Translations under genes and position numbers: made by a program | Notes under the pieces: model-generated | The model's database searches: none | Seen by the model: the letters and a program-made list of their open reading frames with translations, nothing else | What the model was told of the DNA's origin: nothing | Shown here: positions 1-64,000 of the stretch, one piece after another | Layout of the letters: each line of letters begins with the position of its first letter | Position numbering within the stretch: the stretch's first letter is position 1 | Source: an uncultured Nitrospiraceae bacterium | GTDB lineage: Bacteria; UBA10199; SBBF01 | Direction: 5' to 3' | Length of the DNA: 64,000 nt | Assembly (NCBI GenBank): GCA_964592255.1 | Contig: CAZQCI010000001.1 | Coordinates: 15,885 to 79,884 of the forward strand

Positions 1-279
1 TTGCTCATTTCTCGCCCGGCTAAAAGAAGCAAAAACTTTCTATTGTTCATGGGGTTCTGGTTTTTAGTGGCTCAATATGTTGATGTCTACTGGATGGTGA
101 TACCTGCTTTTTTCAAAGCTCCGATATTTGGTTGGAATGAAGTTGTTATGTTTATCGGATTTGGCGCCCTTTACTTCTTAAGCGTGGGACGTTTTCTGGA
201 AAAAGTATCTCCTGTGGCCATCAACGATCCTTGGCTACCGGCCGCTTTACATCACCATAATACGCCTAATGGTTATTAG
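1..279 (+). CDS. C-terminal fragment of a polytopic membrane protein; the gene continues upstream of the window. From context it may be a membrane subunit of a quinol:cytochrome c oxidoreductase (alternative complex III (ACIII)/NrfD-like).
   Basis: The frame is open to base 1, and the leading TTG is not a real start. Hydrophobic helices are present (FLLFMGFWFLVAQYV, VVMFIGFGALYFLSV). It lies directly upstream of the SCO-cytochrome c-cox cluster. Confidence 0.3.
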   Translation: MLISRPAKRSKNFLLFMGFWFLVAQYVDVYWMVIPAFFKAPIFGWNEVVMFIGFGALYFLSVGRFLEKVSPVAINDPWLPAALHHHNTPNGY

Positions 280-314
280 CCAAGAGCCAGTAACCACAAG
301 GTTATGTGGGTGAT

Positions 315-1085
315 ATGAAACCTTTACGATTTTTCTTTTTTGTTTTTTTAGCTGTATCGATCTTTTACAAATTGGACGCTATGGCTCAACTATCCTTAAA
401 TCCTAAGGATATTGGTATTACAGGTCAGGTCGGCCAACAAATAGGGCTAAAAGAAGTTTTTCACAATGAATCGGGAAATGATGTTGAGCTAAGCCATTTC
501 TTCAACCAAGGGCGCCCGGTCATTTTATCTTTGGTTTATTATGAATGCCCTAGCTTTTGTACCACCATGCTCAACAACTTAGTTGAGGGGCTTAATGGTC
601 TTAACTGGGAAGCGGGTCGACAGTTTAACGTTCTTGTGGTCAGCATCGACCCTCATGAAACAGCAAGCTTGGCGAAAGAAAAAAAAGCCGCGATTCTTTC
701 CATATCGCGTAGCAAGAACGAAGCCGGATGGAATTTTTTAACCGGATCTACAGATAGCCTAAACCAGTTGGCCAAGGATATTGGGTTTGGTTATATTTTT
801 GATGAAGCGACGAAACAATATTTACATGCTCCGGGGATTTTTGTTCTTAGTCCTCAAGGAAAAATTAAACGGATTTTGTACGGAAGCACTTATTCTCCCC
901 AAGATTTAAAAATGGCTTTAGGAGAAGCAGGAGTACCAACAAATTTTTTTGAAAAAATTAAAAGCATGTTGTTCGAGTATGATGTTTTGGAGCGGAAATA
1001 TAAGGTAAATAAAGTTTATTTATTAAGTATATCAAGTGTTCTTTTGCTTGTATTGATTTTTTGCAGAAAACTGTCACTCCGGTAG
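315..1085 (+). CDS. SCO1/SenC family copper chaperone (thioredoxin fold) for cytochrome oxidase CuA assembly
   Basis: CxxxC motif in YYECPSFCTTM. Downstream conserved His context HAPGIFVLSPQGKI. N-terminal TM/signal MKPLRFFFFVFLAVSIF. The ORF track starts at GTG 306; ATG 315 is more plausible. It is adjacent to the cox genes. Confidence 0.75.
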   Translation: MKPLRFFFFVFLAVSIFYKLDAMAQLSLNPKDIGITGQVGQQIGLKEVFHNESGNDVELSHFFNQGRPVILSLVYYECPSFCTTMLNNLVEGLNGLNWEAGRQFNVLVVSIDPHETASLAKEKKAAILSISRSKNEAGWNFLTGSTDSLNQLAKDIGFGYIFDEATKQYLHAPGIFVLSPQGKIKRILYGSTYSPQDLKMALGEAGVPTNFFEKIKSMLFEYDVLERKYKVNKVYLLSISSVLLLVLIFCRKLSLR

Positions 1086-1176
1086 GTTAAATTCTTAAAA
1101 GCCGGAGTAAAGTGGATCCCGGCTCAAAACTGCCGAGGTGATGATTGTGTTATTATTGATGATGAGGAATAAATGA

Positions 1177-2352
1177 ATGCCAAAGTTTAGATACAATTTA
1201 GCAACTCTTTTAGTGTGCTCTTTCATCTTGGCTTTGAACCCTCTTGCCCATGCGGATGACTTGAACGAAATTTCACAACACATCAAGTCAACACCGGACG
1301 AAATTGCCAAAGGTAAAACGGTTTTCATGACCAATTGTATGAGTTGTCATGGCTCCGAAGGAAAAGGCGATGGACCTGCTTCAGCGGCTTTTAACCCAAA
1401 ACCACGTAATTTTACAGCAGAGCCCTTCAAACAAGGTGGAAGCCCATCGGCTGTGTTTTATACCATTACCCATGGCTTAAATAGTATGCCTGGTTTTGCC
1501 TCACTCTCCGTGGCTGACCGCTTGGCCGTTGTTCACTTTCTTCTTTCTCTTTCTCCGAGTAAAGCCAACGATACTCCCGAAAGCTTAGCTAAAATCGGTT
1601 TAGGTCCCGATTTTAAACCATTAGCAGGATTTAAAGGTGACAATAAAACAGAGCTACCACTGGACTTTATCATCGAAAGAATGGCGCAAGATGGAGACGT
1701 AAATAAATTAGATTACAAAAAAATTGTTGCCGATATGAAAGCGCAAAAGGAACAAGAAGCTAAACCTCAACAAGTTACAACAACAACCACACCCAATCTT
1801 GAAAAAGGAAAAGCATTATTTGAATCTTGCAAAACTTGTCATGGGAACGCTGGGGAAGGTAGTTTTTTGGCCAAGGCCCCTCCTTTAGCGGGACAAAGTA
1901 CAGACTATCTCATTACCCAGTTACATCATTTTCAAAAAGGCATTCGTGGAGCCCACCCTAACGATGTCGATGGTCTGAGAATGCGCCCGATGTCTCGCGT
2001 GTTGCGTGATGAACAAGATGTCATTAATGTCGTCAACTACATTCATTCTCTCAAACCCACAGCCCCCATCAACACAATGCCTGCAGGCAATCCACAAAAA
2101 GGGCAAGCTGCCTTCTCAACATGTCTTGCTTGCCATGGACCAGATGCTAAAGGTGTCGCGGCTATGAAGGCTCCCTCACTTCGCTACTTGCCCGACTGGT
2201 ATATAGCTCAACAAATAAATAATTTTAAACAAGGTTATCGCGGCGTGGATACAAGAGATACCATGGGTGGTCAAATGCGGGGCATGTCTATGAGTGTCCC
2301 TAACCAACAGGCGGTTCAAGATATTGTTTCCTATATTCAAACTCTTAAATAG
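1177..2352 (+). CDS. Periplasmic triheme c-type cytochrome (three class-I cytochrome c domains)
   Basis: Signal peptide MPKFRYNLATLLVCSFILALNPLAHA. Three CxxCH motifs (CMSCHGSEGKGDG, CKTCHGNAGEG, CLACHGPDAKG), each followed by a distal Met region. It sits immediately upstream of coxB. Confidence 0.8.
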   Translation: MPKFRYNLATLLVCSFILALNPLAHADDLNEISQHIKSTPDEIAKGKTVFMTNCMSCHGSEGKGDGPASAAFNPKPRNFTAEPFKQGGSPSAVFYTITHGLNSMPGFASLSVADRLAVVHFLLSLSPSKANDTPESLAKIGLGPDFKPLAGFKGDNKTELPLDFIIERMAQDGDVNKLDYKKIVADMKAQKEQEAKPQQVTTTTTPNLEKGKALFESCKTCHGNAGEGSFLAKAPPLAGQSTDYLITQLHHFQKGIRGAHPNDVDGLRMRPMSRVLRDEQDVINVVNYIHSLKPTAPINTMPAGNPQKGQAAFSTCLACHGPDAKGVAAMKAPSLRYLPDWYIAQQINNFKQGYRGVDTRDTMGGQMRGMSMSVPNQQAVQDIVSYIQTLK

Positions 2353-2367
2353 GAGAAGTGGAGGAAT

Positions 2368-2478
2368 ATGCAACATTCTGAAGAAAACCATATTGAGTCT
2401 TTAACCAAAAATATCTTTCTCTTAACTTTAGGGAGCCTTGCCGCTTACGTTGCGGCGGTGATCTTGTTCGTCTTATAA
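2368..2478 (+). CDS. Unannotated small ORF encoding a 36-aa single-TM peptide (MQHSEENHIESLTKNIFLLTLGSLAAYVAAVILFVL). It may be a small oxidase-associated subunit.
   Basis: It is not in the supplied ORF track. ATG at 2368 is preceded by AGGAGAAGTGGAGG, the strongest SD in this region. It has one clear hydrophobic helix. It occupies the 140-nt gap between the cytochrome c gene and coxB. Confidence 0.35.
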   Translation: MQHSEENHIESLTKNIFLLTLGSLAAYVAAVILFVL

Positions 2479-2493
2479 AGGAAGTCTATTTTT

Positions 2494-3189
2494 ATGATAC
2501 AAGCCTTCGTCCCCAGCGCCTCCAGTTACAGCCAACAGATGGACAATCTGTTTACGCTTATTTTTGTCATTATGACCTTCTGGTTTTTTGCAGGCCAATT
2601 CGTCATCATCTACTTTCTCATCAAATTTAAACGCAAAGAAGGCGTCCCTTCACTTTATCTCACCGGTGAAAATAAGGCTCACAAAAAGTGGATTAGCTGG
2701 CCTCATAATTTATTGCTCATTTGTGATGTTGTGATGGTGATTTTTTCGATTATGGCTTGGTACCATATTAAACAATATCTTCCTCCGGCTGAATCCACCA
2801 TCAAAGTAATCGGTCAGCAATGGGCCTGGACTTTTGTTGATCCAGGCAAAGATGGCAAACTCGACACCTCCGATGATATTGTCACCATTGACGAACTCCA
2901 TGTGCAAGTCGATAAAACTTACCACTACCTGCTCACCACCAAAGATGTTTTACACAGTTTTTTTGTTCCCGTTTTCCGCTTAAAACAAGATGCCATCCCA
3001 GGCAGAGAAATTGTCGGCTGGTTTAAGCCGACTAAAACAGGGAATTATGACATTTCTTGTGCAGAAATCTGCGGCATTGGACATGGATTGATGGGAGCCC
3101 GGATCATTATAGAAACTCCGGAAGAACACCAAAAATGGGTCGCCTCTCATACTCCGGCAACTCCGATTAAATTGGGGGAAAATAACTAA
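2494..3189 (+). CDS. coxB: Cytochrome c oxidase subunit II
   Basis: Two N-terminal TM helices. CuA ligand motif H..CAEICGIGHGLM (…DISCAEICGIGHGLMGARI…). It is followed 1 nt later by subunit I. Confidence 0.9.
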   Translation: MIQAFVPSASSYSQQMDNLFTLIFVIMTFWFFAGQFVIIYFLIKFKRKEGVPSLYLTGENKAHKKWISWPHNLLLICDVVMVIFSIMAWYHIKQYLPPAESTIKVIGQQWAWTFVDPGKDGKLDTSDDIVTIDELHVQVDKTYHYLLTTKDVLHSFFVPVFRLKQDAIPGREIVGWFKPTKTGNYDISCAEICGIGHGLMGARIIIETPEEHQKWVASHTPATPIKLGENN

Positions 3190-3190
3190 T

Positions 3191-4861
3191 ATGTCAGACC
3201 ACGGTACACATCACGAAAGTTTTTTTAAAAAATATTTTTTCTCAACCGATCATAAAATCATCGGGATGCAATATTTATTTACCGGGATGTTTATGGGATT
3301 AGCCGGCGGCTTTATGGCTTATGTGTTCCGCATGCAGTTGGCTTTTCCTGGAATCAATGTTCCTGGCTTTGGCCCTGTTTCTCCTGCAGCTTATAACTCC
3401 CTCATTACAAACCATGGATCTATCATGATCTTTTGGTTTGCAATGCCAGTTTTAATTGCGGCCTTCGGCAACTATCTCATTCCTCTTATGATCGGATGCG
3501 ATGATATGGTTTTCCCGCGCCTCAACCGACTTTCTTATCAAATTTTTCTTGTTAGTGTCATCGTTCTGTTTGCTTCCTTCTTTGTTCAAAATGGAGGGTT
3601 TGGAGGGGCCTGGACAGCCTACCCTCCTTTATCTTCTAAAGCAGAATATAGTCTTACTCCCATGGGGGCACCTATATGGTTGTTAGCGGTGGCCCTAGAG
3701 TTTGTAGCCTTCTTGTTAGGGGGAATTAATTTCATCACTACACTCATGAATTCGCGGGCTAAAGGGATGAAGATGTATGACATCCCGATGGTCATTTGGA
3801 TGATTGTCATCGCTAGTATTTTATTCATGGCCTCGGTAGGGCCGTTAGTGGCAGGTGCGGTCATGCTGCTCTTCGATCAACTGTTAGGAACCTCATTCTA
3901 CGATGCGGCCAAAGGTGGAGATCCGTTGTTATGGCAACATTTATTTTGGTTTTTCGGTCATCCTGAAGTGTATGTTGTGTTGTTGCCTCCTATTGGAATG
4001 GTTGTGGAAGTGATCACTACTTTTTCACGCAAAAAATTGTTTGGTTATAAGTCGTTGCTTTACAGTGTTTTTGTAACTGGAGTTTTAAGCTTCTTAGTTT
4101 GGGCCCACCATCAATTTGTAGCCGGAATCGATCCACGCATGGCCAATATCTTTACGATAACCACCCTGCTCATTTCCGTACCCATTGCCGAAATTTGCTT
4201 TTTAATGATGGCGACACTTTATGGAGGATCGATTGAATTCAAAACTCCTATGTTGTTCGCATTAGCTTTTTTAATGGAGTTTATTTTAGGAGGTGTCACC
4301 GGAATTTTCTTAGGGGCCTCAGGCTTGGATATTTATTTTCACGACACTTACTTTGTTGTCGCCCACTTCCATTACACCTTTGTACCGATTGCCGTTATTG
4401 GTTTATTTACTGGAATCTATTACTGGTATCCTAAAATGTTTGGTCGGATGATGTGTGAAAAATTGGGCAAAATTCACTTTTGGGGCACTATCATCCCTTT
4501 CAACGCTATCTTCATCCCTCTATTCATTTTAGGAATGCACGCTCATCACCGCCGTATTTATGATTATCGTAACTTTCCAGAATTAGCCACAACAGGGCAA
4601 TTTCATTTAATGCAAATTGCCACAGTGGCTTTAATTGCAATGATCTTGTTTCAAGGTGTGTTCTTTTACAATTTCTTTAGAAGCTTGTTTAAAGGTGAAA
4701 AAGCTGGCTCCAATCCTTGGAAGGCCAACACTTTGGAATGGGTGGCTCCTTCCCCTCCTCCTCATGGCAACTTTAAAGAAATGCCCGAAGTTTATCGTGG
4801 GCCTTATGAATACTCTGTGCCAGGAAGAAAGTCGGACTACTGGCCGCAGAATGAACCTTAA
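3191..4861 (+). CDS. ctaD: Cytochrome c oxidase subunit I (heme-copper oxidase catalytic subunit)
   Basis: 556 aa with 12 TM helices. Canonical motifs WFFGHPEVYVVLLPPIGM and HHQFVAG…HFHYTF, plus the HAHH region. Confidence 0.95.
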   Translation: MSDHGTHHESFFKKYFFSTDHKIIGMQYLFTGMFMGLAGGFMAYVFRMQLAFPGINVPGFGPVSPAAYNSLITNHGSIMIFWFAMPVLIAAFGNYLIPLMIGCDDMVFPRLNRLSYQIFLVSVIVLFASFFVQNGGFGGAWTAYPPLSSKAEYSLTPMGAPIWLLAVALEFVAFLLGGINFITTLMNSRAKGMKMYDIPMVIWMIVIASILFMASVGPLVAGAVMLLFDQLLGTSFYDAAKGGDPLLWQHLFWFFGHPEVYVVLLPPIGMVVEVITTFSRKKLFGYKSLLYSVFVTGVLSFLVWAHHQFVAGIDPRMANIFTITTLLISVPIAEICFLMMATLYGGSIEFKTPMLFALAFLMEFILGGVTGIFLGASGLDIYFHDTYFVVAHFHYTFVPIAVIGLFTGIYYWYPKMFGRMMCEKLGKIHFWGTIIPFNAIFIPLFILGMHAHHRRIYDYRNFPELATTGQFHLMQIATVALIAMILFQGVFFYNFFRSLFKGEKAGSNPWKANTLEWVAPSPPPHGNFKEMPEVYRGPYEYSVPGRKSDYWPQNEP

Positions 4862-4897
4862 TTATTAGAGGACCCGCCGCTGCCCAAGGGCTAAGGC

Positions 4898-5488
4898 GTG
4901 GCAAGAATTATGTCACAGGGAGTTCCCATCGCTACCACTCGTTCAGCCACAGGTATTCGCACGGCTAAGCTCGCCACATGGTGGGTTATTGGTTCTGAAA
5001 TTGTTATTTTCGGCGGTTTGTTAGTCGCCTATTTATTACTCAGAATCCGTAATGAAAGCTGGTCTCATGATGCCTCTCACACCATTACCATGGCTGGCGC
5101 TTTTAATACCCTTGTCCTTTTAACCTCTAGCTATTTTGTTGTGCTGGCTCACAAAGCGGCTGAAGAAGGAAATGGGGTCAAAGCTAACCGCTTTTTATGG
5201 TATACCATCTTAGGTGGACTCATTTTCATGATGGTGAAAGCTTATGAATACACCACAGATATTTCTGAGGGCTTTACTTTATTTACAGGAGTTTTCTGGT
5301 CCTTTTATTACACCGCCACAGGATTACACGGCTGCCACGTACTAGCAGGTATGGTCATTATGGCTATTGTCGGCAATGATGCCAAAAAAGGTAAAAATCT
5401 ACATCGAGTAGAATGCATTGGCATTTACTGGCACTTTGTCGATCTTGTATGGATTTTTCTTTTTCCTTTGCTTTATATTGCGAAGTGA
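4898..5488 (+). CDS. coxC: Cytochrome c oxidase subunit III
   Basis: GTG start. 196 aa, polytopic. The C-terminal motif resembles subunit III (…HFVDLVWIFLFPLLYI). It directly follows subunit I. Confidence 0.8.
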   Translation: MARIMSQGVPIATTRSATGIRTAKLATWWVIGSEIVIFGGLLVAYLLLRIRNESWSHDASHTITMAGAFNTLVLLTSSYFVVLAHKAAEEGNGVKANRFLWYTILGGLIFMMVKAYEYTTDISEGFTLFTGVFWSFYYTATGLHGCHVLAGMVIMAIVGNDAKKGKNLHRVECIGIYWHFVDLVWIFLFPLLYIAK

Positions 5489-5565
5489 TGTCATCGCGAG
5501 GCCTATAGGGCCGTGGCGATCCAGTCATGGGTTGCTTCGTCGCTTGAAGTTCCTCGCAATGACAT
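5488..5565. other. Long imperfect hairpin (about 78 nt) immediately after the coxC stop codon
   Basis: Arms ATGTCATCGCGAGG (5488-5501) and CCTCGCAATGACAT (5552-5565) form a 14-bp stem with one C/A mismatch. The interior contains the sub-palindrome GCCTATAGGGC. It is not followed by a T-tract. Confidence 0.45.
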
Positions 5566-5573
5566 AATAACTT

Positions 5574-5879
5574 ATGTCAAACGAACAGGCACATTCTCAC
5601 ACGAACTATTTTAAAATCTGGGCTACACTAGTTGTCCTTTTAGTCATCAGCGTTTTGGGACCTATGCTCGGCATCAAGGCCATTACCCTCATTACCGCTT
5701 TTGGTATTGCCATTGTTAAAGCTTTTATGGTGGCCTCCTACTTCATGCACTTAAATGTAGAAAAAAAATATATTTGGTACATGCTGCTCACCATGCTGGC
5801 ATTGATGATTTTTTTCTTTTTCGCCATTGCTCCCGATATCATGAATACTTCAGGAACGAATTGGCGTAGCATCCCATGA
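5574..5879 (+). CDS. Cytochrome c oxidase subunit IV (prokaryotic caa3-type small subunit, CtaF-like)
   Basis: 101 aa with three TM helices. The N-terminal His-rich stretch EQAHSHTNYFKIW is typical of the bacterial COX4 family. It overlaps the next gene by ATGA. Confidence 0.6.
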   Translation: MSNEQAHSHTNYFKIWATLVVLLVISVLGPMLGIKAITLITAFGIAIVKAFMVASYFMHLNVEKKYIWYMLLTMLALMIFFFFAIAPDIMNTSGTNWRSIP

Positions 5880-6439
5880 CATCGCCGTCAAAAAAAACAG
5901 CTATCTCCAATCCCGTTTTGGGCATGCTGTTTTTTATCTTTACAGAACTGATGGTGTTCTCCGCCTTTATCAGTGCCTATAGCATCGTCCGCTCTAGTGC
6001 TATTAACTGGCCTCCACTGGACCAGCCCAGACTTCCTGTTTTAGCTACAGCCTTTAATTCCGCAGCCCTTCTCCTAAGCGGCTTTTTACTTTATGGAGGC
6101 TATCGATTCTTTCTAAAAGAAGGCTCTTCGAAACGGGTCAAACACTTCTTTTTTGCATCCTTAGTTTTAGGTTTATTTTTTGTCTGCTTTCAAGGGTGGG
6201 AATGGGTCAAACTTATTCGGTTTGGCTTAACCATGACCTCCAGTGTGTACGGTAGTTTCTTCTATCTCATTATTGGTTTTCATGGTCTGCATGTTTTGGC
6301 TGCGTCCTTCACTTTAAGCTACGCCTACCATCGTTTATCAAAGAGTTTGCTCCGGCGTGAAGTTTTTGCAGCCTGTTTGTGTTTCTGGATTTTTGTAGTT
6401 GGAGTATGGCCTTGTATTTATTATTGGGTATATTTCTAA
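5876..6439 (+). CDS. Second heme-copper oxidase subunit III-family membrane protein
   Basis: 187 aa, polytopic. Region FFYLIIGFHGLHVLAASFTL resembles the subunit III helix VI/VII His region. It has 4-nt overlaps with both neighbours. Confidence 0.55.
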   Translation: MTSPSKKTAISNPVLGMLFFIFTELMVFSAFISAYSIVRSSAINWPPLDQPRLPVLATAFNSAALLLSGFLLYGGYRFFLKEGSSKRVKHFFFASLVLGLFFVCFQGWEWVKLIRFGLTMTSSVYGSFFYLIIGFHGLHVLAASFTLSYAYHRLSKSLLRREVFAACLCFWIFVVGVWPCIYYWVYF

Positions 6440-6636
6440 TGAAAACATTAAATATATTCATTTTAATCGCCCTGATTTTTATCCCTACCCTATCGATGGC
6501 CTGTGATATGTGCGTTTCTGGAACGGGAGGAAGCGTGGGGGCTTTCCGTTGGTCCTCTCTATTTCTTAGTGTGATGCCATTTGGATTTTTTGGCTCCCTT
6601 TTTTTCTATCTACGTCATAAGATGAAAAACTTGTAA
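6439..6636 (+). CDS. Small two-TM membrane protein with a CDMC (CxxC) motif between helices
   Basis: The preferred start is ATG 6439, which overlaps the upstream TAA (taATG). The track start 6379 would overlap the previous gene by 60 nt. Sequence: MKTLNIFILIALIFIPTLSMACDMCVSGTGG…MPFGFFGSLFFYL. Confidence 0.35.
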   Translation: MKTLNIFILIALIFIPTLSMACDMCVSGTGGSVGAFRWSSLFLSVMPFGFFGSLFFYLRHKMKNL

Positions 6637-6637
6637 C

Positions 6638-7045
6638 ATGCCTTCTTTATTATTACCAAAACTGATTGCATCTCTTAATGCCATTAGCCTTTTTTTGCTT
6701 CTTTCTGCTTTCATAGCAGTCAAACAGAAAAAATTTGACCTACATAAAAAACTGATCCTAGCAGCTTTAGTTTCTTCCACCCTTTTTCTGACTTGCTATC
6801 TGATCCATCATTACCAAGTAGGTTCGATCCCTTATCCTCGTCACGATTGGACGCGCACGGTTTATTTTTTAATTTTAATTCCTCATGTCATTTTAGCAGT
6901 CGGTATGTTGCCTTTTTTAGTGATGGCCCTGCGTTATGCTTTTCAAGATCAGCGAGAAAAACACAAAAAAATAGTCCGTTGGGTTTTTCCAATTTGGGTC
7001 TATGTTTCTTTTACAGGCATTGTTGTTTACTTCATGTTGTATTAG
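6638..7045 (+). CDS. DUF420-family membrane protein; this family is commonly encoded beside the SCO/cox/ctaA genes
   Basis: 135 aa with four TM helices. His-containing helices YLIHHYQ and LILIPHVILAVG. Context with cox and ctaA. Confidence 0.55.
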   Translation: MPSLLLPKLIASLNAISLFLLLSAFIAVKQKKFDLHKKLILAALVSSTLFLTCYLIHHYQVGSIPYPRHDWTRTVYFLILIPHVILAVGMLPFLVMALRYAFQDQREKHKKIVRWVFPIWVYVSFTGIVVYFMLY

Positions 7046-7058
7046 GTAGCCTTTAATT

Positions 7059-8015
7059 ATGCGGCTTCTTATTCTTTCAACTACTTTTCTAGCCTTTATT
7101 GTCATCATTTTTGGAGCTTTTGTTCGTTTATCTGATGCCGGGCTTGGTTGCCCAGATTGGCCTGGTTGTTATGGACATCTTTCCGTATCCGCAGCTCAAG
7201 AGGCAGGACAAACTCTAGAAGCCCCTAAAGCTTGGAAAGAAATGATTCATCGTTATGCGGCAGGAACATTGGCTTTGATGATTCTGGCCATTTTTGTTTT
7301 TTCATTAGTTCAGCGCCGCCGACATCCTTCCACTCCGCTTCTTCTTCCAACGCTGTTGATGGTCATGGTTTTATTTCAAGCTCTTCTTGGAATGTGGACA
7401 GTCACTTTAAAACTCAATCCACTCGTCGTTTTAGGACACTTGCTCGGTGGCTTTGCTACTTTGAGTTTATTGTGGGTGTTATTCATACAATGGCATAACC
7501 GTGGGATGACTCTTACAAGAACCCCCTCACGCTTAACCACACTCGCACTCTTCCTTCTCATTCTCCAAATTATTTTGGGAGGCTGGACTTCCTCTAATTA
7601 TGCCGCCTTCGTCTGCCCTGACTTTCCCACTTGTCTCGGGCATTGGTGGCCTACCATGAGTTTGAAAGAGGCCTTCACATTCTGGCAGCAAATAGGCCCT
7701 AATTACGAAGGGGGTGTCATGGGCTTAGAGGCACGAGTCACCATTCAAATGATGCATCGGTTGGGCGCCTTATTAGTTTTTGTAGTCTTTGTTGTGCTAG
7801 GCATTCAAAATTTATGCTTAAACGAAAAACGTTTTAAAAGAATAGGGTTTCTCATCACTCTTCTGCTTCTTATTCAAATTGCCTTAGGCATCGGCAATGT
7901 TTTGCTGGCTCGTCCCTTAGGAATTGCCGTAGCCCACAATGGTGTGGCCGCTTTACTTCTTTTAACTACCCTCACTTTAATCTACTCATCAAACCCAAAA
8001 GGAGTTAAACTTTAA
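7059..8015 (+). CDS. ctaA: Heme A synthase (COX15/CtaA)
   Basis: CPDWPGC motif in the first periplasmic loop. Second Cys pair FVCPDFPTC. Eight TM helices with conserved His (GHLLGG, MMHRLGA). Confidence 0.8.
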   Translation: MRLLILSTTFLAFIVIIFGAFVRLSDAGLGCPDWPGCYGHLSVSAAQEAGQTLEAPKAWKEMIHRYAAGTLALMILAIFVFSLVQRRRHPSTPLLLPTLLMVMVLFQALLGMWTVTLKLNPLVVLGHLLGGFATLSLLWVLFIQWHNRGMTLTRTPSRLTTLALFLLILQIILGGWTSSNYAAFVCPDFPTCLGHWWPTMSLKEAFTFWQQIGPNYEGGVMGLEARVTIQMMHRLGALLVFVVFVVLGIQNLCLNEKRFKRIGFLITLLLLIQIALGIGNVLLARPLGIAVAHNGVAALLLLTTLTLIYSSNPKGVKL

Positions 8016-8028
8016 TAAAGGAGAATGT

Positions 8029-8517
8029 ATGCTTCCCCTAAAATGGCAACTCATAGCAATTCCTGTCACATTACTTTATGCCAATATTTTTGAATGGCTT
8101 TTTCACAAATATATTTTGCATGGTTTAGGAAGAAAAAAGAATAGTTTTTGGAGTTTCCATTGGCAGGAACATCATGTGGAAGCCAGAAAAAATGGTTTTT
8201 TAGACCCACACTATAAACGTTCTCTCTGGAGTTGGAATTCAAAATCCAAAGAAGCTTTGGCTTTAACTGTCCATGTAGTCATACTCTTTCCCATCGTTTT
8301 TTATGCTCCGATTATTTATCTCACGGTCATTTATGCCTCGCTTCGTTATTATTTCACTCACAAAAAATCCCATTTAGATCCAGAATGGGCCAAAAGGAAG
8401 CTCCCTTGGCATTACGACCATCATATGGGTAAAAATCAGCACGCCAACTGGGGTGTAACCCGTCCTTGGTTTGATTGGGTCATGGGAACAAGAGAAAAAA
8501 TGGAAAACCGTCCTTAA
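8029..8517 (+). CDS. Fatty acid hydroxylase/sterol desaturase superfamily membrane protein (di-iron His-box enzyme)
   Basis: Histidine boxes HKYILHG, HWQEHHVEARK and HYDHHMGKNQH. 162 aa. It is inserted between ctaA and ctaB. Confidence 0.5.
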   Translation: MLPLKWQLIAIPVTLLYANIFEWLFHKYILHGLGRKKNSFWSFHWQEHHVEARKNGFLDPHYKRSLWSWNSKSKEALALTVHVVILFPIVFYAPIIYLTVIYASLRYYFTHKKSHLDPEWAKRKLPWHYDHHMGKNQHANWGVTRPWFDWVMGTREKMENRP

Positions 8518-8619
8518 TCGCTTTTAAGTTTATTTTAAATTATAAAAAGTGTTCATCCAGCTCCCCCTTCCGAAAAGAGTTGAGGTTTTAAAACCTTCCG
8601 TGATAAGAAACCCCTTCCC

Positions 8620-9480
8620 ATGTTTGCCTACTTAAATCTGACAAAGCCACGTATCAGTTTGCTTTTTGCCATCACGGGTTTAACCGCCTTGATCATGGAA
8701 GGAAGTCTTTCTTATCAATCGACTCGTTTGTGGATTTTAGTAGCCGCTATCTTCATGACAGGAGGGGCCGCGAACGCCCTCAACCAATATTTTGAACGGG
8801 ACGTGGATAAACAAATGGCCCGCACTGCTAAAAAACGTCCTTTGCCATTAGGGAAAATGACACCCATGGCTGCATTAATTTTTAGCATCGGCATGGGAGC
8901 CTTAGGCACTTATCTTTTATGGCATTACGGCACTCCTTTAGCCGCCTTTCTTGGTTTAGCTACAATCGCTTTCTACAGTTTTTACTATACGTTATGGCTT
9001 AAACCCCGCACTCCTTATAACATTGTCATTGGAGGAGCCGCTGGAGCGACAGGGCCTCTCATTGGTTGGGCAGCAGCAACAGGAACCCTTTCTTGGGCAT
9101 CGTTTGTGATGTTTCTTATCATTTTCTTTTGGACTCCACCTCATTTTTGGGCGCTCGCTCTATGTTGCAAAGAAGATTACAAAACCGTTTCTTACCCTAT
9201 GTTTCCACTGGTTAAAGGAGACGCCGCTACACGCTCACAAATTTTGTGGTATTCCTTAAGCTTGCTTCCTCTTTCAGCCAGCTTGTACTTTCTTAAAAGT
9301 TCCGGACTTTTTTTCTTCTTTACCTCTTTAGCGCTCAATTTAATTTTTATCTGGCAAGCCTGGCGAGCCTATCAACAAAAAACCATTAAAGTTTATTGGC
9401 AGCTATTTGCGTATTCGATTGTATATTTATTGGTTTTGTTTGTTGTAATGATGATTGATTTGAATTTTAAAAAACCATGA
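8620..9480 (+). CDS. ctaB: Protoheme IX farnesyltransferase (heme O synthase, UbiA family)
   Basis: UbiA-type Asp-rich motifs NQYFERDVDKQMARTAKRPLP and FFWTPPHFWALAL. 286 aa, polytopic. Confidence 0.9.
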   Translation: MFAYLNLTKPRISLLFAITGLTALIMEGSLSYQSTRLWILVAAIFMTGGAANALNQYFERDVDKQMARTAKKRPLPLGKMTPMAALIFSIGMGALGTYLLWHYGTPLAAFLGLATIAFYSFYYTLWLKPRTPYNIVIGGAAGATGPLIGWAAATGTLSWASFVMFLIIFFWTPPHFWALALCCKEDYKTVSYPMFPLVKGDAATRSQILWYSLSLLPLSASLYFLKSSGLFFFFTSLALNLIFIWQAWRAYQQKTIKVYWQLFAYSIVYLLVLFVVMMIDLNFKKP

Positions 9481-10643
9481 AAAATAAACCTCTCTTAGCC
9501 ATATTTCTGGTGGTTTTCATCGATCTCATCGGCTTCGGTATGGTGGTACCGATTCTACCCTACTACGCCAAGCAGTTAGGAGCATCTCCTTCCACTTTAG
9601 GTTGGCTCATGATGTGCTATTCCGGAATGCAGTTTTTATTTTCTCCTTTTTGGGGAAAACTCTCAGACCGAATCGGACGTCGTCCAGTATTACTGACATG
9701 TATCTTGGGATTAGCAACTTCCATGATCTTTTTAGGAATGGCCAAATCTCTTGCAGGCCTTTTTGCAGCACGCCTCTTAACGGGCTTTTTTGGAGCCAAT
9801 ATTTCCACAGCGGCCGCCTACATTGCAGACATCACAAAACCGGAAGAACGTTCCAAAGGCATGGGCATGATCGGGGCTGCGTTTGGCCTTGGTTTTTTAT
9901 TCGGACCCGCCTTTGGAGGGCTTTTGTCAAAATGGGGATACGGGACATCTGGTTTTGTCGCAGGAACCTTATCCGCACTCAATTTCTTTTTTGCTTTAGC
10001 CGTTATTAAAGAGCCAAACTTATCTGAAGAAGAACGTGAAGAACACCGTCATCGCCCATCAGGCAATGCTATCTTAGCAACCCTCAAAGAACCACGGACA
10101 GGCTTACTCGTCATTGTTTTTTTCATTGTAACCCTTGGCATGGCTCAATTAGAAACCACCTTTGGATTATTTTTACTCGACCGTTTTAATTTGGATGCCA
10201 AACATGCCGGATTTATCTTAGCCTTCATTGCTTTAATGATGGCGTTTGTTCAAGGTGGGGGCATTGGAAAATTAGTAGCAAAATATGGCGAGGTTAAACT
10301 GATCATGCTTGGAACTATAGCGATGACTATGGCCATGATTGGCTCCGGATTGAGTGGGGCTATTTGGATATTTATTATTTTCTGTTCTTTGCAAGGCTTA
10401 GGTTATGGAATCACAAACCCTACTTTACAAGGATTAATGTCCAAAATGTCTTCTAAAAAAACACAAGGAGCCACGATGGGGGTCTATCAATCTGCAGGAA
10501 GTTTAGGCCGTGTTATAGGTCCTATCTCAGCTGGCTATTTATTTGAACATGCGGGTCCCGCATTTCCCTTCTATGTCGCTTCTATTTTATTTGGGATTTC
10601 GTTTGTAATTATCACCATTAAAAACAGTGTGTGGTTTGAATAA
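9477..10643 (+). CDS. MFS transporter
   Basis: 12 predicted TM helices. MFS loop 2-3 motif GKLSDRIGRRPVLL. ATGA overlap with ctaB. Confidence 0.8.
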   Translation: MKNKPLLAIFLVVFIDLIGFGMVVPILPYYAKQLGASPSTLGWLMMCYSGMQFLFSPFWGKLSDRIGRRPVLLTCILGLATSMIFLGMAKSLAGLFAARLLTGFFGANISTAAAYIADITKPEERSKGMGMIGAAFGLGFLFGPAFGGLLSKWGYGTSGFVAGTLSALNFFFALAVIKEPNLSEEEREEHRHRPSGNAILATLKEPRTGLLVIVFFIVTLGMAQLETTFGLFLLDRFNLDAKHAGFILAFIALMMAFVQGGGIGKLVAKYGEVKLIMLGTIAMTMAMIGSGLSGAIWIFIIFCSLQGLGYGITNPTLQGLMSKMSSKKTQGATMGVYQSAGSLGRVIGPISAGYLFEHAGPAFPFYVASILFGISFVIITIKNSVWFE

Positions 10644-10652
10644 GGAGGCCCA

Positions 10653-10913
10653 ATGCCTGTCTACGAATATCAATGCACTCAATGCAAAAAAACTTTTGAT
10701 TATCTCCAAAAAATAACGGATGCCCCTAAGAAAAAATGCGAAAAATGTGGCGGTAAACTTGAAAAATTATTGTCCACGGGTGGTTTTCAATTAAAAGGAA
10801 GTGGTTGGTATAAGACAGACTATGCCTCTAAACCAGCCAATGACTCAGGGGTTTCACCTTCTTCAGGTTCGAATACAAAACCCAAAACTGATAGTACCAA
10901 AAAAAGTGATTAG
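10653..10913 (+). CDS. FmdB-family zinc-ribbon protein
   Basis: MPVYEYQCTQCKKTF…CEKCGG: two CxxC pairs at the N-terminus, then a low-complexity S/T/K tail. GGAGG RBS. Confidence 0.6.
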   Translation: MPVYEYQCTQCKKTFDYLQKITDAPKKKCEKCGGKLEKLLSTGGFQLKGSGWYKTDYASKPANDSGVSPSSGSNTKPKTDSTKKSD

Positions 10914-10924
10914 AACCTTGAAGA

Positions 10925-12487
10925 TTAATGTCTAAAATGGCGCATGTTGGTTAGCACCATAGCAAGACCGTGTTCATCAGCGGCAGCTACCACCTCAGCA
11001 TCCTTGACGGAGCCTCCAGGCTGAACAATGGCGGTAATTTTATTCTTTGCAGCTTCGTCCACACCATCACGAAAAGGGAAAAAAGCATCGGAAGCCAAAA
11101 CAGCACCACTTAAAGGATGTTGAGCTTTTTGTCCGGCAATTTTAACGGAATCAACCCGGCTCATCTGCCCTGCCCCAGCTCCCAACAATTGACGGTTTTT
11201 TGTGTAGACAATGGCGTTGGATTTGACGTGCTTCACTAACTTCCAGGCAAAATCAAGCTCAGCATATTCTGCCTCAGTGGGTTTTCGTTTTGTGGGAACA
11301 GAACAGGCACGAATATCCACCTGACCACAGTCAGCATCTTGCACCAAAAGCCCCCCACTCACACGACGATATTGAGGAGATTGTATTTTTACTTCCGGCA
11401 TGGATTTAAGCGATAGCAGACGGAGGTTTTTCTTGGATTTAAGAATAGTCAAAGCCTCTTCTTCAAAACCGGGAGCAATAATACATTCAAAAAAAGTCTC
11501 ACCAATGGCTAAGGCCGTTTCTTTGTCGAGCGGACGATTCACAGCAATAATGCCACCAAAACTGGAAACAGGGTCCCCTTCTTTAGCACGTGTAAAAGCT
11601 TCTTTAAGATTACGCCCTAAAGCCGCGCCACAAGGGTTAGTATGCTTGATGATGACACACGCCGGATCCGAAAACTCAGCCACACACTGGAGCGCGGCAT
11701 CGCTGTCGAGAATATTATTGTAAGACAATTCTTTACCGTGCAACTGAAGGGCCGATGTCAACGCTCCAGGAAGAAATGGAGGCTCGGCATAATAAGCCGC
11801 TTTTTGATGAGGGTTTTCTCCATAACGTAATTCTTGTAATTTTTTAAAACTCAAATTCAATGTAGGCGGAAATACCGGACGGCCTTCTTTTACTGGAAGC
11901 CGTTGATACAAAGCATTAGCGATAAGAGAATCGTATCGAGCTGTTGATTCAAATACTTTTACAGCCAGTTCAAAATTAGTTTCTACACTCACAGTTCCTT
12001 GATGATCCTGCATTTCTTTAAGAACACGGGAATAATCAGCCGGATCGATAATAACAGTCACGTCCTGATAATTTTTAGAAGCCGCCCGCAACATGGTCGG
12101 TCCTCCAATATCAACCTGTTCAATCAACTCATGAAGTGGTAAATCCTTTTTAGCGGATGCCTTTTCAAATTCATAAAGATTCACAACCACCAGATCGATA
12201 GGAAGAATTCCCAAATCGTTCATGTCTTTGACATGAGAAGCATTGGTGCGAATCCCTAAAATGCCTCCTTCAATTTTGGGATGTAATGTCTTCAGGCGGC
12301 CATCCATTACTTCTGGAGAGCCCGTATAATCAGAAACTTCTTGGACTGAGATATTGTTCTCTCTTAAAATCTTGGCTGTACCTCCGGTAGAAAGAATGTG
12401 CACCCCCAGAGACTGAAGTCCTTTACAAAAATCCACCACTCCAGTTTTGTCGGTAACGCTTACAATAGCTCTTTGTATTTTAGGCAT
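10925..12487 (-). CDS. purH: Bifunctional AICAR transformylase/IMP cyclohydrolase
   Basis: 520 aa. N-terminal MGS-like domain MPKIQRAIVSVTDKTGVVDF…LSTGGTAK. The C-terminal AICARFT domain is conserved throughout. Confidence 0.95.
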   Translation of the reverse strand: MPKIQRAIVSVTDKTGVVDFCKGLQSLGVHILSTGGTAKILRENNISVQEVSDYTGSPEVMDGRLKTLHPKIEGGILGIRTNASHVKDMNDLGILPIDLVVVNLYEFEKASAKKDLPLHELIEQVDIGGPTMLRAASKNYQDVTVIIDPADYSRVLKEMQDHQGTVSVETNFELAVKVFESTARYDSLIANALYQRLPVKEGRPVFPPTLNLSFKKLQELRYGENPHQKAAYYAEPPFLPGALTSALQLHGKELSYNNILDSDAALQCVAEFSDPACVIIKHTNPCGAALGRNLKEAFTRAKEGDPVSSFGGIIAVNRPLDKETALAIGETFFECIIAPGFEEEALTILKSKKNLRLLSLKSMPEVKIQSPQYRRVSGGLLVQDADCGQVDIRACSVPTKRKPTEAEYAELDFAWKLVKHVKSNAIVYTKNRQLLGAGAGQMSRVDSVKIAGQKAQHPLSGAVLASDAFFPFRDGVDEAAKNKITAIVQPGGSVKDAEVVAAADEHGLAMVLTNMRHFRH

Positions 12488-12492
12488 AAATT

Positions 12493-13851
12493 TTAAGGTT
12501 TAAGATTCATCACTCCCAAGATTGACTTAATGTCATCATCGGTCATTTGAAGTCCGGCTCCCATAAACCAATCCGGATCATGTTGCTTACTGATAAAGTC
12601 ATCAAGACCTGCCATCAAGTAAAAACTTTTGGTCATATTAAGCTGGGCATAAGCTTTTAGATGAGGGGCTTGGTTTTCTTCAGTTTTAAAATTAAATGCT
12701 GAAAACTTAAGGCCCACCGGACCATAATCATAATCAATACCAAAACCGCCGGAGGATTCGATCAATCCACCACGGAAAGTAAAACCATAATATTTTTTAG
12801 CTAACTCAGCAGAAAAGCGGAATTTATCTTTACTGGTTGTTTCAATCTCTTCGCGCACATTGCTCGTAACTCCCCCGGCAGTGACCTTAGTATTTTTAAT
12901 CATCGTACTAGAAGGAGGAGAAGGATCATTAACTAATTCAAACAAAAAATATTTATCAGGACGTGGTTTAACCGCGAGCGACACATAGTGCTTAATATCA
13001 CCACTAACTCCCAAGTACTCACCATGGTAGCCCACATCTAACTGCATGCGTTTGGCCCCGCCCAAAAGATCATTTAAACTATCGATGGAGCTATTTAATT
13101 TTTCAACAGTGCTATCGTCGTTCACTAAGCGACCGATGGTACCTTGCCCATTTTTAATTTTGTCTGTAATAACAGAAATATTATCTAAAGTAGCGTTCAC
13201 TTGAGGCGTATTTCGGGCCACAAGAGTATTCATATTCACGGCTACTTCTCTTAAGTTGGCAATAAGAGCATTAAGATTAGCCTCATTATTAACCGAAACA
13301 TTTTTAAGTGACTCGGTAATTTGTTCTATATTCCTTAAGCTACGAGCAAAAGCAGAATCTTCCCCCGCCATCATTAAGCGCATAGTAGCCGTAATTTGTT
13401 TTACATCGACGGCAATTTCACTCAATTGATTGGTGAGCGAACTGATATCCCCACCCATCGAGGAGGCAACAATTGTATTTCCTTTGGCCAATGGCTCTGC
13501 GATCGGACCCGGCTGATATAATTCGATATAAGTATCACCCAAAAAACCAGTCGCCTTGATACGCGCTTGAACATCGGAGGAGAGTTTAACGGCCTTCTGA
13601 ATACTCAATTCAAGTTTCGCTTTATTGTTATCCACTAAACTGATGCCGGTTACGCTACCAATTTGTATACCGGCAATCTGAACAGGAGTTTTATCAGTGA
13701 TCCCGCTGGCCGATTCGACCATTAAATAAATGGGATAGGTGCTTCCTGGAAAAAGAGATGTTTTGCTAATTTTAAGTGTGGCATAAGCCAAAATAAAAAG
13801 AACAATAACGACAAAAACCCCCGTCTTCATTTGTGCGTTCTTAAAGTTCAT
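12493..13851 (-). CDS. mlaD: MlaD/MCE-domain protein with a long C-terminal helical extension
   Basis: N-terminal TM, then MCE domain (PVQIAGIQIGSVTGISL). About 300 aa of extended helical and beta region follow. Operon with mlaF and mlaE. 11-nt overlap with mlaF. Confidence 0.75.
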   Translation of the reverse strand: MNFKNAQMKTGVFVVIVLFILAYATLKISKTSLFPGSTYPIYLMVESASGITDKTPVQIAGIQIGSVTGISLVDNNKAKLELSIQKAVKLSSDVQARIKATGFLGDTYIELYQPGPIAEPLAKGNTIVASSMGGDISSLTNQLSEIAVDVKQITATMRLMMAGEDSAFARSLRNIEQITESLKNVSVNNEANLNALIANLREVAVNMNTLVARNTPQVNATLDNISVITDKIKNGQGTIGRLVNDDSTVEKLNSSIDSLNDLLGGAKRMQLDVGYHGEYLGVSGDIKHYVSLAVKPRPDKYFLFELVNDPSPPSSTMIKNTKVTAGGVTSNVREEIETTSKDKFRFSAELAKKYYGFTFRGGLIESSGGFGIDYDYGPVGLKFSAFNFKTEENQAPHLKAYAQLNMTKSFYLMAGLDDFISKQHDPDWFMGAGLQMTDDDIKSILGVMNLKP

Positions 13852-14581
13852 ATCCAGAGGAGCGACCTTCTAAAAATTGTTTCACAAAAGGATGAGAAGA
13901 CCTTTTAAAAACAGAGGGGTCTCCTTCCAACAATATTTTTCCTTCATAAAGCATGGCCACTTTATCTGCAATCTTAAAGGTGGCCTCAATATCATGGCTA
14001 ATGACGACGGATGTAATCCCCAATTGTCTTTGCGTATTTAAGATCAATTGGTCGATGGCATCGGTCATAATAGGATCAAGTCCGGTGGTGGGTTCGTCAT
14101 ACAATAAAATTTGAGGAAGCAGCGCAATAGCACGAGCCAACCCTACTCTTTTACGCATTCCACCGGAAAGTTGAGATGGAAATTTTGAATCGATATCTTT
14201 CAACCCCACCAAACCTAACACTTCATGCACGCGTTTTTTTATTTGAGCATCGGTATAATCTGTATGCTCAACAAGAGGAAAGGCTACATTTTCAAAAACC
14301 GTCATCGAATCAAAAAGAGCCGCGTTTTGAAATAGCATTCCAAAATGTTTTCGAAAATCTTTAATTTGTCGGTCATCCAGACTACCAACGGACGTACCAT
14401 TAACAATCACCTCTCCCTCATCGGGACGGACAAGTCCCATTAAGTGTTTTAACAAAACACTTTTCCCTTCACCACTTCGTCCAATAATAACCGTGATTTT
14501 TCCTTTGGGAATTTCGAGATCAACACCACGCAATACGGGTTGTGTTCCAAATTTTTTTTGAAGGTTTTTAAGTAAAATCAT
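13841..14581 (-). CDS. mlaF: ABC transporter ATP-binding protein MlaF
   Basis: Walker A GRSGEGKS. Signature LSGGMRKRVGLARA. Walker B LLYDEPTTGLD. The start is trimmed to ATG at 14581 (MILLKNL…), which abuts the mlaE stop. The longer track ORF has no RBS support. Confidence 0.85.
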   Translation of the reverse strand: MILLKNLQKKFGTQPVLRGVDLEIPKGKITVIIGRSGEGKSVLLKHLMGLVRPDEGEVIVNGTSVGSLDDRQIKDFRKHFGMLFQNAALFDSMTVFENVAFPLVEHTDYTDAQIKKRVHEVLGLVGLKDIDSKFPSQLSGGMRKRVGLARAIALLPQILLYDEPTTGLDPIMTDAIDQLILNTQRQLGITSVVISHDIEATFKIADKVAMLYEGKILLEGDPSVFKRSSHPFVKQFLEGRSSGYEL

Positions 14582-15363
14582 TTCGTTCCAATAATTTCCA
14601 AAATCCACTGAGTCAAAAAATAATCTACTACCAAAATAGTAACTGAAGCCATCACCACAGCACGCGTTGTAGCTTTGCCGACACCAGCAGCCCCTCCACT
14701 GGTTTTGTAACCCTGATAACAACTAATCGCTGAAAGTAAAAAGCCAAAAATGGCCGCCTTAAAAAGACCTGCATACAAATCATCTCCATCAACGTAATGC
14801 CTCATGCGCGCCATGAAAGGCCCTGCAGGAATTTCTAGTAAAACGACCCCCACTAAATAGGCTCCCAAAAAACCTACAAAATTAAAAAGAGTCGTCAATA
14901 AAGGAAGAACAAAAGTGGAGGCCAACAGGCGCGGCACCAATAGATAATGAATCGGGCTCACCGCCATACTTTCCAAAGCATCAATCTGCTCGGTCACACG
15001 CATGGTTCCAATTTCAGCGGCCATACTGGATCCCGCTCGTGCGGTGACCATAAGAGCTGCAAACACAGGAGCAATTTCACGAGTTAAACTTAAGCCAACA
15101 GTTGCCCCTACTAATGTTTCCGCATTAAATAGGCGAAAAGCATAACCTGTTTGCAAAGCAAAAACCGCTCCCGTAAATAAACTGACCAGCAAGATAATAG
15201 GGGTTGAATCAACTCCTATTCTATTAATCTGTTGAATCATGTGATTCCAACGAAAGGGTTTTTCAAAAAGCCAACGAAAAAATTGTCCACAAAATTGGAC
15301 AAAGGCCCCTAAATCTTCAAGGAGAGTCACAAGAAAAAGACGTAAAGATAAAAACACTGTCAT
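14578..15363 (-). CDS. mlaE: ABC transporter permease MlaE
   Basis: Start ATG 15363 is preceded by AAGGAGG (MTVFLSLRLFL…). 262 aa with five TM helices, typical of MlaE. The track's longer ORF start lacks an RBS. Confidence 0.85.
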   Translation of the reverse strand: MTVFLSLRLFLVTLLEDLGAFVQFCGQFFRWLFEKPFRWNHMIQQINRIGVDSTPIILLVSLFTGAVFALQTGYAFRLFNAETLVGATVGLSLTREIAPVFAALMVTARAGSSMAAEIGTMRVTEQIDALESMAVSPIHYLLVPRLLASTFVLPLLTTLFNFVGFLGAYLVGVVLLEIPAGPFMARMRHYVDGDDLYAGLFKAAIFGFLLSAISCYQGYKTSGGAAGVGKATTRAVVMASVTILVVDYFLTQWILEIIGTK

Positions 15364-15428
15364 GATTCCTCCTTTACTTGGAGGAGTTGAAGAGGAGTGA
15401 AGCGTTGTGGAACTCATAAGAGATCTCT

Positions 15429-16577
15429 TTAAAGACCGGTATAAATTCGGGGAACCCGAGATGAAATACCGCACAAAATTTCATAAGAAATGGTATCGGC
15501 CCAATTGGCCACGTCTTCGGCCGAAATTTTTTCTTCCCCTTGCGCGCCGATGAGTACCACTTCGTCACCAGTTTTAGCTTCAGGAATCTCCGTTAAATCA
15601 ACCAAAGTAAGATCCATGGAAATACGGCCAACAACCGGAGCTTTTTTACCACCGACTAACACATACCCTTTGTTGGACAGCAAACGAGGATATCCATCGG
15701 CATAACCTAAAGGCAAAACACCAATCAAACTATCACGCTGAGTAACAAAAGTACCTCCATAACCTAAAGCCGTTTGTGGGGATACTTTTCTCACCTCTGC
15801 CAAGCTACTTTTAAGAGCCATCACAGGACGCAGTTCTATTTTAGACCTATGTCTCGGGTGAGGATAAGCTCCATAAAGCATAATTCCCGGACGCACAAAA
15901 CTTTGCCCTTCTAGCGCTCTGTCAATAATCGCTGCCGAATTGGCAAAATGAATAGGAGCTTTAACTCCTTTTTCTTCCAAAATTTTTAAAATTCTTTCAA
16001 AAAGAACACATTGTCTATCGGTTGGGGCGGCATCTTCTTCATCCGCACGAGCAAGATGAGTCATAAGACCAGCCAAATTGATTTCGGCATACTTTTTAAG
16101 GACCGCAACCACGTCATCAATGTGTGACGGCAAAAACCCCAAGCGCCCCATTCCTGTATCAAATTTTAAATGGACGGCCTGTTCCCGTCCCACTTCACGA
16201 AGATATTCCCCTATTTTCTGTAAATCTTCTAAATTGGAAATAACAGGACGTAACCGATGCTCCACAAAAATTTTAGGAGCCCCAGAGAGCAAACCATCAA
16301 ATACCAAAACTTCACCGCGGATTCCCACATTACGCAATTCAATACCTTCTTCAAGAGTGGCCACACCAAAATGGCGTATTCCACATTCTTCCAGCGCTCG
16401 ACTACACCGCAACGCTCCATGTCCGTAAGCATTGGCTTTAACCACAGCTAAGGGTTGGGTTCCTTGAGGTAGACGCGCCTTAACGGCCTTAATATTAAAA
16501 CGTAAGGCATCAAGACTGACTTCAGCATAAGTGGGACGATAGTGAATAGTCATGTTTCGCTTGCGTTTATAAGTCAC
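15429..16577 (-). CDS. alr: Alanine racemase
   Basis: PLP-Lys motif AVVKANAYGHG. The N-terminus parallels known Alr proteins (RPTYAEVSLDALRFNIKAVKA). The start is ambiguous: GTG 16577, or ATG 16553 (MTIHY…). Confidence 0.9.
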   Translation of the reverse strand: MTYKRKRNMTIHYRPTYAEVSLDALRFNIKAVKARLPQGTQPLAVVKANAYGHGALRCSRALEECGIRHFGVATLEEGIELRNVGIRGEVLVFDGLLSGAPKIFVEHRLRPVISNLEDLQKIGEYLREVGREQAVHLKFDTGMGRLGFLPSHIDDVVAVLKKYAEINLAGLMTHLARADEEDAAPTDRQCVLFERILKILEEKGVKAPIHFANSAAIIDRALEGQSFVRPGIMLYGAYPHPRHRSKIELRPVMALKSSLAEVRKVSPQTALGYGGTFVTQRDSLIGVLPLGYADGYPRLLSNKGYVLVGGKKAPVVGRISMDLTLVDLTEIPEAKTGDEVVLIGAQGEEKISAEDVANWADTISYEILCGISSRVPRIYTGL

Positions 16578-16585
16578 TTCCCTCT

Positions 16586-17407
16586 ATGTTACAAGCCTTT
16601 AGTATGAGCGAAAATAAAGTTCATTTTGTAGGGCACTCCACCGTTTGGGTCACAATAGACGGGCTTCATTTTATTATCGATACTAATTTTTCTAATCGTG
16701 TCTGGCTTCTAAAAAGGAAGGCTCCTTTAGGAATTGATGTAGAAAAATTACCAAACGTTTCTGCCTTACTAGTCACCCATGCCCATTACGATCATTTAGA
16801 TTTATTTTCCTACAAATACTTTGATCAAAAAAAAGAAGTACTCTGCCCCCCTACCCTTGGATCTTTAATTTCACGATTCATTAATAACCCGGTTACGGAA
16901 TTAGCCCCATGGGAAACAAAAAACTATGGCAGCGTCACCGTTACGGCCGTTCCTACTCGCCATTACGGATTTCGTCTTTCGGGTCTGCGCTACACTCAAT
17001 GTACCGGTTATATCATTCAAGGGAAAAACTTGACCGTCTACCATCCCGGCGACACTGCCTACGGACCTCACTTTAAAGAAATTGGAGAAAAATTTAAGAT
17101 TGATGTGGCCTGTCTTCCCATAGGAGCGTTTCGTCCCCGCTGGTTTATGCAAAGCCGGCATATGAGTCCAATAGATGCCCTTCAAGCTTTTGATGATTTA
17201 AAAGCAAAAACTTTAGTCCCCATTCATTGGGGCAGCTTCAGGCTGGCACAAGATTCGCTATCGGAAGCCATTGAGATACTGCAAACGGAACTTCAATCAC
17301 GAAGTAACACCGCTTTCTTAAAAATATTGCAACCGGGAGAAAATATTCACTGGCCTGCGGAAATAGGAAGCACTTCATCTTTAGTTTCAACCACACAACT
17401 ACCATAA
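16586..17407 (+). CDS. MBL-fold metallo-hydrolase
   Basis: HxHxDH motif LLVTHAHYDHLD. Downstream His/Asp ligands (YHPGDTAY, PIHWGSF). Its 3' end overlaps the next minus-strand gene. Confidence 0.7.
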   Translation: MLQAFSMSENKVHFVGHSTVWVTIDGLHFIIDTNFSNRVWLLKRKAPLGIDVEKLPNVSALLVTHAHYDHLDLFSYKYFDQKKEVLCPPTLGSLISRFINNPVTELAPWETKNYGSVTVTAVPTRHYGFRLSGLRYTQCTGYIIQGKNLTVYHPGDTAYGPHFKEIGEKFKIDVACLPIGAFRPRWFMQSRHMSPIDALQAFDDLKAKTLVPIHWGSFRLAQDSLSEAIEILQTELQSRSNTAFLKILQPGENIHWPAEIGSTSSLVSTTQLP

Positions 17408-17799
17408 GCGATATCCGCATTAGCCGGTTTCACAGCCACCACTTTTTCTTTTGAAATAGTCACAAAGACATCCCCCACTTCACAAGAGCGGGTTACAGTT
17501 TTTCGATGAAGCATGAGCCACTGGGTAGCCGTATCACGCTCTTGATTTTCATTCACTGTCTTTTGAGTCTTTTTCTTGGTATAAAGCCAAACTTGGTCCC
17601 CGGAGCTATGCGAAAAATTTTCTGTCTGGTAAAAAGGCTGGCCACGTTGAGAAATAAGCTCCGAAACTGTCATGCCTGGCTTGATAATCTGTAGGGAGTT
17701 GTCCGGTTGCGAAGTTTCAGTCGTTGTAGCCAAAGCTAAAAAATCGACACAGAAAACAAGAAGGAAAAGAAAAAAAAGGGAGGGAAATATTCTTTTCAT
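17347..17799 (-). CDS. Hypothetical secreted protein
   Basis: Signal peptide MKRIFPSLFFLFLLVFCVDFLALA. No recognisable motif. The annotated C-terminus overlaps the 3' end of the preceding MBL-fold gene by about 60 nt. Confidence 0.4.
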   Translation of the reverse strand: MKRIFPSLFFLFLLVFCVDFLALATTTETSQPDNSLQIIKPGMTVSELISQRGQPFYQTENFSHSSGDQVWLYTKKKTQKTVNENQERDTATQWLMLHRKTVTRSCEVGDVFVTISKEKVVAVKPANADIAYGSCVVETKDEVLPISAGQ

Positions 17800-17840
17800 T
17801 CCTAAGAAATGTCACAAAGGAAAAAAAATGTAAACGAAGT

Positions 17841-19763
17841 TTAATAGGGTAACTCCAGCATTCTATTTTCTAGCGGAGATAAACTAGTATCACGGCAATC
17901 TAAGTCTTCTGTACTGCAATAAAGGGAATAGGAAATTCCTTCTTCTAAGGAAATAATGTGAGCCTCCTGGTCGTCGTAAAGCCAAATGGGGCGTGACAAC
18001 CCTTCAAAGCTTACGTCCCTAAGAGATATTTGGATAGAACCCAGGTTCATCGCACTTGCGTAGATCATATAATCCAAATCAGTTGATAAAAAATCAGCAT
18101 CCGTCAGATGTAATTGAGTATCTATTCCATTAGCAACTAAATGGATGTCACTGTCTTCAAAATCAACATCGTCAATCCTCGTTACTCCACCCGTTATATC
18201 AGCGGCCTGTCCCTCCATACTCCAACCGTGAATTTCAATCTCACTGTCAGAAAGAGACACGGCACCTACTTGATCCCGAGAATCGTTATTACCATAAGCT
18301 TCCAACTCTTCTATGCTACCCTGGGACGCCACCATAGTTAAAGCAGTATTAAAGTCTCCGGAATAATTATCAATCAAAGTCAAACCGGAAATATCGACCA
18401 CACTGCCAGTGACGTAAAGTGCCCCGACAAAACTTGAGTTATTTCCCGAAAAAACCACATCATTCATCGTCAGATAAGAAGAGGATACCCTTAAGGCTCC
18501 AGAAGCCATACTCTTATTATCCTTCAAAATGACGTTATCCAAAGTAACCCGACTAGACATAGCCGAAAGTGCAGACCCACTATGACCAGACCTATCAAAG
18601 CCGCCAGTCATAGTTAAATTAGAGAGATGAACTTCGCCCCCTGAGACTTCGAGAATAGAACCTACATTGCCTCCCGAAATCACTGTTTGAGAAGGATCTT
18701 CACTTAAACCAAGAATAGAAAAGGATCTTTCAGAAACCGCATAATTTACAAGCGTGTAGGTACCTGGTTCCACGGAAATTGTACCGCCATCTTGAAGCCT
18801 GTCGAAGGCATCATCTAGCGTGGTCACATCAGCCCGAAATGAAGGCCCTACACGCACATTTTCTCTGAAAAAATTTTCATCTTCCGGATCATTCGATAGG
18901 GCTGGCAATAAAAGGTTATCGGAGTGACCAAAGCAAGAAATAACAGCCAACTGTTCATCGACAAAACCAGGATTGCAAGAATCGGGCGATATATAATCCA
19001 TGATATTGGGTTCCGGATGGAACACATTACCTTCGGCATCAACAACATCCTCATCACAAGTAATCACGCATTCATCATCAATGTCACAATAAGCCGCACC
19101 CGGATCCGCTTCGGTACCGCACAAATAATCTCCAGTATAATAACATTCCTCATCGGTTGAACACTCGTCGTCACTACGGGAAACCAGTTCATCCGTAAAA
19201 GGCAAAGATTCTTCTTCCAATTTATCATGTCGATCGGAGGATTGCTCCCCAAAGGTATGTTCTAATCCGAACTTATGGCCTAGTTCGTGGGACCAAGCCT
19301 TTTCACCGCTGCTTGTCGAAAGGAAAATAGCCAAAGAATTACTTAAAGACTGCCCTCCCCATTTGGTTATTTCGTCATTACGATTAACATCTCTGATTTT
19401 ATCGGTTAAAAAGATGTTAATGACGTCCGAATCACTATACTGCTTATCAATTTCTTTATTATTCTGTTTGTCTCCACCGATCCAGACAGTATCGGCCCAC
19501 GAGTTATTTTTGATCGAATCGATGTCAGTAACAATAAATTGTATGCCTGATTTGGCAAAGTCTTCGTTAACCTTTTGAATATATGCATAAATTTCTTCAG
19601 GGTCCAACCCTCCAACCCCTTGCTCATTGACAAGATTATGAATAGCTACACGATAGGTTGTGACTTCAGTAGGAGATTCAAAAGATTGAAGATAAGAAGG
19701 ATCCCAACATTCTTGGGTATCTTGATTGGAACAACCAGCAGTTAACAACAATAAGGGCAACAT
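17841..19763 (-). CDS. Lipoprotein with an N-terminal metzincin zinc-metalloprotease domain (M43/pappalysin-like) fused to a C-terminal right-handed parallel beta-helix (pectin-lyase-fold) region
   Basis: Lipobox LLLTAGCSN. Zinc motif HELGHKFGLEHTF (HExxHxxGxxH). Cys/Asp-rich linker. Repeated beta-helix turns (GGNVGSILEVSGGEVHLSNLTMTGG; SSFVGALYVTGSVVDISGLTLIDN). Confidence 0.6.
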   Translation of the reverse strand: MLPLLLLTAGCSNQDTQECWDPSYLQSFESPTEVTTYRVAIHNLVNEQGVGGLDPEEIYAYIQKVNEDFAKSGIQFIVTDIDSIKNNSWADTVWIGGDKQNNKEIDKQYSDSDVINIFLTDKIRDVNRNDEITKWGGQSLSNSLAIFLSTSSGEKAWSHELGHKFGLEHTFGEQSSDRHDKLEEESLPFTDELVSRSDDECSTDEECYYTGDYLCGTEADPGAAYCDIDDECVITCDEDVVDAEGNVFHPEPNIMDYISPDSCNPGFVDEQLAVISCFGHSDNLLLPALSNDPEDENFFRENVRVGPSFRADVTTLDDAFDRLQDGGTISVEPGTYTLVNYAVSERSFSILGLSEDPSQTVISGGNVGSILEVSGGEVHLSNLTMTGGFDRSGHSGSALSAMSSRVTLDNVILKDNKSMASGALRVSSSYLTMNDVVFSGNNSSFVGALYVTGSVVDISGLTLIDNYSGDFNTALTMVASQGSIEELEAYGNNDSRDQVGAVSLSDSEIEIHGWSMEGQAADITGGVTRIDDVDFEDSDIHLVANGIDTQLHLTDADFLSTDLDYMIYASAMNLGSIQISLRDVSFEGLSRPIWLYDDQEAHIISLEEGISYSLYCSTEDLDCRDTSLSPLENRMLELPY

Positions 19764-19977
19764 ATCGGTAAAAAATCAATACTTTCCGATAATTAGACCG
19801 ATTATGAGTAAGATTTGGGCCTAATCTCATCCTTATTATCGTCAAAATTATGAATTAAGTGCTTGTATAGACAAAAAAATGTTCACAGTTGTGAATGGCT
19901 TTATGAAAAGAAAAAACTCTGAATAGCAGAAGCAAATAGGACCTTGTAATGATAAGAAATGTCTTATAAAGAATTAG

Positions 19978-21132
19978 TTGATGAGCATAGCTAAAATTAT
20001 TGAAGTTAAAGGAAATTATTTTGAAATGGGACAATCTCAAGGCGCCCAGTTTCAAGGCATCTTCCCCGATATTATCCAGTCGTTAAAACAACTTGCTTTT
20101 CTTCCCTACAATTTCCAAAAAGCCATTCCCACTTTTTTGTACAAAATTTTCTTTCAAGAACAAGGAAAGATTTTCTCGCGACGACACCACACTTTACTCA
20201 CGGGGCCCCAACAAAAACTACAAGAGCGCTGGCAAGGTATTGCCCAAGGAATGAAAGAGCCCCCCTCTCTTGTTTATGGATTAGCTTGCTTAGAAATACT
20301 CACTTCCGAAATGCCCCATATTCCTCCATTAGCATGTACCTCCCTAGCTCTGTCTCCCAACATGACTCAAAATGGAGAACCTCTTCTGGCTTATAATCAT
20401 GATTTTCCAGAGTCATTTGGAAAACATCTATTATTACGCAAAAATTTTCCTCAAAATGGCTATACCTCCATCTCAATCACTTACCCTATTATGTTTGGTG
20501 CCATTGGAGGCATTAACGAAAAAGGATTAGCCATTACCATCAACCATGCTTTTGAAAAAAAGATTATTAAAGATAAAGCAGGTTTATTGGTTACCAGCTT
20601 ATTGCAAGACTGCCTCGACACATGCGCAACAACACGGGAAGCCGTGGAAAAAATCTGCAACACCCCTGTCACTAACGGATCGATGCTTACGGTGATGGAT
20701 GCTAGTGGCCATCATGAGGTTGTGGAAGTTTCCAGCCAAAAAAATATTTTGAGAGAAAATAAGAAAAACCACTCGATCACTTTCAATAAATACAGAATTC
20801 CAGAAATGGAATCTTTGGAACTCCCCTTAGACACAGCCGGCGCTGGGGTTTTGAAAGGAAGACTCGTTCATGAAGCGACTATAGAAAGAGAAAAACGATT
20901 TGAAGAAATGTTTAATGAGCACAAAAATCTTTCAATGGAGGACATAACCAAAATTTTTTCAGACCACAAAGGAGGGTCTGGAGACTTAGGGACTCTTTGT
21001 CGACATCACCCTAAAACTTCCAGCACTTTGGGCTCTGCCCTCTTCTTTCCTCAACAAAGAAAAATGAAAATGATTTTTGGAAAAACCTGTAGCCAAAACT
21101 ACCAAGAATTCTCTCTTACCACCCCAACTTAA
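19978..21132 (+). CDS. Peptidase C45 family protein (acyl-CoA:6-aminopenicillanic-acid acyltransferase-like, Ntn-hydrolase fold)
   Basis: The N-terminus (IIEVKGNYFEMGQSQGAQF) resembles the C45 start. The candidate nucleophile Cys is in PLACTSLALSP, followed by NHDF. 384 aa. Confidence 0.5.
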   Translation: MMSIAKIIEVKGNYFEMGQSQGAQFQGIFPDIIQSLKQLAFLPYNFQKAIPTFLYKIFFQEQGKIFSRRHHTLLTGPQQKLQERWQGIAQGMKEPPSLVYGLACLEILTSEMPHIPPLACTSLALSPNMTQNGEPLLAYNHDFPESFGKHLLLRKNFPQNGYTSISITYPIMFGAIGGINEKGLAITINHAFEKKIIKDKAGLLVTSLLQDCLDTCATTREAVEKICNTPVTNGSMLTVMDASGHHEVVEVSSQKNILRENKKNHSITFNKYRIPEMESLELPLDTAGAGVLKGRLVHEATIEREKRFEEMFNEHKNLSMEDITKIFSDHKGGSGDLGTLCRHHPKTSSTLGSALFFPQQRKMKMIFGKTCSQNYQEFSLTTPT

Positions 21133-21874
21133 TGTGGCGCTTCCGTTCACTAAAGAGAGACATCCAAGCCTTAAAAACCTGTTCGCCATGACTCATCAAA
21201 CCAGAAATAAACTGAGGCGTTTGGTCGCGTATGACTTGTGGATTAATTTTATCCTTTAAAAACTCTAACTCTTCCTGATTATTTTCAATGGTCAGCCAAC
21301 GATAAATCATGGCTTCATCCACTTCCAAGTGAAACTGGAGAGCATACGCTTTATCTCCATATTTAAAGGCTTGATTGCGGCACAAGGGAGAGCTGGCTAA
21401 AGCAGTAGCTCCCTTCGGGATATCAAAAGTATCTCCATGCCATTGAAAAACAGGAAACAAAGAAGAGTGTTGAGGCGCTAAATATTGAAGTAAAGAGTCC
21501 GTGCGCCCTTGATCGTTAAGCTCCAAAGGGTACCAACCAATTTCTTTTTCAGGATTAGCCGTCACCGATGCACCTAAAGCCCGTGCCATCAATTGGGCCC
21601 CCAAGCAAATACCTAAAACCGGTTTATTTTGATCGATGGCTTTGCGGATCAGTTCCACTTCGTAAGCTAAGTTGGGATATTTCTCCACCTCATCACAATT
21701 CATCGGGCCACCCAGCACAACCAAACCATCATAGTCTTCCATCAAAGGCCTGGCATGGGGATGACGACCAAAATTAACATAACGAATGCGAAACCCATTG
21801 CGCTTTAAAAGAGGGTTTAACGTTCCTAAAAGCTCGTAGGCCACATGCTGACAAATGAGTATTTTACGAGACAT
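21116..21874 (-). CDS. Class I glutamine amidotransferase-like protein (GATase1, GMP-synthase-like domain)
   Basis: Catalytic Cys motif GICLGAQLMA. His/Glu triad region (FQWHGDTF…QFHLEVD). 252 aa. Confidence 0.8.
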   Translation of the reverse strand: MSRKILICQHVAYELLGTLNPLLKRNGFRIRYVNFGRHPHARPLMEDYDGLVVLGGPMNCDEVEKYPNLAYEVELIRKAIDQNKPVLGICLGAQLMARALGASVTANPEKEIGWYPLELNDQGRTDSLLQYLAPQHSSLFPVFQWHGDTFDIPKGATALASSPLCRNQAFKYGDKAYALQFHLEVDEAMIYRWLTIENNQEELEFLKDKINPQVIRDQTPQFISGLMSHGEQVFKAWMSLFSERKRHIKLGW

Positions 21875-21958
21875 GTTTGTAAATTTTTAACACTCACTAG
21901 AACCCACCACAACTTCTTTTATTGCCCCTGGTACCAAGAGACGTTATAGTTTTACACA

Positions 21959-23077
21959 ATGAAAAAATCGATTGTCCAAGCAATAGGCCTCGGGATTTTT
22001 TTAACGGTGCTCGTCATCATGATGCTGTATTATGTTGAAACAGCTCCAAACTATGCCGACACTCTCAAACAAGCCCCTCATTTAACTGAAGGAAAAAAAC
22101 CTCAAGCCGGCTTTACTGGCCCCCTAGCCATACGTGGCCACTTAACAACAGACAAACCTGCATTTGACCCTGATTATCTTCCGTTTCCAAACACAGAACA
22201 CAAACAATACGCCATACTTAAGCGCTCTGCCGAAATGTATGTATGGCATCAATCCAGCCAAAACTCTGCCCGCACAACTCCACAACATGTAGAAGATTAT
22301 CATTATCAAGCTGGATGGGATCGTTACATTCCTGTTTCTTCTTCTTTTTTCGTTCGTGAAGGACATACAAACCCCGAAAAATGGCCCACCCCTCCCTTAG
22401 CCATCTTTGTTGCCGAAGGCCTTAAAATTTCAGGGATCCCCATCTCAATGGGGCAAAACCAAAAAAATGCCCTTAGCCCATCGCAATGGCAGCCATTAAC
22501 ATTATCTTCCAAGATGCTCCCAGAAAAGGAAGGAAATGAAGATCCTCTTCTCACTGTGAGCCCCGATTCTAAAACTCTTTATTACACCCAAAAACAATGG
22601 GATGGGACAGACAGCTCGCTCACTATTGGAGATATGCGCTTCAGCTATGAAGGGCTGGAAATAAAAAACTCTCTAGTGGTTCTAGGTAATTGGGATGGAG
22701 CAACACTTTCCCCTATTTGCAAATCAAAATTTTATCCTTGTTTTTTAGGTATTTATGAAGGAGATTTTCAAGCATTTTCTAATCAACTTAATCAAAACTA
22801 TCATGCCCTTCGTTATGCAGCCCGTATCTTTAGCGCCCTCGTCTTATGGCTAGCTTTTTATCTGATACTCAAACCTTTTTTCCATATCTTGCAGGTCATC
22901 CCCTTTTTCGGCAGTTTTTTACGCATTGGCCTAGGCATACTATGCTTAGCCGCCTCCATCATCAGCGTGGCCATGATGTCCCTTTTCTTTAATTTCTTTT
23001 GGGTGATTTTAGTTGTGGTCTTAAGCGCTACGCTAATTCCTTTTTTCAGAAAAAAAGAACCTACTTCCAATTTTTAA
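21959..23077 (+). CDS. Hypothetical membrane protein (N-terminal TM anchor, large extracytoplasmic domain, C-terminal TM hairpins)
   Basis: TM MKKSIVQAIGLGIFLTVLVIMMLYYV. C-terminal hydrophobic block LAFYLILKPFF…ISVAMMSLFFNFFWVILVVVLSATLIPFF. No catalytic motif recognised. Confidence 0.45.
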   Translation: MKKSIVQAIGLGIFLTVLVIMMLYYVETAPNYADTLKQAPHLTEGKKPQAGFTGPLAIRGHLTTDKPAFDPDYLPFPNTEHKQYAILKRSAEMYVWHQSSQNSARTTPQHVEDYHYQAGWDRYIPVSSSFFVREGHTNPEKWPTPPLAIFVAEGLKISGIPISMGQNQKNALSPSQWQPLTLSSKMLPEKEGNEDPLLTVSPDSKTLYYTQKQWDGTDSSLTIGDMRFSYEGLEIKNSLVVLGNWDGATLSPICKSKFYPCFLGIYEGDFQAFSNQLNQNYHALRYAARIFSALVLWLAFYLILKPFFHILQVIPFFGSFLRIGLGILCLAASIISVAMMSLFFNFFWVILVVVLSATLIPFFRKKEPTSNF

Positions 23078-24293
23078 GCAACATCTCTTGGACCACGTAT
23101 TGAGAGCCTTTAGTATCCACACCAACATTAACGCTATCGGAATGATTATCTTTATTCACGTAAGCTTGGTAGATAGTAGCCGTTTTAGCATCAGCTTTGA
23201 CAATCACATTCAATCGCAAAACAGAGGTGTCATTATTATACCAGCCCACTTGAGCCGAACTCCAACGCCAGATACTATCACGCACCCAAGTTTTATTAGG
23301 AAAACGCACTCCTAAAACATCGTCTTTGGGATATTTCTTTTTCCAAGCTTTAAGAACAGCATCAGCAATTTCAGCTTTGTCTTTCTCGGCATAAACATCT
23401 TTAGGCGCCTCTGTGCCCGCCAATAATTCTTCCTTAAGTCCTTTTTTGACAGTGTCTAATTCTTTACGAGCTGCCACGAGCGAGGATTGCAATGACTTTG
23501 CAGCTTCCTTAGCCGTTCCATAATCCATAGTTGTCAAATGATCGATATAACTTTGTACTTGCTCCAAATTATTTTCAGACTGCCTAAACATCGCCACTTG
23601 TTTTTTAGCTAATGCTTGCTGAGCACGAGTAGAAGCTTCTTTTACAAGTGTTGGACCTTTGGACTGAGCCTCTTTAATCAACTCTTCTCTCTTGGCTAAA
23701 TAGCCTTGCATGGCCTTAACAGCAGCAGCATGGGCCTTTTGAATCTTAGCGCCTTCTGCAGAGCCCATTTTTATAAGAACCGCATAAGTCTTGAGCACTT
23801 CGTTGACAAAGGCTGCATTGGTTTTTAAATCATCTTCCAACATTTTCATGCTGGAGACATTCAGGTTAACCAAGTTACCGTTCACAACATACGCTTTTGC
23901 AAAACCTTCAATCTTTTGCAAATCGGCATTATAATTTTTATAACTGGAAACATCCGCCTGTTTTTCAGCGGAAGCTTTTTTATCAGAAAACTGTTTCTTC
24001 AAATCTTCAAGGCGCTTAACAAAACTAGCATGACGCTTATACCAATCCGAGACAGTCGCCTCTGTTTTAGGGCAACCATTTTTTTCAATATCAGAAGCAT
24101 ACGCGGCTAATTGTTTTAAAAATTCATCGGCTTTAGCTATAAATGCTGTCAATTGTACAGGAGCTAAAACCGCTTGTTTAATTTTTGCAGCATCAATACC
24201 CTTGTATTCGGTTTCAAAAACCTTCTTTTCAAAGCTATCTAAATTACTATTCTGACGTTTAAGGGCTTGTTGTTGAGTAGGAGTAAGAGCCAT
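23061..24293 (-). CDS. Hypothetical protein, Lys/Ala-rich and alpha-helical (coiled-coil-like), with a C-terminal beta-rich module
   Basis: 410 aa with no signal peptide. Heptad-like KxxAxK-rich sequence for about 300 aa. C-terminal WVRDSIWRWSSAQVGWYNNDTSVLRLNVIV… block. Its 3' end overlaps the upstream gene by 17 nt. Confidence 0.45.
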   Translation of the reverse strand: MALTPTQQQALKRQNSNLDSFEKKVFETEYKGIDAAKIKQAVLAPVQLTAFIAKADEFLKQLAAYASDIEKNGCPKTEATVSDWYKRHASFVKRLEDLKKQFSDKKASAEKQADVSSYKNYNADLQKIEGFAKAYVVNGNLVNLNVSSMKMLEDDLKTNAAFVNEVLKTYAVLIKMGSAEGAKIQKAHAAAVKAMQGYLAKREELIKEAQSKGPTLVKEASTRAQQALAKKQVAMFRQSENNLEQVQSYIDHLTTMDYGTAKEAAKSLQSSLVAARKELDTVKKGLKEELLAGTEAPKDVYAEKDKAEIADAVLKAWKKKYPKDDVLGVRFPNKTWVRDSIWRWSSAQVGWYNNDTSVLRLNVIVKADAKTATIYQAYVNKDNHSDSVNVGVDTKGSQYVVQEMLLKNWK

Positions 24294-24338
24294 GACTATC
24301 CTTTACAGTTTATAAAGATTTGTTTAATATCTTACCTT

Positions 24339-24842
24339 ATGAAACTACACGACCTGCTTCAACTTTTATACAAATTTATCCCCAAAGGCAAGATACAAAC
24401 TTTTTTTTACAGGTTTGTTAGAAAACAAATTAATATTTTGCTCGTTCCACCCGAAGCGGCTGGAGTGGAATTGATCAATCAATTATTTTCTACCTTACAA
24501 ATGAGTGACCCCCAGCAACGGGAAGCCGCCCTACTTCAACTGGTACATGCCAGTCTCATTTATCAAGATAAAACAGGACCCACCCTTGATAGAAGTATTA
24601 AAGAATTTTCTTACAAGCGCGCTTTAAAAAGTTACGGAGTCTACCAGCTTCCTATTAAAGTAACTGAAGTACATCGTGGTCAACGGATGGCTGTTGGCTT
24701 TCAAAAAACGGGGCAATCTGGCCGCATCGACAAATACTTCATCGCCAAAAAATTTGGCATAAAAGGCCCTCCAGCTCCCATTGATATTTTCTTTCCGGAT
24801 AATGGAGAACCCCCACGGCTGATTAATTTTGGTAGCCTGTAA
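24339..24842 (+). CDS. Hypothetical protein
   Basis: ORF track 24267..24842. Start trimmed to ATG 24339 (MKLHDLLQL…) to avoid a 27-nt overlap with the divergent gene. No motifs recognised. Confidence 0.3.
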   Translation: MKLHDLLQLLYKFIPKGKIQTFFYRFVRKQINILLVPPEAAGVELINQLFSTLQMSDPQQREAALLQLVHASLIYQDKTGPTLDRSIKEFSYKRALKSYGVYQLPIKVTEVHRGQRMAVGFQKTGQSGRIDKYFIAKKFGIKGPPAPIDIFFPDNGEPPRLINFGSL

Positions 24843-24932
24843 CTACCCTAAAAATAAAAAAATCGTACATTAAATTGTAATTACAGAAAAACTCCCCCTA
24901 ACCCGAAAAATAGGAGGCAACTTTCCCTCAAC

Positions 24933-26531
24933 TTGGCCGATAAATACTATATGATTGTTAAAGTGGTCCAGTCGCCAATACCGACAACTGAAAAAAATAC
25001 CATTGCTTTTCTCGAATTCCTCAAAAAAAACCATATCGGTAATAATGGTGACGACATTTTCACCGCACAAGAAATTCGGGATGTTTTTGTGGTTGAAGGC
25101 ATTCCCGAAGCCTCTTTCGAAACGTGGGCTTATCTGTTTAAAGAAGGGGTCTTGGCCTTTCATGCCGTGGATGAACACAAAATTATAAGACAAGCTCGTT
25201 CGGCTTACAATTATATCCAAAAAAACCACGCCGTCCTTTTACAAAGAGCACCAACAACACCGGAACATACGGTAACAGCCCATACAAAAGTCACAACTCG
25301 AGAAGGGAGTACACTTTATCTCTACCAGCCTTTAGCAGCAGGTTCATTTTTCTACGCTTTAGACTCAGAAGGAAAAATTATTAAGGAAATTGTTAAAGTA
25401 CCCCCAGGTTCACAGCGCCATAGTTATAGCGGATACACACCCAGTAGCGCAGTTATGGCCGAAGAGGAAATGGCAACGCGTTCTTTCCATCTATCTCTAG
25501 ATACGCTTGCCCCCTTAGCGTCTAAAATACTATTTTTTTCCGGAATGGAAGAAGACGACCATCACGGCAACCTATGCAATTACCTGCTTTTATCTTTTGA
25601 TTCTCCAATGGAACATCTTAGTGATAGTTGGCAAACCGGTTTACTCCTAGACAGTGAGGAGGTTGGCGCAAGCCTCGATCCTCATTGCAATTACCAGGAT
25701 TATGTAATACCTTCTTCAACAGCAGGCATAGACGCTGATTCCATCGGAGAAGGATCCCACCAAGTAACCCTAAAGTTTCAAAATGAATTGGGAGGAACAA
25801 CAACGGCAACAGGAATACTGAATGTCAAACGAGCAATGATAGCCATAGACAATGCCAGCACCCCTCTTTTTATTTATAATAATAGGCCCGACACTACTCA
25901 GGATGAAGCTGCCATCCAGATGACGGAAAGGCTTCTTCGAGAATCCCTTCAGTGTGGCATTCGCATCAAAGGATTTAGCCTTTTCCTGAACTTAGGGAGC
26001 CCTCTACAAAGTATCGTAGATTCCAATACCGGCATGGTCAACATGCCCGTCACAACCGAAACAGAAAATTGGGAGCAAAATTTCAAAGATATTTATTATC
26101 ATGAAGTGGAAGGACATTCTGCCTTCGATACCATTCCCAACGATGTTTTTATCAAATTCAACACTCTGTATAAGCAACTTGTTACCTTAGATAAAAAAGG
26201 CTCCTCTTTTAGTCCAATACCCGAATTAGCAACCTACAACACACCAGACAGCCATGAGTACACGGGACTCAAAAGCCATATGACCCATTCGTTTGATGTC
26301 TCTTACGATATAGACAATTGTGCTCTTGCTGTTTTTCAAGACGAGATCTATACAGGAATACCCAATGCCGGACACCCTTGGGACAGCAACCATGAACTTT
26401 TTGCCAGCACCCGCGCCATCATCCGACGAGGAGACAAAGATAAGCTGATTGCTAACATCAACAAAGAATTATCTGGATCAGCTCAAGAATTAGCTCTTCA
26501 GGTCATCGACACTGTCGAACAAACAATGTAG
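24933..26531 (+). CDS. Hypothetical cytoplasmic protein (532 aa, no recognisable domain)
   Basis: Long ORF with coding-like composition and no signal peptide. It contains HEVEGH, which is HExxxH and not a canonical zincin motif. Confidence 0.45.
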   Translation: MADKYYMIVKVVQSPIPTTEKNTIAFLEFLKKNHIGNNGDDIFTAQEIRDVFVVEGIPEASFETWAYLFKEGVLAFHAVDEHKIIRQARSAYNYIQKNHAVLLQRAPTTPEHTVTAHTKVTTREGSTLYLYQPLAAGSFFYALDSEGKIIKEIVKVPPGSQRHSYSGYTPSSAVMAEEEMATRSFHLSLDTLAPLASKILFFSGMEEDDHHGNLCNYLLLSFDSPMEHLSDSWQTGLLLDSEEVGASLDPHCNYQDYVIPSSTAGIDADSIGEGSHQVTLKFQNELGGTTTATGILNVKRAMIAIDNASTPLFIYNNRPDTTQDEAAIQMTERLLRESLQCGIRIKGFSLFLNLGSPLQSIVDSNTGMVNMPVTTETENWEQNFKDIYYHEVEGHSAFDTIPNDVFIKFNTLYKQLVTLDKKGSSFSPIPELATYNTPDSHEYTGLKSHMTHSFDVSYDIDNCALAVFQDEIYTGIPNAGHPWDSNHELFASTRAIIRRGDKDKLIANINKELSGSAQELALQVIDTVEQTM

Positions 26532-26598
26532 AATTTTTAGTCTTCCCTTCATTAAAAAATTCAATTAAAAATATATCACACAACCGAAAGGAAAAACT

Positions 26599-27207
26599 AT
26601 GCTTAAACTTTATTTTGCCCCTGGTGCTTGTTCGCTGGCTCCCCACATTATTTTGGAAGAAGTCAAAGTACCTTACGAATTAATACGAGTTGATTTAAAA
26701 AATAAGACATATGGATCGGAGAACTATCTTAAGGTTAATCCCAAAGGCAGCGTCCCTGCCCTGCAACTTAAAGATGGAAAAGTTCTCACCGAAACAGTGG
26801 CCATCCTTCAATTTTTAGCCGATCAAAAACCGGAAGCTCGATTAGTGCCTACTGCTGGAAGTTGGGAGAAATACCAAGAGTTAGAATGGCTCAACTTCAT
26901 TTCCACCGAAGTACACAAAGGTTTTAGCCCTCTTTGGAAGGCCGATAACTCGGAAGAAATAAAAGCAAAAGCCAAAAAAGTTTTAGATCAAAAGCTTAAT
27001 CTCCTGGAAGCTCATTTGCAGAAACATGATTTTCTGATGGGGAAAAACTTCAGCGTTGCGGATGCCTACTTATTCACGGTTCTCAATTGGTCCACTTTCT
27101 TAAAAATAGACATGTCCGGATGGGCGGCCTTAGTTAAATATATGGACCGCATCAAAACAAGGCCCGCCACACTAGCTGCCCTTCAAGCTGAAGGGTTACT
27201 TAAATAA
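26599..27207 (+). CDS. Glutathione S-transferase (beta/GstA-like class)
   Basis: N-terminal thioredoxin-like GST motif MLKLYFAPGACSLAPHIILEE. The SVPAL region is conserved in GST N-domains. C-terminal helical domain. 202 aa. Confidence 0.85.
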   Translation: MLKLYFAPGACSLAPHIILEEVKVPYELIRVDLKNKTYGSENYLKVNPKGSVPALQLKDGKVLTETVAILQFLADQKPEARLVPTAGSWEKYQELEWLNFISTEVHKGFSPLWKADNSEEIKAKAKKVLDQKLNLLEAHLQKHDFLMGKNFSVADAYLFTVLNWSTFLKIDMSGWAALVKYMDRIKTRPATLAALQAEGLLK

Positions 27208-27262
27208 ATGAAGAACTCCGTCACAAGTGGTGGGGAATAAAACCCCCTCTGGGGATTCAAAA

Positions 27263-27751
27263 CTATTTAGGAATCTCCAACTCTAGAATAACGGCGTCTT
27301 TTAACTTCTTAAGAGCCTGTGCGACTTCAACCATTTGCTGATAAGAATAAAAGGATCCATCTAACCTTGTAAGCTCTTCGTTTTTATTATCGTAAAAAGC
27401 CAATGCGGAAATAGTTCTTCTACGAATAAAAACAGTACGGTATTGCACTCTGTGCAGGTCTAACAAAGAAAACTTTTTTACAACAAAGGGATGATGTACC
27501 TCAGCGGTCATATTTGAAAACACAACAATCTTCATTTTCGCAAATCGTTTTTTTAAAAAAATCAAAAGCGCCGCAGGAAAAGCACAACCGATATAGAACA
27601 ACCATAAAATCGGATACTCTCCAACATTTTTAATAGTTGTGGCAAACAACATAAAATCGATAAAACCAAAAACAGAGACCACAGCCCAATACAAGCAGCC
27701 TGGAAAAGGATATTGACGAATAGGCTTTACTTCTAAAACAACATTTTGCAT
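27263..27751 (-). CDS. Hypothetical membrane protein (two TM helices plus a C-terminal soluble domain; YcxB/bacterial PH-like arrangement)
   Basis: Two hydrophobic helices (YWAVVSVFGFIDFMLFATTI; ILWLFYIGCAFPAALLIFL), then a charged C-terminal domain. Confidence 0.4.
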   Translation of the reverse strand: MQNVVLEVKPIRQYPFPGCLYWAVVSVFGFIDFMLFATTIKNVGEYPILWLFYIGCAFPAALLIFLKKRFAKMKIVVFSNMTAEVHHPFVVKKFSLLDLHRVQYRTVFIRRRTISALAFYDNKNEELTRLDGSFYSYQQMVEVAQALKKLKDAVILELEIPK

Positions 27752-27817
27752 TTTTATCTCCTTAAAAATAAAAACAATCTAGACAATGTAACTTTTTTTT
27801 TATAAAAACTGCATACT

Positions 27818-28255
27818 ATGAAAAATAAAATATTAACTCTAACCTCATTAATGGCTTTGTTTGCTTGTGCACCAGCGCCTAAGCAAGGCACCCCTATTTC
27901 ATTCAACCAAATATGTCAAATGGGAGGAAAAACCGTAGAAGTACAAGGCTACATGCGCCTGCCTCCCCGAATGGAATGCCGCTCTTCCAGCTGTCAAGCC
28001 AACCTCTACCCTACCAATATTATTGGACCTCAAGATCCGTTCAGCATCATTTCTTTTGACGTAGGCAAAGGAAAAAATAAAATGGAACTACCTCCGCAAA
28101 ATTATACTTACGAGAGTTTAAAAATTCACGATAGAAACGGAAAGATCATTGGGCATAATCAGCATGCTAAAATCATCGGCCTCGTTGCCAGAACGTATCC
28201 TGGGCAAGCCAATGCCTGCCAGATTTACCTCGATTCGATTGAAGCGATACCTTAA
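27818..28255 (+). CDS. Hypothetical lipoprotein
   Basis: Signal MKNKILTLTSLMALFACAP with lipobox LFAC. Four further Cys residues. 145 aa. Confidence 0.45.
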   Translation: MKNKILTLTSLMALFACAPAPKQGTPISFNQICQMGGKTVEVQGYMRLPPRMECRSSSCQANLYPTNIIGPQDPFSIISFDVGKGKNKMELPPQNYTYESLKIHDRNGKIIGHNQHAKIIGLVARTYPGQANACQIYLDSIEAIP

Positions 28256-28269
28256 GGTATCCGCAATGT

Positions 28270-28986
28270 ATGAAAAAAAAATTTCTACTGCCAGCCATTG
28301 CCTTGATGGTCATACCGGGTTTGTCTTACTCACAAGCTTATTCAGGAACAGCCTGCACCAATGGGGGTAATCCCCTTCTTAAAACACAGCTCAAAGAAGG
28401 AAAAATGGCCGCTATTGAAGGGATTGGTTATGGATATTACCAAAATTGGGCCAGCTCTTACTTAGCCGCCTCAGGTAGCAAGCCTACCAACACAAACTCA
28501 TCTGCCGTAGAAGACCAAGAAAATAATGCCGAAGCCCAAGATAAATGGAGTTGCATGTACGCTCCTTACAATTTGATCGACGGAGACAACAAAACGGCAT
28601 GGTGTGAGGGGAGCAAAACTGAAGGGGTTGGAGAAATCGCGATGGCACGTATCGATTTGGATAAACCCGTTGAAATTGCCGTTGGGTATCAAAAATCTCC
28701 AACAACTTATCAAGCCAATAACCGCCCCAGCAAAATAAAAATTTATGTTCTTGAAGGAGACCAGTGGATGGATGGCCTTACAACAAGTGAAGGGAATAAA
28801 GTTGAAAATCTCACCCTCTTGGCCCAACAAGAAGTAGAATTAAAAGACACAAATGCGTATCAACCCCTTTCAATCCCTTCATTTAAATCGAATGGCAAAA
28901 AAACATTCTTAGCCCTTGAACTTGTTTCTGTGACCAAAGGAACACAATTCAACGACACCTGCATTTCAGAAATTAGAAATAAATAG
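28270..28986 (+). CDS. Hypothetical secreted protein
   Basis: Signal peptide MKKKFLLPAIALMVIPGLSYSQA. 238 aa. No motif recognised. Confidence 0.45.
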   Translation: MKKKFLLPAIALMVIPGLSYSQAYSGTACTNGGNPLLKTQLKEGKMAAIEGIGYGYYQNWASSYLAASGSKPTNTNSSAVEDQENNAEAQDKWSCMYAPYNLIDGDNKTAWCEGSKTEGVGEIAMARIDLDKPVEIAVGYQKSPTTYQANNRPSKIKIYVLEGDQWMDGLTTSEGNKVENLTLLAQQEVELKDTNAYQPLSIPSFKSNGKKTFLALELVSVTKGTQFNDTCISEIRNK

Positions 28987-29011
28987 AATGGATAAGACCC
29001 CTAACAACGTC

Positions 29012-29031
29012 ACCCCGGTGAAAACCGGGGT
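29012..29031. terminator. GC-rich hairpin between convergent genes (candidate bidirectional terminator)
   Basis: ACCCCGG-TGAAAA-CCGGGGT: a 7-bp stem with a 6-nt loop. It lies 25 nt after the plus-strand gene and 85 nt after the murJ stop. Flanking T-tracts are weak. Confidence 0.4.
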
Positions 29032-29115
29032 CCAAGTTAAAGACAAATGAAGTCCGGCTTACGTCCCTACAGAATTTTGCCGGGATAACAACATATGGCG
29101 TTCGCGTAAAATGAA

Positions 29116-30756
29116 TCATCTCAATATCTTTTTCTTAAGTGCTAAGGCTTCCGGAAATTTAAAAAAAGAAGTAAGAGCAAGGTATAGAAAAGTAAACGGA
29201 ATCAAAACAAACATCGCCGTCAGCCACGGATGAAGTTGCGGCATCGGAAACAAGAAGGCCCCTATTTCTCCTCCGGCTAAATCAGTTCCATAAAAAAATG
29301 TTAACATCATTTTGATTCCTAAACTGAGTGCTCCTGCACAAACAGCAGATCCCCATAAGCGAGACAAAAAAGACAAAGAAAGCCCCGTTTTGCCAATACG
29401 CACTGAAAGACGACGACGCAGAAGAAGAAACTCAATCCACGCGGCAAAGCCGGTTGTGGCGGTAATCCCTACCCCTCCCATTTCACGACTTACACCCAAC
29501 ACGCCCGGCAATTTAACCGCTGACCAATAAGCCAGCGCCGCAGTTAAAATCACACGGAGTGCGGCAAAATAAAGAGGTGTTTTTGTGTCTCGCAGAGCAT
29601 AAAACGCCGAAGCATAAAGTCTCCCCATCGTGCTGGCTACAAGGCCACACGTGGAACCCATTAAAAGATACCACAGATAGCGCGTGTCAGAGCTATTGAA
29701 TTTACCAGTTTGAAACAAAGCCCCGCCCACAATATCCCCCAAACAAAACAGACAAACCGTTGAAGGAATGACAAAAAAAGCAATGCGTCTTAAACCATTG
29801 TTAATACGTGCTGCAATTTTTGAAGCAACTTCTTCAGAACTTCCTTGCGAACGCGACATTTCCGGAAGCTCCGCAGCCGATACCGCCATCCCAAAAAGAC
29901 TGATCGGAATTAAATAAAGAGCTTGAGCATACGCAAGCGCTGACAACGCACGTTCCGAAATAAGAGAAGCATACGCCGTATCGATATAAGCACTCACCTG
30001 CACCACGCCACGCCCTAAAACTACAGGCCCAAAACTTTTAAGCACCTGACGAATATGGCGATTTCCCGCTTTTAAATTAGGTTTAAATTGTCCCAACAAA
30101 GAAGAAACAGCAGGCCATTGAATAGCAAATTGCAGTAAGCAACCTACCGCCACGCCATAAGCAGCGCATAGAGCAAGACGTTCTTGAGAAACATGTTTAA
30201 CAAATCCAAAAATAAGCACCGAAAAAATAATTGCCGCATTCCACAACACCGGCGCCATATAAGCGATAAAAAATCGGCGATGACTATTTAAAATACCCAA
30301 GCACCAAGCAGAAAGAACCAGTAGCCCCACTCCCGGAAAAATAATACGAACTAAATTAATCGTCAGAGCTCTGGTTTCACCACTAAAACCGGGAGCTACT
30401 AAATCAATCAGAAGAGGAGTAAAAAAAACTCCCAAACTCACCAAAATTGCCGTTACTAAACTAAGCAAACCAAAAACAGCGTTAGCAACAATATTAGCTT
30501 CCTTCTGATCATCTTTTCCCAGTAGAGAAGCATAGACGGGAATAAAAGAAGCAGACAAAACCCCTTCACCAAAAAGATTTTGAAGAAAATTAGGAATGCG
30601 TAATGCCGCTTTAAAAGCGGCTGAAGCCATTGAGTTGCCCAGATAGTGCGCTAAAACCCGTTCGCGCAATAAACCCATAATGCGTGAAAGAAAAATTCCC
30701 GCACCGACAAAAAAAGCCCCTCGAGAGGAGCTAGAAGATTCTGTAGATTGAGCCAC
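29116..30756 (-). CDS. murJ: Lipid II flippase MurJ (MviN)
   Basis: 546 aa, about 14 TM helices. N-terminus FFVGAGIFLSRIMGLLRERVLAHYLG is typical of MurJ/MOP superfamily flippases. Confidence 0.9.
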   Translation of the reverse strand: MAQSTESSSSSRGAFFVGAGIFLSRIMGLLRERVLAHYLGNSMASAAFKAALRIPNFLQNLFGEGVLSASFIPVYASLLGKDDQKEANIVANAVFGLLSLVTAILVSLGVFFTPLLIDLVAPGFSGETRALTINLVRIIFPGVGLLVLSAWCLGILNSHRRFFIAYMAPVLWNAAIIFSVLIFGFVKHVSQERLALCAAYGVAVGCLLQFAIQWPAVSSLLGQFKPNLKAGNRHIRQVLKSFGPVVLGRGVVQVSAYIDTAYASLISERALSALAYAQALYLIPISLFGMAVSAAELPEMSRSQGSSEEVASKIAARINNGLRRIAFFVIPSTVCLFCLGDIVGGALFQTGKFNSSDTRYLWYLLMGSTCGLVASTMGRLYASAFYALRDTKTPLYFAALRVILTAALAYWSAVKLPGVLGVSREMGGVGITATTGFAAWIEFLLLRRRLSVRIGKTGLSLSFLSRLWGSAVCAGALSLGIKMMLTFFYGTDLAGGEIGAFLFPMPQLHPWLTAMFVLIPFTFLYLALTSFFKFPEALALKKKILR

Positions 30757-30968
30757 AAAAAATCTCTAATGAATTTCAATTATTTTGTCCATGCAAACTA
30801 AGAACAAACTCCTCGTCTCAATAGTGTGACAAAATAAAAAAACTGCCATTTGTTTGACATAAACTTGTTGCGACAATGTGGTTGTACTTTTCTTCACACC
30901 CCTGGTTAAAGCGGACCCATCTTAAATACTGACTTTTTGATTTTAACTTTAACCCTTTAATAGGAGAA

Positions 30969-32219
30969 ATGATGAACCCATTATTATTACCCTTGTTACT
31001 TGTTGCCTGCGGAGGCAAAGACGAAAATCCACATACCGACGATACCGGTTCTGCTGGTAACGACACAGGCTCTATTGATTCACAACCCAATGATAGCGAC
31101 AGCGTGGGAGGAACTGATAGTGATACAGGAACCCCCTCTGTTGATGATAGCAGCGATACTGGAGACAGTGGCGACACCGGAGAAGTCTATACTCCATCCT
31201 GCTTTATCGATGCCTTCACCATGGACACTACCACCGTCACCATCAGCGGTCTTCAACCTCAAGTCAGTAGCTCCGTATGGGACCCTATTTACAACTCCCT
31301 CATCGTCGGTACCGATGAAGACGACACCCTTGGTTCCCAATATGGCTATATTTCTGCCGAAGATCTTGATGCTGGCACGTCAACGGTTCTATTAAGCGAT
31401 GACGAAGCCGCCTTAACATATAATATGAAAGGTCTCGCGACCTATCATACAGACAGCGCTGATGTACTCTTTGCTGTCGAAGGTTCGGAAGGCCATGGCG
31501 CTAGAATCCACACCATTGATATGCAAACCGGCGACTCTTATCTTCAAGAAGATAAAGACGGTGAGATGGATGACAGAAACAATTTGGACAGTGAAACCGC
31601 TGATTTTAAAGAAATAGAAAAAGAAGATTTAGAAAATGATCCCGACTACAAAGCGGGAGCAATGATGCTCGTCGTCTCTCCTGATAAAGATAAGGCTAAC
31701 TTTTATGTGGCGGATACGGCAGAAGATGGATACCAACTGATTGGAAAATATGAAACAACGGTCTTTGATGATAATGGCATCCCCAATGCCCAGCAACTTG
31801 AACTAGTCAAAGAATTCAATCCTGTTGATGACTTTCCTGAATTAACAGAGCAACTCTATGGCCGAAAAATTAGAGGCTTAACTCTTAACGCGGATGGTAC
31901 CCGGTCTGTTTTCTATGGCACCGAAGGGCTCCATAGCGTTTTCGGCACTGAAGAAGGAGATACCGATCACGTTTTTGAAGGATCCCTTGTTCTCCTCTAT
32001 GATAATGATTGGAATCGATTGGATCCACTGGGTGATGCCGATGGCGTCCACTATGATTGGGCAGAAAATGATTCCCAAAATCCGGGAGACTTTGCAACAC
32101 GCATGGTCACTACAGACGAAGATTCGGATGCCAAAGAGGATTATTGTGTCGTTTACACTCCTCTGGATAACACCACAGCAGGAATGGTGGAAATCAGAAG
32201 CACAAAAGTCGATCGTTAG
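30969..32219 (+). CDS. Acidic lipoprotein with a D/T/G/S-rich linker and a beta-rich C-terminal domain
   Basis: Lipobox LLVACGG. Low-complexity stretch DDTGSAGNDTGSIDSQPNDSDSVGGTDSDTGTPSVDDSSDTGDSGDTGE. No catalytic motif recognised. Confidence 0.5.
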   Translation: MMNPLLLPLLLVACGGKDENPHTDDTGSAGNDTGSIDSQPNDSDSVGGTDSDTGTPSVDDSSDTGDSGDTGEVYTPSCFIDAFTMDTTTVTISGLQPQVSSSVWDPIYNSLIVGTDEDDTLGSQYGYISAEDLDAGTSTVLLSDDEAALTYNMKGLATYHTDSADVLFAVEGSEGHGARIHTIDMQTGDSYLQEDKDGEMDDRNNLDSETADFKEIEKEDLENDPDYKAGAMMLVVSPDKDKANFYVADTAEDGYQLIGKYETTVFDDNGIPNAQQLELVKEFNPVDDFPELTEQLYGRKIRGLTLNADGTRSVFYGTEGLHSVFGTEEGDTDHVFEGSLVLLYDNDWNRLDPLGDADGVHYDWAENDSQNPGDFATRMVTTDEDSDAKEDYCVVYTPLDNTTAGMVEIRSTKVDR

Positions 32220-32231
32220 AATGAAATAAGA

Positions 32232-32268
32232 AATCCCCCTTCCTAAAACAGGAAGGGGGATTTTTATT
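32232..32268 (+). terminator. Rho-independent terminator
   Basis: AATCCCCCTTCC-TAAAACA-GGAAGGGGGATT, a 12-bp perfect stem, followed by TTTTATT. It lies 13 nt after the stop of the 30969..32219 gene. Confidence 0.7.
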
Positions 32269-32362
32269 AAACAGTAACCCCACATACCCATTTTCGTCTT
32301 TTCTTGCCTTATTCGTTTTAAACAATTAAGATGTTTGGTTCAACTTTAACCAAAAGGAACCC

Positions 32363-32767
32363 ATGGAAAACAAATTAGCCGTCGGCAAGGAAGTGTTATC
32401 TTATTGTGGTAAATGCAAACTACCCTTAATTCACGTCATCGTAGCCTTGAAAAACCCAACCACTATTGCCACATGCGAATGCAAAACATGCAAAGCGGTT
32501 CATCTGTATCGCGACCCTGTCACAGTGGGAGCCAAGAAAAAAACAACCAAAACTTCAACAAAAAAAGCTCCCGAAAAAGTATGGAGCCCTACCCTTTTTG
32601 AAGGAGGGATTAAACCCAAAACTTATTCCATGAGTGGCTCCTTTAAAGAAGGGGATCTCATTGCCCACCCCACTTTTGGCAAGGGCGTTGTCGAAAAGAT
32701 TCTTCCTCCTAACAAAATGGAAACCCTCTTTGAGCAGGGAATGAAAATCTTGATCTTTGCAGCGTAA
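32363..32767 (+). CDS. Hypothetical zinc-ribbon protein
   Basis: CxxC…CxCxxC cluster (YCGKCKLP…CECKTCKAV), a Lys/Thr-rich linker, and a conserved-looking C-terminal module (GDLIAHPTFGKGVV). Confidence 0.4.
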   Translation: MENKLAVGKEVLSYCGKCKLPLIHVIVALKNPTTIATCECKTCKAVHLYRDPVTVGAKKKTTKTSTKKAPEKVWSPTLFEGGIKPKTYSMSGSFKEGDLIAHPTFGKGVVEKILPPNKMETLFEQGMKILIFAA

Positions 32768-32843
32768 AGACACTTCACGCTTGCCATCATAATGTCACGA
32801 AGTGGTCAATAATTTGACAAGGTTTTAGATTATTGAAGATGGG

Positions 32844-34697
32844 ATGAAAACTTCCCCTATCTTCTTGGCTCTATTTTCACTAGCCCTTTACGGTTGCAGC
32901 GGAAAATCTTCAGACACTCACGACAACGCCATCACCATTGCTCCCTTGGAAAGAACACAAAACCCCAATGGAGGCACAGTGAAAGGGTCATCATCTAACA
33001 CCCCAAATACATCTTCTAATCCAAGCCCTAGTGGAAGCACCTCTGGAAGAGGCGGAAGCACAGGCTCCGAAAGAGATACAGACCCAAGTGGCGGCACAAG
33101 TTCAACCACACCCGAAGAGGAAACCGACACAACACCTCACGTCTCTTCTATTTCGATGGAACGCATCGGACGTTTTTCAACTGGCCTTTTTAATGAAGAT
33201 GCTCAAACGATTTTAGATTACGACTCCATCAATGAACGGGCTTTTGTCATTAATTCCAGCAGCGCTCACCCTTCTGTGTCTGTGCTGGACATGAGTGACC
33301 CGTTAAACATTGTCGAATATAGCGCCCATTCAGCCATCGAGCCGTATTATCCCGGTACAACCCCATTGGGTATTTCAATTTTTAAAACATACATTGCGAT
33401 TTCATACCAAGCTAATCCTAAAACCGATAATGGTTACGTAGTTTTTTACGACTCTAACACTTTTGCCGTATTGGCCAAAGTTACCGTAGGAGCAAATCCA
33501 GACATGATTACTTTTACGCCGGATGGTACTAAAGTTATTGTCGCCAATGAGGGCGAGCCGAGTGACGATTACACGACAGATCCCGTAGGTTCTGTGGGCA
33601 TTATTGAGCTTCCTGATGACATCACCGATTTGAGAAATAGCGATGTAAAAACAGCCAGCTTTACAAGTTTTAATGCTCAAAAAATAATTTTAAAAAACAG
33701 AGGCGTTCATTTTTCAACAACAGGGGCTAGTGTTGCCAAGGATTTAGAACCAGAATACGTTACGGTTTCGGACGATGGAGCCACCGCCTGGGTTGTCTTA
33801 CAAGAAAACAATGCTTTAGCCGTTGTCGATATTAACAGTGCCACCGTTACCAAAATACTTCCCTTGGGTGTAAAAGATTTTAATGACTCTTCTTTAAGCC
33901 ATGGACTTGATCCAAGTGATAAAGATGGCGGGGCCAACATTAACAATTGGCCTGTGTATGGCATGTACCAACCGGATGGTATTGCCAGTTATACCGTAGA
34001 TGGGAACACCTACCTCGTCACCGCTAACGAAGGAGACGGTCGGGATTATACTGGGTTTAGTGAAGAAGCTCGTGTGGAAGACTTAACTCTAGACTCTACG
34101 GCCTTTGCTGCTTATCCCGATCTAGATGATGAAGAAAATTTAGGCCGACTGAAAGTCACCTCTTCCAAAGGAGATACGGATGGAGATGGCGATTATGATG
34201 CTTTGTATTGTTTTGGAACACGCTCCTTTTCTATTTGGTCCAGTGTTGGAGAATTAGTTTATGACAGCGGCGCCGATTTTGAAGAAAAAATTCTAGAAAC
34301 TGCTGGAGAAGATTATTTCAACACAGACTATAATTCTAACGAAGGAGACTCCCGTAGTGATAATAATGGTCCTGAACCGGAACCCCTAACTGTCGGCACC
34401 ATTTATGATAAAACTTATGCTTTCATCGGTATGGATAGAGAAGGAGGAATTATGATCTATGATATCACCACTCCCTCCTCTCCTACTTTTGTGGATTATG
34501 TCCTTAACCGCAATTTCACCGCTGTCCCCTCCGACCGTTTGATCACCAGCGATGATGGAACCAGTGACTTATCTCCAGAAGGGATCCGCTTTATCTCTGC
34601 GGAAGACAGCCCCACCCAAGCTCCGCTTCTTCTTGTCGGTAATTCAGTAAGCGGCTCTACTACGGCCTATGAAATCGACGTGACACTCACGGAATAA
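32844..34697 (+). CDS. Lipoprotein with an S/T/G/P-rich linker and a large beta-propeller-like domain (choice-of-anchor-I/phytase-like repeats)
   Basis: Lipobox LALYGCSG. Linker …SSSNTPNTSSNPSPSGSTSGRGGSTGSERDTDPSGGTSSTTPEEETDTT. Repeated motifs of type LVTANEGDGRDY, VIVANEGEPSDDY and YCFGTRSFSIW. Confidence 0.5.
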   Translation: MKTSPIFLALFSLALYGCSGKSSDTHDNAITIAPLERTQNPNGGTVKGSSSNTPNTSSNPSPSGSTSGRGGSTGSERDTDPSGGTSSTTPEEETDTTPHVSSISMERIGRFSTGLFNEDAQTILDYDSINERAFVINSSSAHPSVSVLDMSDPLNIVEYSAHSAIEPYYPGTTPLGISIFKTYIAISYQANPKTDNGYVVFYDSNTFAVLAKVTVGANPDMITFTPDGTKVIVANEGEPSDDYTTDPVGSVGIIELPDDITDLRNSDVKTASFTSFNAQKIILKNRGVHFSTTGASVAKDLEPEYVTVSDDGATAWVVLQENNALAVVDINSATVTKILPLGVKDFNDSSLSHGLDPSDKDGGANINNWPVYGMYQPDGIASYTVDGNTYLVTANEGDGRDYTGFSEEARVEDLTLDSTAFAAYPDLDDEENLGRLKVTSSKGDTDGDGDYDALYCFGTRSFSIWSSVGELVYDSGADFEEKILETAGEDYFNTDYNSNEGDSRSDNNGPEPEPLTVGTIYDKTYAFIGMDREGGIMIYDITTPSSPTFVDYVLNRNFTAVPSDRLITSDDGTSDLSPEGIRFISAEDSPTQAPLLLVGNSVSGSTTAYEIDVTLTE

Positions 34698-34739
34698 ATT
34701 GAAGAGTCAACGACTAATATAATTGCCAAAATGTAAAAT

Positions 34740-35258
34740 TTGGATTCTAATTCAGGTATGAATAAAATCATCCCTGTACTCATTATATTTTTCCACCTTC
34801 TTTTTAGTTCTATCTCTATGGCAGAGGGCCTATGCACGCCAGAAGAACACACTTATTTTTCTTGTCCCATCAAAAGTGGTAAAACCCTTTCCGTCTGCGG
34901 TCAAAAAACGGCGGACAGCCTTAGCTGGCTGCAATACCGTTTTGGAACAAAACAAAAAATAGAACTAAGCTACCCAACAGATGCAAAAAACATTAAACCG
35001 GGGGAAGTCTTTTCCTTTTCTCATTATATGCGGGGTTCTCCTTTTACTCAAAACGATAATTTAAGTTTTACCAACGGTAGCACAACCTACAATGTCACCG
35101 TAGATTTAGAAGACGCTTCCGTAACCGATGATGGAAAAGAGCTTGTCAAATATGGTGTAGAAATCACCACGACTGAAAAACCAGACAACCCTATTTTTAT
35201 CTCGTGTACCAAACCCGTCACCAATCATTTGGACGAACTACAAGGGCTAATTCCTTAA
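34740..35258 (+). CDS. Hypothetical secreted protein (172 aa) immediately upstream of the Pel-like operon
   Basis: Signal-like N-terminus …MNKIIPVLIIFFHLLFSSISMAEG-LC. The lipobox is atypical. Cys-containing mature N-terminus (CTPEEHTYFSC). Possibly starts at the internal ATG (MNKIIP). Confidence 0.4.
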   Translation: MDSNSGMNKIIPVLIIFFHLLFSSISMAEGLCTPEEHTYFSCPIKSGKTLSVCGQKTADSLSWLQYRFGTKQKIELSYPTDAKNIKPGEVFSFSHYMRGSPFTQNDNLSFTNGSTTYNVTVDLEDASVTDDGKELVKYGVEITTTEKPDNPIFISCTKPVTNHLDELQGLIP

Positions 35259-35268
35259 GGAGAGTACC

Positions 35269-35637
35269 ATGGCGGATGCTAAAACCATTCTTGTTGTAGA
35301 AGATGAATATTTTTTGGCCGAATCTATCAAAGATCGTTTGGAATACTTAGGCTACCAAGTTTTACTGGCAGAACATGGTGAAGCCGCTCTTGAATTATTA
35401 AAAGAAAAAAAATGCAATTTGATTCTCTTAGACATCATCATGCCCGTTTTAGATGGCTGGGATACCCTCAAAGCCATTCGACAAAATTCTCAACTCAAAA
35501 ACTTGCCTGTCATTATGGTTTCAGCCAGAGCTACGGATCAAGACAAAGAAAAATCTCTGGCCTACGGAGCCAATGATCACCTGAACAAACCTTTCTCTTG
35601 GGATGATATGGCAGCCCTCATTAAAAAACACCTATGA
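35269..35637 (+). CDS. Stand-alone response-regulator receiver domain (CheY-like), first gene of the Pel-like operon
   Basis: Acidic pocket VVEDE. Phospho-acceptor D in LILLDIIMP. Conserved S (MVSA) and K (NKPF). 122 aa with no output domain. GGAG RBS. ATGA overlap with the next gene. Confidence 0.8.
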   Translation: MADAKTILVVEDEYFLAESIKDRLEYLGYQVLLAEHGEAALELLKEKKCNLILLDIIMPVLDGWDTLKAIRQNSQLKNLPVIMVSARATDQDKEKSLAYGANDHLNKPFSWDDMAALIKKHL

Positions 35638-36449
35638 GACAATGGCTTCTTGTTTTATGCCTGCTTTTCCTCACATCGTGTTCTTCACGTCTGCATTGGG
35701 TTATTTATTATGGATCCACACCGCCTAGTACACCGCTCAAAAAAGTCGATTGGGCTATTTTAGAACCAGACAATCTCCAGCCTTCTTCACTTAAAAATCC
35801 GAAAATTAAAACGTTAGGTTACATCAGCTTGGGTGAAATTAATAGCTCCCGTTCTTATTGGCCCAAAATTCAAAACTCTTCTTTTATTGTAGAAGAAAAC
35901 CCCAACTGGCCTGGAGCTTACCGTGTAGATATTCGCTCGACGGACTGGCAAGACTTATTGATCCAACAAATTCTTCCTTCCATATTAAATCAAGGATTTG
36001 ATGGTTTTTTCTTAGACACAGTAGATACAGCACTGTATCTGCAAGAAAAAGATCCCGTAAAATATTCACATTCTCAAGAAGCCATGGTGAATTTTATTAA
36101 GAAAATACGTGCTTCTTTTCCCAAAGCCCTCATTGTTCCCAATAATGGTCTCGAAATGCTGCCGGAAATCGGAAAAAATATCGACGCCATATTGGTAGAA
36201 GACCTTTATACCCGTTATGACTTCAACAACAAAACTGTCATCGCCACTCCAACTGAAGTAAGTCTAACCAAGGAAAAAATGTTGGATAAATTTACACACG
36301 ATTTCCACAAGCCCGTATTGGCTTTACTCTATGAAAATTCCACTAATACCCCTCTCACAAAACATGCTATAAGTAAGTGTAAAGAAAAGGATTATAGCTG
36401 GGCTGTCACAACAGTGGATCTGATGCACTGGAACGTGCCTACCCATTAG
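35634..36449 (+). CDS. Lipoprotein TIM-barrel glycoside hydrolase of the GH114/GH166 type (PelA hydrolase-domain-like)
   Basis: Lipobox FLTSCSS. Motif GFDGFFLDTVD is typical of the GH114/TM1410-like endo-alpha-1,4-hexosaminidase fold. 271 aa. 6-nt gap to the next gene. Confidence 0.55.
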   Translation: MRQWLLVLCLLFLTSCSSRLHWVIYYGSTPPSTPLKKVDWAILEPDNLQPSSLKNPKIKTLGYISLGEINSSRSYWPKIQNSSFIVEENPNWPGAYRVDIRSTDWQDLLIQQILPSILNQGFDGFFLDTVDTALYLQEKDPVKYSHSQEAMVNFIKKIRASFPKALIVPNNGLEMLPEIGKNIDAILVEDLYTRYDFNNKTVIATPTEVSLTKEKMLDKFTHDFHKPVLALLYENSTNTPLTKHAISKCKEKDYSWAVTTVDLMHWNVPTH

Positions 36450-36455
36450 CCATTT

Positions 36456-38525
36456 TTGAAAAATTTTATTCAACAATTGATTATTGTATTTTCTCTGTTG
36501 CTCCCTGCTCTTTCGGGTTTAGCAGCCTCTCAAGAGCCTCTTTCACGGAAAGTATTAGCGCTTTATGAATCCAGCGTTTATTCAGATCCAGCCTCTACAC
36601 TCATTCATCGGACGGCAGAACTCACATTAAACTATTTGGGCCTACAAGTGGAATACCGCCCCGTGGAAAGCCCCCTTCCTTCTGATGATGACATGCAGCC
36701 TTACATAGGCTTCATCACTTGGTTTACCAATGAAAATGCCGTCCCCCATCCGGATCTTTACTGTCAATGGATGCGCCATCAGATTCAAACAGGAAAAAAA
36801 ATAGTTCTCTTAGAAAACTGGGGATTGTTTCAAGACAAAAAACGTCATCTCAGCCCCATATGTGAAGACACTTTTAAAAAATTGGGAATAGAATACAAAG
36901 GGGAATACGCCGACAACCCCTACTTTTTAGAAGTAGCGGAACAAAAAACAGAATGGGTAGAATTTGAACGAAAAATTAATTTTACCGAAAACCTCACTTA
37001 CAGTTGGTTTAAAGCCATTGATCCCCAAAGTACCGTCTACCTTAAAGTTCGTAGAACGGACATGGTGAATAGTGAATCAGACATGGTTGTCACCACCCCT
37101 CAAGGTGGCTTTGTAGCACCAACCTGGCTCATCTATAACGACACAGAAACGAATCATATTCAATGGCGTGTTAATCCTTTTTTATTTTTTGAAAAAGCGT
37201 TTGACGTACCAGACTGGCCGCGCCCCGATACAACAACTTTAAATGGAAACCGAATTTTTTATAGCCACATTGATGGTGATGGCATTTTTAATATTTCTAA
37301 AATTGATCAAAAATCATTTTCTGGAGAAGTGATCTTAAATGAAATTTTAAAGCAATACCCCTCACTCCCTATCACACTCGGCCTCATCACAGGCTACATG
37401 GACTTGAAGGAATTCAACAATCCACGCACTCAAAAGCTGTACCGCGAGATGATAGAATTGCCGCAAGTAGAAATTGCCTCGCATGGCTATGCCCATCCTT
37501 TGGTTTGGAAAACAGGAGAACTGTCTTTAAAAATTCCAGATTACAACATGAATGCCGAAAAAGAAATCAACGGATCTATTCAGCAACTCAACCAAATGAT
37601 TGAGTCTTTAGGAATCACGTATAAAAAAACCTCTCTCTTTCAATGGACAGGAGACTGCACCCCTTCCGCCATACAAATTAAAATGGCAGAACAAACGGGG
37701 TTACCTAATCTTAATGGAGGTGGTGGGCGCCAAGATGACAATTTCTATGGTTTAGCGGCCCTCTACCCCATCGGCATTACAAAAGAAGGCGCCCATCAAA
37801 TTTATGCCGGGGCTTTTAACGAAAATAATTTCACCAATCTGTGGAGCGGCCCTTATTATGGGTTTGCCCACTTACTCTCCACATTGGACAAAACCGAAAA
37901 CCCTCTACGCCTTAAAGCCGTAGATGTTTATTATCATTTTTACAGTGGGGAACGTTGGGCTTCACTAAAAGCTGTGAAAAAAATTTATGATTCCTTTTTA
38001 AACAAAAATATCTTCCCCATTCATGCCAGCCAATACGCCAGAATTGCTGAAGGATTTTACACAACTGAAATTAAGCGCATTGCCAGTGGTCATTTTGTCG
38101 TTAGTAAAAATGGAGTCTTACAAACCATTCGTTTTGACCATGAAAAAAGAAATCTAGACCTCTCTCAATCGACAGGTGTTCTAGGTTTTATTCACGATAA
38201 AAATGCCCTGTATGTTTCATTAGATGAATCGGAAAACCACGTCATTCAACTATCAGAGGCTCAGCCCTCTTCTCCTTACTTAATTCAATCTACTTTTCAG
38301 GTTTCGCAACTAACAAAAAAAGTGGAGGGCTTTTCGTTTCAAAAACAAGGATGGTTAAAAAGTCATTGCCTTTGGGGAGGGCTAAGACCCAACCACAGTT
38401 ACCGAGTCATAACACAAGATGAAACTCAACGATTAACAACTTCTTCAACAGGGGAATTGAAAATAGACTTTCAAAAAAGTGAAAATGGATTAACCCCCGT
38501 CTTAGTAAGGGTTGAAGCAGAATAA
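36456..38525 (+). CDS. Periplasmic polysaccharide deacetylase (CE4/NodB-homology) multidomain protein, equivalent to the C-terminal two-thirds of PelA
   Basis: Signal peptide MKNFIQQLIIVFSLLLPALSGLAA. CE4 motifs FYSHIDGDG (MT1-like) and EIASHGYAHP (HxxxHP, MT2). 689 aa. Overlaps the PelB-like gene. Confidence 0.6.
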   Translation: MKNFIQQLIIVFSLLLPALSGLAASQEPLSRKVLALYESSVYSDPASTLIHRTAELTLNYLGLQVEYRPVESPLPSDDDMQPYIGFITWFTNENAVPHPDLYCQWMRHQIQTGKKIVLLENWGLFQDKKRHLSPICEDTFKKLGIEYKGEYADNPYFLEVAEQKTEWVEFERKINFTENLTYSWFKAIDPQSTVYLKVRRTDMVNSESDMVVTTPQGGFVAPTWLIYNDTETNHIQWRVNPFLFFEKAFDVPDWPRPDTTTLNGNRIFYSHIDGDGIFNISKIDQKSFSGEVILNEILKQYPSLPITLGLITGYMDLKEFNNPRTQKLYREMIELPQVEIASHGYAHPLVWKTGELSLKIPDYNMNAEKEINGSIQQLNQMIESLGITYKKTSLFQWTGDCTPSAIQIKMAEQTGLPNLNGGGGRQDDNFYGLAALYPIGITKEGAHQIYAGAFNENNFTNLWSGPYYGFAHLLSTLDKTENPLRLKAVDVYYHFYSGERWASLKAVKKIYDSFLNKNIFPIHASQYARIAEGFYTTEIKRIASGHFVVSKNGVLQTIRFDHEKRNLDLSQSTGVLGFIHDKNALYVSLDESENHVIQLSEAQPSSPYLIQSTFQVSQLTKKVEGFSFQKQGWLKSHCLWGGLRPNHSYRVITQDETQRLTTSSTGELKIDFQKSENGLTPVLVRVEAE

Positions 38526-41499
38526 AATGAATTACTCACGGACTCAAATTATTATCTTCTTTATCGCCATTGTGGTTCTAGGATGGCTTTTATACCCGCG
38601 TACGCTTTTTCTTGGATTTATTTATGAAGGCTCAGCTTCATTAGAAAAATCAGAAAATTATTATCAACAGTATTTGGCTAAAAAACCTTTCAACCGCTTT
38701 GCCACATTACGTTTGGTCGATATCTACGAACGTATGGGGGAACCTGAAAAAGCCACTCCTCTCTATACCAATCTCTATTCCCATCGCCTTCACGATTGGG
38801 ATTTGGCTCAAAAATATTTAAAGCATTTAGAAAACAAAGGCGACTTTGAAGCCGCCTATAAACTAAGACAAGAAATAGCCCATAACTTTTTTGACGAAAA
38901 AAATATCCCACGAGAAAAAATTCAAGATCTGCTGACGCAAGCATTTAAATATGCTCAATGGAAACAAAAAACGGAAGAGGCTTATCAGCTCTTACAAAAA
39001 ATAGCGGATATTTCAAAAAATCCAGACGCCACTCTTCAAACCCTACATTGGCTCGATTTAGGCCTGAAACATACCGATAAAATCATCGCACGGCTCAAAA
39101 AACAATTGGCTGAAAACCCACATGATAAAAATAGTCGCCGTGAACTTATTTCTGTCCAAATGGCATCTAAAAACTTTGAAGAAGCTTACCAAACTATTGA
39201 CGAGGGATTAACGCAAGATCCGCGTGACACGACTTTACTCAAACAACGTATTCAACTTGATGCAATAACTGGAAAATCGGAAATAGAAATCAAAGATACG
39301 CTCAAAATACTCAATCTGGCGACATTATCTTCAGAGGAGACAATCTATTTCAAGCTACACTTAGTATTTTTGTATCAAAAAATAGGACGTCTGGAAGAAG
39401 CGCTCCCTCTTTTTGAAGAACTCACAAAGACCAACCCTAAAAATAAGGACATTTGGAAAAACTGGGCTTTTGTCTTAACACAGGATCAAAAAATAGATGC
39501 GGCTCTCAAGGTATTGGAAAAAAGTCGGTTTTATTTTCCTGATGATCTGGACTTAGAAGAACAACAAGTCTCTCTTCTTCTCTACCAGAAAAAAGACACC
39601 TCTTCCGTTGCTTTGTATGACGATTTTCTAAAGAAAAAACCCAAACCTTCTTTTGCCTTAGACGTGGCCTATCTTCTACTGGATCAAAAAGAAAAAAACA
39701 AAGCCCAAAACTGGTTAAACCGTGCATTAAAACTATTCCCCGAAAATGATAAACTCATCTTTTTGCTAGCGGATGTGAATGTTGAATTAGGTTTGCTTGA
39801 AGATGCTGATTTTTTGCTCACTTCTTATCTAAAAAAACACCCAAACAATTCTACAGCTCATTTAAAAACCGCTCATTTAGCAGCTATACGCTTTCAATTT
39901 GCCGCGTTAGAGCAACATTTACAGCAATACTTAAGCCTTGAAAAAAATAAGTTCCAATCTCTCATCGCAGCCGGACAAGAATATTTGTTCGCAGGCCTTA
40001 ATTCACAAGCGCAAAACTATTTCCAAAAAGCCCGTGACCAAAACCCGAAAGACCCGACTCCCTGGTTTTGGCTATCTGCAGCTTATTGGAGTCAAAACTC
40101 AAAAAAGTCCTCACAACAATCAGCCCATCAGGCAAGTCTCCTTTTCTCTAAAAAGAAAAGTAATACTACTTGGGAACGATTAAGCCTTAAAGCTCAAGCA
40201 ATGGCTCGTTTTGATGAAGACATACGCCAAAAATATAAAAAAGCCTTGGAGCGCCATCCAAAAGATTTTGATTTTTACGCTGACTTTGCGGACGTGCTTC
40301 TTATGGAACAAGAAAACACCTTGGCTGCCGAAATTATTAAAACAATCGAGCAAAAATTTTCACAAAGACCAGAGGATGTCATTTCTCTTAAAGTGCGTTT
40401 AGCTCAACAGCAACACGATTGGAAAGAAGTGATTGATTTACTTAATAATCACCCAAAACCTTATTTAAGAGACACAAAAACTTTGGCGGAAGCTTACGCC
40501 GCCAATGGGCAATGGAAAAAAGCCATGGACTATTATCAGCAATTATCCTCATCCTCCGATGAGGAAGCTCAGAAAAAACTAGGTTTAACCGAGGAAGCAG
40601 CCAAACTCCATGCCGAATATGATCATCGCATTGGTCAAAACTTTCATTATCTGGATTTAGGAAACGATACCATCATTGAAGAGGGAATTTTCACTAAACA
40701 TTACTTAAATGAATCACTCAAGATAACGGGTGAATTTGTCTGGGGGCACTATCAATCCCCCGGAATTGATTTTGAGGGAAACGCAGAATATGGTAGGATC
40801 CTTCTTTCAAAACAATGGGGGCCCCAATGGCAACTTGAAGGAGGTCTGGGGTTTGGGGTGAGTGAGCAACATGAAACAGTGTCACCTTTATTAGGAATAC
40901 GCTACAAACCTTGGGAGAAACTTTTATTGGAAATGCAAGGAAGTCTTCGGGAATTAAGAACGGATCTTCCCCAATCGGTAGCCCGGGGCGCACTAAAAAG
41001 CCAAGTGTCTTTTCAGTGGAATTGGCAAGCTACTTCCCGTTTTAATTTTTCCGGCACTTATCGTCTGGGAAAAAATAGCTTAAGCGGAGGAGAAAAAGCT
41101 TGGGAACAAAGTTTTGAACCGTCGCTTTCGTTTCTATTGCTGCGCCAACCCGATGTATTTATAGGCTACCAGTTCAGCCTGGTTCATGTAGATGACAATG
41201 ACGGTTTTTTAAGAAAACTCCCCTTGCTACCCGATGTGAGGGCGCATTATTTAACAGCTGGGTTTAATCATCCCATCACCCCAACCTTTAAGGTGGCAAG
41301 TGGCTTTTTTCTGGGTGAAGACACGGCAAGAAACCTTCATTTTTTTGAAGGCGATTTATGGGGGGCCAATGCCTCCTTTGTGTGGAACCTCACCTCATGG
41401 TTAGATATGACAGGTTTTTATAGTTACGGCAGAGAAACTCTCACTGAAAGCGCCGGTCAGAGCCATAATCTCAACTTCGGCTTTTCAGGACATTGGTAA
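38512..41499 (+). CDS. pelB: PelB-like outer-membrane export protein: N-terminal TM anchor, long TPR array, C-terminal beta-barrel porin
   Basis: TM IIIFFIAIVVLGWLLYP. About 700 aa of TPR-like helical repeats. C-terminal region of alternating amphipathic beta strands ending …NLNFGFSGHW (aromatic terminus typical of OM barrels). Alternative start ATG 38527. Confidence 0.7.
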   Translation: MKQNKMNYSRTQIIIFFIAIVVLGWLLYPRTLFLGFIYEGSASLEKSENYYQQYLAKKPFNRFATLRLVDIYERMGEPEKATPLYTNLYSHRLHDWDLAQKYLKHLENKGDFEAAYKLRQEIAHNFFDEKNIPREKIQDLLTQAFKYAQWKQKTEEAYQLLQKIADISKNPDATLQTLHWLDLGLKHTDKIIARLKKQLAENPHDKNSRRELISVQMASKNFEEAYQTIDEGLTQDPRDTTLLKQRIQLDAITGKSEIEIKDTLKILNLATLSSEETIYFKLHLVFLYQKIGRLEEALPLFEELTKTNPKNKDIWKNWAFVLTQDQKIDAALKVLEKSRFYFPDDLDLEEQQVSLLLYQKKDTSSVALYDDFLKKKPKPSFALDVAYLLLDQKEKNKAQNWLNRALKLFPENDKLIFLLADVNVELGLLEDADFLLTSYLKKHPNNSTAHLKTAHLAAIRFQFAALEQHLQQYLSLEKNKFQSLIAAGQEYLFAGLNSQAQNYFQKARDQNPKDPTPWFWLSAAYWSQNSKKSSQQSAHQASLLFSKKKSNTTWERLSLKAQAMARFDEDIRQKYKKALERHPKDFDFYADFADVLLMEQENTLAAEIIKTIEQKFSQRPEDVISLKVRLAQQQHDWKEVIDLLNNHPKPYLRDTKTLAEAYAANGQWKKAMDYYQQLSSSSDEEAQKKLGLTEEAAKLHAEYDHRIGQNFHYLDLGNDTIIEEGIFTKHYLNESLKITGEFVWGHYQSPGIDFEGNAEYGRILLSKQWGPQWQLEGGLGFGVSEQHETVSPLLGIRYKPWEKLLLEMQGSLRELRTDLPQSVARGALKSQVSFQWNWQATSRFNFSGTYRLGKNSLSGGEKAWEQSFEPSLSFLLLRQPDVFIGYQFSLVHVDDNDGFLRKLPLLPDVRAHYLTAGFNHPITPTFKVASGFFLGEDTARNLHFFEGDLWGANASFVWNLTSWLDMTGFYSYGRETLTESAGQSHNLNFGFSGHW

Positions 41500-41503
41500 A
41501 GAT

Positions 41504-41869
41504 ATGGGAAAAAAAATATTGTTAATCGACGATGAAGTAGATTTTACTGAAGTGGTGGGCACCTTGCTGCGTTTTCATGATTTCGACGTAGACACTATCA
41601 ATGAGCCTCTTCTAGCTCCTGAAGCTATTAATAAAAATAATTATGATCTCATTGTTAGCGATTTGATGATGCCCGATATCAACGGCTTTGAATTGGTCGA
41701 GAAGATTAGGACCATGCCGCGCTACAAAGACACCCCAATCATTACCTTGTCGGCAAAACTCCTTAACGATGAAGAAAGAAAACAATTGCTCCATCATGGT
41801 GTTCATTGTTTATCTAAACCATTCGAGCCCAGTGGATTGGTAGATCAAATTTGTCAATTACTTGGCTAA
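41504..41869 (+). CDS. Second stand-alone CheY-like receiver domain, between the pelB- and pelD-like genes
   Basis: LLIDDE acidic pocket. D in DLIVSDLMMP. S in ITLSAK. K in LSKPF. 121 aa, no output domain. The start lies 4 nt after the pelB stop. Confidence 0.8.
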   Translation: MGKKILLIDDEVDFTEVVGTLLRFHDFDVDTINEPLLAPEAINKNNYDLIVSDLMMPDINGFELVEKIRTMPRYKDTPIITLSAKLLNDEERKQLLHHGVHCLSKPFEPSGLVDQICQLLG

Positions 41870-41905
41870 AGACCGTCTCTTCTTTTGTCATAAAAAGACA
41901 AAAGA

Positions 41906-43294
41906 ATGAGTAGGGAGAAAATTTCGGATTTGAAACGATACTCTTATTTGTACGAAATTCCTCTTTTTTACTTGGTTTTATGTGGAATCAATTTCTACCT
42001 GGTGCCGGAATATCCTTCTTTTTTTGGCATTGATCCCCATCCTTATTGGTTAGGCATTGTATTATTTGCCTTCCGGTATGGATTAGTCCCCTCACTCATC
42101 TCAGGCGTGTTATCAGCCCTATTATTTTTATTCGGAATATTCTTATTTGGAGAACGCTATCTTTTTGAAGACGCCGTTTTCTTCCTTCTACCCTCTTTCT
42201 TCATCATTGTTTCAACTTGCCTAGGTTTCTTAACACGCCAAACACATAAAAAAATAATCCAATTCCAAGACGCCGAAATAAGCGCCAGTCAAAAGGAAAA
42301 ACATTTAAACGAAGAAATAAAAACCCTAACCGAAATTAATAATAACCTTGAAAAAAGAATAGTCACTCGTATGTCAACCTTGGTGACTTTATATGAAGGA
42401 GCCAGGAGGCTTGAAACTCACGATATCGAAGAGCTTTACAAATCAGGCTTGGACTTTATCACTAAAACATTAGGAGCCGATGAAGCAGCCATTTATCTTA
42501 AACAAAACAATGAATGGCATTTAAAAGAAAGCATTGGCTGGAAAGAGTACGAAAAGCATCCAAAAATATTAAAATGGTCCGAGGGCCTAACCGGACTTGC
42601 AGGATCTACGAATAAGATTGTCAGCATTCGTGATTTTATGGGTCACAGCCCTAAAGAACTCCCTAATATATTTAGCGACGCACTAGTAGCCGCTCCTTTA
42701 CGCTTAGGGGAGCATGGCAAAGTCATCGGTGTAATTGCCATTCAACGAATGCCTTTTTTAAGTTTCACTAGCTCTTCAGTCAACCTCTTCTCTTTTCTCA
42801 TGAACTGGATTTCACGTTCCGTAGGAGAAGCTTCGTATATTCAAGAGTTAAAAGAACAAGAAATTATCGATCCAGAACTTCAGGTATATTCTCATTCTTA
42901 TTTTTTATCTCGTGCACGGCAAGAATTCTTACGATCAAAAAACTATTATTTACCTCTTGGGCTTGGAGTTGTCTCCTTCGATCAAACCACTCCTTTATCT
43001 GCCAAAGAAAATAAACGCCTTCTCTTAGCCATAGCCCAGCTCCTTAAACAAAACATACGTGAAATGGATGTGGTTGCACGCTTTCCTTCTTCAGAACACC
43101 CTTTTTCTATTCTCTTCATCACAGCTAGCCCTAAACAAACCGAAGAGATGACTGAAAAAATAACGCATGCTTACCAGGAATTAAAATTAGTCGATGCTAA
43201 AGGTAAGCCCCTGCCTCTTATTAAAATTAAATTGTCTCATTTTTCCCCACAAGTGGCCGATATCGATCAAATGCTTCGAGAGGCTCTCATATGA
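41906..43294 (+). CDS. pelD: PelD-like inner-membrane c-di-GMP receptor (4 TM + GAF + degenerate GGDEF)
   Basis: Four N-terminal TM helices. GAF-like region (LGADEAAIYLKQNNEWHL…VIGVIAIQRMPF). C-terminal degenerate cyclase-like domain. An RxxD (REMD) lies five residues upstream of where a degenerate GG(D/E)EF would sit (ARFPS…). ATGA overlap with the next gene. Confidence 0.6.
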   Translation: MSREKISDLKRYSYLYEIPLFYLVLCGINFYLVPEYPSFFGIDPHPYWLGIVLFAFRYGLVPSLISGVLSALLFLFGIFLFGERYLFEDAVFFLLPSFFIIVSTCLGFLTRQTHKKIIQFQDAEISASQKEKHLNEEIKTLTEINNNLEKRIVTRMSTLVTLYEGARRLETHDIEELYKSGLDFITKTLGADEAAIYLKQNNEWHLKESIGWKEYEKHPKILKWSEGLTGLAGSTNKIVSIRDFMGHSPKELPNIFSDALVAAPLRLGEHGKVIGVIAIQRMPFLSFTSSSVNLFSFLMNWISRSVGEASYIQELKEQEIIDPELQVYSHSYFLSRARQEFLRSKNYYLPLGLGVVSFDQTTPLSAKENKRLLLAIAQLLKQNIREMDVVARFPSSEHPFSILFITASPKQTEEMTEKITHAYQELKLVDAKGKPLPLIKIKLSHFSPQVADIDQMLREALI

Positions 43295-44328
43295 TGCATG
43301 CACGATTCATGTTTTTTTGGGGTTTAAGTGGTCTCTGTGAGTTTCCGTTTCTCCAAACTCTATTAGGTTTTCCTTATTTTTTTAAAGGGCACACTCCCTT
43401 TGTGGTCTTACTGCATGTGACGGGATCCGTATTGCTCTTTTTTTGTGTCCCCAAAGGAGAAGGCTGGTTTCATCCGGCACGCATGGGCGCAAAAACCTTT
43501 TTCTACATGGGGCTTTTTTTGCCGTTTGTAGGATGGATCATTTCCGGAATCTTATACATTCATTTCATCAAAGAAAAAGACAAACCCTATACTATAAACC
43601 AGGAAGATGATGATAATTTTTTCATGGACTCATTTCCTTCTTTATCCCTTTCTATTCAGCTTCCACGGCGAAATCGTCTTCAAAAACAATTGGATTTTAT
43701 TCCTTTAGTAGACATCATCCGAGGACCGGAAGAGATAGAGCTTAAACGTGGAGCTATCGAAAAACTTGCTCAAATTAATACCCCAGAAACAATCGACCTA
43801 CTTTTCTCTCTACGTAGCGATCCAGTCATGGAAGTGCGTTTCTATGCTACGTCTGCTTTGGGAAAAATCAAAAAAGAATTTGATGAACGTCTTGATGCTG
43901 CCAAAGAAGAAATAAAAAAAACAAGCCCCAGCAGTAAGGCACGACTCAACTTAGCTCAGGCTTACTTAGAATATGCCCAATCTCATCTTTTGGATAAAGT
44001 AACAACTTCCGCCTACGAAACAGAAGCTCTGTTTCACTTGCAGGAAGAGCTCAACAACCCCTTCCCTTCCCTACAAGCCTTTTGGATGCTCATTGATTTA
44101 TACAAAAATCATCGTCGATGGGAGCAAGCATTAGATTTACTAGAAAAATTGGAGCACCACCCGGAAACAGAAATTATTTTAGTTTTAAAAAGTAAAATTG
44201 AAATTATTTATTTGATGCAACGCTATCAAGAAATACCGGTTTTATTAGAAAAACTGACTCAAAAAAATAAATTACCAGACGAATGGACCGCTCTAGCACA
44301 ATGGTGGGGGGCCCATGTTGAACATTAA
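43291..44328 (+). CDS. pelE: PelE-like inner-membrane protein (N-terminal TM helices plus HEAT/TPR-like helical repeats)
   Basis: Hydrophobic N-terminal 100 aa. Helical repeats follow (PETIDLLFSLRSDPVMEVRFYATSALGKI; LNLAQAYLEYAQSH). Position between pelD and pelF. 345 aa. Confidence 0.5.
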   Translation: MMHARFMFFWGLSGLCEFPFLQTLLGFPYFFKGHTPFVVLLHVTGSVLLFFCVPKGEGWFHPARMGAKTFFYMGLFLPFVGWIISGILYIHFIKEKDKPYTINQEDDDNFFMDSFPSLSLSIQLPRRNRLQKQLDFIPLVDIIRGPEEIELKRGAIEKLAQINTPETIDLLFSLRSDPVMEVRFYATSALGKIKKEFDERLDAAKEEIKKTSPSSKARLNLAQAYLEYAQSHLLDKVTTSAYETEALFHLQEELNNPFPSLQAFWMLIDLYKNHRRWEQALDLLEKLEHHPETEIILVLKSKIEIIYLMQRYQEIPVLLEKLTQKNKLPDEWTALAQWWGAHVEH

Positions 44329-46279
44329 AAAAATTAAAGAACTCATTCATGGACCCAGTGAAGACGGTCGATTTGAAGCCTTTTTAGAGCTCTTTGAATC
44401 GGAAGATCCCAAAGCTTTGGAGGAAATACATCATATACTCACATCTCCCGACCCAGTGATTAAAATTAAATTCTTGCGCTTCTTATCACACGCAGAATCA
44501 GAAAAATCTTTGCCATTAATTGTTACATGCTTAAAAGATAAAAATCCCATCGTCATCAACGTGGCTCGAAAGGTTTTTGAAAAAAATACTTTTCCTTTAA
44601 AGTTTCGAAGCCTTCTTCCATTTCTCAACGCCCCTCACGATGATTTATTTACTTATGCGGTAAAAGCGTTAGCTCAGGCGGGTATCACCGAAATTATTGA
44701 ACCTTTATTTGAACAGCTAAAAAGAGTGGGGGAAGAAAGGCAGCTGATTATTTTATCGGTTTTACGTTGGCTTCCCGAAGAAAGAATGATTCCTGTTCTC
44801 CTGTCTTATCTTAAATCAAAAAATGACAATATCCGCTATAAAACTTTAATGGTCTTTGGAAGTCTATTGAGTGCAGGCCATAGTTCGGCACGCAAACATC
44901 TACTTCCCTCTCTCAAGGATAACAATGCCTCAATTCGGCAAGCTGTTTTATGGTGTTTAAAAAGAGCCCCTTCAAAAAAAGATTATTCAATTTTTTTAAA
45001 TTACTCACAAAAAGATCCAGATCCTTTAGTCAGACAAGAAGCTCTAATAGGGCTGAGTACTTTTCCCCCACGAAAAATTATTTTGCCTATTCTTTCTCTC
45101 ATGGCGACTGAAAAATCACGCATGGTTTTATTGAAAGGAGAAGGACTTCTTTTGGGAATAAACATTCAAGATCTGGAATCCGAGTTAAGTAAAGCGCTTC
45201 AATCCAAAAATACCAAAATTAGAGAAAGAGCCCAACTGTTAATGTCGGAATTAGGACGCAATTCGGAAAGTTTTTGTAAAAAATTACTCGAAAAAGCCAT
45301 GCGGATCAAATCACCTAAAGAAAGACTCACTTTAATTGAAGCACTAGGCAATACACAAAGTCACAATGCCATTGCCTGGCTGGAAACCCTGCTCAACACA
45401 GATCCCTTAACATCCTATGCAGCTATTTCGGCCTTGTTAAAAATTTGGGGCGAAAACCCACAACAACCCATTCTTAAATATTTACAACATCAAAAATCAG
45501 CCATTACCCGCCAAAACGTACTCAAGCATCTGGTTAAAAAAAATATCCCTTTGAAAAGCAATACTGATTTAGAAAAATATCTGATGGGTCTTTTAGAAGA
45601 CGCCAATTTAAATATTCGATATCTAGCAACTCAAGCCTTGCTCAAGATCAACAGCTCAATGCTGCTACACCCCTTAATGAAAACATTACTTAACGAGTCT
45701 GACCCCACAACTTTTCAACTTTTGCGACAAAGTATTTTATCTTTACTAGCAAAAAACCCCCAATTAATCGGTCCAATGTTAAAATTGTATTATCAAGACA
45801 GTAAGGCTCTTCATACTTTAATCAACCTGATGAGTGAAATCGACTTGGAAGGATCTCATTCTTTAGAACTATTAATCATTCTCTTATCCCCACCTTTCAT
45901 GCTGGATAACTCGCCTTTGCTTCAAGAAGCGGTCCGTTTCATCCTCATCCAATATCTTCAAGATAAAATTCGCTTAGAAGATGTGGTTGAAAGCGTATCT
46001 ACTATTCCACAACGGGATTTGATTTTTGATTGTTTATATACTCAACTAGAAAATCAATCTAGCTCTATGCGCCCTATTTTTTCTAAATCTAAAATTGAAA
46101 CCTGGCTTCATAACGACTGCCTGCTCTCCCCTTCCTTATTACGGCTACTCGCTTTAAGTCAGGATGAAAAATTAATCGCTGTATTAGTTCAATTCACATC
46201 ACAAAAACCTTTAGCACCATACAAAGCAGAATTGATCCATACTCTTAATCGGATGATTTGGCAGGAGGCCTGCTCATGA
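44315..46279 (+). CDS. Large HEAT-repeat (PBS-lyase-type HEAT-like) protein embedded in the Pel-like operon
   Basis: 654 aa. More than 10 repeats of about 30 aa with the pattern D/NPxVRxxAxxALxxIG (e.g. DPVIKIKFLRFLS, NASIRQAVLWCLKRAP, DPLVRQEALIGLS, NLNIRYLATQALLKI). No TM or signal. Overlaps both neighbours (14 and 22 nt). Confidence 0.6.
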   Translation: MLNIKKIKELIHGPSEDGRFEAFLELFESEDPKALEEIHHILTSPDPVIKIKFLRFLSHAESEKSLPLIVTCLKDKNPIVINVARKVFEKNTFPLKFRSLLPFLNAPHDDLFTYAVKALAQAGITEIIEPLFEQLKRVGEERQLIILSVLRWLPEERMIPVLLSYLKSKNDNIRYKTLMVFGSLLSAGHSSARKHLLPSLKDNNASIRQAVLWCLKRAPSKKDYSIFLNYSQKDPDPLVRQEALIGLSTFPPRKIILPILSLMATEKSRMVLLKGEGLLLGINIQDLESELSKALQSKNTKIRERAQLLMSELGRNSESFCKKLLEKAMRIKSPKERLTLIEALGNTQSHNAIAWLETLLNTDPLTSYAAISALLKIWGENPQQPILKYLQHQKSAITRQNVLKHLVKKNIPLKSNTDLEKYLMGLLEDANLNIRYLATQALLKINSSMLLHPLMKTLLNESDPTTFQLLRQSILSLLAKNPQLIGPMLKLYYQDSKALHTLINLMSEIDLEGSHSLELLIILLSPPFMLDNSPLLQEAVRFILIQYLQDKIRLEDVVESVSTIPQRDLIFDCLYTQLENQSSSMRPIFSKSKIETWLHNDCLLSPSLLRLLALSQDEKLIAVLVQFTSQKPLAPYKAELIHTLNRMIWQEACS

Positions 46280-47736
46280 TCGACGTATGCCTCCTCTTAG
46301 AAGGAACCTATCCTTATGTCGCTGGAGGAGTATCCACGTGGGTTCATCAACTTATTTCTTCCATCAAAGATTTACGCTTTGGTATTTTATTCATTGCACC
46401 TTATTCAGACCCTACACGCACTCTAAAATATGAAGTACCCAACCATGTGCTCTATCTGAAAGAAATTTATTTACACGACTACAACTTAGAATTACGACCC
46501 AAAAGAAAACCAACCTCACAAGACTATGAACTGATTAAAAAATTTTATGAAAATGTTCAAAAAGAGGATTTCAAGTTATTTGCTAACTTTGTTCGCCTCT
46601 TCCAAGGAGAAAACTCATGTTTCGGCATCCAAAATCTTTTTAATTCGGAGCAAACCTGGGATTTGCTTACTTATTTTTACGAACGATATGCGGGTGATAT
46701 TTCTTTCATTGATTATTTTTGGACTTGGCGAGGTACCCATTTACCCTTGATGCAAATGCTCACTGCAGAAATTCCACGAGCTAAAATTTACCATGCCGTC
46801 TCAACCGGTTATGCAGGTCTTATTGGAGCCATTGCTAAACAATTCAATCAAGGAAAGTTTTTTTTAACAGAACACGGGCTCTATACTCACGAGCGCATGC
46901 TAGAAATCTCACAAGCCTCTTGGATTTATGAACAGAAAAAAAGAGATTTCAAAGCCGAAAAAGGATTTTCTTTTTTTAAGCAATGGTGGATTACCATTTT
47001 TGATACTCTCAGTCGTTTAGCCTACGATTCAGCCGACAATATTTATACTCTATTTGAAGGCAACAAAAGACGGCAAATTTTACAAGGCGCACAAGCCGAT
47101 AAAATCACAGTCATCCCTAACGGCATTGATGTTATCGCCTTTGAAAAAATTGAGCGGAGTAAAAAAACACACCCACAAATAGGTCTTATTGGACGAGTTG
47201 TCACAATTAAAGATATCAAAACATATATTCAAGCAGCCCGTATTGTTCTTCAAAAGTTACCGACAGCCTCTTTTTACATCATTGGCCCTACGGATGAAGA
47301 GCAAGAATATTTTGAAGAATGTAAAATGATGGTGGAAGCCCTGCACATGGAAAATAATATTATCTTCACGGGGCGAGTAGACCCAAAAACCTATTATGCG
47401 TTTCTGGACTTAGTAGTCCTTACCAGTATTTCAGAAGCCCAACCTTATGTCATTTTAGAAGCCAATGCCGTAGGCATACCGGTAGTAGCCAGCGATGTGG
47501 GGGCTTGCCGAGAAATGCTGGAAGGAAGCAGTTCTTTGGATCGGACCTTAGGAGTGAGTGGTAAAATCACAGAAGTATCCAACCCTGACGATACAGCTAA
47601 AGCCATTGTAGAGATTATGACCAACGAAACCCTGTATCGGCATATGAGCCAAACGGGAAAACAAAGAGTGAAACAATATTATGACGATCGTGATTTGATC
47701 AGCAAATACATAAATATTTACGAAAAAAACTTATAA
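46258..47736 (+). CDS. pelF: PelF-like cytoplasmic GT4 glycosyltransferase with an N-terminal DUF3492-type domain
   Basis: N-terminus MIDVCLLLEGTYPYVAGGVSTWVHQLI matches the PelF/DUF3492 start. C-terminal GT4 region (EAQPYVILEANAVGIPVVASDVGACREML). Confidence 0.8.
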   Translation: MAGGLLMIDVCLLLEGTYPYVAGGVSTWVHQLISSIKDLRFGILFIAPYSDPTRTLKYEVPNHVLYLKEIYLHDYNLELRPKRKPTSQDYELIKKFYENVQKEDFKLFANFVRLFQGENSCFGIQNLFNSEQTWDLLTYFYERYAGDISFIDYFWTWRGTHLPLMQMLTAEIPRAKIYHAVSTGYAGLIGAIAKQFNQGKFFLTEHGLYTHERMLEISQASWIYEQKKRDFKAEKGFSFFKQWWITIFDTLSRLAYDSADNIYTLFEGNKRRQILQGAQADKITVIPNGIDVIAFEKIERSKKTHPQIGLIGRVVTIKDIKTYIQAARIVLQKLPTASFYIIGPTDEEQEYFEECKMMVEALHMENNIIFTGRVDPKTYYAFLDLVVLTSISEAQPYVILEANAVGIPVVASDVGACREMLEGSSSLDRTLGVSGKITEVSNPDDTAKAIVEIMTNETLYRHMSQTGKQRVKQYYDDRDLISKYINIYEKNL

Positions 47737-47745
47737 CTTATTCTT

Positions 47746-49152
47746 ATGGCTGGCATTGGCTTCAGATTACAAAAACTTCTTGCGGGTGAGTCCTACACTG
47801 ACTTGATACGGGCTTACTTATACTCTTCTGTTATCACTTCAGGACCTATGATCATCGTCATGATCACTTTAATGCTGACTAACTCTCTCATTAGTCATAA
47901 CCTAGATTTAGAAGCAGCTAAAAATATACTCCCACTCATCATTTACGTTTATGCTTTTTCCATGGTTGGCGTAGGGCCTTTTGTCTATGTCGTCACCAGA
48001 AATATTGCAGATAAATATTATTTGAAAGAAATAGAATCTTTCACTCCCATTTACTTTGCAACATTGGAAATTGTATTTATATCTCAAACTTTACTCGCCT
48101 TGCCTTTTCTTGTCTTTTCTTCTTTTGATTTCACCACTAAATGGGTCGTACTTTGTCTCTATCTTCTAGTAAGCGGAATTTGGGTAGCCATGCTTTTTCT
48201 TTCTGCCGCCAGAAGTTACTTGTGGATTGTAGGAGGCTTTATTTTTGGAGGCCTAGCCGGGCTAGCCTTTTCCTGGTTTTTAAGTCGGATAGAGGGGCCT
48301 CTTGGTTTTATTAAGGGCTATACGCTAGGCCAAGGAGTCACTTTTTTAATTTTATGCCTGCGTATTTTTAAAGAGTTCGGTTATCGCTTTAACCATGATT
48401 ATGGTTTTCTACTTTATTTCAAACGTTACAATTCTTTGGCCTGGGTTGGTTTTTTTTATTATGCCGGTATCTGGGTCGATAAATTTATATTTTGGTTTTT
48501 TGGACCCGAAAGCAACATGGTTCATGGTTTAAAAATTTATAATAATTATGACACCCCTCTTTTCTTATCATTCATCAGTGTCATTCCTTCCATGGCTTTT
48601 TTTCTCATTCAAATGGAAACCAACTTTGTACGGCATTACCATTCTTACTACAAAGCCATACGCGAGCGTGGTTCCCTGCTTCTCATCAGAGAAAAAAAGA
48701 AAAAAATCATCGAAACTCTCAGCCAGCATTTTCAAAAATTTGCCATTCTACAGGGGCTTTTTACAGCCGTAATCATCCTATTTATTGTTCCATTATCTGA
48801 AGCCCTTGGGCTTAACCCTTATCAAGTAGGCATTCTACGGATCAGCCTGTTAGGATCTTACTTACTCATGGGTTATGTGATGGTACTTAATATTTTATTT
48901 TATTTTGAACTACAAAAAGAAGCGTTTTGGATTTCTGCCATTTTCTTTTTCGGAAATGCCCTCTTTACTTTTGCCACTTTAAAAATTGGATTTGCCTCTT
49001 ACGGTTTTGGATATACTTTAGCCTCTTTTGTAAGTGTCATGGTAGGCTTTATCGTATTAAATCGTCGGTTAGAAAAACTGAACTGCTTAACCTTTATGAA
49101 TCAACCTATTTTAGTCCCTCAGTTTAAATTAGAAAATGAAGAGCAAAACTAA
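47746..49152 (+). CDS. pelG: PelG-like polysaccharide exporter (MATE/MOP-like, 12 TM)
   Basis: N-terminus MAGIGFRLQKLLAGESYTDLIRAYLYSSVITSGPMI resembles the conserved PelG start. 468 aa, polytopic. Confidence 0.7.
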   Translation: MAGIGFRLQKLLAGESYTDLIRAYLYSSVITSGPMIIVMITLMLTNSLISHNLDLEAAKNILPLIIYVYAFSMVGVGPFVYVVTRNIADKYYLKEIESFTPIYFATLEIVFISQTLLALPFLVFSSFDFTTKWVVLCLYLLVSGIWVAMLFLSAARSYLWIVGGFIFGGLAGLAFSWFLSRIEGPLGFIKGYTLGQGVTFLILCLRIFKEFGYRFNHDYGFLLYFKRYNSLAWVGFFYYAGIWVDKFIFWFFGPESNMVHGLKIYNNYDTPLFLSFISVIPSMAFFLIQMETNFVRHYHSYYKAIRERGSLLLIREKKKKIIETLSQHFQKFAILQGLFTAVIILFIVPLSEALGLNPYQVGILRISLLGSYLLMGYVMVLNILFYFELQKEAFWISAIFFFGNALFTFATLKIGFASYGFGYTLASFVSVMVGFIVLNRRLEKLNCLTFMNQPILVPQFKLENEEQN

Positions 49153-50249
49153 AACATAAAACGTCTCATACTAATATTAAGTGCAAGGGCCAAGGCAATC
49201 CAGTTAGCAAGCAGAGCCGAGCCACCATAACTAAAAAAAGGTAAAGGAACTCCTGTTAAGGGCATCAAGCCTAACACACCCCCCAAGTTAATAACCATGT
49301 GCCAAAACACTAAACTAGCCAAACCAACACATAAAAAGAAACAAAAACGCTCATGAGAATGAAATGCAATATTCAATTCCAACAACAAAAAAGCCAAATA
49401 GAGTAGTAAGATAAAAGAACAACCTAAAAAACCCCATTCTTCTGCCAAAACGCTAAAAATAAAATCGGTATGCCGTTCAGGAACAAATTTTAACTTATGG
49501 GTTTGTCCTTTCAGATACCCTTTACCTACCCATCCTCCGGATCCTACAGCAATACGTGACTGGATGACGTGATAACCAGCACCTTTACGATCCATTTCTG
49601 GATTCATAAAGGTTGTAATACGATCTTTTTGGTACGGAGATAAAAATGAATAAGCCACCACACACAAAATAATACCTCCAGAAGCTAAGCTCGCTATCAC
49701 TTTCCAACGGATGCCTTGAAGAAGAGCTAAGGTTAAATAAATTAAACCAAAAAATAAACTGGAACCTAAATCCCCTTGTTTTAACACCAAAAGAGCAGGA
49801 AGAAGAAAAAGTATAAATGAAGGAATTAAATCAAGAAAACCCGCAACCCTTGAAGAGGGTTGATCAGAAAAATATTTAGCCAATCCAAAAATCAATCCTA
49901 ATTTTGCCAACTCACTGGGCTGAAGACTAATCCCCCCAAACTGCAACCAGCTTTGATGGCCTGCAATTTTTCTACCCACCACAAGAACCAGTATCAATAA
50001 AAGCAAACTCATACCGTAAAAAAAGTAACTAGCATGGGATAAATGGCGATAATGGATGCTCACAATGACAATCATCAACCCGAAACCAATGCCACTCCAC
50101 ATTAATTGGGCTCGAAACAAAGCACCAATGCTATGGACATCAAAACTGGAAGTGGCACTACGCAAGTTCAATAAACCCATTCCAGCCAACAAAAAAGCCA
50201 CAATTAACAAAGGCCAATTAAAATGAGTTAAGAGTCGTCTATCAAACAT
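49149..50249 (-). CDS. rodA: Peptidoglycan glycosyltransferase RodA (SEDS family)
   Basis: 366 aa, 10 TM. SEDS motifs (…VPERHTDFIFSVLAEEWGFLG…; GVLGLMPLTGVPLPFFSYGGSAL). The stop overlaps the pelG stop by 4 nt (convergent). Confidence 0.9.
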   Translation of the reverse strand: MFDRRLLTHFNWPLLIVAFLLAGMGLLNLRSATSSFDVHSIGALFRAQLMWSGIGFGLMIVIVSIHYRHLSHASYFFYGMSLLLLILVLVVGRKIAGHQSWLQFGGISLQPSELAKLGLIFGLAKYFSDQPSSRVAGFLDLIPSFILFLLPALLVLKQGDLGSSLFFGLIYLTLALLQGIRWKVIASLASGGIILCVVAYSFLSPYQKDRITTFMNPEMDRKGAGYHVIQSRIAVGSGGWVGKGYLKGQTHKLKFVPERHTDFIFSVLAEEWGFLGCSFILLLYLAFLLLELNIAFHSHERFCFFLCVGLASLVFWHMVINLGGVLGLMPLTGVPLPFFSYGGSALLANWIALALALNISMRRFMF

Positions 50250-50260
50250 AATGGATTCTC

Positions 50261-52153
50261 TTATAAAGAAGGGCCAGGGTTTTGCTTTCCTAGATAAGCC
50301 TCAATGACTGCCAACGCTACAGGGGCAGCGGCAGCGCCGCCATGTCCTCCGTTTTCAACAACAACAGCCATAGCAATTTGTGGATGATCATAGGGGGCGT
50401 AACAAACAAACCAAGCATGGTCATTCGTGTCCTGACTCCGTGCCCGTTTTGATTCATAACCAATCACCTGAGCGGTCCCCGTTTTTCCAGCAATCTTATA
50501 AGGGCTAGCCCTCAACCGTCCGGCGGTCCCCCCTGCTCCATGAACCACATCAATGAGACCTTTTTGAATCCATTGCAACTCCTCGGGGGGCACCACGGCA
50601 GATGGAGCCCCTGTAGTAGAGGGAGAAACTGGAAAACTTAATTCACGAACTACTTGCTTCTGAGCATCTAAAATATTTTTACCTGCATGAGGATGAAGAG
50701 GATACCCTCCGTTAGCAATCATTGCAATCATCCGGGCATTTTGTAATGGAGTCACCAAATCATAGCCTTGTCCGATGGAAATGGAGAGCGTTTCACTTTC
50801 AATCCAGGGTTGCTTAAAACGTTTGAGTTTCCATTCCGAACTGGGAATAAGACCAGATTGCTCGAAAGGAAGATCCACTCCTGTTTTCTCCCCTAATCCA
50901 AGAAGATGAGCATAGTGATGCAAGCCATCTACACCTACTTTCAAGCCAACGTTATAGAAAAACACATCACATGATTGAGCAATCGCTCGCACTAATTCCG
51001 TCGAACCATGCCCCCCTTTGTTCCAGCATTGAAAAAAACGGTTTCCAAACTGCATACCCCCACCGCAACTAAAATGACTATCCGGAGTAATTGCATGAGA
51101 ATGCAAACCGGCAAAAGAACCAACAATTTTATAGGTGGAACCGGGTGGATAAGTGGCCTGAATAGCCCGGTTATAAAGGTATTTAGCAGGGTCCAAATTA
51201 ATTTTCTGCCAATAAGCATGGTCAATATTGCCCATGACTCGGTTACCATCATAACCGGGGCTGCTATAAAGTACCAAGACTTCCCCAGAAGAAGGGTCCA
51301 AAGCAACAACCGAGCCTTTTCGATCCCCTAAGGCTTGAGCGGCTGCTTGCTGCGCATCAAAATCAAGAGTCGTCAATAAATGATGACCATCAATGGCCGC
51401 CTCACTCTCACGCTCTTGAATTAAAGAGATGTCAGCATGTCCTTTGACTTGACGACCACGAGCATCCACCACACGGGCCTTCATACCATCTTGCCCCTTT
51501 AAGTCTTTGTCGTAGGTTGCTTCAACACCAGCAGCACCCATAAAGTCACCAGAAGAATAAATTTCTGGGTGTTCCAGCTGCATTTTTTCCAAAGTTGTTT
51601 TATCGATTTCTTTCAAGTACCCCAAGACATGTGAAAATAATTCGGGATAACGATACACACGAAGATGAGAAGAACGCACCTCTATCCCTTTGAGCGGTGA
51701 AGAACCCTCATCGGCATCATCAGGAGCTTGATATTCACGAATACGGGCCACCCAATCATAAGGAGCATCCTCACGCAGCACAACAGGCATAAACGAAGGC
51801 TGGCCGGCGGCTTTCTTAAGCCGGGCATCCATCTCTGTTCGTGTTAGTGGGATAAGACGAGCTAAAAAATCCAAACTCTTTTCCTTGTCGTGCAAATCCT
51901 GAGGGATAACAACAATTTCAAAATAAGGCCGATTATCGGCTAATACTTTACCGTTGCGGTCGAGAATTAATCCTCGCCTAGCTCTCACTTCTTCAGAACG
52001 AATGGAGATTTGTTCAGAAATTTGCTTATAAGTATCTCCTCGGAGAATTTGAAGATAAAATAATCGAGAAAGAACTATCAGAATAAAAATAAAAACCGAT
52101 AAAAATAAAAAAGCCATTTTAACCTGTAGGGCTTGTGGTTCATCGGAGTTCAT
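50261..52153 (-). CDS. mrdA: Penicillin-binding protein 2 (elongasome transpeptidase)
   Basis: N-terminal TM. SxxK STYK. SxN SCD. KTG KTGTA. 630 aa. Confidence 0.9.
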   Translation of the reverse strand: MNSDEPQALQVKMAFLFLSVFIFILIVLSRLFYLQILRGDTYKQISEQISIRSEEVRARRGLILDRNGKVLADNRPYFEIVVIPQDLHDKEKSLDFLARLIPLTRTEMDARLKKAAGQPSFMPVVLREDAPYDWVARIREYQAPDDADEGSSPLKGIEVRSSHLRVYRYPELFSHVLGYLKEIDKTTLEKMQLEHPEIYSSGDFMGAAGVEATYDKDLKGQDGMKARVVDARGRQVKGHADISLIQERESEAAIDGHHLLTTLDFDAQQAAAQALGDRKGSVVALDPSSGEVLVLYSSPGYDGNRVMGNIDHAYWQKINLDPAKYLYNRAIQATYPPGSTYKIVGSFAGLHSHAITPDSHFSCGGGMQFGNRFFQCWNKGGHGSTELVRAIAQSCDVFFYNVGLKVGVDGLHHYAHLLGLGEKTGVDLPFEQSGLIPSSEWKLKRFKQPWIESETLSISIGQGYDLVTPLQNARMIAMIANGGYPLHPHAGKNILDAQKQVVRELSFPVSPSTTGAPSAVVPPEELQWIQKGLIDVVHGAGGTAGRLRASPYKIAGKTGTAQVIGYESKRARSQDTNDHAWFVCYAPYDHPQIAMAVVVENGGHGGAAAAPVALAVIEAYLGKQNPGPSL

Positions 52154-52707
52154 TTCAAATATTTCCTCTGATTGCTTTTGACCTGATAAAAATCAGCTGC
52201 GGTAATTTGAGCCTTCTGCTTTGAAAACAAGCCCAACCAAGGACGCACCGTTACATCAAGTAGAATGAATAGTGGCAAGCTCGCCAACGCGGTTAAAATG
52301 GAACTACTCAACATCACTCCTAAAGCAGAAGGAGCACGATCCAAAACAGAAAACCCTCCAAAAAGCCAAAGGTTTAAAAATTGATTCCCCAAATAAAAGA
52401 GAAACACCCAAATCATTTTTGTCAAATAAGCTTCGGTCAGTATTTGATCCACAACAAGCTGGAGCACAGAAAAAATAATTAAATGGGTGAGTACTAAAAA
52501 ACCAGGAGGAACATAACTAAAAGTTTCTGCCATTAGGGAAAGTCCTACAACGGCTACCATGCCTCGTCCCAAAGATAGAGTAAACCCAGTATAGATCACT
52601 AATAAGGTGATACAACCCAGTTCCCCTCCAAAAAAAGGAACCCGAATCAACATTTGAGGTACCAATAACAAGGCCCCCCATAACCATATGAAAAAAATTT
52701 CCAACAT
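52150..52707 (-). CDS. mreD: Rod shape-determining protein MreD
   Basis: 185 aa, polytopic and hydrophobic. Position between mreC and mrdA. ATGA overlap. Confidence 0.7.
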   Translation of the reverse strand: MLEIFFIWLWGALLLVPQMLIRVPFFGGELGCITLLVIYTGFTLSLGRGMVAVVGLSLMAETFSYVPPGFLVLTHLIIFSVLQLVVDQILTEAYLTKMIWVFLFYLGNQFLNLWLFGGFSVLDRAPSALGVMLSSSILTALASLPLFILLDVTVRPWLGLFSKQKAQITAADFYQVKSNQRKYLK

Positions 52708-52724
52708 AAGAGAAGTGTTTAGTT

Positions 52725-53555
52725 TTACTGGGGTGTTTTCAGCACCCTCACCTGTTCCAGCTTACCCATATCTACTTTAGGAAGTACTAAAGCGGTTTGA
52801 AAAAGGTCATTGTCTCCCTTTTTAATATCCATAACCGTACCAACAGGAATCCCTTTAGGGTAAATCGGGCTTAATCCAGAGGTCATCAATAAATCTCCTG
52901 GATGAATTTCATCCCCTAAGTTGAGGTATTCCATTTGGCTTAAAAATGGGTAGCGTTTAAGCTCCACTGTATCTCCCAAACCAGACACCAAGGCTTTAAC
53001 CCGAGTATTTTCATCCAGCACATCAACAGAAAAACGGGAGTCAATCAGCAACAAAACTTGAGCTGTTTGAGGAAAAACTTTAACGACCCGCCCCACCAAA
53101 CCTAAAGAAGCAACCACCGGCTGATTTACTTTAACTCCTTTGTCATAACCAGCAGAAATCCAAATAGTTTTTGATAAGGCCAGAGGATCAAAAGAAATAA
53201 CATCAGCTGCAATAAAATCTCCCAAAGAAGACGTAAGCCGGTCTGTATCTTGAGACTGGTGAATTCGTTTTAATTCTTCATTAAGAAAAAGAATTTTTTG
53301 GTCTAAAGCGGCCAACTGCTCTTTAAGAAGGCTATTTTCCTTACTAACACCCACTAGAAAAAAGTATCCAGACACCCCTTTTTTAAAGAAAGAACTTACA
53401 GAAGACAGGCCCGATGCCACGGGTTGGTAGACCCGGACCAAGAAGCGATCGATATAACCAGCTACCGGCCAAGAGTCTTTCCAGGAAGAATGAAGCAGGA
53501 AAAGGAAGCTTCCCAGTAAAAACAAGAGAAGAAGAAGACGGCGTTTAAAAAACAT
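52725..53555 (-). CDS. mreC: Rod shape-determining protein MreC
   Basis: N-terminal TM. Coiled-coil segment (LKEQLAALDQKILFLNEELKRI). Beta-domain motif SGLGLVGRVV. 276 aa. Confidence 0.85.
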   Translation of the reverse strand: MFFKRRLLLLLFLLGSFLFLLHSSWKDSWPVAGYIDRFLVRVYQPVASGLSSVSSFFKKGVSGYFFLVGVSKENSLLKEQLAALDQKILFLNEELKRIHQSQDTDRLTSSLGDFIAADVISFDPLALSKTIWISAGYDKGVKVNQPVVASLGLVGRVVKVFPQTAQVLLLIDSRFSVDVLDENTRVKALVSGLGDTVELKRYPFLSQMEYLNLGDEIHPGDLLMTSGLSPIYPKGIPVGTVMDIKKGDNDLFQTALVLPKVDMGKLEQVRVLKTPQ

Positions 53556-53603
53556 ACAGGAAGAATATTTCTTCTCCTTTGATAAGGAGAGATGAAGGAG
53601 AGA

Positions 53604-54668
<1,065 letters not shown>

Positions 54669-54788
54669 TCACAGGCAAGAATTTTGTAGAAAATTTGATA
54701 CAACATCCAACTCATAAGCCCAGCAGACAAACTCAAAATACCAAAAACAACAACATACAAATGAATCATCTATTGACAAAATTTATTA

Positions 54789-54812
54789 ATTGAATAATTA
54801 ATTAATTATTCA
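54789..54812. promoter_or_regulatory. Perfect 24-bp AT-rich palindrome (candidate operator) in the promoter region of the Cys-rich protein gene
   Basis: TTGAATAATTAATTAATTATTCAA equals its reverse complement. An extra TTGAA half-site follows immediately. It ends 13 nt before the AGGAGGG RBS of the 54838 gene. Confidence 0.45.
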
Positions 54813-54837
54813 ATTGAACAATTAAAAAGGAGGGAAT

Positions 54838-55974
54838 ATGGAAGCTTCAGCAATCAGCCTGGCTATTCTCATGATAGGTTGTGAGAGCAGTGACAAGAGC
54901 GAGACAGATTCATCTAGCAGTGAAGCTACTCTTTGTGACGAAGGCCCCTCTAATGATGAGGCCTGGGAATCCAATAACAGCTTAAGTGAAGCAACCCCCG
55001 TTGAGTGCGGACAAGAAATTGATGCGACTATTGCAGGTAGTACTAATCGATTTAACTCAGATACTGACTGGTATGTCCTAGAGCTTGATCGTAAAACAGC
55101 ACTCAGCGTGGATGTGTATAAATATAATTATTGCAGGCAAGTAGATCTTTACCTTTACGATAGTGATCGTAACCCATTAAATACGGATGAGTTTGTTGAT
55201 GGCACTGTCTATATTGAAGCAAACGCTGCATCTGAAGACGACCCCGATCCCGAATATTATCATCTCACAATATCATGCGAGCAATGTCCAGACACCCCTG
55301 CCACAACCGAATGTTATGAGGGAGATTTATGGTCTTATACCGAATGTGGAGATCTGATTGAACAAGTGCAAGATTGTGGAAACGAGGAGACTGATTGCAA
55401 TGAGGGTGCATGCTGTGACCCGGAAGCCAGAGGTAGCAGTGAATGTTATGACGGTGATGCCTGGTATAATAACGAGTGTGGGGACTTGCTTGAAAAGAAA
55501 AGAGAGTGCGGTAGCGATGATTGCAATGAAGGGAAATGCTGTGACCCGGAAGAACCCAACGGCAATCTTGTTTGCAACGGTGATGATTTATGGACTTCCA
55601 GCGAATGTGACACACCACTGGAGTTTGAAGAAGACTGTGGTAGCTGCGGCTGTAATAGCGCTTTTGATAAATGCGAAAAAGATGTAAATTATTACTATTG
55701 TAACATTTATGCTGAGGATGAGGCCGATATCTATTACCTCAATTTCTGCACTACGGATGGAAATATAGAGTATTATGACACATGCCCTGAAGGAACATAT
55801 TGTCATGTCAATTGGCCAGACCAAACTTCAGTGAGCTGTGTAGATTACTATGAGATGACCTCTACCCAACCACCTTTCGAACCATCAGGATGGGAAGGAG
55901 TCCAAACTTTTTCAGGCATGAACAGCGTGCTTGATGAATGCACCCTAGTCCCTTCTGAGACTACAGCGGAATAA
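54838..55974 (+). CDS. Secreted Cys-rich protein: PPC (pre-peptidase C-terminal)-like domain followed by three tandem Cys-rich modules
   Basis: Short N-terminal hydrophobic segment with a possible lipobox (LMIGCESS). PPC-like DTDWYVLELDRKTALSVDVY. Three repeats of about 42 aa: ECYEGDLWSYTECGDLIEQVQDCGNEETDCNEGACCDPEA, ECYDGDAWYNNECGDLLEKKRECGSDDCNEGKCCDPEE, CNGDDLWTSSECDTPLEFEEDCGSCGCN. Confidence 0.5.
   Translation: MEASAISLAILMIGCESSDKSETDSSSSEATLCDEGPSNDEAWESNNSLSEATPVECGQEIDATIAGSTNRFNSDTDWYVLELDRKTALSVDVYKYNYCRQVDLYLYDSDRNPLNTDEFVDGTVYIEANAASEDDPDPEYYHLTISCEQCPDTPATTECYEGDLWSYTECGDLIEQVQDCGNEETDCNEGACCDPEARGSSECYDGDAWYNNECGDLLEKKRECGSDDCNEGKCCDPEEPNGNLVCNGDDLWTSSECDTPLEFEEDCGSCGCNSAFDKCEKDVNYYYCNIYAEDEADIYYLNFCTTDGNIEYYDTCPEGTYCHVNWPDQTSVSCVDYYEMTSTQPPFEPSGWEGVQTFSGMNSVLDECTLVPSETTAE
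55309..55680 (+). repeat. Three imperfect tandem coding repeats (about 126 nt each) encoding the Cys-rich module
   Basis: Protein-level triple repeat as above. It is in-frame and diverged at the nucleotide level. Confidence 0.5.
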
Positions 55975-56015
55975 AATCCTTTGCATCTTTTTGAACCCCT
56001 TTATAATAAAGGGAA

Positions 56016-56621
56016 ATGGCTAACAAAAAAGATCCCGAGCTGGAAGTTCAGCGTAAAACGCGTATTATGCTGGCTACTTTTAAGCTCATGTCCCAAAAAT
56101 CCGTAGAAGAAATGACGATGGCGGATGTCGCCAAAGAAAGTTCGATTAGCCCGGGACTGGTTTCCTATTACTTCCAAAATAAAGAAAACCTGATTGTAGA
56201 AACCGCCCACTTCATCCTCAACATTCGTAAAGAAGGCCTTTTCACCTTGGCTAAAATGAAAACATCCGCAAAAAATCGGATTAAAAAATTTGCGGAATTA
56301 GCACTTCCTTCTCAAGATGAAGTGGAAATCATCGCTAAATTCTTCATTCACCTATGGATGTATAGCCAAAAAAGCCCCCGCGTTTCTGAAGTTTTTATGG
56401 GCCTTGTTCACGAACAGCAAGATTTTGTGGAAAAAATAGCCCAACAATTAAGACAAGAAGGGGTTGTCAAAAAAGGCAATATGAAAGCCAAGGCTTTTCT
56501 CATCAATGCCGTTTTAGACGGATTAGGAATCCATATGACCTTAAAGCCCGAATGGACCAAAAAACAAATACACAAAATGTTTCACACCATGATTAATCAA
56601 ATCATTCAAAGCGATATCTAA
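56016..56621 (+). CDS. TetR/AcrR family transcriptional regulator
   Basis: N-terminal HTH TMADVAKESSISPGLVSYYFQNKENL. 201 aa. Confidence 0.8.
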   Translation: MANKKDPELEVQRKTRIMLATFKLMSQKSVEEMTMADVAKESSISPGLVSYYFQNKENLIVETAHFILNIRKEGLFTLAKMKTSAKNRIKKFAELALPSQDEVEIIAKFFIHLWMYSQKSPRVSEVFMGLVHEQQDFVEKIAQQLRQEGVVKKGNMKAKAFLINAVLDGLGIHMTLKPEWTKKQIHKMFHTMINQIIQSDI

Positions 56622-56682
56622 AGGGAGTACCATAAGAGAAAACGGTTGCATTTGAGTATCAAGAGACGTTAAAAATACAGTC

Positions 56683-57846
56683 ATGCTCGATATTTTACGT
56701 AAAAACGCTTCGTCTTGGATCACTAAACTCATTCTCGGTATTATTGCCGTAAGTTTTGCCCTATTTTACGGGTGGAACTCTCTGCATAAAGTGCCAGGAG
56801 CCCCCGAAACAGAAGTGGCCGAAGTTAATGGAGAACCTATTCTCTTTCAAGAATTCTCCCAACGTTATCAAAATCAGCTCAATACTTACGAACAAATTTA
56901 CAAAAGCAAACTGCCCGATCCTCTTCGTAACCAGTTACAACAAATGGCGCTTAACTCATTGATTCAGGAACGTATTATCCGTCAAGCTGCAGAAAAAATA
57001 GGTCTTAAAGTTACCGATGCCGAAGTTCGCGACACCATCGTCAATAACCCCAACTTGCAAGTCAATGGCAAGTTCGATCCCAATCAATATAAAAATGTTT
57101 TTCGCCCTTGGTTTTTAAATCATAATGGTATTGATTATGAAGACGCTCTACGCAGCGACAAACTAAAAGAAAAATTCATCAAACAATTTGAAGGCACCCT
57201 CTTCGTTTCCGACCTCTCTCTGCGCCAGCAATTCACCGTGGAAAATACGAAAATGGCCCTGAAAATGGTATCCCTTTCCCCCGATGATCTTGCAAAAGAT
57301 TATAAAGAAGACCCCCAAGCCTTGCAGAAAAAAATGGATAGCCTCAAACAACAAGGCACAAGTAACGAAGAAGATTTAAAGCAACAAGCAAGTGAGGCCT
57401 TAAAAGCAGAATATGGCCTAAGCAAAGCCAATAAATTAGCTGATGAGCTTTGGCCCTTATGGTCTGCGGGTAAGCCAACTGAAACATTGATTAAACAGAT
57501 GGGTTTAAAAGTAACCGATATTCCGGCGACTCCTTTATCTCAGACAAATACCTTTTTTAAAGGGGAAGACGACCCGCAAGCCGTCAGCACTCTCTTCTCA
57601 CTTACCAAAAACAAACCTTATACAGACAAACCCTTACGCGTAGGAGACTCCATCTACCTTATCCAATTAACATCGCGCACTGATCCCGACCCCAATGACT
57701 TTGAAAAGAATAAAAGCAGTCTGAAATCCCAAGCCCAGCGTGAAATTTCACGCCAGTATTTTCAAGCCTGGTACCAACAAGCTCTCACTCAGGCTAAAGT
57801 GAAAATTCTGAAAACGGGCCTTGGAAACGATACAGGCACTTCATGA
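56683..57846 (+). CDS. Membrane-anchored periplasmic chaperone-like protein with a SurA-N-terminal-type domain and no PPIase domain evident
   Basis: N-terminal TM WITKLILGIIAVSFALFY. N-domain pattern like PpiD/SurA (NGEPILFQEFSQRYQNQL). 387 aa. Overlaps cca by 4 nt. Confidence 0.5.
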   Translation: MLDILRKNASSWITKLILGIIAVSFALFYGWNSLHKVPGAPETEVAEVNGEPILFQEFSQRYQNQLNTYEQIYKSKLPDPLRNQLQQMALNSLIQERIIRQAAEKIGLKVTDAEVRDTIVNNPNLQVNGKFDPNQYKNVFRPWFLNHNGIDYEDALRSDKLKEKFIKQFEGTLFVSDLSLRQQFTVENTKMALKMVSLSPDDLAKDYKEDPQALQKKMDSLKQQGTSNEEDLKQQASEALKAEYGLSKANKLADELWPLWSAGKPTETLIKQMGLKVTDIPATPLSQTNTFFKGEDDPQAVSTLFSLTKNKPYTDKPLRVGDSIYLIQLTSRTDPDPNDFEKNKSSLKSQAQREISRQYFQAWYQQALTQAKVKILKTGLGNDTGTS

Positions 57847-59237
57847 ATCCCCTTAAATTTCCCCGTTTCAATTTCATAACACGCCTCTTAAGCGTACAAG
57901 GAGAAGTTTATCTTGTAGGAGGTACGGTAAGAGACATCCTTATGGGATTACCCCATAAAGATTATGACCTTCTGGTTAGAGGCCTTCCCCCCGAAGAATT
58001 AGTAAAAACTTTAAAGCCGTTGGGATATATCAAAGAAGTAGGTAAATCTTTTGGTGTCTTCAAATTCCGTCCCAACGAATTTTCAGAATTTGAATTCGAC
58101 ATTGCCCTACCTCGCGTAGAAAAATCAACAGGTGTAGGCCATCGCGATTTTCAAGTAGATTTTAATCATCTTTTAACCGCAGAAGAAGATTTAGGCCGAC
58201 GGGATTTCACCCTTAACGCCATGGCCTACAATCTGCAAACAGAAACACTGGTAGACCCTTTTGACGGAAAAAAAGATTTAGAACAAAAAATTTTGAGACA
58301 AGTTTTTCCCAAAGCGTTTGAAGAAGACCCTCTTCGCCTACTGCGAGCAGTCCAGTTTGCAGCGCGTTTTTCGCTCACCATAGAACCTAACACCTTAAAC
58401 GCCATGAAAGAGCACGCTGAAAAAATAAAAACAGTCTCACGCGAAAGAATTATTATTGAAGTACAAAAATTGATGACTGCTCCAAAACCCTCACACGGCT
58501 TTGACATTATGCGGAATACAGGCATTTTGGAGCACATCTTTCCGTTTGTCAAAAAAATGATCGGCGTTCTGCAACCCATGAAACAAAATGAAGACGTTTA
58601 TCTTCATACAATGAAAGTCTTGGACGCTGCAAGAAACAGCTCCGAAATGGAGCATCCTGGCGAAATGGAAATGATGTTTTCTGCCCTTCTTCACGATGCC
58701 GGTAAACCCCAAACCCATCGTATTGATCCTAAAACTGGTAAAACCACGTTTTACGCACATCAGATCGTTTCTAAAAAAATTGCCCGACGTTGGCTGGAGG
58801 AATACAAAGCCTCCACCATCGGTTTAAACGTTGATCAAGTTTTAAGTCTAGTAGAACACCACATGTTCGAAACTAAATCCTTCTATAGTGAAAAAGCCAT
58901 TCGCCGTTTTGTTTCAAAAATAGGGCAAGACTCTATTTTCAAGCTCATCGATCTACGTATTGCGGACAAAAAAGGTGGACGATACCCAGATAGCATGAAA
59001 GGCATTCTTAAACTCAGGGACGTGATTCGTGCCGAAATCAATAAAAAGCCACCCTTCGGACCCAAAGACTTAGCCATCAACGGTCATGAGATTATGACTT
59101 TAGGCTTTAAACCTGGCCCCATCATTGGTAAGATACAGGCGTTTCTCATGGAAAAAGTACTGGATGAACCTGGGTTGAATGAGAAAGAAAAACTAATTCA
59201 ATTGATTAAGGAGAATTTTAGCGTCATTCCCGCGTAG
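57843..59237 (+). CDS. cca: CCA tRNA nucleotidyltransferase (PolyA-polymerase head domain plus HD domain)
   Basis: Nucleotidyltransferase motif LVGGTVRDILMG…DYDL. Head domain RRDFTLNAMAY. HD motif LHDAGK. 464 aa. Confidence 0.85.
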   Translation: MNPLKFPRFNFITRLLSVQGEVYLVGGTVRDILMGLPHKDYDLLVRGLPPEELVKTLKPLGYIKEVGKSFGVFKFRPNEFSEFEFDIALPRVEKSTGVGHRDFQVDFNHLLTAEEDLGRRDFTLNAMAYNLQTETLVDPFDGKKDLEQKILRQVFPKAFEEDPLRLLRAVQFAARFSLTIEPNTLNAMKEHAEKIKTVSRERIIIEVQKLMTAPKPSHGFDIMRNTGILEHIFPFVKKMIGVLQPMKQNEDVYLHTMKVLDAARNSSEMEHPGEMEMMFSALLHDAGKPQTHRIDPKTGKTTFYAHQIVSKKIARRWLEEYKASTIGLNVDQVLSLVEHHMFETKSFYSEKAIRRFVSKIGQDSIFKLIDLRIADKKGGRYPDSMKGILKLRDVIRAEINKKPPFGPKDLAINGHEIMTLGFKPGPIIGKIQAFLMEKVLDEPGLNEKEKLIQLIKENFSVIPA

Positions 59238-59320
59238 GCGGGAATCCAGATAACCCTTCGACAAGCCACAATGTGGCAAGCTCAGGGTGTCCATAATTTA
59301 CAGGACATGGTGAGCTTGTC
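59226..59320. other. Two consecutive stem-loops at the end of cca and in the cca-downstream intergenic region
   Basis: (1) ATTCCCGC-GTAG-GCGGGAAT: a perfect 8-bp stem that includes the cca TAG stop. (2) 59279-59320 CAAGCTCAGGGTGTCC…GGACATGGTGAGCTTG: about 16 bp paired with 2 mismatches. No T-tract. Confidence 0.4.
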
Positions 59321-59331
59321 TAACCATAAAT

Positions 59332-59754
59332 ATGAAATCCAAATTCCAATCCCACGTTGACAAAGGCGACAAACACGCTTCTAAAAACAAATTTGATAAA
59401 GCGCTTAAAGAATATAAAAAAGCCAAAGATTTAGATCCTGAAAATAAAGAAATTTATTCCAAACTGGTCGATACCCATAAAAAAGCCACAATAGAATGGA
59501 ATGAAACCGATTTTACCGAAAGCTTGGAGTGGACCATGAAACTACAAGAACTGGAAAATCCCAAAATGAAGCGTCTACACGCTCAAATGACCCCAGAATG
59601 GAAACGCATCAATGGTTTAATTAGGCTTCTGCTCGAAACGAAAGAAGAAGCAGAAGAAACCGATTTTGTGGAAAAAATTTCGGCTTATGGCAAAGAAGCT
59701 GTCTATCCTCTGGTAGAATTTATTCTTCAATTCAAACGTCTAAACAAAGCATGA
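59332..59754 (+). CDS. Hypothetical Lys/Glu-rich protein with a TPR-like helix pair
   Basis: KALKEYKKAKDLDPENKEIYSKL is TPR-like. 140 aa. ATGA overlap with coaE. Confidence 0.4.
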   Translation: MKSKFQSHVDKGDKHASKNKFDKALKEYKKAKDLDPENKEIYSKLVDTHKKATIEWNETDFTESLEWTMKLQELENPKMKRLHAQMTPEWKRINGLIRLLLETKEEAEETDFVEKISAYGKEAVYPLVEFILQFKRLNKA

Positions 59755-60377
59755 AAATCATTGGCCTCACAGGCTCCATCGGCTCCGGCAAATCCACCGT
59801 TTCGGGCATAATTCGGAAAATGGGTATCCCTGTCATTTGTGCGGACCACATTGCCAAGCAAGTTGTCGAAACAGGTCAACCCGCTTACAGAAAAATCATC
59901 AAAAATTTTGGACAAAAAATTCTCAACCCTGACAAAAGCCTTAACCGCACACTCTTAGGACAGCTCGTTTTTGGCTCCGCTACAAAAAGAAAACAGCTCA
60001 ATCGAATTGTTCATCCTTACGTCATCAAACATATTCGCCAACAACTAGCATCTCACAAAAAGAAAAAAACACCGTTGATTGTTTTAGACATCCCCCTGCT
60101 CTACGAGGAAAAATTAGATTCTTTGTGCAATGAAGTCATTGTCGTCTATGCTCCTGCGAAAAAAATGTTGGAGCGAGTACGGAGACGAGATTTGCTACCT
60201 GTGAAAGAAATTAAAAACAGAATTGCCTCACAAGTTTCAATTGAAAAAAAGAAGAAAAAAGCCGACTGGATTATTGATAATTCTAAAAGAGTTGAATCTA
60301 CGAAAAGACAGGTGAAAAACTTATTTAATTCACTTGGTGTTGCTCATAATTCCAGAATTGTTTCGGTTTCAGAATAG
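59751..60377 (+). CDS. coaE: Dephospho-CoA kinase
   Basis: P-loop MKIIGLTGSIGSGKST. Conserved LDIPLLYE. 208 aa. Confidence 0.9.
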   Translation: MKIIGLTGSIGSGKSTVSGIIRKMGIPVICADHIAKQVVETGQPAYRKIIKNFGQKILNPDKSLNRTLLGQLVFGSATKRKQLNRIVHPYVIKHIRQQLASHKKKKTPLIVLDIPLLYEEKLDSLCNEVIVVYAPAKKMLERVRRRDLLPVKEIKNRIASQVSIEKKKKKADWIIDNSKRVESTKRQVKNLFNSLGVAHNSRIVSVSE

Positions 60378-60732
60378 AAATTCCTTGATATCCTTTCAAA
60401 ACGAGCAAATCTTTGTCTCCCGTAATAATGCATTGGCATTGCCCAGTAATGGCCGTGGCCAAAATGATATCGTCGTCCGGGTCTCGGCTTATGGAGACAG
60501 CAAACTTTTCCGGCTTGACTATCAAAAACTTTGAAAGAAGCAGATGGGTCATCTGGCTAATTTCAGTAGCACTGCAATCAAACTTTTTTTTCAGATTTTT
60601 TTGGAATTTCTGGATAATAAAATGGGAACTAATTAAGGAATGATTTACAATACAGTGCTCAAATAATTCGGTACACACCCCTCTGGAAATAAAGGCAGAG
60701 ATGAGGACATTAGTGTCAAAAACAATTCTCAT
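60325..60732 (-). CDS. PIN-domain toxin (VapC-like)
   Basis: MRIVFDTNVLISAF N-terminal PIN motif with acidic residues (D6, …ITGDKDL). 135 aa. Its 3' end overlaps the coaE 3' end by 53 nt on the opposite strand. Confidence 0.7.
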   Translation of the reverse strand: MRIVFDTNVLISAFISRGVCTELFEHCIVNHSLISSHFIIQKFQKNLKKKFDCSATEISQMTHLLLSKFLIVKPEKFAVSISRDPDDDIILATAITGQCQCIITGDKDLLVLKGYQGISILKPKQFWNYEQHQVN

Positions 60733-60941
60733 GAAACCTTTTCAAATACTTCCTCATCAGTCACGACTTGTTTTCTTTTCGATAAGATATTTTTTCTGAT
60801 TTTTCTGAATTGACGTAAAAAGAGATAATCACGAAGAGACTCGCGAATAAGGTCACTTTTACCAACACCCTCCTCCCGACACGCTTTGTCGAGATCTTTC
60901 TTGATTTGGGATGGCAAACTGATTGTAAGAGTTTGTCTCAT
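60729..60941 (-). CDS. Ribbon-helix-helix (CopG-like) antitoxin
   Basis: 70 aa. N-terminal beta-strand then helices (QTLTISLPSQIKKDLDKACREEGVGKSDLIRESLRDYL). 4-nt overlap with the PIN gene. Confidence 0.6.
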   Translation of the reverse strand: MRQTLTISLPSQIKKDLDKACREEGVGKSDLIRESLRDYLFLRQFRKIRKNILSKRKQVVTDEEVFEKVS

Positions 60942-60996
60942 TACTGTATTAATTTGTAATACAACTTAATATAAGAATCAAGGAGGAAAAATTGGA

Positions 60997-61848
60997 TCAC
61001 AACGACAAAATCTTGCGTGCCTCTGCGGGGCTAGCCACTTCCCGGCCACATTCCCGGACCATCTTAGCGGCGTCCTCTACGACACACGCATTCGATTTGG
61101 CCATAGTTCCATCTACACGATAAAAATTATCTTCTAAACCAACCCGAATATTACCACCTAACTCAAGCGCTGCACGGATCATAGGCCATTGGTCTCGGCT
61201 AATACCAATCACCTCCCATGTGTGAGGACCATACTGTTTGGCTTGCGAGGCCTGAAAAGCCAGCGCTTCTTTTGTCGCTGCAATACCACCCAGAACTCCC
61301 ATGATAAACGAGTATTGAATAGGAGTTTTGAGAAGACCCATATCGATGAAAGGATAGACGTTGCTCACATGGCCCGCGTCAAAACATTCCAGCTCGGGCT
61401 TAACCCCAGCATTCACCATGTGTCGTAGAAAAAATTCGATGGTTTCAAATTTATTTTCAAAACAATGATCGAAGATAAACGATTTTCTTTTTTCAGAATA
61501 AATGGCGTAATTCATCGAACCCATATTCAGCGCCGCCAACTCTGGCTTAAGCCTCGTAATGTGATCGATGCGTTCTTCTTTAGGAATCCCTACTGTACCT
61601 GTTGAAAAGTTGATGACAATATCACACTTGGCTTGAACTTTCTTTTGAATCGCCTCGTAAACTTCCACACGCTGGGTAGGTCGTCCATCATCTTCACGGG
61701 CATGAATATGGACAACAGAAGCCCCTGCTTGCCAGGCACGATAAGTATCCTCTGCTATTTCATCGGGTGTATAAGGTATAGCGGGGCATTGCTGACGATT
61801 GGCTGCCAAGCCAGTGATGGCTACAGTAATAATAACTTTATTCGTCAT
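60997..61848 (-). CDS. kce: 3-keto-5-aminohexanoate cleavage enzyme family protein (BKACE/DUF849 TIM barrel)
   Basis: N-terminus MTNKVIITVAITG. Zn-ligand His/Glu pattern (VHIHARE…HxH). 283 aa. Overlaps the upstream carboxyltransferase gene by 4 nt. Confidence 0.75.
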   Translation of the reverse strand: MTNKVIITVAITGLAANRQQCPAIPYTPDEIAEDTYRAWQAGASVVHIHAREDDGRPTQRVEVYEAIQKKVQAKCDIVINFSTGTVGIPKEERIDHITRLKPELAALNMGSMNYAIYSEKRKSFIFDHCFENKFETIEFFLRHMVNAGVKPELECFDAGHVSNVYPFIDMGLLKTPIQYSFIMGVLGGIAATKEALAFQASQAKQYGPHTWEVIGISRDQWPMIRAALELGGNIRVGLEDNFYRVDGTMAKSNACVVEDAAKMVRECGREVASPAEARKILSL

Positions 61849-63452
61849 ACAGGCACCACTCCATTTCTTCTTTCAGGAATAATCACTTTTTTATTCGCGG
61901 TCATTTTCAAAGTATCCAAAATAACTCGCCGCGTATCACGTGGGTCGATCACATCGTCGATATAAGCCCCACCTGCCGCCATTTGTAAACTGATACGATC
62001 ACGAAACTGGCTTACTAATTCGTTACGACGTGATTTTGGGTCTTGAGAGGATTCAATGTCTTTACGAAACAAAATATTCACCGCACCTTCCGCTCCCATC
62101 AAACTGATTTCTGCGCTCGGCCAAGCGACAATTAAGTCAGGACCATAAGCCTTACCACACATCACATAATAACCCGCGCCATAGGCTTTGCGAATAATAA
62201 TAGTCATTTTAGGCACTGTCGCATGGCTCACCGCCCACAACATTTTCGCACCGTGCCGGATAATCCCCTGCTTTTCCACTTTAGAACCCACCATAAATCC
62301 AGGACAGTCTTCAAGAAAAACTAAAGGGATCGTGTAAGCATTACATAAATTAATAAACTTGGCGGCTTTATCAGCTTCATCAACTTGAATCACCCCACCC
62401 ATAAAAGAAGGTTGATTCGCCACAATACCGACGGAGTTCCCTCCAATACGTGCCAAACCCGTGATCAATCCTTGTCCAAACTTGGGTTTAATTTCAAAAA
62501 AATCGCCACCATCGACAATTTTTTCGATAATTTTTTTCATATCGTAGAGTTTTTTAGAATCTTCCGGCAAGCAATCAAGAATATCATCATCTAAACGCTC
62601 TTCACTTTGAGAGGAACCCGTGAGAAGACGACTTAAACGATCACTTTGATCCCGAGTCGATGCAGATTTTTGAAGAGTCGGTGGTTTTTCCCCACAATGG
62701 CTGGGTAAAAAACTTAAATATTTTTTCACCGCTTCAATACAGGCTTTATCATCTACAACTTCCAAATCACCCACACCACTGACTTCACAATGAACCTTGC
62801 TTCCACCTAAATCTTCAGTAGAAATTTTTTCACCAATAGCCGCTTCTACCAAGGGAGGGCCTGCCAAGGCCATAGAGGAAGTCCCCTTCACCATCGGAAC
62901 AAAATCCGCCAGCCCTGCAATGTAGGCAGTGCCAGCCGCACAGGGCCCCATCATCGCTGCCACCTGAGGCACCACACCCGACATCATCACTTGATCGAAA
63001 AACATTTTGCCCGTAATAGCAAATTTACTGCTGGCAATTTCCTGAACCCGGGCACCGGCAGAATCAAGCAGCCAGACAAGAGGCATTCTTTCTTGAAGAG
63101 CGATTTCTCGCATACGTTCCGCTTTTCTCTCCCCTACTTCACCAATCGTTCCTGCAATAACAGTAAAGTCATAGGCAATAACCGCTATACGTCGTCCATC
63201 CACTAACCCATGCCCCGTAACAACACCATCGGCAGGAGCCGGTTTTCCTTTAAGCAAGGGATCGTTAGGATCAGGCTCTGCTAGTTGAGATAATTCGCAA
63301 AACGATCCAGAATCAAAGAGCAAATCCAGCCGTTCCCGTACGGTCAACTTGCCTTGTGCATGTTGTTTTTCAATGGCTTCCTTCCCACCCAAAGTAAGTG
63401 TTTCTTGTTTTTGTTGAATATAATTTTGAGTGAGTTCTTTAAGAGTAGTCAT
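61845..63452 (-). CDS. Acyl-CoA carboxylase carboxyltransferase (beta) subunit (methylcrotonyl-/propionyl-CoA carboxylase beta-like)
   Basis: 535 aa. Two carboxyltransferase half-domains (GGARVQE…; GGAYIDDVIDPRDTR). Divergent from an acyl-CoA dehydrogenase. Confidence 0.85.
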   Translation of the reverse strand: MTTLKELTQNYIQQKQETLTLGGKEAIEKQHAQGKLTVRERLDLLFDSGSFCELSQLAEPDPNDPLLKGKPAPADGVVTGHGLVDGRRIAVIAYDFTVIAGTIGEVGERKAERMREIALQERMPLVWLLDSAGARVQEIASSKFAITGKMFFDQVMMSGVVPQVAAMMGPCAAGTAYIAGLADFVPMVKGTSSMALAGPPLVEAAIGEKISTEDLGGSKVHCEVSGVGDLEVVDDKACIEAVKKYLSFLPSHCGEKPPTLQKSASTRDQSDRLSRLLTGSSQSEERLDDDILDCLPEDSKKLYDMKKIIEKIVDGGDFFEIKPKFGQGLITGLARIGGNSVGIVANQPSFMGGVIQVDEADKAAKFINLCNAYTIPLVFLEDCPGFMVGSKVEKQGIIRHGAKMLWAVSHATVPKMTIIIRKAYGAGYYVMCGKAYGPDLIVAWPSAEISLMGAEGAVNILFRKDIESSQDPKSRRNELVSQFRDRISLQMAAGGAYIDDVIDPRDTRRVILDTLKMTANKKVIIPERRNGVVPV

Positions 63453-63551
63453 ATCGTCCTATAGTGAGGGAGTACCTCAAAAAATCAAGAAATTTTTGGA
63501 AATAAAACATTAAAATTGACGAATGAATCATGGCTGTGTCAGCATCGCGCC

Positions 63552-64000
63552 ATGACTAGTCAATTTTTTACTGAAGATCATCATATCTTTCGCAAAACAG
63601 TTCGTTCTTTTGTCGAAAAAGAACTACTTCCTCATCAACAAAAATGGGAAAAAGAAAAATTCGTTCCTAAAGATATTTTTAAAAAGTTAGGCCACCAAGG
63701 TTTTTTGGGAATTAATTATCCGGAAAACCTAGGTGGGAGTGGTTGTGATTACTGGTATAAAGTCGTTTTTGCAGAAGAAATGGTACGTTGCCGCATGAAC
63801 GGATTTGTCATGGACGTGCTCGTTCATACCGACATGACAACACCGGTCATCAATAAAATAGGTAATGAAGAACAACGGAAGATGGTTTTAGTCCCTGCCA
63901 TCACAGGTGAAAAAATATGTGCTCTCGGAGTCACCGAACCAGGCGGCGGATCGGATGTCGCCCATATTCGTACAACAGCTAGAAAAGATGGTGATTATTA
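63552..64000 (+). CDS. Acyl-CoA dehydrogenase, N-terminal part; continues beyond the window
   Basis: MTSQFFTEDHHIFRKTVRSFVEKELLPHQQKWEKEKFVPKDIFKKLG is a typical ACAD N-terminal domain. Open to the window end. Confidence 0.8.
   Translation, partial: MTSQFFTEDHHIFRKTVRSFVEKELLPHQQKWEKEKFVPKDIFKKLGHQGFLGINYPENLGGSGCDYWYKVVFAEEMVRCRMNGFVMDVLVHTDMTTPVINKIGNEEQRKMVLVPAITGEKICALGVTEPGGGSDVAHIRTTARKDGDY

What the first reader, a model, noticed from the sequence alone, without database searches (positions are those of the whole stretch)
41906..43294. PelD-like receptor appears to retain an RxxD I-site alongside the operon-encoded receivers
The C-terminal degenerate cyclase-like domain contains REMD followed five residues later by ARFPS. 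This is the position where an I-site RxxD precedes the degenerate GGDEF in PelD. The locus may therefore integrate c-di-GMP (via this protein) and phosphorylation (via the two RRs).
Basis: inference. Interest (0 to 1): 0.5.

Follow-up and report, generated by a model that had tools for sequence, protein, structure and literature searches.

The report
Divergent PelD keeps its c-di-GMP site
This gene encodes a distant relative of PelD, the sensor that switches on Pel biofilm-sugar production when it binds c-di-GMP. It keeps the known RxxD binding motif in the right place, which is expected for PelD, but the third key arginine is a lysine and the operon carries two extra phospho-receiver genes.

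Summary
ORF 41906-43294 (+, 462 aa) has four TM helices, a coiled coil, a GAF domain and a catalytically dead GGDEF domain. It lies in a complete pel operon.

- **RxxD position.** Its only RxxD (R385-E-M-D388, nt 43058-43069) sits five residues before the slot of the GGDEF motif. That slot is P394-S-S-E-(H-P)-F400, not "ARFPS".
- **Homology to PelD.** Profile-profile alignment to canonical PelD gives probability 98.8%, E 1e-16, over 376 columns from the TM domain to the GGDEF domain. It places R385 on R367 and D388 on D370.
- **Conservation.** R385 is kept in 62 of 63 orthologues and D388 in 63 of 63.
- **Caveat.** The third residue essential in P. aeruginosa and B. cereus PelD (R402/R395) is K418 here. 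That column is poorly conserved in this clade.
- **Binding.** c-di-GMP binding is likely but unproven.
- **Receivers.** Both keep their phospho-acceptor residues. RR2 lies between pelB and pelD in every orthologous locus with upstream sequence, where PelC normally sits. Dual c-di-GMP and phosphorylation control is therefore plausible, but it is inference.

The I-site itself is ordinary PelD biology. The operon layout with receivers and a HEAT-repeat protein, and without PelC, was not described in the papers I could search.

The parts
41906..43294 (+). PelD-like protein, 462 aa (the stop codon is 43292-43294)
   Evidence: ORF. hhalign to canonical PelD: probability 98.8%, E 1e-16, residues 13-425 against PelD 17-409. 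AF2 model has pLDDT 93.4. Foldseek places PelD crystal chains at ranks 3-9.
41945..42235 (+). N-terminal membrane domain, residues about 14-110, four helices, with the conserved W48 and R57-Y58-G59 motif
   Evidence: Helices in the AF2 model. W48, Y58 and G59 are invariant here. They align to the invariant W50, R61, Y62 and G63 of canonical PelD.
42236..42409 (+). Long juxtamembrane helix or coiled coil, residues about 111-168
   Evidence: Continuous helix 90-168 in the model. It aligns to the PelD juxtamembrane region, including E149 on E150.
42422..42817 (+). GAF domain, residues 173-304
   Evidence: Pfam GAF_3 at 2.2e-9 and GAF at 7.4e-9. It aligns to the PelD GAF domain.
42842..43291 (+). 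Degenerate, catalytically dead GGDEF domain, residues about 313-462
   Evidence: PF00990 scores 22.1 bits, below the cut-off. The clade profile hits DgcR 6zxm at E 1.6e-13. The metal- and GTP-binding positions are S357, P363 and K370 rather than D, N and D (alignment).
43058..43069 (+). RxxD I-site motif, R385-E-M-D388
   Evidence: Translation. It aligns to PelD R367/D370 and to the DgcR I-site RKSD. Conserved in 62/63 and 63/63 orthologues.
43085..43105 (+). Slot of the GG(D/E)EF motif, P394-S-S-E-H-P-F400, degenerate with a two-residue insertion
   Evidence: HMM alignment to 'RFGGEE--F' of DgcR. These columns vary across the clade.
43157..43159 (+). K418, the equivalent of PelD R402, PleD R390 and B. 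cereus PelD R395. It is Lys, not Arg.
   Evidence: Three independent alignments agree. Column counts: K37, R6, Q6, N5, T4, S2.
41504..41869 (+). RR2, a stand-alone CheY-like receiver of 121 aa, immediately upstream of pelD in the position where PelC normally sits
   Evidence: Pfam Response_reg 1.8e-20. Best PDB matches are the stand-alone receiver chains 4ja2/3dge and CheY. D9/D10, D53, S83 and K105 are conserved in 11 orthologues. Synteny.
35269..35637 (+). RR1, a stand-alone receiver of 122 aa, at the head of the operon
   Evidence: Pfam Response_reg 1.2e-28. Acceptor residues are intact. Present upstream of pelA in most orthologous loci.
35634..38525 (+). Split PelA: a GH114 hydrolase (35634-36449) and a deacetylase-like protein (36456-38525)
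   Evidence: PF03537 at 1.6e-21. The second protein matches PelA of canonical operons at 179-254 bits.
38512..41499 (+). PelB-like protein with TPR repeats and a C-terminal beta-rich region, 995 aa
   Evidence: TPR families. The orthologue in L005 carries PF24604 B-barrel_PelB_C.
43291..44328 (+). PelE-like membrane protein with helical repeats, 345 aa
   Evidence: Its position. HEAT_2 hit. Weak phmmer match to Pseudoalteromonas PelE, E 0.0014.
44315..46279 (+). Clade-specific HEAT-repeat protein of 654 aa, inserted between pelE and pelF
   Evidence: HEAT_2 at 1.8e-36. Conserved at this position in all orthologous loci and not detected in canonical operons.
46258..49152 (+). PelF glycosyltransferase (46258-47736) and PelG (47746-49152)
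   Evidence: NCBIfam PelF NF038011 scores 497 bits against a cut-off of 100. Pfam PelG PF16933 scores 404 bits.

Best explanation
The gene encodes a divergent orthologue of PelD, the inner-membrane c-di-GMP receptor of the Pel exopolysaccharide synthase complex. Its domains are four TM helices, a long coiled coil, a GAF domain and a GGDEF domain.

The GGDEF domain cannot make c-di-GMP. It has no GG(D/E)EF motif and has lost the metal- and GTP-binding residues. It keeps the allosteric I-site RxxD (R385, D388) at the homologous position.

The most likely mechanism, by analogy with P. aeruginosa and B. cereus PelD, has three steps. c-di-GMP, probably as an intercalated dimer, binds the I-site face. 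This shifts the GGDEF domain relative to the GAF domain. That shift activates the PelD-E-F-G complex post-translationally.

**Shown here:** homology along the whole protein, position and conservation of RxxD, loss of catalytic residues, and operon membership.

**Inferred:** actual c-di-GMP binding, which is weakened as a claim by Lys418 in place of the essential Arg402, and the idea that the two conserved stand-alone receivers (RR1, RR2) add a phosphorylation-dependent input to the same machinery.
For: - **Operon.** PelF equivalog at 497 bits and PelG at 404 bits. GH114 and deacetylase halves of PelA, a PelB-like TPR protein and a PelE-like protein surround the gene.
- **Homology to PelD.** hhalign of 63 orthologues against 25 canonical PelD sequences: probability 98.8%, E 1e-16, 376 columns. 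The match covers the TM domain (W48, R57-Y58-G59 on PelD W50, R61-Y62-G63), the coiled coil, the GAF domain and the GGDEF domain. Against the P. aeruginosa PelD crystal sequence alone: probability 80.7%, E 1.3e-5, with the same register.
- **Fold.** AF2 model pLDDT 93.4. Foldseek gives PelD chains 4etz, 4euv, 4etx, 4dn0 and 4eu0 at E 5e-11 to 8e-10 over about 310-320 columns. Only the GAF-GGDEF cyclase Dcsbis ranks higher.
- **I-site.** REMD aligns to the I-site RKSD of DgcR (6zxm). The I-site mutant 6zxb reads AKSA in the same columns.
- **Conservation.** R385 62/63 and D388 63/63. [quoted passage not shown] RxxD is also kept in most of 116 broader full-length relatives: R 80/116, D 102/116.
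- **Precedent.** RxxD plus a third Arg binds c-di-GMP and is needed for Pel production in P. aeruginosa (PMC2170427; PMC8461298) and in B. cereus (PMC7112168).
Against: - K418 replaces the Arg (R402 in P. aeruginosa, R395 in B. cereus) whose alanine substitution abolishes binding. That column is loosely conserved in this clade: K37, R6, Q6, N5, T4, S2.
- No clade member matches the Pfam PelD_GGDEF model PF16963 among the listed families.
- No GG(D/E)EF cyclase is encoded in the window or within 10 kb of the orthologues. It is therefore not shown that this organism makes c-di-GMP.
- No binding assay or ligand docking was possible.
Confidence: 0.62

Rival explanations
1. The I-site is a relic or has been repurposed. 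With Lys at the third position the domain no longer binds c-di-GMP with useful affinity. In this clade, control of Pel synthesis has shifted to the phospho-receivers RR1 and RR2. RxxD is then conserved for a structural or protein-contact role.
For: K418 replaces the essential Arg, and the column drifts to Q, N, T and S in 17 of 63 orthologues. RR2 is conserved and tightly linked to pelD in every orthologous locus, with 4-nt overlaps in some. No cyclase was found nearby.
Against: Near-absolute conservation of both R385 and D388 in a domain where almost everything else drifts is the signature of a ligand site. From general knowledge of GGDEF domains, RxxD is freely lost in cyclases that lack feedback inhibition, so it has no known structural necessity. 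Lys is a conservative change that keeps the charge.
Confidence: 0.22
2. RR2 is a physical partner of PelD at the I-site face. Phosphorylated RR2 docks on the GGDEF domain, and c-di-GMP cross-links the two proteins, as it cross-links the GGDEF domain and the receiver-like adaptor domain in PleD. RR2 would supply the basic residue that K418 provides only poorly.
For: RR2 and PelD are adjacent, with translational coupling in some relatives, in this clade and in at least one other lineage. RR2 orthologues share an invariant E-R-K in the motif 'EERKxLL' (the residue before it varies) and an almost invariant 'KPFEP' (KPFDP and KPYEP in one sequence each), beyond the generic receiver residues. The third I-site residue is unconstrained while RxxD is fixed. 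The PleD precedent comes from general knowledge.
Against: There is no direct evidence of interaction. No complex could be modelled with the tools. Some relatives with RDK triads may lack an adjacent receiver; one broader relative, P0236, has no upstream RR.
Confidence: 0.1
3. The protein is not a PelD orthologue. It is a generic TM-GAF-GGDEF signalling protein, possibly an active cyclase with feedback inhibition, that happens to sit in the operon.
For: Its GGDEF domain scores better against the generic PF00990 and against DgcR than against the PelD GGDEF region. PF16963 is not hit.
Against: Homology to PelD extends through the PelD-specific membrane domain and the coiled coil. The gene occupies the pelD slot in all orthologous loci. 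The GG(D/E)EF motif is absent, and the catalytic Asp, Asn and Asp positions are Ser, Pro and Lys, so cyclase activity is excluded.
Confidence: 0.03

Closest known systems
P. aeruginosa PelD (PA3061; PDB 4DN0, 4DMZ, 4EUV, 4ETZ)
   Same: - Same position in a pel operon.
- Same architecture: 4 TM helices, coiled coil, GAF domain and degenerate GGDEF domain.
- Homology along the whole protein.
- RxxD at the same aligned columns: R385 on R367 and D388 on D370.
- Crystal chains are among the top structural matches.
   Different: - Only about 18% identity in the aligned columns.
- The third binding residue, R402, is K418.
- The hairpin carrying the degenerate motif is two residues shorter (PSSEHPF against RNDEGRRVL).
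- The GGDEF domain is closer to generic GGDEF and does not hit Pfam PelD_GGDEF.
- R161 has no clear counterpart, because the alignment has a gap there.
- The upstream neighbour is a receiver protein, not PelC.
B. cereus ATCC 10987 PelD (Whitfield et al. 2020, PMC7112168)
   Same: It is a divergent PelD that standard domain searches miss as a GGDEF protein. It still binds c-di-GMP through RxxD (R363, D366) and needs that binding for biofilm formation. This is a precedent that distant PelDs keep a working I-site.
   Different: B. cereus keeps the third Arg (R395). Its operon is the Gram-positive pelDEA(DA)FG type, without PelB or receivers.
I-site of active Rec-GGDEF cyclases (Leptospira DgcR 6zxm; PleD)
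   Same: This is the best sequence match of the C-terminal domain: E 1.6e-13 with the clade profile. REMD lies on the I-site RKSD, A-R-F on S-R-F before the motif, and K418 on the Arg of 'DRVR'.
   Different: Those proteins are active cyclases in which the I-site mediates product inhibition. Here the catalytic half is destroyed and the site can only act as a receptor.
Dcsbis (PA2771; PDB 4ZMU)
   Same: Top Foldseek hit at E 3.3e-12. It shares the GAF-GGDEF two-domain fold.
   Different: It is a soluble, highly active cyclase. It has no PelD membrane domain and no pel context.

Membership tests
PelD (Pel biosynthesis inner-membrane protein) | Encoded in a pel operon with pelF and pelG, between pelB/pelC and pelE | tested here: met
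   PelF NF038011 at 497 bits and PelG PF16933 at 404 bits. PelB-like upstream and PelE-like downstream. The same order holds in 11 or more orthologous loci.
PelD (Pel biosynthesis inner-membrane protein) | PelD-type N-terminal four-helix membrane domain followed by a juxtamembrane coiled coil | tested here: met
   The hhalign match starts at residue 13 against PelD 17. The invariant W and R-Y-G motifs align. Helices are present in the AF2 model.
PelD (Pel biosynthesis inner-membrane protein) | Cytoplasmic GAF domain followed by a degenerate, non-catalytic GGDEF domain | tested here: met
   GAF at 2e-9 and GGDEF at 22 bits. The motif slot is PSSEHPF and the catalytic residues are lost. Foldseek matches PelD 158-CT over about 320 columns.
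PelD (Pel biosynthesis inner-membrane protein) | Match to the curated Pfam model PelD_GGDEF (PF16963) | tested here: not met
   PF16963 is not listed at E <= 1 for the window protein. It is not among the 25 most-matched families for the 63 orthologues. All canonical Pseudomonas-type PelDs carry it. The model appears to cover only the proteobacterial subfamily. Profile-profile comparison still gives 98.8% probability.
c-di-GMP receptors that use a GGDEF I-site (PelD-type) | RxxD five residues upstream of the GG(D/E)EF slot, homologous to PelD R367/D370 | tested here: met
   R385 and D388 align to R367 and D370 and to the DgcR I-site. Conserved in 62/63 and 63/63 orthologues.
c-di-GMP receptors that use a GGDEF I-site (PelD-type) | Third essential Arg on the following helix (PelD R402, B. 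cereus R395, PleD R390) | tested here: not met
   The aligned residue is K418 in three independent alignments. The column in the clade reads K37, R6, Q6, N5, T4, S2. It is invariant Arg in canonical PelD. The charge is kept but the guanidinium group is not.
c-di-GMP receptors that use a GGDEF I-site (PelD-type) | Measured binding of c-di-GMP that is lost on RxxD mutation | not testable with these tools
   This needs ITC, DRaCALA or SPR on the purified cytoplasmic domain.
Active diguanylate cyclase (GGDEF) | GG(D/E)EF motif and the metal- and GTP-binding Asp, Asn and Asp residues | tested here: not met
   The motif slot is PSSEHPF. S357, P363 and K370 occupy the catalytic positions in the alignment to DgcR. 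PF00990 scores below the gathering threshold.
Stand-alone phospho-receiver (CheY-like) for RR1 and RR2 | Acidic pocket, phospho-acceptor Asp, conserved Ser/Thr and Lys, and no output domain | tested here: met
   RR2: D9/D10, D53, S83, K105. RR1: E11/D12, D55, S85, K107. These are conserved across orthologues. Response_reg is the only family above its curated cut-off (RR1 also has a sub-threshold PDE8A_N hit). The best PDB matches are stand-alone receivers and CheY. A cognate kinase was not found in the window.

The most novel reading that the evidence does not exclude
In this clade Pel synthesis is gated by a two-signal switch built on PelD. The co-transcribed stand-alone receiver RR2 occupies the PelC slot of the operon and is translationally coupled to pelD in some relatives. 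When phosphorylated, RR2 docks on the I-site face of the dead GGDEF domain, and c-di-GMP cross-links the two proteins, as it does within PleD. RR2 supplies the basic residue that drifted away at position 418. Pel would then be made only when both the kinase signal and c-di-GMP are present.
Probability: 0.1. Interest if true: 0.65.

Novelty: new variant of a known kind. Interest (0 to 1): 0.33.

Why it matters
The I-site finding on its own adds little. PelD is the textbook case of a degenerate GGDEF receptor, and keeping RxxD is what one expects of an orthologue.

Two things go beyond that.

First, the third essential arginine is not universal. The R-D-K triad dominates this clade and recurs in about 15% of a broader set of PelD-like proteins. 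This gives a direct test of how much of the canonical I-site is really needed for c-di-GMP binding.

Second, this uncultured clade has a fixed pel operon layout. The MAGs are labelled Deltaproteobacteria, and one isolate name contains UBA10199. The layout has two stand-alone receivers and a large HEAT-repeat protein, and no detectable PelC. If the receivers act on the synthase complex, this would be a case of phosphorelay and second-messenger control converging post-translationally on an exopolysaccharide synthase.

Tried and rejected
- **Direct sequence search against PDB.** With the single protein, PelD matched only in the GAF domain, at E 0.8. With the clade profile it matched at E 0.004, again only in the GAF domain. 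Residue-level mapping of the I-site therefore needed another route.
- **How the mapping was obtained.** I recovered canonical PelD genes from plasmid-borne pel operons. I rebuilt the P. aeruginosa PelD crystal sequence from their PDB alignments. I then collected a PelD family and ran hhalign.
- **Primary structure paper.** Whitney et al. 2012 (PMC3390633) is not held. A review was used instead.
- **Source of the window.** An exact look-up of the window protein gave no contig and no name. The genome scan found only relatives of 51% identity or less.
- **Cyclase search.** A motif scan for GG(D/E)EF cyclases in the window and in the flanks of relatives found nothing.
- **Kinase search.** No histidine kinase was found in the window. 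Relatives have hybrid kinases next to the operon.
- **PelC search.** phmmer with two canonical PelCs found no homologue in the window or in the clade's loci. The 172-aa ORF at 34740-35258 has no family hit.
- **Three-dimensional check.** I could not test whether R385, D388 and K418 cluster in space, because model coordinates are not exposed.
- **Readings rejected.** An active cyclase and a non-orthologous GAF-GGDEF protein are both rejected; see the rival explanations.
Full report
**1. What is at the coordinates**

The ORF at 41906-43294 (+) is real. It starts with ATG and encodes 462 aa. Its orthologues cover 96-100% of its length.

It lies in a co-directional, tightly packed gene row:

| Gene | Coordinates | Evidence |
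|---|---|---|
| RR1 | 35269-35637 | Response_reg |
| GH114 hydrolase (half of PelA) | 35634-36449 | PF03537 |
| Deacetylase-like half of PelA | 36456-38525 | matches canonical PelA |
| PelB-like TPR protein, 995 aa | 38512-41499 | TPR families |
| RR2 | 41504-41869 | Response_reg |
| This ORF | 41906-43294 | see below |
| PelE-like membrane/repeat protein | 43291-44328 | position, weak PelE match |
| HEAT-repeat protein, 654 aa | 44315-46279 | HEAT_2 |
| PelF | 46258-47736 | NCBIfam equivalog, 497 bits, cut-off 100 |
| PelG | 47746-49152 | PF16933, 404 bits |

This is a pel-type exopolysaccharide operon, and the ORF occupies the pelD slot.

**2. The observation**

REMD is residues 385-388 (nt 43058-43069). 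It is followed by VVARFPSSEHPFSILFITAS. It is the only RxxD in the protein. About 0.65 occurrences are expected anywhere by composition, and about 0.002 at one fixed site.

Pfam finds a GAF domain at residues 173-304 and a sub-threshold GGDEF domain at 371-460, scoring 22.1 bits against a cut-off of 23.8.

In alignments to true cyclases, A391-R392-F393 match the residues before the motif (DgcR '...RKSDIISRFGGEEF'). The GG(D/E)EF slot is P394-S-S-E-(H-P)-F400, with a two-residue insertion. The canonical five-residue spacer between the D of RxxD and the motif is therefore kept.

The catalytic half of the domain is destroyed. The positions of the metal-binding Asp, the guanine-binding Asn and the guanine-binding Asp are S357, P363 and K370.

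**3. Is REMD homologous to the PelD I-site?**

Plain HMMER linked the protein to PelD only through the GAF domain. I therefore built two family alignments:
- A1: 63 orthologues of 37-52% identity from metagenomes.
- A2: 25 canonical PelD proteins, including full-length P. aeruginosa PelD.

Profile-profile comparison gives probability 98.8% and E 1e-16 over 376 columns. It covers query residues 13-425 against PelD 17-409. The match includes the PelD-specific membrane domain: W48 and R57-Y58-G59 align to PelD W50 and R61-Y62-G63, which are invariant or nearly invariant in both families. It also includes the juxtamembrane helix, the GAF domain and the GGDEF domain.

In this alignment, and in the one against the crystal sequence alone, R385 falls on R367 and D388 on D370. 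Independently, the clade profile aligns REMD to the RKSD I-site of the Leptospira cyclase DgcR (6zxm, E 1.6e-13). The deposited I-site mutant 6zxb reads AKSA in those columns.

The AlphaFold model is confident, with mean pLDDT 93.4. Foldseek against the PDB returns PelD 158-CT chains (4etz, 4euv, 4etx, 4dn0, 4eu0) at E 5e-11 to 8e-10, aligned over the whole crystallised region. They rank just behind the GAF-GGDEF cyclase Dcsbis.

**4. Conservation**

R385 is present in 62/63 orthologues and D388 in 63/63. D388 is one of four invariant residues in the whole C-terminal domain. The motif slot (394-398) is highly variable.

An exhaustive profile search of 1.84 billion representatives finds 565 proteins at E <= 1e-30. 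Among 116 broader full-length relatives, R is kept in 80 and D in 102. RxxD is thus a family-wide constrained feature of PelD-like proteins.

**5. The caveat: the third residue**

In P. aeruginosa PelD, the substitutions R367A, D370A and R402A each abolish binding and pellicle formation (PMC2170427). A review calls R402 absolutely required, and R161 contacting but dispensable (PMC8461298). In B. cereus PelD the equivalents are R363, D366 and R395 (PMC7112168).

All three alignments place K418 on R402. The register is fixed by P389 on I405 and by the hydrophobic helix positions.

R402 is invariant in canonical PelD. In this clade column 418 reads K37, R6, Q6, N5, T4, S2. In the broader set the triads are RDR 39, RDK 17 and RDN 9.

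So the site is two-thirds canonical. The third position keeps a positive charge in the window protein but is not under the same constraint. Whether Lys can substitute is unknown to me and untested here.

**6. The receivers**

RR1 and RR2 are single-domain receivers with intact acidic pocket, acceptor Asp, Ser/Thr and Lys. RR2's best solved relatives are stand-alone receivers of about 122 aa (4ja2, 3dge) and CheY.

In every orthologous locus with upstream sequence, the order PelB - RR2 - PelD - PelE - HEAT - PelF - PelG is kept. These loci are L003-L010 and L012-L017, at least 11 distinct MAGs. RR1 precedes pelA in most of them.

In canonical operons the gene between pelB and pelD is PelC. No PelC homologue is detectable in the window or the clade.

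In some relatives the RR2 stop overlaps the pelD start. An RR-PelD pair with a 4-nt overlap also occurs in a more distant lineage (P0224), but not in another (P0236).

No histidine kinase is encoded in this window. Hybrid kinases flank the operon in relatives. No GG(D/E)EF cyclase is encoded in the window or near the relatives.

**7. Most likely mechanism**

Shown:
- A PelD orthologue with a dead cyclase domain.
- A conserved, correctly placed RxxD.

Inferred by analogy with the two characterised PelDs:
- c-di-GMP binds the I-site face.
- The GGDEF domain shifts relative to the GAF domain.
- The PelDEFG complex is activated.

I put about 0.6 on this. The main rival, at about 0.2, is that the site no longer binds c-di-GMP usefully and the receivers have taken over control. 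A more speculative reading, at about 0.1, is that RR2 docks at the I-site and c-di-GMP bridges the two proteins, as in PleD. An active cyclase or a non-orthologous GAF-GGDEF protein is effectively excluded.

**8. Comparison with what is known, and novelty**

A c-di-GMP I-site in PelD is established biology, from Lee 2007, Whitney 2012 and Whitfield 2020. The core of the finding is confirmation that a distant member follows the rule.

The systematic pel-operon survey I could read does not mention receivers (PMC7112194). A full-text search found no description of receiver-containing pel operons. The clade's layout, with two receivers and a HEAT protein and without PelC, and the Lys-type I-site look like an undescribed variant of a known system.

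Interest is modest, at about 0.33.

Noticed in passing
window 41504-41869 (RR2); L003-L017: A stand-alone receiver gene sits between pelB and pelD, where PelC sits in canonical operons. This holds in every orthologous locus with upstream sequence. No PelC homologue is detectable in the window or the clade by phmmer with two canonical PelCs.
   Followed up: partly
window 44315-46279: A 654-aa all-HEAT-repeat protein lies between the PelE-like gene and pelF. It is conserved at that position in all orthologous loci and was not detected in canonical proteobacterial pel operons. Its function is unknown.
   Followed up: partly
window 35634-38525: PelA is split into separate GH114 hydrolase and deacetylase-like genes, as in Gram-positive pel loci. 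Some relatives (L003, L008, L015) show no detectable hydrolase gene next to the deacetylase gene.
   Followed up: no
L037 7642-9377 (P0224): In a more distant PelD-like lineage, a 120-aa receiver gene overlaps the pelD start by 4 nt. A 186-aa protein and a 1194-aa TPR protein lie upstream. The RR-PelD pairing is therefore not confined to the window's clade.
   Followed up: partly
L003 2195-4225; L006 1-1130; L005 18289-20661: Hybrid histidine kinases (PAS-HisKA-HATPase-REC) flank the operon in relatives. None is encoded in the 64-kb window, so the two receivers here are orphans with respect to local kinases.
   Followed up: partly
window 32844-34697 and 34740-35258: Just upstream of RR1 lie a 617-aa 'choice-of-anchor I' domain protein (PF22494, E 1e-124) and a 172-aa ORF with a hydrophobic N-terminal stretch and no family match. 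It is unclear whether they belong to the operon.
   Followed up: no
window 49149-54665 (- strand): A cell-shape cluster lies immediately downstream on the opposite strand: RodA/FtsW, PBP2-type transpeptidase, MreC and MreB. MurJ is at 29116-30756 (- strand) upstream. These are ordinary housekeeping genes.
   Followed up: no
L008, L017 (record titles): Orthologous loci come from MAGs labelled Deltaproteobacteria (one isolate name contains UBA10199), and also from MAGs labelled Nitrospira sp. and Elusimicrobiota. This reflects either binning or labelling noise, or horizontal spread of this operon type.
   Followed up: no

What the first reader, a model, noticed from the sequence alone, without database searches (positions are those of the whole stretch)
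44315..46279. 654-aa HEAT-repeat (PBS-lyase-like) protein translationally coupled between pelE- and pelF-like genes
Canonical pel operons have nothing between pelE and pelF. Here a soluble all-alpha HEAT-like repeat protein with more than 10 repeats overlaps both neighbours, which implies stoichiometric co-expression.
The PelE-like protein also carries a HEAT/TPR-like helical repeat. A cytoplasmic scaffold linking PelD/E to the PelF glycosyltransferase is a plausible but untested role.
Basis: partly seen in the sequence, partly recalled or inferred. Interest (0 to 1): 0.55.

Follow-up and report, generated by a model that had tools for sequence, protein, structure and literature searches.

The report
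Conserved HEAT scaffold gene in pel operon
A 654-residue all-helical HEAT-repeat protein is a real, conserved extra gene between pelE and pelF in a variant Pel biofilm-polysaccharide operon found in at least six mostly uncultured phyla, and it nearly always travels with a small receiver gene, which points to an undescribed cytoplasmic scaffold or regulatory add-on to the Pel synthase.

Summary
ORF 44315-46279 (+) encodes a 654-aa soluble protein that scores strongly as HEAT_2 (124.7 bits, cutoff 27.7). AlphaFold models it with high confidence (pLDDT 88.6) as about 20 helical hairpins with no other domain. It overlaps pelE by 14 nt and pelF by 4 nt (ATGA).

It is not a one-off. A collinear ~650-aa orthologue sits between pelE and pelF in 38 non-redundant loci. 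Their record titles name six phylum-level groups: 'Deltaproteobacteria' MAGs, Lindowbacteria, Omnitrophota, Auribacterota, Elusimicrobia and Planctomycetota. The 4-nt overlap with pelF recurs in 26 of 42 loci.

The gene co-occurs almost perfectly with a stand-alone receiver gene inserted between pelB and pelD. By the automated count that is 24 of 26 HEAT-positive loci and 0 of 22 HEAT-negative loci.

All structural neighbours are non-catalytic scaffolds. The best reading is a cytoplasmic scaffold subunit of the PelDEFG synthase that docks PelF, probably working with the receiver. No interaction has been shown.

Searches of the paper library found no description of it. I rate it a new variant of a known system, of moderate interest.

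The parts
35269..35637 (+). Stand-alone receiver (RR0) at the head of the operon; overlaps the next gene by 4 nt.
   Evidence: Pfam Response_reg 100 bits. Also present at the head of some loci that lack the HEAT gene (L026, L029), so it is not specific to the variant.
35634..36449 (+). PelA hydrolase part (GH114-type), encoded as a separate gene.
   Evidence: Pfam Glyco_hydro_114 77 bits. Fused to the next gene in L002 (966 aa).
36456..38525 (+). PelA C-terminal (deacetylase-region) homologue, 689 aa.
   Evidence: Conserved in pel loci of many phyla (300-700 bits by phmmer). Only a weak Pfam GH57 hit. Deacetylase identity is inferred from position and homology to PelA-like ORFs.
38512..41499 (+). 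PelB-like TPR protein, 995 aa, with a presumed porin-like C-terminal region.
   Evidence: Many TPR families, e.g. TPR_19 at 118 bits. The porin part was not tested with a model.
41504..41869 (+). Stand-alone receiver (RR1) inserted between pelB and pelD; the co-occurring partner gene of the HEAT gene.
   Evidence: Pfam Response_reg 73.6 bits. The acidic pocket DD, phospho-acceptor Asp, Ser and Lys are all present. Found in 24 of 26 HEAT-positive loci and 0 of 22 HEAT-negative loci by the automated count. Manual inspection of L027 and L053 brings this to 26 of 27.
41906..43294 (+). PelD-like c-di-GMP receptor: TM segments, GAF, degenerate GGDEF.
   Evidence: GAF_3 38 bits and GGDEF 22 bits. The RxxD I-site is kept (REMD) and followed by a degenerate PSSEH. 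Four hydrophobic segments.
43291..44328 (+). PelE-like membrane protein with a HEAT_2 plus TPR soluble domain.
   Evidence: HEAT_2 33.7 bits and weak TPR_14. At least 2 TM segments. The same architecture occurs in PelE of HEAT-negative loci.
44315..46279 (+). The finding: a 654-aa soluble HEAT-repeat solenoid of about 20 hairpins. The most conserved patch lies on the B helices of hairpins 11-14 (aa ~340-440).
46263..46268 (+). AGGAGG Shine-Dalgarno sequence for pelF, lying inside the 3' end of the HEAT gene.
   Evidence: Read directly from the sequence. It sits 7 nt upstream of ATG 46276.
46276..47736 (+). PelF GT4 glycosyltransferase; its start overlaps the HEAT stop codon (ATGA).
   Evidence: NCBIfam PelF NF038011 497.5 bits; DUF3492 276.8 bits; Glycos_transf_1.
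47746..49152 (+). PelG inner-membrane protein.
   Evidence: Pfam PelG PF16933 403.9 bits.

Best explanation
The gene encodes a non-catalytic, cytoplasmic alpha-solenoid that serves as an extra subunit of a variant Pel synthase.

Background from published work on Pseudomonas aeruginosa: the membrane proteins PelD, PelE and PelG recruit the soluble glycosyltransferase PelF to the membrane, and purified soluble PelF is inactive (review PMC8461298).

Proposed mechanism, all inferred:
- In this variant, a ~75-kDa HEAT solenoid is made in step with PelE and PelF through translational coupling.
- It acts as the docking platform that holds PelF against the PelD/E/G membrane module. The conserved inner (B-helix) face of repeats 11-14 is the likely contact surface.
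- The small receiver protein RR1, which is almost always co-inherited, is a second accessory subunit acting on the same platform. Where its phospho-acceptor Asp is intact, as in this window, it would add a phosphorylation input alongside c-di-GMP sensing by PelD.

What is shown here: gene reality, fold, lack of a catalytic domain, cytoplasmic nature, dedicated and conserved placement in pel operons, coupling to pelF, and co-occurrence with RR1.

What is inferred: every physical contact and the direction of regulation.
For: Fold and localisation:
- HEAT_2 124.7 bits. AlphaFold pLDDT 88.6, 40 helices, no other domain.
- No TM segment or signal peptide. Median family pI is 8.9.

Dedicated to pel:
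- The only end-to-end relatives sit between pelE and pelF.
- The next-best HEAT proteins lie in unrelated contexts.
- 38 non-redundant HEAT-positive loci carry six phylum-level labels.
- Length stays at 628-712 aa although identity falls to about 15%.

Coupling:
- The HEAT stop overlaps the pelF ATG by 4 nt in 26 of 42 loci, and by 1-11 nt in 7 more. HEAT starts overlap or abut the pelE stop.

Co-occurrence with RR1:
- Counts are 24/2/0/22 (HEAT+RR+, HEAT+RR-, HEAT-RR+, HEAT-RR-); Fisher p=2e-11, not corrected for phylogeny.
- One of the two apparent exceptions (L053) in fact carries a degenerate receiver.

Conservation pattern:
- B helices of hairpins 1-14 are more conserved than A helices.
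- The conserved polar residues R19, R208, R240, E342, Y368, Q400, N433, R435 and Y436 all lie on B helices.

Co-divergence:
- HEAT distances track PelF best (r=0.92, partial r=0.59), though they are saturated.

Precedents:
- The PelDEG complex recruits soluble PelF (PMC8461298).
- A single-domain response regulator binding a HEAT protein is known from Myxococcus xanthus CheY7-Cpc7 (PMC11514114).
Against: - No direct evidence of any protein-protein contact.
- No natural fusion of the HEAT protein to PelE, PelF or the receiver in about 38 loci.
- Canonical Pel systems work without such a protein, so it cannot be part of the core mechanism.
- The protein evolves faster than every other operon product, and its C-terminal third is poorly conserved.
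- B-helix conservation is partly explained by the structural HEAT signature itself.
- The link to the receiver is correlative and confounded by shared ancestry: HEAT-positive PelFs cluster in the NJ tree.
- One locus (L015) has the HEAT gene without a receiver.
- In five loci the receiver has lost its phospho-acceptor Asp.
- No histidine kinase is consistently linked.
Confidence: 0.55

Rival explanations
1. Primarily a signal adaptor. The HEAT protein is the output partner of the operon's single-domain receiver. Phosphorylated or unphosphorylated RR1 binds the solenoid, which then releases or activates PelF. Its essential job would be to gate Pel synthesis, with no structural role in the complex.
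For: - Near-perfect co-occurrence of the HEAT gene and RR1.
- RR1 in this window has all the phospho-acceptor residues.
- The CheY7-Cpc7 precedent (PMC11514114).
- Histidine kinases lie a few genes downstream of pelG in two Omnitrophota loci.
- HEAT proteins occur in other two-component or chemotaxis contexts, e.g. P0036 between cheB and cheR.
Against: - The receivers in L011, L016, L053, L057 and L066 lack the phospho-acceptor Asp, yet the HEAT gene is retained.
- L015 has the HEAT gene without a receiver.
- The HEAT gene is coupled to pelE and pelF, not to RR1, which lies two genes upstream.
- No kinase is found in the window.
Confidence: 0.3
2. An assembly factor or chaperone. The solenoid transiently stabilises newly made PelF, or the PelE cytoplasmic domain, and hands it to the membrane complex. 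It would not be part of the mature synthase.
For: - The tight ATGA coupling to pelF would place the protein next to nascent PelF.
- Purified PelF is soluble but inactive (PMC8461298).
- Some HEAT/ARM proteins act as chaperones, e.g. the HspBP1 and TBCD hits.
- Rapid sequence drift.
Against: - Translational coupling implies roughly stoichiometric, not catalytic, amounts.
- PelF differs little between HEAT-positive and HEAT-negative loci, with only E63 and W237 as class-specific residues and no indels. There is therefore no obvious extra folding burden.
Confidence: 0.15
3. A recruitment platform for something other than PelF. Candidates are a nucleotide-sugar enzyme (a UDP-GlcNAc 4-epimerase like PelX), the anionic membrane surface, or the nascent polymer.
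For: - Basic median pI of 8.9.
- A long solenoid has room for several ligands.
- Accessory genes for precursor supply are known in some pel operons (PelX; from my own knowledge, not checked here).
Against: - No epimerase or other enzyme gene is consistently linked in HEAT-positive loci.
- Pel is cationic and is made at the membrane, so a basic cytoplasmic protein is a poor polymer binder.
- Gene position and coupling point to PelE and PelF.
Confidence: 0.07
4. A bilin-lyase-type (CpcE/F, NblB) enzyme, or a functionally unrelated hitchhiker gene that merely happens to lie in the operon.
For: - The repeat class is the prokaryotic PBS-lyase/alphaRep type.
- Weak NblB (38.6 bits) and HEAT_PBS (19.6 bits) hits.
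Against: - Both hits fall below the curated cutoffs (300 and 20.9).
- No phycobilisome genes are nearby.
- Position, length and overlap with pelF are conserved across six phylum-level groups, which does not fit a hitchhiker.
Confidence: 0.02

Closest known systems
PelDEFG inner-membrane synthase complex of Pseudomonas aeruginosa (pelABCDEFG)
   Same: - PelD (GAF, degenerate GGDEF, RxxD I-site), PelE (TM plus helical repeats), PelF (GT4 with DUF3492) and PelG are all present in the same order.
- In the established model the PelDEG complex recruits soluble PelF (PMC8461298).
   Different: - Two additional soluble proteins are encoded inside the operon: a ~650-aa HEAT solenoid between pelE and pelF, and a stand-alone receiver between pelB and pelD.
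- pelC is absent and pelA is split.
Gram-positive pelDEA(DA)FG operon (Bacillus cereus)
   Same: A pel operon variant that also has a gene between pelE and pelF (PMC7112168).
   Different: That gene is a membrane-anchored extracytoplasmic deacetylase, i.e. an enzyme. Here it is a cytoplasmic non-catalytic solenoid, and the deacetylase-region gene lies upstream (36456-38525).
CheY7-Cpc7 of Myxococcus xanthus (single-domain response regulator binding a HEAT-repeat protein)
   Same: A single-domain receiver and an all-helical HEAT protein are encoded in one gene cluster, and a physical receiver-HEAT interaction provides the pathway output (Darnell 2014, as summarised in PMC11514114).
   Different: - Cpc7 belongs to a chemosensory cluster that controls development, not to a polysaccharide synthase.
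- Homology to Cpc7 was not tested because no sequence was available.
- Some receivers here are phosphorylation-dead.
Cytosolic accessory subunits of the E. coli-type cellulose synthase (BcsE, BcsQ, BcsR, BcsF)
   Same: Concept only: extra cytoplasmic, non-catalytic proteins that assemble on a synthase-dependent exopolysaccharide machine and tune it (from my own knowledge; the review PMC8892547 was listed but not read).
   Different: - Different folds: GIL/receiver-like and ParA/MinD ATPase against a HEAT solenoid.
- A different synthase.
- No homology is claimed or tested.
Eukaryotic enzyme-docking HEAT scaffolds (PP2A A subunit, symplekin, INTS4) and artificial alphaRep proteins
   Different: Only generic fold similarity, at 10-20% identity and low global TM scores (0.3-0.4). 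There is no evolutionary or functional link.
PBS-lyase HEAT-like proteins (CpcE/CpcF, NblB) and YibA
   Different: - Two to three times longer.
- Fails the curated NblB and HEAT_PBS cutoffs.
- No phycobiliprotein context.

Membership tests
HEAT-repeat proteins (Pfam HEAT_2, PF13646; clan of alpha-solenoids) | Sequence score above the curated gathering threshold. | tested here: met
   124.7 bits against 27.7, in 5 stretches. PF02985 HEAT scores 63.2 against 23.5.
HEAT-repeat proteins (Pfam HEAT_2, PF13646; clan of alpha-solenoids) | Tandem helix-turn-helix hairpins stacked into a solenoid. | tested here: met
PBS-lyase HEAT-like / NblB / CpcE-F bilin lyases | Score above the curated family thresholds (Pfam HEAT_PBS; NCBIfam NblB equivalog). 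| tested here: not met
   HEAT_PBS 19.6 bits against 20.9. NF045915 NblB 38.6 bits against 300.
PBS-lyase HEAT-like / NblB / CpcE-F bilin lyases | Genomic association with phycobiliprotein genes. | tested here: not met
   The window and all related loci show pel genes on both sides and no phycobilisome genes.
Pel biosynthesis operon | PelF GT4 glycosyltransferase (DUF3492 plus Glycos_transf_1). | tested here: met
   NF038011 497.5 bits against 100. PF11997 276.8 bits.
Pel biosynthesis operon | PelG membrane protein adjacent to pelF. | tested here: met
   PF16933 403.9 bits against 29, over the full profile length.
Pel biosynthesis operon | PelD: TM, GAF and degenerate GGDEF with an RxxD I-site. 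| tested here: met
   GAF_3 38.3 bits and GGDEF 22.1 bits (just below its cutoff). REMD motif followed by degenerate PSSEH. Four hydrophobic segments. c-di-GMP binding itself cannot be tested here.
Pel biosynthesis operon | PelE membrane protein with a TPR-like domain; PelA hydrolase/deacetylase; PelB TPR-porin. | tested here: met
   PelE: at least 2 TM segments, HEAT_2 and TPR_14. GH114 77 bits. PelB has many TPR families. The porin and deacetylase parts are inferred from homology to pel loci.
Pel biosynthesis operon | PelC outer-membrane lipoprotein (canonical pelABCDEFG). | tested here: not met
   No gene lies between pelB and pelD other than the receiver. PelC is also absent from the non-proteobacterial HEAT-negative loci L078 and L068. 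No PelC model was run against the rest of the window.
Pel-associated HEAT protein family (defined here) | A ~650-aa protein aligning end-to-end with the family profile, encoded between pelE and pelF. | tested here: met
   The window protein scores 875 bits. Orthologues in 38 non-redundant loci all occupy that position. There are 85 full-length 50%-cluster representatives, whose genomic context could not be checked.
CheY7-Cpc7-type receiver/HEAT signalling pair | A single-domain receiver encoded with the HEAT protein. | tested here: met
   RR1 at 41504-41869 in the same operon; co-occurrence counts 24/2/0/22.
CheY7-Cpc7-type receiver/HEAT signalling pair | Direct, phosphorylation-dependent binding of the receiver to the HEAT protein. 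| not testable with these tools
   This needs a binding assay or complex prediction.
CheY7-Cpc7-type receiver/HEAT signalling pair | Sequence homology of the HEAT protein to Cpc7 beyond generic repeats. | not tested

The most novel reading that the evidence does not exclude
The HEAT solenoid and the co-inherited receiver together form a previously unrecognised control module bolted onto a synthase-dependent exopolysaccharide machine. The module would give Pel polymerisation a second, phosphorelay-type post-translational input in addition to c-di-GMP sensing by PelD. In some lineages it has become a fixed structural subunit through pseudo-receivers. It is widespread in uncultured phyla (Omnitrophota, Elusimicrobia, Planctomycetota, Lindowbacteria, Auribacterota) and absent from all studied model organisms.
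Probability: 0.3. Interest if true: 0.7.

Novelty: new variant of a known kind. Interest (0 to 1): 0.5.

Why it matters
- How PelF is recruited and switched on by PelD, PelE and PelG is still unresolved. The review read here calls the activation mechanism unknown, and a 2026 preprint abstract says Pel synthesis and secretion are 'not understood'.
- A natural variant carries two extra soluble subunits, one a large rigid scaffold coupled to PelF. This offers a handle for structural work, since it may stabilise the cytoplasmic face of the complex.
- It suggests that Pel synthesis can be wired to two-component signalling as well as to c-di-GMP.
- The surveys of pel loci that I checked do not mention this variant. 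Bundalovic-Torma 2020 covered 1,733 complete genomes and has no occurrence of 'HEAT' in its main text. Those surveys therefore under-sample the operon's diversity in uncultured phyla.
- If the scaffold turns out to be dispensable, the finding is a modest annotation improvement: 'HEAT repeat domain-containing protein' becomes 'Pel-associated HEAT protein'.

Tried and rejected
1. Searching for relatives with an alignment through the degenerate-pattern tool failed because no stretch was conserved enough. I used PelF as the anchor instead.
2. The word-indexed protein search with the broad alignment A3 was swamped by generic HEAT proteins. Two of the best (P0010, P0036) lie in unrelated contexts, so such hits were not counted as family members.
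3. A search with the Planctomycetota orthologue, made to find a cultured carrier, returned only the query itself.
4. I looked for Rosetta-stone fusions of the HEAT protein to PelE, PelF or the receiver. None was found in any locus.
5. I looked for systematic loss of the PelD I-site in the variant, which would mean the module replaces c-di-GMP control. This was rejected: RxxD is kept in most HEAT-positive loci where the region aligned (11 of 13 HEAT-positive sequences) and lost in L001 and in L053/L066.
6. I asked whether the HEAT segment of PelE marks the variant. This was rejected: it is general to PelE.
7. I asked whether the receiver replaces pelC. pelC is also missing from HEAT-negative non-proteobacterial loci.
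8. PelF class-specific features gave only E63 and W237, with no indels. That is too little to define an interface.
9. The mirror-tree analysis gave the highest correlation with PelF, but HEAT distances are saturated, so it is not decisive.
10. The promoter and terminator scan found nothing above shuffled controls.
11. Rfam found no RNA family in the window.
12. The afdb50 library was unavailable.
13. No histidine kinase lies next to the operon in the window. Kinases occur downstream in only two of the loci checked.
14. A linker-fused HEAT-PelF chimera for AlphaFold was considered but not submitted.


Full report
OBSERVATION

The ORF reported at 44315-46279 (+) exists exactly as described: ATG start, 654 codons. 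It overlaps the stop codon of the upstream pelE-like gene (TAA at 44326-44328) by 14 nt. A G-rich SD-like run at 44303-44311 precedes its ATG.

The mechanical ORF list starts pelF at TTG 46258. The ATG at 46276 is the better start. It aligns with residue 1 of PelF orthologues and is preceded by AGGAGG at 46263-46268. This gives the classic ATGA overlap with the HEAT stop codon.

Pfam scores the protein as HEAT_2 at 124.7 bits against a cutoff of 27.7, in five stretches, and also as HEAT and HEAT_EZ. No enzymatic family appears in Pfam or NCBIfam.

AlphaFold2, run on an alignment of nine orthologues, gives a confident model (mean pLDDT 88.6, pTM 0.63). It has 40 helices, forming about 20 hairpins of 27-41 residues, and nothing else. 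The protein has no signal peptide and no hydrophobic segment near a transmembrane threshold.

SURROUNDINGS

The gene sits in a complete pel-type operon on the + strand:
- a stand-alone receiver, RR0 (35269-35637)
- a split PelA: GH114 hydrolase (35634-36449) and a 689-aa C-terminal part (36456-38525)
- PelB with many TPR families (38512-41499)
- a second stand-alone receiver, RR1 (41504-41869)
- PelD with GAF, a degenerate GGDEF and an intact RxxD I-site, REMD (41906-43294)
- PelE with TM segments plus HEAT_2 and TPR (43291-44328)
- the HEAT gene
- PelF, NF038011 at 497.5 bits (46276-47736)
- PelG, PF16933 at 403.9 bits (47746-49152)

There is no pelC. A convergent rodA-PBP2-mreDCB cluster follows. 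No histidine kinase flanks the operon. Rfam finds nothing in the window, and promoter and terminator scans are at background.

IS IT CONSERVED?

A word-indexed search of 5.8 billion proteins found only eight clear orthologues. They are 650-662 aa long, 32-38% identical, with E from 1.7e-119 to 1.5e-75. The next hits drop sharply to generic HEAT proteins.

Three orthologues with enough contig all lie in the same order: receiver, pelD, pelE, HEAT, pelF, pelG.

I then used PelF as an anchor. This fetched 27 loci from species-representative genomes and 80 from metagenomes. I scanned every stop-to-stop ORF with a profile of the HEAT family and with the window's Pel proteins.

A ~650-aa ORF that aligns collinearly with the profile lies directly between pelE and pelF in 38 non-redundant loci. 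That figure is 37 by the automated count plus L027, whose frameshifted pelF made the script miss it. The record titles place these loci in 'Deltaproteobacteria bacterium' MAGs (the window's own clade, PelF 54-66% identical), Candidatus Lindowbacteria, Omnitrophota, Auribacterota, Elusimicrobia and Planctomycetota.

In 31 other loci, pelE abuts pelF as in the canonical operon. These include Caldithrix, SAR324, Methylomirabilia, Sumerlaeota and several Alphaproteobacteria.

Protein length is held at 628-712 aa even though identity to the window protein falls to about 15%.

An exhaustive HMMER scan of 1.84 billion cluster representatives found 361 proteins at E<=1e-30. Of the 150 best-scoring hits that the tool lists, 85 are single-stretch, end-to-end matches of 600-720 aa. 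Their genomic context could not be checked.

The best non-collinear HEAT hits lie in unrelated places: P0010 near recA and dnaG, and P0036 between cheB and cheR. The family boundary therefore coincides with pel linkage.

COUPLING

Of 42 loci where both ends could be read (some of them redundant):
- the HEAT stop overlaps the pelF ATG by 4 nt in 26
- it overlaps by 1-11 nt in 7 more
- a spacer of 4-32 nt occurs in 9

HEAT starts likewise overlap or abut the pelE stop. No locus shows a fusion of the HEAT protein with PelE, PelF or a receiver.

A SECOND CO-INHERITED GENE

The stand-alone receiver between pelB and pelD tracks the HEAT gene. Among non-redundant loci where the region upstream of pelD is on the contig:

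| | receiver present | receiver absent |
|---|---|---|
| HEAT present | 24 | 2 |
| HEAT absent | 0 | 22 |

Fisher p = 2e-11, not corrected for shared ancestry.

L027 is in fact positive for both genes, which the script missed because of a frameshift. One of the two exceptions (L053) carries a degenerate 134-aa receiver-like ORF at that position. Only L015 truly lacks a receiver.

The phospho-acceptor Asp of this receiver is intact in the window's clade and in many others. It is replaced by Asn or Ser in L011, L016, L053, L057 and L066. In part of the family the receiver is therefore a phosphorylation-dead structural protein.

PelD keeps its RxxD I-site in most HEAT-positive loci where that region aligned (11 of 13 HEAT-positive sequences). 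The module therefore adds to c-di-GMP control and does not replace it.

The HEAT_2+TPR architecture of PelE is also found in loci without the HEAT gene. pelC is also missing from HEAT-negative non-proteobacterial loci. Neither feature defines the variant.

WHAT THE FOLD SAYS

Foldseek against the PDB returns importin-beta/Kap95, CAND1, Kap121, SF3B1, the PP2A A subunit and artificial alphaRep proteins (E ~1e-7, TM 0.3-0.4).

By sequence the closest solved chains are alphaRep designs, YibA, deoxyhypusine hydroxylase and CpcE. The repeat class is thus the prokaryotic ~31-residue 'PBS-lyase/alphaRep' HEAT-like repeat. The protein nevertheless fails the curated NblB (38.6 vs 300 bits) and HEAT_PBS (19.6 vs 20.9) thresholds and has no phycobilisome context.

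All structural analogues are non-catalytic platforms that hold enzymes or cargo.

Across 114 family members:
- the second (B) helix of hairpins 1-14 is more conserved than the first
- hairpins 15-20 are poorly conserved
- the conserved polar residues R19, R208, R240, E342, Y368, Q400, N433, R435 and Y436 all lie on B helices
- the densest patch is in hairpins 11-14

Part of this pattern reflects the structural HEAT signature, so it is only suggestive of a binding face.

The family is mostly basic, with a median pI of 8.9.

MECHANISM

Published work on Pseudomonas aeruginosa, as summarised in PMC8461298, shows that PelD, PelE and PelG form an inner-membrane complex that recruits the soluble GT4 enzyme PelF. 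Purified soluble PelF is inactive, and c-di-GMP binding to PelD does not change complex assembly.

Against that background, the most economical reading is that the HEAT solenoid is an additional cytoplasmic subunit that docks PelF to the membrane module, made stoichiometrically with PelE and PelF. The co-inherited receiver would be a second accessory subunit acting on the same platform.

A receiver-HEAT partnership has a precedent in Myxococcus xanthus CheY7-Cpc7 (Darnell 2014, cited in PMC11514114).

A mirror-tree comparison shows that HEAT distances correlate best with those of PelF (r 0.92, partial r 0.59). The HEAT distances are saturated, so this is weak support. PelF shows only two class-specific residues, E63 and W237.

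Every physical contact is inferred. Rival readings cannot be separated in silico with the tools available. They are a pure signalling adaptor for the receiver, a PelF assembly chaperone, and a platform for another ligand.

Bilin-lyase activity and a hitchhiker gene are effectively excluded.

NOVELTY

Full-text searches found no paper combining PelE, PelF and 'HEAT repeat', and no relevant paper among the 20 top-ranked of 98 holding PelF and HEAT. The systematic survey of pel operons (PMC7112194) has no occurrence of 'HEAT' in its main text. Public records call these proteins only 'HEAT repeat domain-containing protein'.

Known pel operon variants add enzymes, such as the deacetylase between pelE and pelF in Gram-positive bacteria (PMC7112168). 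None adds a scaffold-plus-receiver pair.

I therefore class this as a new variant of a known system. It is a solid, conserved, uncharacterised accessory module, of moderate interest. Its value lies mainly in making the open question of PelF recruitment and activation more tractable.

LIMITS

- All carriers found are MAGs or metagenomic contigs. No cultured carrier was found.
- Taxon labels are NCBI record titles.
- HEAT-positive PelFs largely cluster in a rough NJ tree, so the co-occurrence statistics are inflated by shared descent.

Noticed in passing
window 41504-41869 (RR1) and 35269-35637 (RR0): The pel operon contains two stand-alone receiver genes. RR1, between pelB and pelD, co-occurs with the HEAT gene across phyla. 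RR0, at the operon head, also occurs in some HEAT-negative alphaproteobacterial loci (L026, L029).
   Followed up: yes
L011, L016, L053, L057, L066 (receiver ORF just upstream of pelD): In these loci the pel-embedded receiver has Asn or Ser in place of the phospho-acceptor Asp. These pseudo-receivers are retained together with the HEAT gene.
   Followed up: partly
window 35634-36449 and 36456-38525; L002 1245-4124: PelA is split into a GH114 hydrolase gene and a 689-aa C-terminal gene in the window. In the related locus L002 it is one 959-aa gene.
   Followed up: partly
window 38512-43294; L078 3618-8708; L068 2660-8903: No pelC gene lies between pelB and pelD, either in the window or in non-proteobacterial loci without the HEAT gene. 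In L068, PelB appears split into a TPR gene and a porin gene.
   Followed up: partly
L002 13495-14230 (-): A HEPN/nucleotidyltransferase (MNT-type) toxin-antitoxin pair is inserted between pelF and pelG in a relative of the window operon. L005 has an AbiEi/AbiEii pair just downstream of its pel genes.
   Followed up: no
L054 9875-12957 (also L045, L046, L052, L055, L058, L065, L074, L084, L086, L091): Orphan PelF homologues (46-48% identical) from a single metagenome sit right after secY, rpsD, rpoA and rplQ. In L054 (the only one scanned with Pfam) a receiver-histidine-kinase hybrid follows; seven others (L052, L055, L065, L074, L084, L086) have a receiver-like hit just downstream and L045, L046, L058 and L091 have none. 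No pelD, pelE or pelG lies nearby.
   Followed up: partly
L034 8001-9923: A 640-aa HEAT-repeat protein lies between cheB and cheR in Desulfovibrio sp. DV. This is another case of a HEAT solenoid embedded in a two-component or chemosensory cluster.
   Followed up: no
L027 ~10000-10320: The pelF of the Planctomycetota MAG is interrupted by a frameshift or assembly error; translation gives 4 stop codons.
   Followed up: no
window 46276-47736 (PelF residues E63, W237): Two PelF positions are conserved in loci with the HEAT gene (89% and 97%) and differ in loci without it. They are candidate contact residues, but the pattern is confounded by phylogeny.
   Followed up: partly
window 28270-28986 and 32844-34697: Upstream of the operon lie a protein with an NADase-translocation/F5-F8 type C domain and a 617-aa 'choice-of-anchor I' domain protein. 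Both are probably surface or secreted proteins.
   Followed up: no
L011 14170-16752; L013 7084-8589: Sensor histidine kinases (CHASE-PAS-HK, and a receiver-PAS-HK hybrid) lie a few genes downstream of pelG in two Omnitrophota loci that carry the HEAT gene. No such kinase is present in the window or in the other loci checked.
   Followed up: partly

What the first reader, a model, noticed from the sequence alone, without database searches (positions are those of the whole stretch)
54838..55974. Secreted protein with a PPC-like domain and three tandem Cys-rich modules of about 42 aa
After a PPC-type domain (DTDWYVLELDRK…) the protein repeats a module three times. Each module carries conserved Cys positions (ECYxGDxW…ECGDLxExxxxCGxxxCNEGxCCDPE). 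The C-terminal third is also Cys/Tyr-rich.
Modules like this resemble disulfide-rich extracellular binding or adhesion repeats. The tandem array could vary in copy number between strains.
Basis: seen in the sequence. Interest (0 to 1): 0.5.

Follow-up and report, generated by a model that had tools for sequence, protein, structure and literature searches.

The report
Acidic lipoprotein: PPC domain plus Cys-rich repeats
This gene encodes a very acidic, probably lipid-anchored exported protein that joins a collagenase-type (PPC) binding domain to three tandem copies of a 6-cysteine module of about 42 residues; the module recurs in other bacterial surface proteins but has no curated family or solved structure, so the finding is real but only moderately unusual.

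Summary
ORF 54838-55974 (+) encodes 378 aa behind a strong AAGGAGG ribosome-binding site.

- **N-terminus.** It ends in a lipobox (LMIGC). Cys15 is invariant in the only two relatives that share the architecture.
- **Residues ~37-149.** This is a true PPC / collagen-binding-type beta-sandwich. A profile of the domain hits ColG/ColH collagen-binding domains at E 6e-21 to 1e-11. The AF2 model best matches ColH CBD 3jqw.
- **Residues 156-285.** These hold three tandem 6-Cys modules. m1 vs m2 scores z = 19 against shuffles. m3 is diverged, at z = 5-6.
- **Residues 286-340.** This stretch is Cys/Tyr-rich and may be a fourth, degenerate module. That is not significant.

The module (consensus CYNGDVYWYDSCGxxxxxxxxCGxxGCxxGxC plus a floating sixth Cys) occurs in arrays of 1-11 full copies in at least 13 other protein clusters. 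Some of these also carry lectin-like or adhesion-type domains. It matches no Pfam or NCBIfam model and no PDB sequence, and the fold searches were not significant.

The most likely role is an envelope-anchored, disulfide-stabilised, possibly Ca2+-dependent binding protein. The ligand is unknown. Rapid copy-number variation is unlikely, because the repeats share only 68% DNA identity. Only 3 members of this architecture were found, in a library of 1.84 billion cluster representatives that stands for about 15 billion proteins. Interest is moderate to low.

The parts
54827..54833 (+). Ribosome-binding site AAGGAGG, 4 nt before the ATG
   Evidence: Read directly. An in-frame TAA at 54823-54825 fixes the start codon.
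54838..55974 (+). Whole ORF, 378 aa plus stop codon
   Evidence: The identical protein exists once in the 15-billion-protein collection, from an NCBI contig of 83,113 bp.
54838..54882 (+). Signal peptide with lipobox (MEASAISLAILMIG|C15)
   Evidence: It matches the PROSITE PS51257 pattern, and the most hydrophobic 11-residue window of the protein starts at residue 5. Cys15 is invariant in P0004 and P0014. Two other proteins in the window have similar short lipoprotein signals, one of them also without Lys/Arg.
54883..54945 (+). Acidic Ser/Thr/Asp/Glu-rich linker (aa 16-36)
   Evidence: Sequence. AF2 pLDDT is below 50 for residues 1-41.
54946..55284 (+). PPC / collagen-binding-domain-type beta-sandwich (aa ~37-149), with E44-x-N46-N47 and D75-x-D77-W-Y79 motifs
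   Evidence: phmmer hits to PPC-repeat proteins at E down to 1.9e-20. Profile A2 against PDB hits ColG/ColH CBDs at E 6e-21 to 1e-11. 23 of 30 homologous segments hit PF04151. AF2 block-mean pLDDT is 73-93. Foldseek's best match is 3jqw, TM 0.66, probability 1.0. Direct BLASTP against ColH s3 gives E 0.001.
55303..55437 (+). Cys-rich module 1 (aa 156-200; Cys 159, 170, 180, 187, 192, 193)
   Evidence: AF2 predicts a three-stranded sheet plus a mini-hairpin.
55438..55566 (+). Cys-rich module 2 (aa 201-243; Cys 203, 214, 224, 229, 234, 235)
   Evidence: It is 59% identical to module 1 at protein level and 68% at DNA level.
55567..55692 (+). Cys-rich module 3, diverged (aa 244-285; Cys 246, 257, 267, 270, 272, 279). 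Its CGSCGC variant is also seen in P0027.
   Evidence: z = 5-6 against m1 and m2. HMM E 2.4e-8. Comparison with P0027.
55693..55857 (+). C-terminal Cys/Tyr-rich region (aa 286-340; 5 Cys, 10 Tyr), conserved in P0004 and P0014. Possibly a fourth, degenerate module.
   Evidence: Alignments A1 and A5. hhalign against the module profile puts it in the right register but is not significant (E 0.031, probability 1.6%). AF2 confidence is low.
55858..55971 (+). C-terminal tail (aa 341-378), absent from the relatives, predicted disordered, with one extra Cys (368)

Best explanation
The gene encodes an exported, N-terminally lipid-anchored envelope protein of a diderm bacterium. I read it as a non-enzymatic binding or adhesion protein.

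**Proposed sequence of events**
1. The protein is exported through Sec and processed as a lipoprotein at Cys15.
2. A short, acidic, disordered linker tethers a PPC / collagen-binding-domain-type beta-sandwich. This domain keeps the E-x-N-N and D-x-D-W-Y motifs that align with the EPNN and SDQDYF stretches of ColH s3. From memory, these are the Ca2+-binding residues of the clostridial domains.
3. Distal to it lies a rod of three (possibly four) 6-Cys modules of about 42 aa. Each is predicted to form a three-stranded antiparallel sheet plus a two-stranded mini-hairpin, presumably held by three disulfides. Each displays conserved aromatic residues ([YF]-x-G-D-x-[WY]-[WY]).
4. The PPC domain and/or the aromatic faces of the modules bind an extracellular polymer, either protein or glycan.

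**What is shown:** ORF, RBS, lipobox pattern, PPC homology and fold, significance of the repeats, recurrence of the module in other extracellular multi-domain proteins, and the predicted module secondary structure.

**What is inferred:** lipidation, disulfide formation, Ca2+ binding, the ligand, and cellular localisation (inner membrane, outer membrane or surface).
For: - **Gene.** ORF, RBS and start codon are clear.
- **Lipobox.** Regex match and the hydrophobic maximum of the protein at residues 3-15. Cys15 is invariant in relatives. Other lipoproteins in the window have the same short signals, LTAGC and LYGC.
- **Diderm context.** mreBCD-pbp2-rodA lies upstream and a PpiD/SurA_N-like chaperone gene downstream.
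- **PPC domain.**. PPC domains of ColG/ColH are collagen-binding domains, and ColG binding is abolished by EGTA (PMC6168687).
- **Repeats.**
- **Module family.** 74 copies in 15 proteins plus further clusters. Co-occurring domains are Laminin_G_3, CARDB, Lcl_C and FGE-sulfatase.
- **Structure.** AF2 pLDDT is about 85-90 for the modules.
- **Composition.** 7.9% Cys in an otherwise Cys-poor set of proteins, and a net charge of about -73, which the neighbours do not share. This fits an oxidising, cation-rich extracytoplasmic location.
Against: - The signal peptide has no Lys or Arg in its n-region (MEAS...), so it fails the second PROSITE lipoprotein rule.
- P0004 has Asn at lipobox position -1. 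P0014 carries about 65 extra N-terminal residues before its hydrophobic segment.
- The query's PPC domain does not reach any Pfam threshold on its own.
- PPC domains normally follow a peptidase domain. None is present here.
- The mature protein has 29 Cys, an odd number, so at least one is unpaired.
- No conserved gene neighbourhood exists among the three family members.
Confidence: 0.6

Rival explanations
1. Periplasmic or envelope inhibitor. The PPC-like beta-sandwich would act like PliG, the periplasmic inhibitor of g-type lysozyme, or as a protease-binding or inhibitor domain. The Cys-rich modules would serve only as a stable scaffold.
For: PliG structures (4dy5, 4dy3, 4dzg) appear in the profile search at E 0.0035-0.0056. 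One is Foldseek rank 2 with probability 1.0.
Against: The match to collagenase CBDs is 10-18 orders of magnitude stronger. The E-x-N-N / D-x-D-W-Y motifs are those of the CBD/PPC group. Nothing in the neighbourhood relates to lysozyme defence.
Confidence: 0.07
2. Metal-binding or redox protein. The 30 cysteines and the extreme acidity would serve to bind metal ions (metallothionein-like, or cation storage/buffering) rather than to form structural disulfides.
For: 7.9% Cys, 88 acidic residues, a net charge of about -73 and an odd number of Cys in the mature protein.
Against: The cysteines sit at fixed positions of a beta-rich module. The count of six per module is conserved even when the sixth Cys moves, which is the signature of paired disulfides. 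AF2 predicts compact beta modules at pLDDT about 85-90. The protein carries an export signal. There are no CxxC-rich or His-rich metal motifs typical of metallothioneins.
Confidence: 0.06
3. Passive stalk or spacer protein. The Cys modules would only form a rigid rod, and the protein would have a structural envelope role, for example spacing or tethering, given its position next to the mreBCD-pbp2-rodA cell-shape operon.
For: In most other carriers the module array lies between an N-terminal signal or anchor and a C-terminal globular lectin-like domain, as a stalk would. The gene is divergently adjacent to mreB.
Against: Here the modules are distal to the anchor and are followed only by a further Cys/Tyr-rich region, so they hold nothing out from the membrane. 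The two relatives are not next to mre genes, so the adjacency is probably coincidental.
Confidence: 0.15

Closest known systems
PPC domain (Pfam PF04151) as in the collagen-binding domains s3a/s3b of ColG and s3 of ColH (PDB 1nqd, 3jqw, 5iku)
   Same: It is a homologous beta-sandwich of about 110 aa: profile E 6e-21 to 1e-11, Foldseek TM 0.66 to 3jqw. The conserved E-x-N-N and D-x-D-[WY]-Y motifs align with EPNN and SDQDYF of ColH s3.
   Different: It is not attached to any peptidase. It sits near the N-terminus of a lipoprotein rather than at the C-terminus of a secreted enzyme. The query alone is below Pfam detection. It has extra cysteines: C57 and C147 are invariant in its small family, and C99 is unique to this protein.
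Unnamed 6-Cys module of about 42 aa (CYNGDVYWYDSCG...C....C..G.C), found in tandem arrays in uncharacterised secreted proteins (P0005, P0006, P0008, P0010, P0012, P0017-P0019, P0021, P0027, P0028, P0030, P0033-P0036; one from a Candidatus Omnitrophota MAG)
   Same: Same Cys scaffold, same aromatic hairpin motif, a period of 41-49 aa, and six Cys per unit with a floating sixth Cys.
   Different: The query has only three copies, placed after a PPC domain. The sixth Cys is placed as a CC doublet at the module end (m1, m2) or as CGSCGC (m3). The query modules are much more acidic. The family has no Pfam or NCBIfam model and no solved structure.
CBM14 / peritrophin-A-type chitin-binding modules (Der p 23, chitotriosidase CBM14, Blo t 12)
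Choline-binding / glucan-binding / CROP beta-hairpin repeats (CW_binding_1 type; LytC, DSR-E, TcdA)
   Same: An aromatic hairpin motif ([WY][WY][FY]D..G) resembles the first hairpin of the module. These are the top Foldseek hits (E 0.055-0.06, probability about 0.5), and there are weak profile hits to glucansucrases (E 1.5).
   Different: The matches are not significant. Those repeats are about 20 aa long, contain no cysteines and form a solenoid. This is resemblance only.
NCBIfam NF041328, MXAN_6577-like cysteine-rich protein
   Same: It is the only curated model that touches the Cys-rich region at all (residues 148-274 against profile positions 12-133 of 145).
   Different: It scores 11 bits against a cut-off of 100 (E 0.29). 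None of the other module carriers hits it even at E <= 10. The match is probably compositional.

Membership tests
PPC domain (PF04151) / clostridial collagen-binding domain | Sequence match to the family model | tested here: inconclusive
   The query alone gets no Pfam hit at E <= 10. Its homologues do: 23 of 30 segments hit PF04151, with best E 1.9e-11. The profile that includes the query hits ColG/ColH CBDs at E 6e-21. Homology is therefore supported transitively.
PPC domain (PF04151) / clostridial collagen-binding domain | Beta-sandwich fold superposable on a solved CBD | tested here: met
   AF2 block-mean pLDDT is 73-93 over residues 41-150. Foldseek's best PDB match is 3jqw (ColH s3): TM 0.66 normalised to the target, probability 1.0, E 1.2e-3.
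PPC domain (PF04151) / clostridial collagen-binding domain | Conserved E-x-N-[ND] and D-x-D-[WY]-Y motifs. That these are the Ca2+ ligands of ColG/ColH CBDs is recalled from the literature, not tested here. | tested here: met
   E44, N46, D77 and Y79 fall in the invariant or nearly invariant columns of A2. They align with EPNN and SDQDYF of ColH s3. Actual Ca2+ binding cannot be tested here.
PPC domain (PF04151) / clostridial collagen-binding domain | Location C-terminal to a secreted peptidase (the 'pre-peptidase C-terminal' context) | tested here: not met
   No peptidase domain is present in the protein. The domain is N-proximal.
Bacterial lipoprotein (PROSITE PS51257 rule) | Lipobox pattern {DERK}(6)-[LIVMFWSTAG](2)-[LIVMFYSTAGCQ]-[AGS]-C, with the Cys at positions 15-35 | tested here: met
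   The regex matches AISLAILMIGC, with the Cys at position 15.
Bacterial lipoprotein (PROSITE PS51257 rule) | At least one Lys or Arg in the first seven residues | tested here: not met
   The N-terminus is MEASAIS. Another clear lipobox protein in the window, MLPLLLLTAGC, also lacks Lys/Arg.
Bacterial lipoprotein (PROSITE PS51257 rule) | Acylation of the Cys and cleavage by signal peptidase II | not testable with these tools
   This needs globomycin, palmitate labelling or mass spectrometry. Conservation of Cys15 in P0004 and P0014 is consistent with it.
Unnamed 6-Cys CYxGDxYWxDSCG module family | Significant match to a profile built from modules of other proteins, with the C1/C12/C22/C27/C32 scaffold plus a sixth Cys | tested here: met
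   Iterated HMM: m1 E 5e-11, m2 E 5e-12, m3 E 2e-8. There are six Cys per unit.
NCBIfam NF041328 (MXAN_6577-like cysteine-rich protein) | Score at or above the curated cut-off of 100 bits | tested here: not met
   11 bits, E 0.29.
CBM14 / peritrophin-A chitin-binding module | Fold match and Pfam match | tested here: inconclusive
EB module (PF01683) | Pfam match above the gathering score | tested here: not met
   The query has no hit. 5 of the 28 module triplets (the query region and 27 from other proteins) give faint hits, best E 6e-5. The one hit seen in a full-length carrier, in P0021, scored 17.4 bits against a cut-off of 24.3.

The most novel reading that the evidence does not exclude
The 6-Cys module of about 42 aa (CYxGDxYWxDSCG...C....C..G.C) would be a previously undescribed, widely scattered extracellular domain family with its own fold and an aromatic ligand-binding face (for glycan or another polymer). 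It occurs in uncultured lineages, including Omnitrophota. This protein would represent a rare architecture (3 members found) in which the module is fused to a stand-alone, lipid-anchored, collagenase-type Ca2+-binding domain. That would point to a new class of bacterial surface receptors or adhesins.
Probability: 0.3. Interest if true: 0.45.

Novelty: new variant of a known kind. Interest (0 to 1): 0.3.

Why it matters
- **For annotation.** This hypothetical protein can now be described as a lipoprotein with a PPC/CBD-type domain plus three or four disulfide-rich modules.
- **More generally.** The analysis delineates a recurrent 6-Cys module. It has no Pfam or NCBIfam model and no solved homologue. 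It forms arrays of up to 11 copies in secreted proteins of diverse, mostly uncultured bacteria. A family definition and one experimental structure would annotate many such proteins.
- **Limits.** It does not bear on a long-standing open question. Modular, Cys-rich extracellular proteins are a familiar kind of protein.

Tried and rejected
- **Direct family searches.** Pfam and NCBIfam scans of the query found nothing except an 11-bit compositional hit to NF041328.
- **Word-indexed searches of 5.8 billion proteins.** The query found only itself. Alignment A1 found only P0014 and the query. The module alignment A6 found 9 small, mostly unnamed proteins.
- **Genome and metagenome scans.** Two genome-contig scans, with A1 and with the neighbouring MreC, found nothing, so the organism could not be named. 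The metagenome-contig scan with A1 found nothing.
- **Exact look-ups.** The query's own contig is not on record. The five neighbouring proteins found in the collection are all unnamed singletons at 90% identity.
- **Fourth module.** hhalign of the module profile against the C-terminal Cys/Tyr region was in the right register but not significant. I therefore treat a fourth module as a possibility only.
- **Literature.** Searches for MXAN_6577, for module peptide strings and for the SRA runs of the relatives returned nothing relevant.
- **Other checks.** Rfam found no RNA family in the window. Tandem Repeats Finder found no DNA-level repeat in the gene.
- **Rejected: a composite alignment** of PPC and module fragments for AF2, because MAFFT stretched the PPC fragments across the repeats.
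- **Rejected: a spurious ORF.** The gene has a strong RBS, domain homology and a confident fold.
- **Rejected: halophile-type general acidity.** Most neighbouring proteins are not acidic.
- **Not possible: disulfide connectivity**, because model coordinates are not exposed.

Full report
**1. The observation**

The ORF lies exactly where stated: 54838-55974 on the + strand, 378 aa. A strong Shine-Dalgarno sequence (AAGGAGG, 54827-54833) precedes the ATG. An in-frame TAA four codons upstream excludes a longer N-terminus.

The protein has 30 Cys (7.9%), 24 Tyr, and 88 Asp+Glu against 14 Lys+Arg. The mature part has a net charge of about -73 and a calculated pI of about 4. Most neighbouring proteins are neither acidic nor Cys-rich. 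Two other lipoproteins in the window are moderately acidic. The composition is therefore specific to this protein rather than a trait of the whole proteome.

**2. The repeats are real**

I compared the modules by local alignment against 2000 composition-preserving shuffles.

| Pair | Result |
|---|---|
| Module 1 (aa 156-200) vs module 2 (aa 201-243) | score 154 vs shuffle mean 33; z = 19; 0/2000 |
| Module 3 (aa 244-285) vs module 1 | z = 5.0; 1/2000 |
| Module 3 vs module 2 | z = 6.3; 0/2000 |
| C-terminal Cys/Tyr region vs any module | no detectable similarity |

An HMM built from the three modules finds exactly these three copies. It finds nothing else in the six-frame translation of the window.

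At DNA level m1 and m2 are only 68% identical, with no identical run longer than 16 nt. Tandem Repeats Finder reports nothing inside the gene. The duplication is therefore old. The gene lacks the long identical DNA repeats that would favour frequent slippage or recombination.

**3. Relatives**

The word-indexed search of 5.8 billion proteins returned only the query itself. The exhaustive phmmer run over 1.84 billion cluster representatives returned 32 proteins at E <= 1e-3, including the query itself. The 31 others fall into three classes.

- **PPC-repeat proteins.** These hold 3-12 tandem copies of a domain that matches residues ~38-120.
- **Module-array proteins.** These hold arrays of a Cys-rich unit that matches residues ~150-285.
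- **Full architecture.** Two short proteins, P0004 (290 aa) and P0014 (335 aa), share the whole architecture at about 28% identity.

P0004 and P0014 come from short Logan contigs of very different G+C content (29.5% and 44.9%). Their gene neighbours are unrelated to those here. In the three-way alignment the following Cys are invariant: 15, 57, 147, 150, 159, 170, 246, 257, 267, 279, 288, 304, 316, 322 and 334. The relatives have about 1.5 modules where the query has three.

**4. N-terminus**

The sequence MEASAISLAILMIG-C15 matches the PROSITE lipoprotein pattern. It is also the only strongly hydrophobic stretch in the protein. It lacks the usual Lys or Arg in the n-region.

Two other proteins in the window have equally short lipoprotein signals. 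One is MLPLLLLTAGC, which also has no Lys/Arg. The other is MKTSPIFLALFSLALYGC.

Lipidation is the most likely fate, for three reasons:
- Cys15 is invariant in the relatives.
- The mature part has 29 Cys.
- The homologous domains occur in proteins that look secreted.

It remains an inference.

The flanking genes are mreB-mreC-(mreD)-pbp2-rodA on the opposite strand. Downstream lie genes for a TetR-family regulator, a PpiD/SurA_N-like chaperone, the CCA-adding enzyme, a TPR protein and CoaE. This indicates a diderm chromosome core, not a mobile element.

**5. The PPC domain**

The query domain alone gets no Pfam hit. The evidence for homology is as follows.

- An alignment of the domain with 29 homologous segments (A2) was searched as a profile against PDB sequences. 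It hits the collagen-binding domains of ColG and ColH (5iku, 3jqw, 9lqj, 4hpk, 1nqj, 1nqd, 5sv5) at E 5.7e-21 to 9e-9. It hits PliG lysozyme inhibitors weakly, at E about 4e-3.
- 23 of the 30 segments individually match PF04151.
- Direct BLASTP of the query domain against ColH s3 gives 25% identity over 72 aa, E 0.001. It aligns E44-S-N-N with EPNN and S-D75-T-D77-W-Y with SDQDYF.
- AF2 models residues 42-150 as a confident beta-sandwich. Its best PDB match is ColH s3, 3jqw, with TM 0.66 and probability 1.0.

PPC domains of ColG and ColH are collagen-binding domains, and EGTA abolishes binding by ColG (PMC6168687). That the E-x-N-D and D-x-D motifs are the Ca2+ ligands is my recollection of the ColG s3b structure papers. 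I did not test it here.

**6. The Cys-rich module**

Iterating the module HMM over the retrieved proteins gives 74 copies in 15 proteins. The core consensus is CYNGDVYWYDSCGVPEELKEDCGSAGCSNGAC. The period is 41-49 aa, and nearly every unit has six Cys.

Five Cys are fixed: C1, C12, C22, C27 and C32. The sixth Cys moves between several positions:
- right after C22, as a CC doublet (P0005, P0012, P0028);
- between C22 and C27, as CG.C.C (P0027 and the query's m3);
- right after C32, as a CC doublet (the query's m1 and m2, P0004, P0014);
- 2-5 residues later (P0006, P0008, P0017, P0019, P0021, P0030).

A conserved count with a mobile position is what one expects for three disulfides per unit.

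Three to eleven full copies occur per carrier outside the small PPC-module family. Some carriers hold an additional domain: Laminin_G_3, CARDB, Lcl_C or FGE-sulfatase (C-type-lectin-like). Further small carriers include one from a Candidatus Omnitrophota MAG.

Nothing curated covers the module.
- There is no Pfam or NCBIfam hit on ten carriers.
- Only faint EB-module hits appear, in 5 of 28 triplets.
- The module profile finds no PDB sequence below E 0.25.

**7. Predicted structure of the modules**

Two AF2 runs used alignments enriched with three-module fragments. Both give pLDDT of about 85-90 for residues 152-285. Each module is a three-stranded antiparallel sheet followed by a two-stranded mini-hairpin.

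- **Foldseek.** No match falls below E 0.05. The top hits are choline-binding, glucan-binding and CROP hairpin repeats.

These are leads only. The C-terminal region (residues 286-378) is modelled with low confidence. hhalign places residues 286-340 in register with the module (DIYYLNFC against DvYWxDsC), but without significance.

**8. Interpretation**

The best reading is an exported, lipid-anchored, disulfide-stabilised and strongly acidic binding protein. The Ca2+-type PPC/CBD domain lies proximal to the membrane. A rod of aromatic-faced Cys modules lies distal to it.

The ligand is unknown. Collagen-like or other fibrous proteins are suggested by the PPC domain. Glycans are suggested by the aromatic hairpins and the lectin-like partner domains in other carriers. 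Both are plausible guesses.

The rivals are a PliG-like inhibitor, a metal-binding protein and a passive stalk. They are less well supported, for the reasons given under each.

**9. Novelty**

The PPC domain is a new, divergent member of a known family in an unusual, peptidase-free context. The Cys module belongs to an apparently undescribed but recurrent repeat family.

The full architecture is very rare. Three members were found in a library of 1.84 billion cluster representatives that stands for about 15 billion proteins.

This is useful for annotation and for defining a domain family, but it is not a surprising kind of protein. The organism could not be identified. Every window protein found in the collection is an unnamed singleton at 90% identity, so the lineage is poorly sampled.

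Noticed in passing
window 54780-54825 (core 54790-54813): A perfect 24-nt palindrome, TTGAATAATTAATTAATTATTCAA, is unique in the window. A third 12-nt half-site with one mismatch follows at 54814-54825, just upstream of the RBS of the Cys-rich gene. A TTGACA hexamer lies at 54772-54777. A TetR-family gene follows the Cys-rich gene directly (56016-56621). The palindrome is a candidate operator, so the Cys-rich gene may be under TetR control.
   Followed up: partly
window 55980-56007: A good sigma-70-like promoter match (TTTGCA-16-TATAAT, 10 of 12) lies in the 41-nt gap between the Cys-rich gene and the TetR gene. No terminator-like site was found in the gap after the Cys-rich gene. The TetR gene may therefore have its own promoter as well as read-through transcription.
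   Followed up: no
window 17841-19763 (-): Another acidic lipoprotein (MLPLLLLTAGC, net charge -13 per 100 aa). It carries a zincin motif, HELGHKFGLEH, and gives weak Reprolysin / M66 Pfam hits. A Cys-rich stretch and a C-terminal region that looks like beta-helix repeats follow. It is possibly a surface metalloprotease.
   Followed up: partly
window 32844-34697 (+): A third lipoprotein (…LALYGC) with a long Ser/Thr/Gly/Pro-rich linker and a full-length 'choice-of-anchor I' domain (PF22494, E 1e-124). It is also acidic.
   Followed up: partly
L001 2045-3052 (P0014): This relative has a strong RBS at its annotated ATG and about 65 residues before the hydrophobic FGATGC segment. In that organism the conserved Cys may lie after an internal signal-anchor rather than a classical N-terminal signal peptide.
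   Followed up: no
P0006 (aa ~670-982) and P0017 (aa ~470-730): Two module-array proteins share a conserved C-terminal region of about 300 aa that has no Pfam hit (…GSCIDEGWITGGCAFD… / …GSCLDDGWLTLGCGFD…). It may be another unannotated domain that travels with the Cys module.
   Followed up: no
whole window: Every window protein found by exact look-up is an unnamed singleton at 90% identity in a collection of 15 billion proteins. Two genome-contig scans found no relative of the Cys-rich protein or of MreC. No Rfam family reaches its threshold anywhere in the 64 kb. The source is a poorly sampled lineage.
   Followed up: partly
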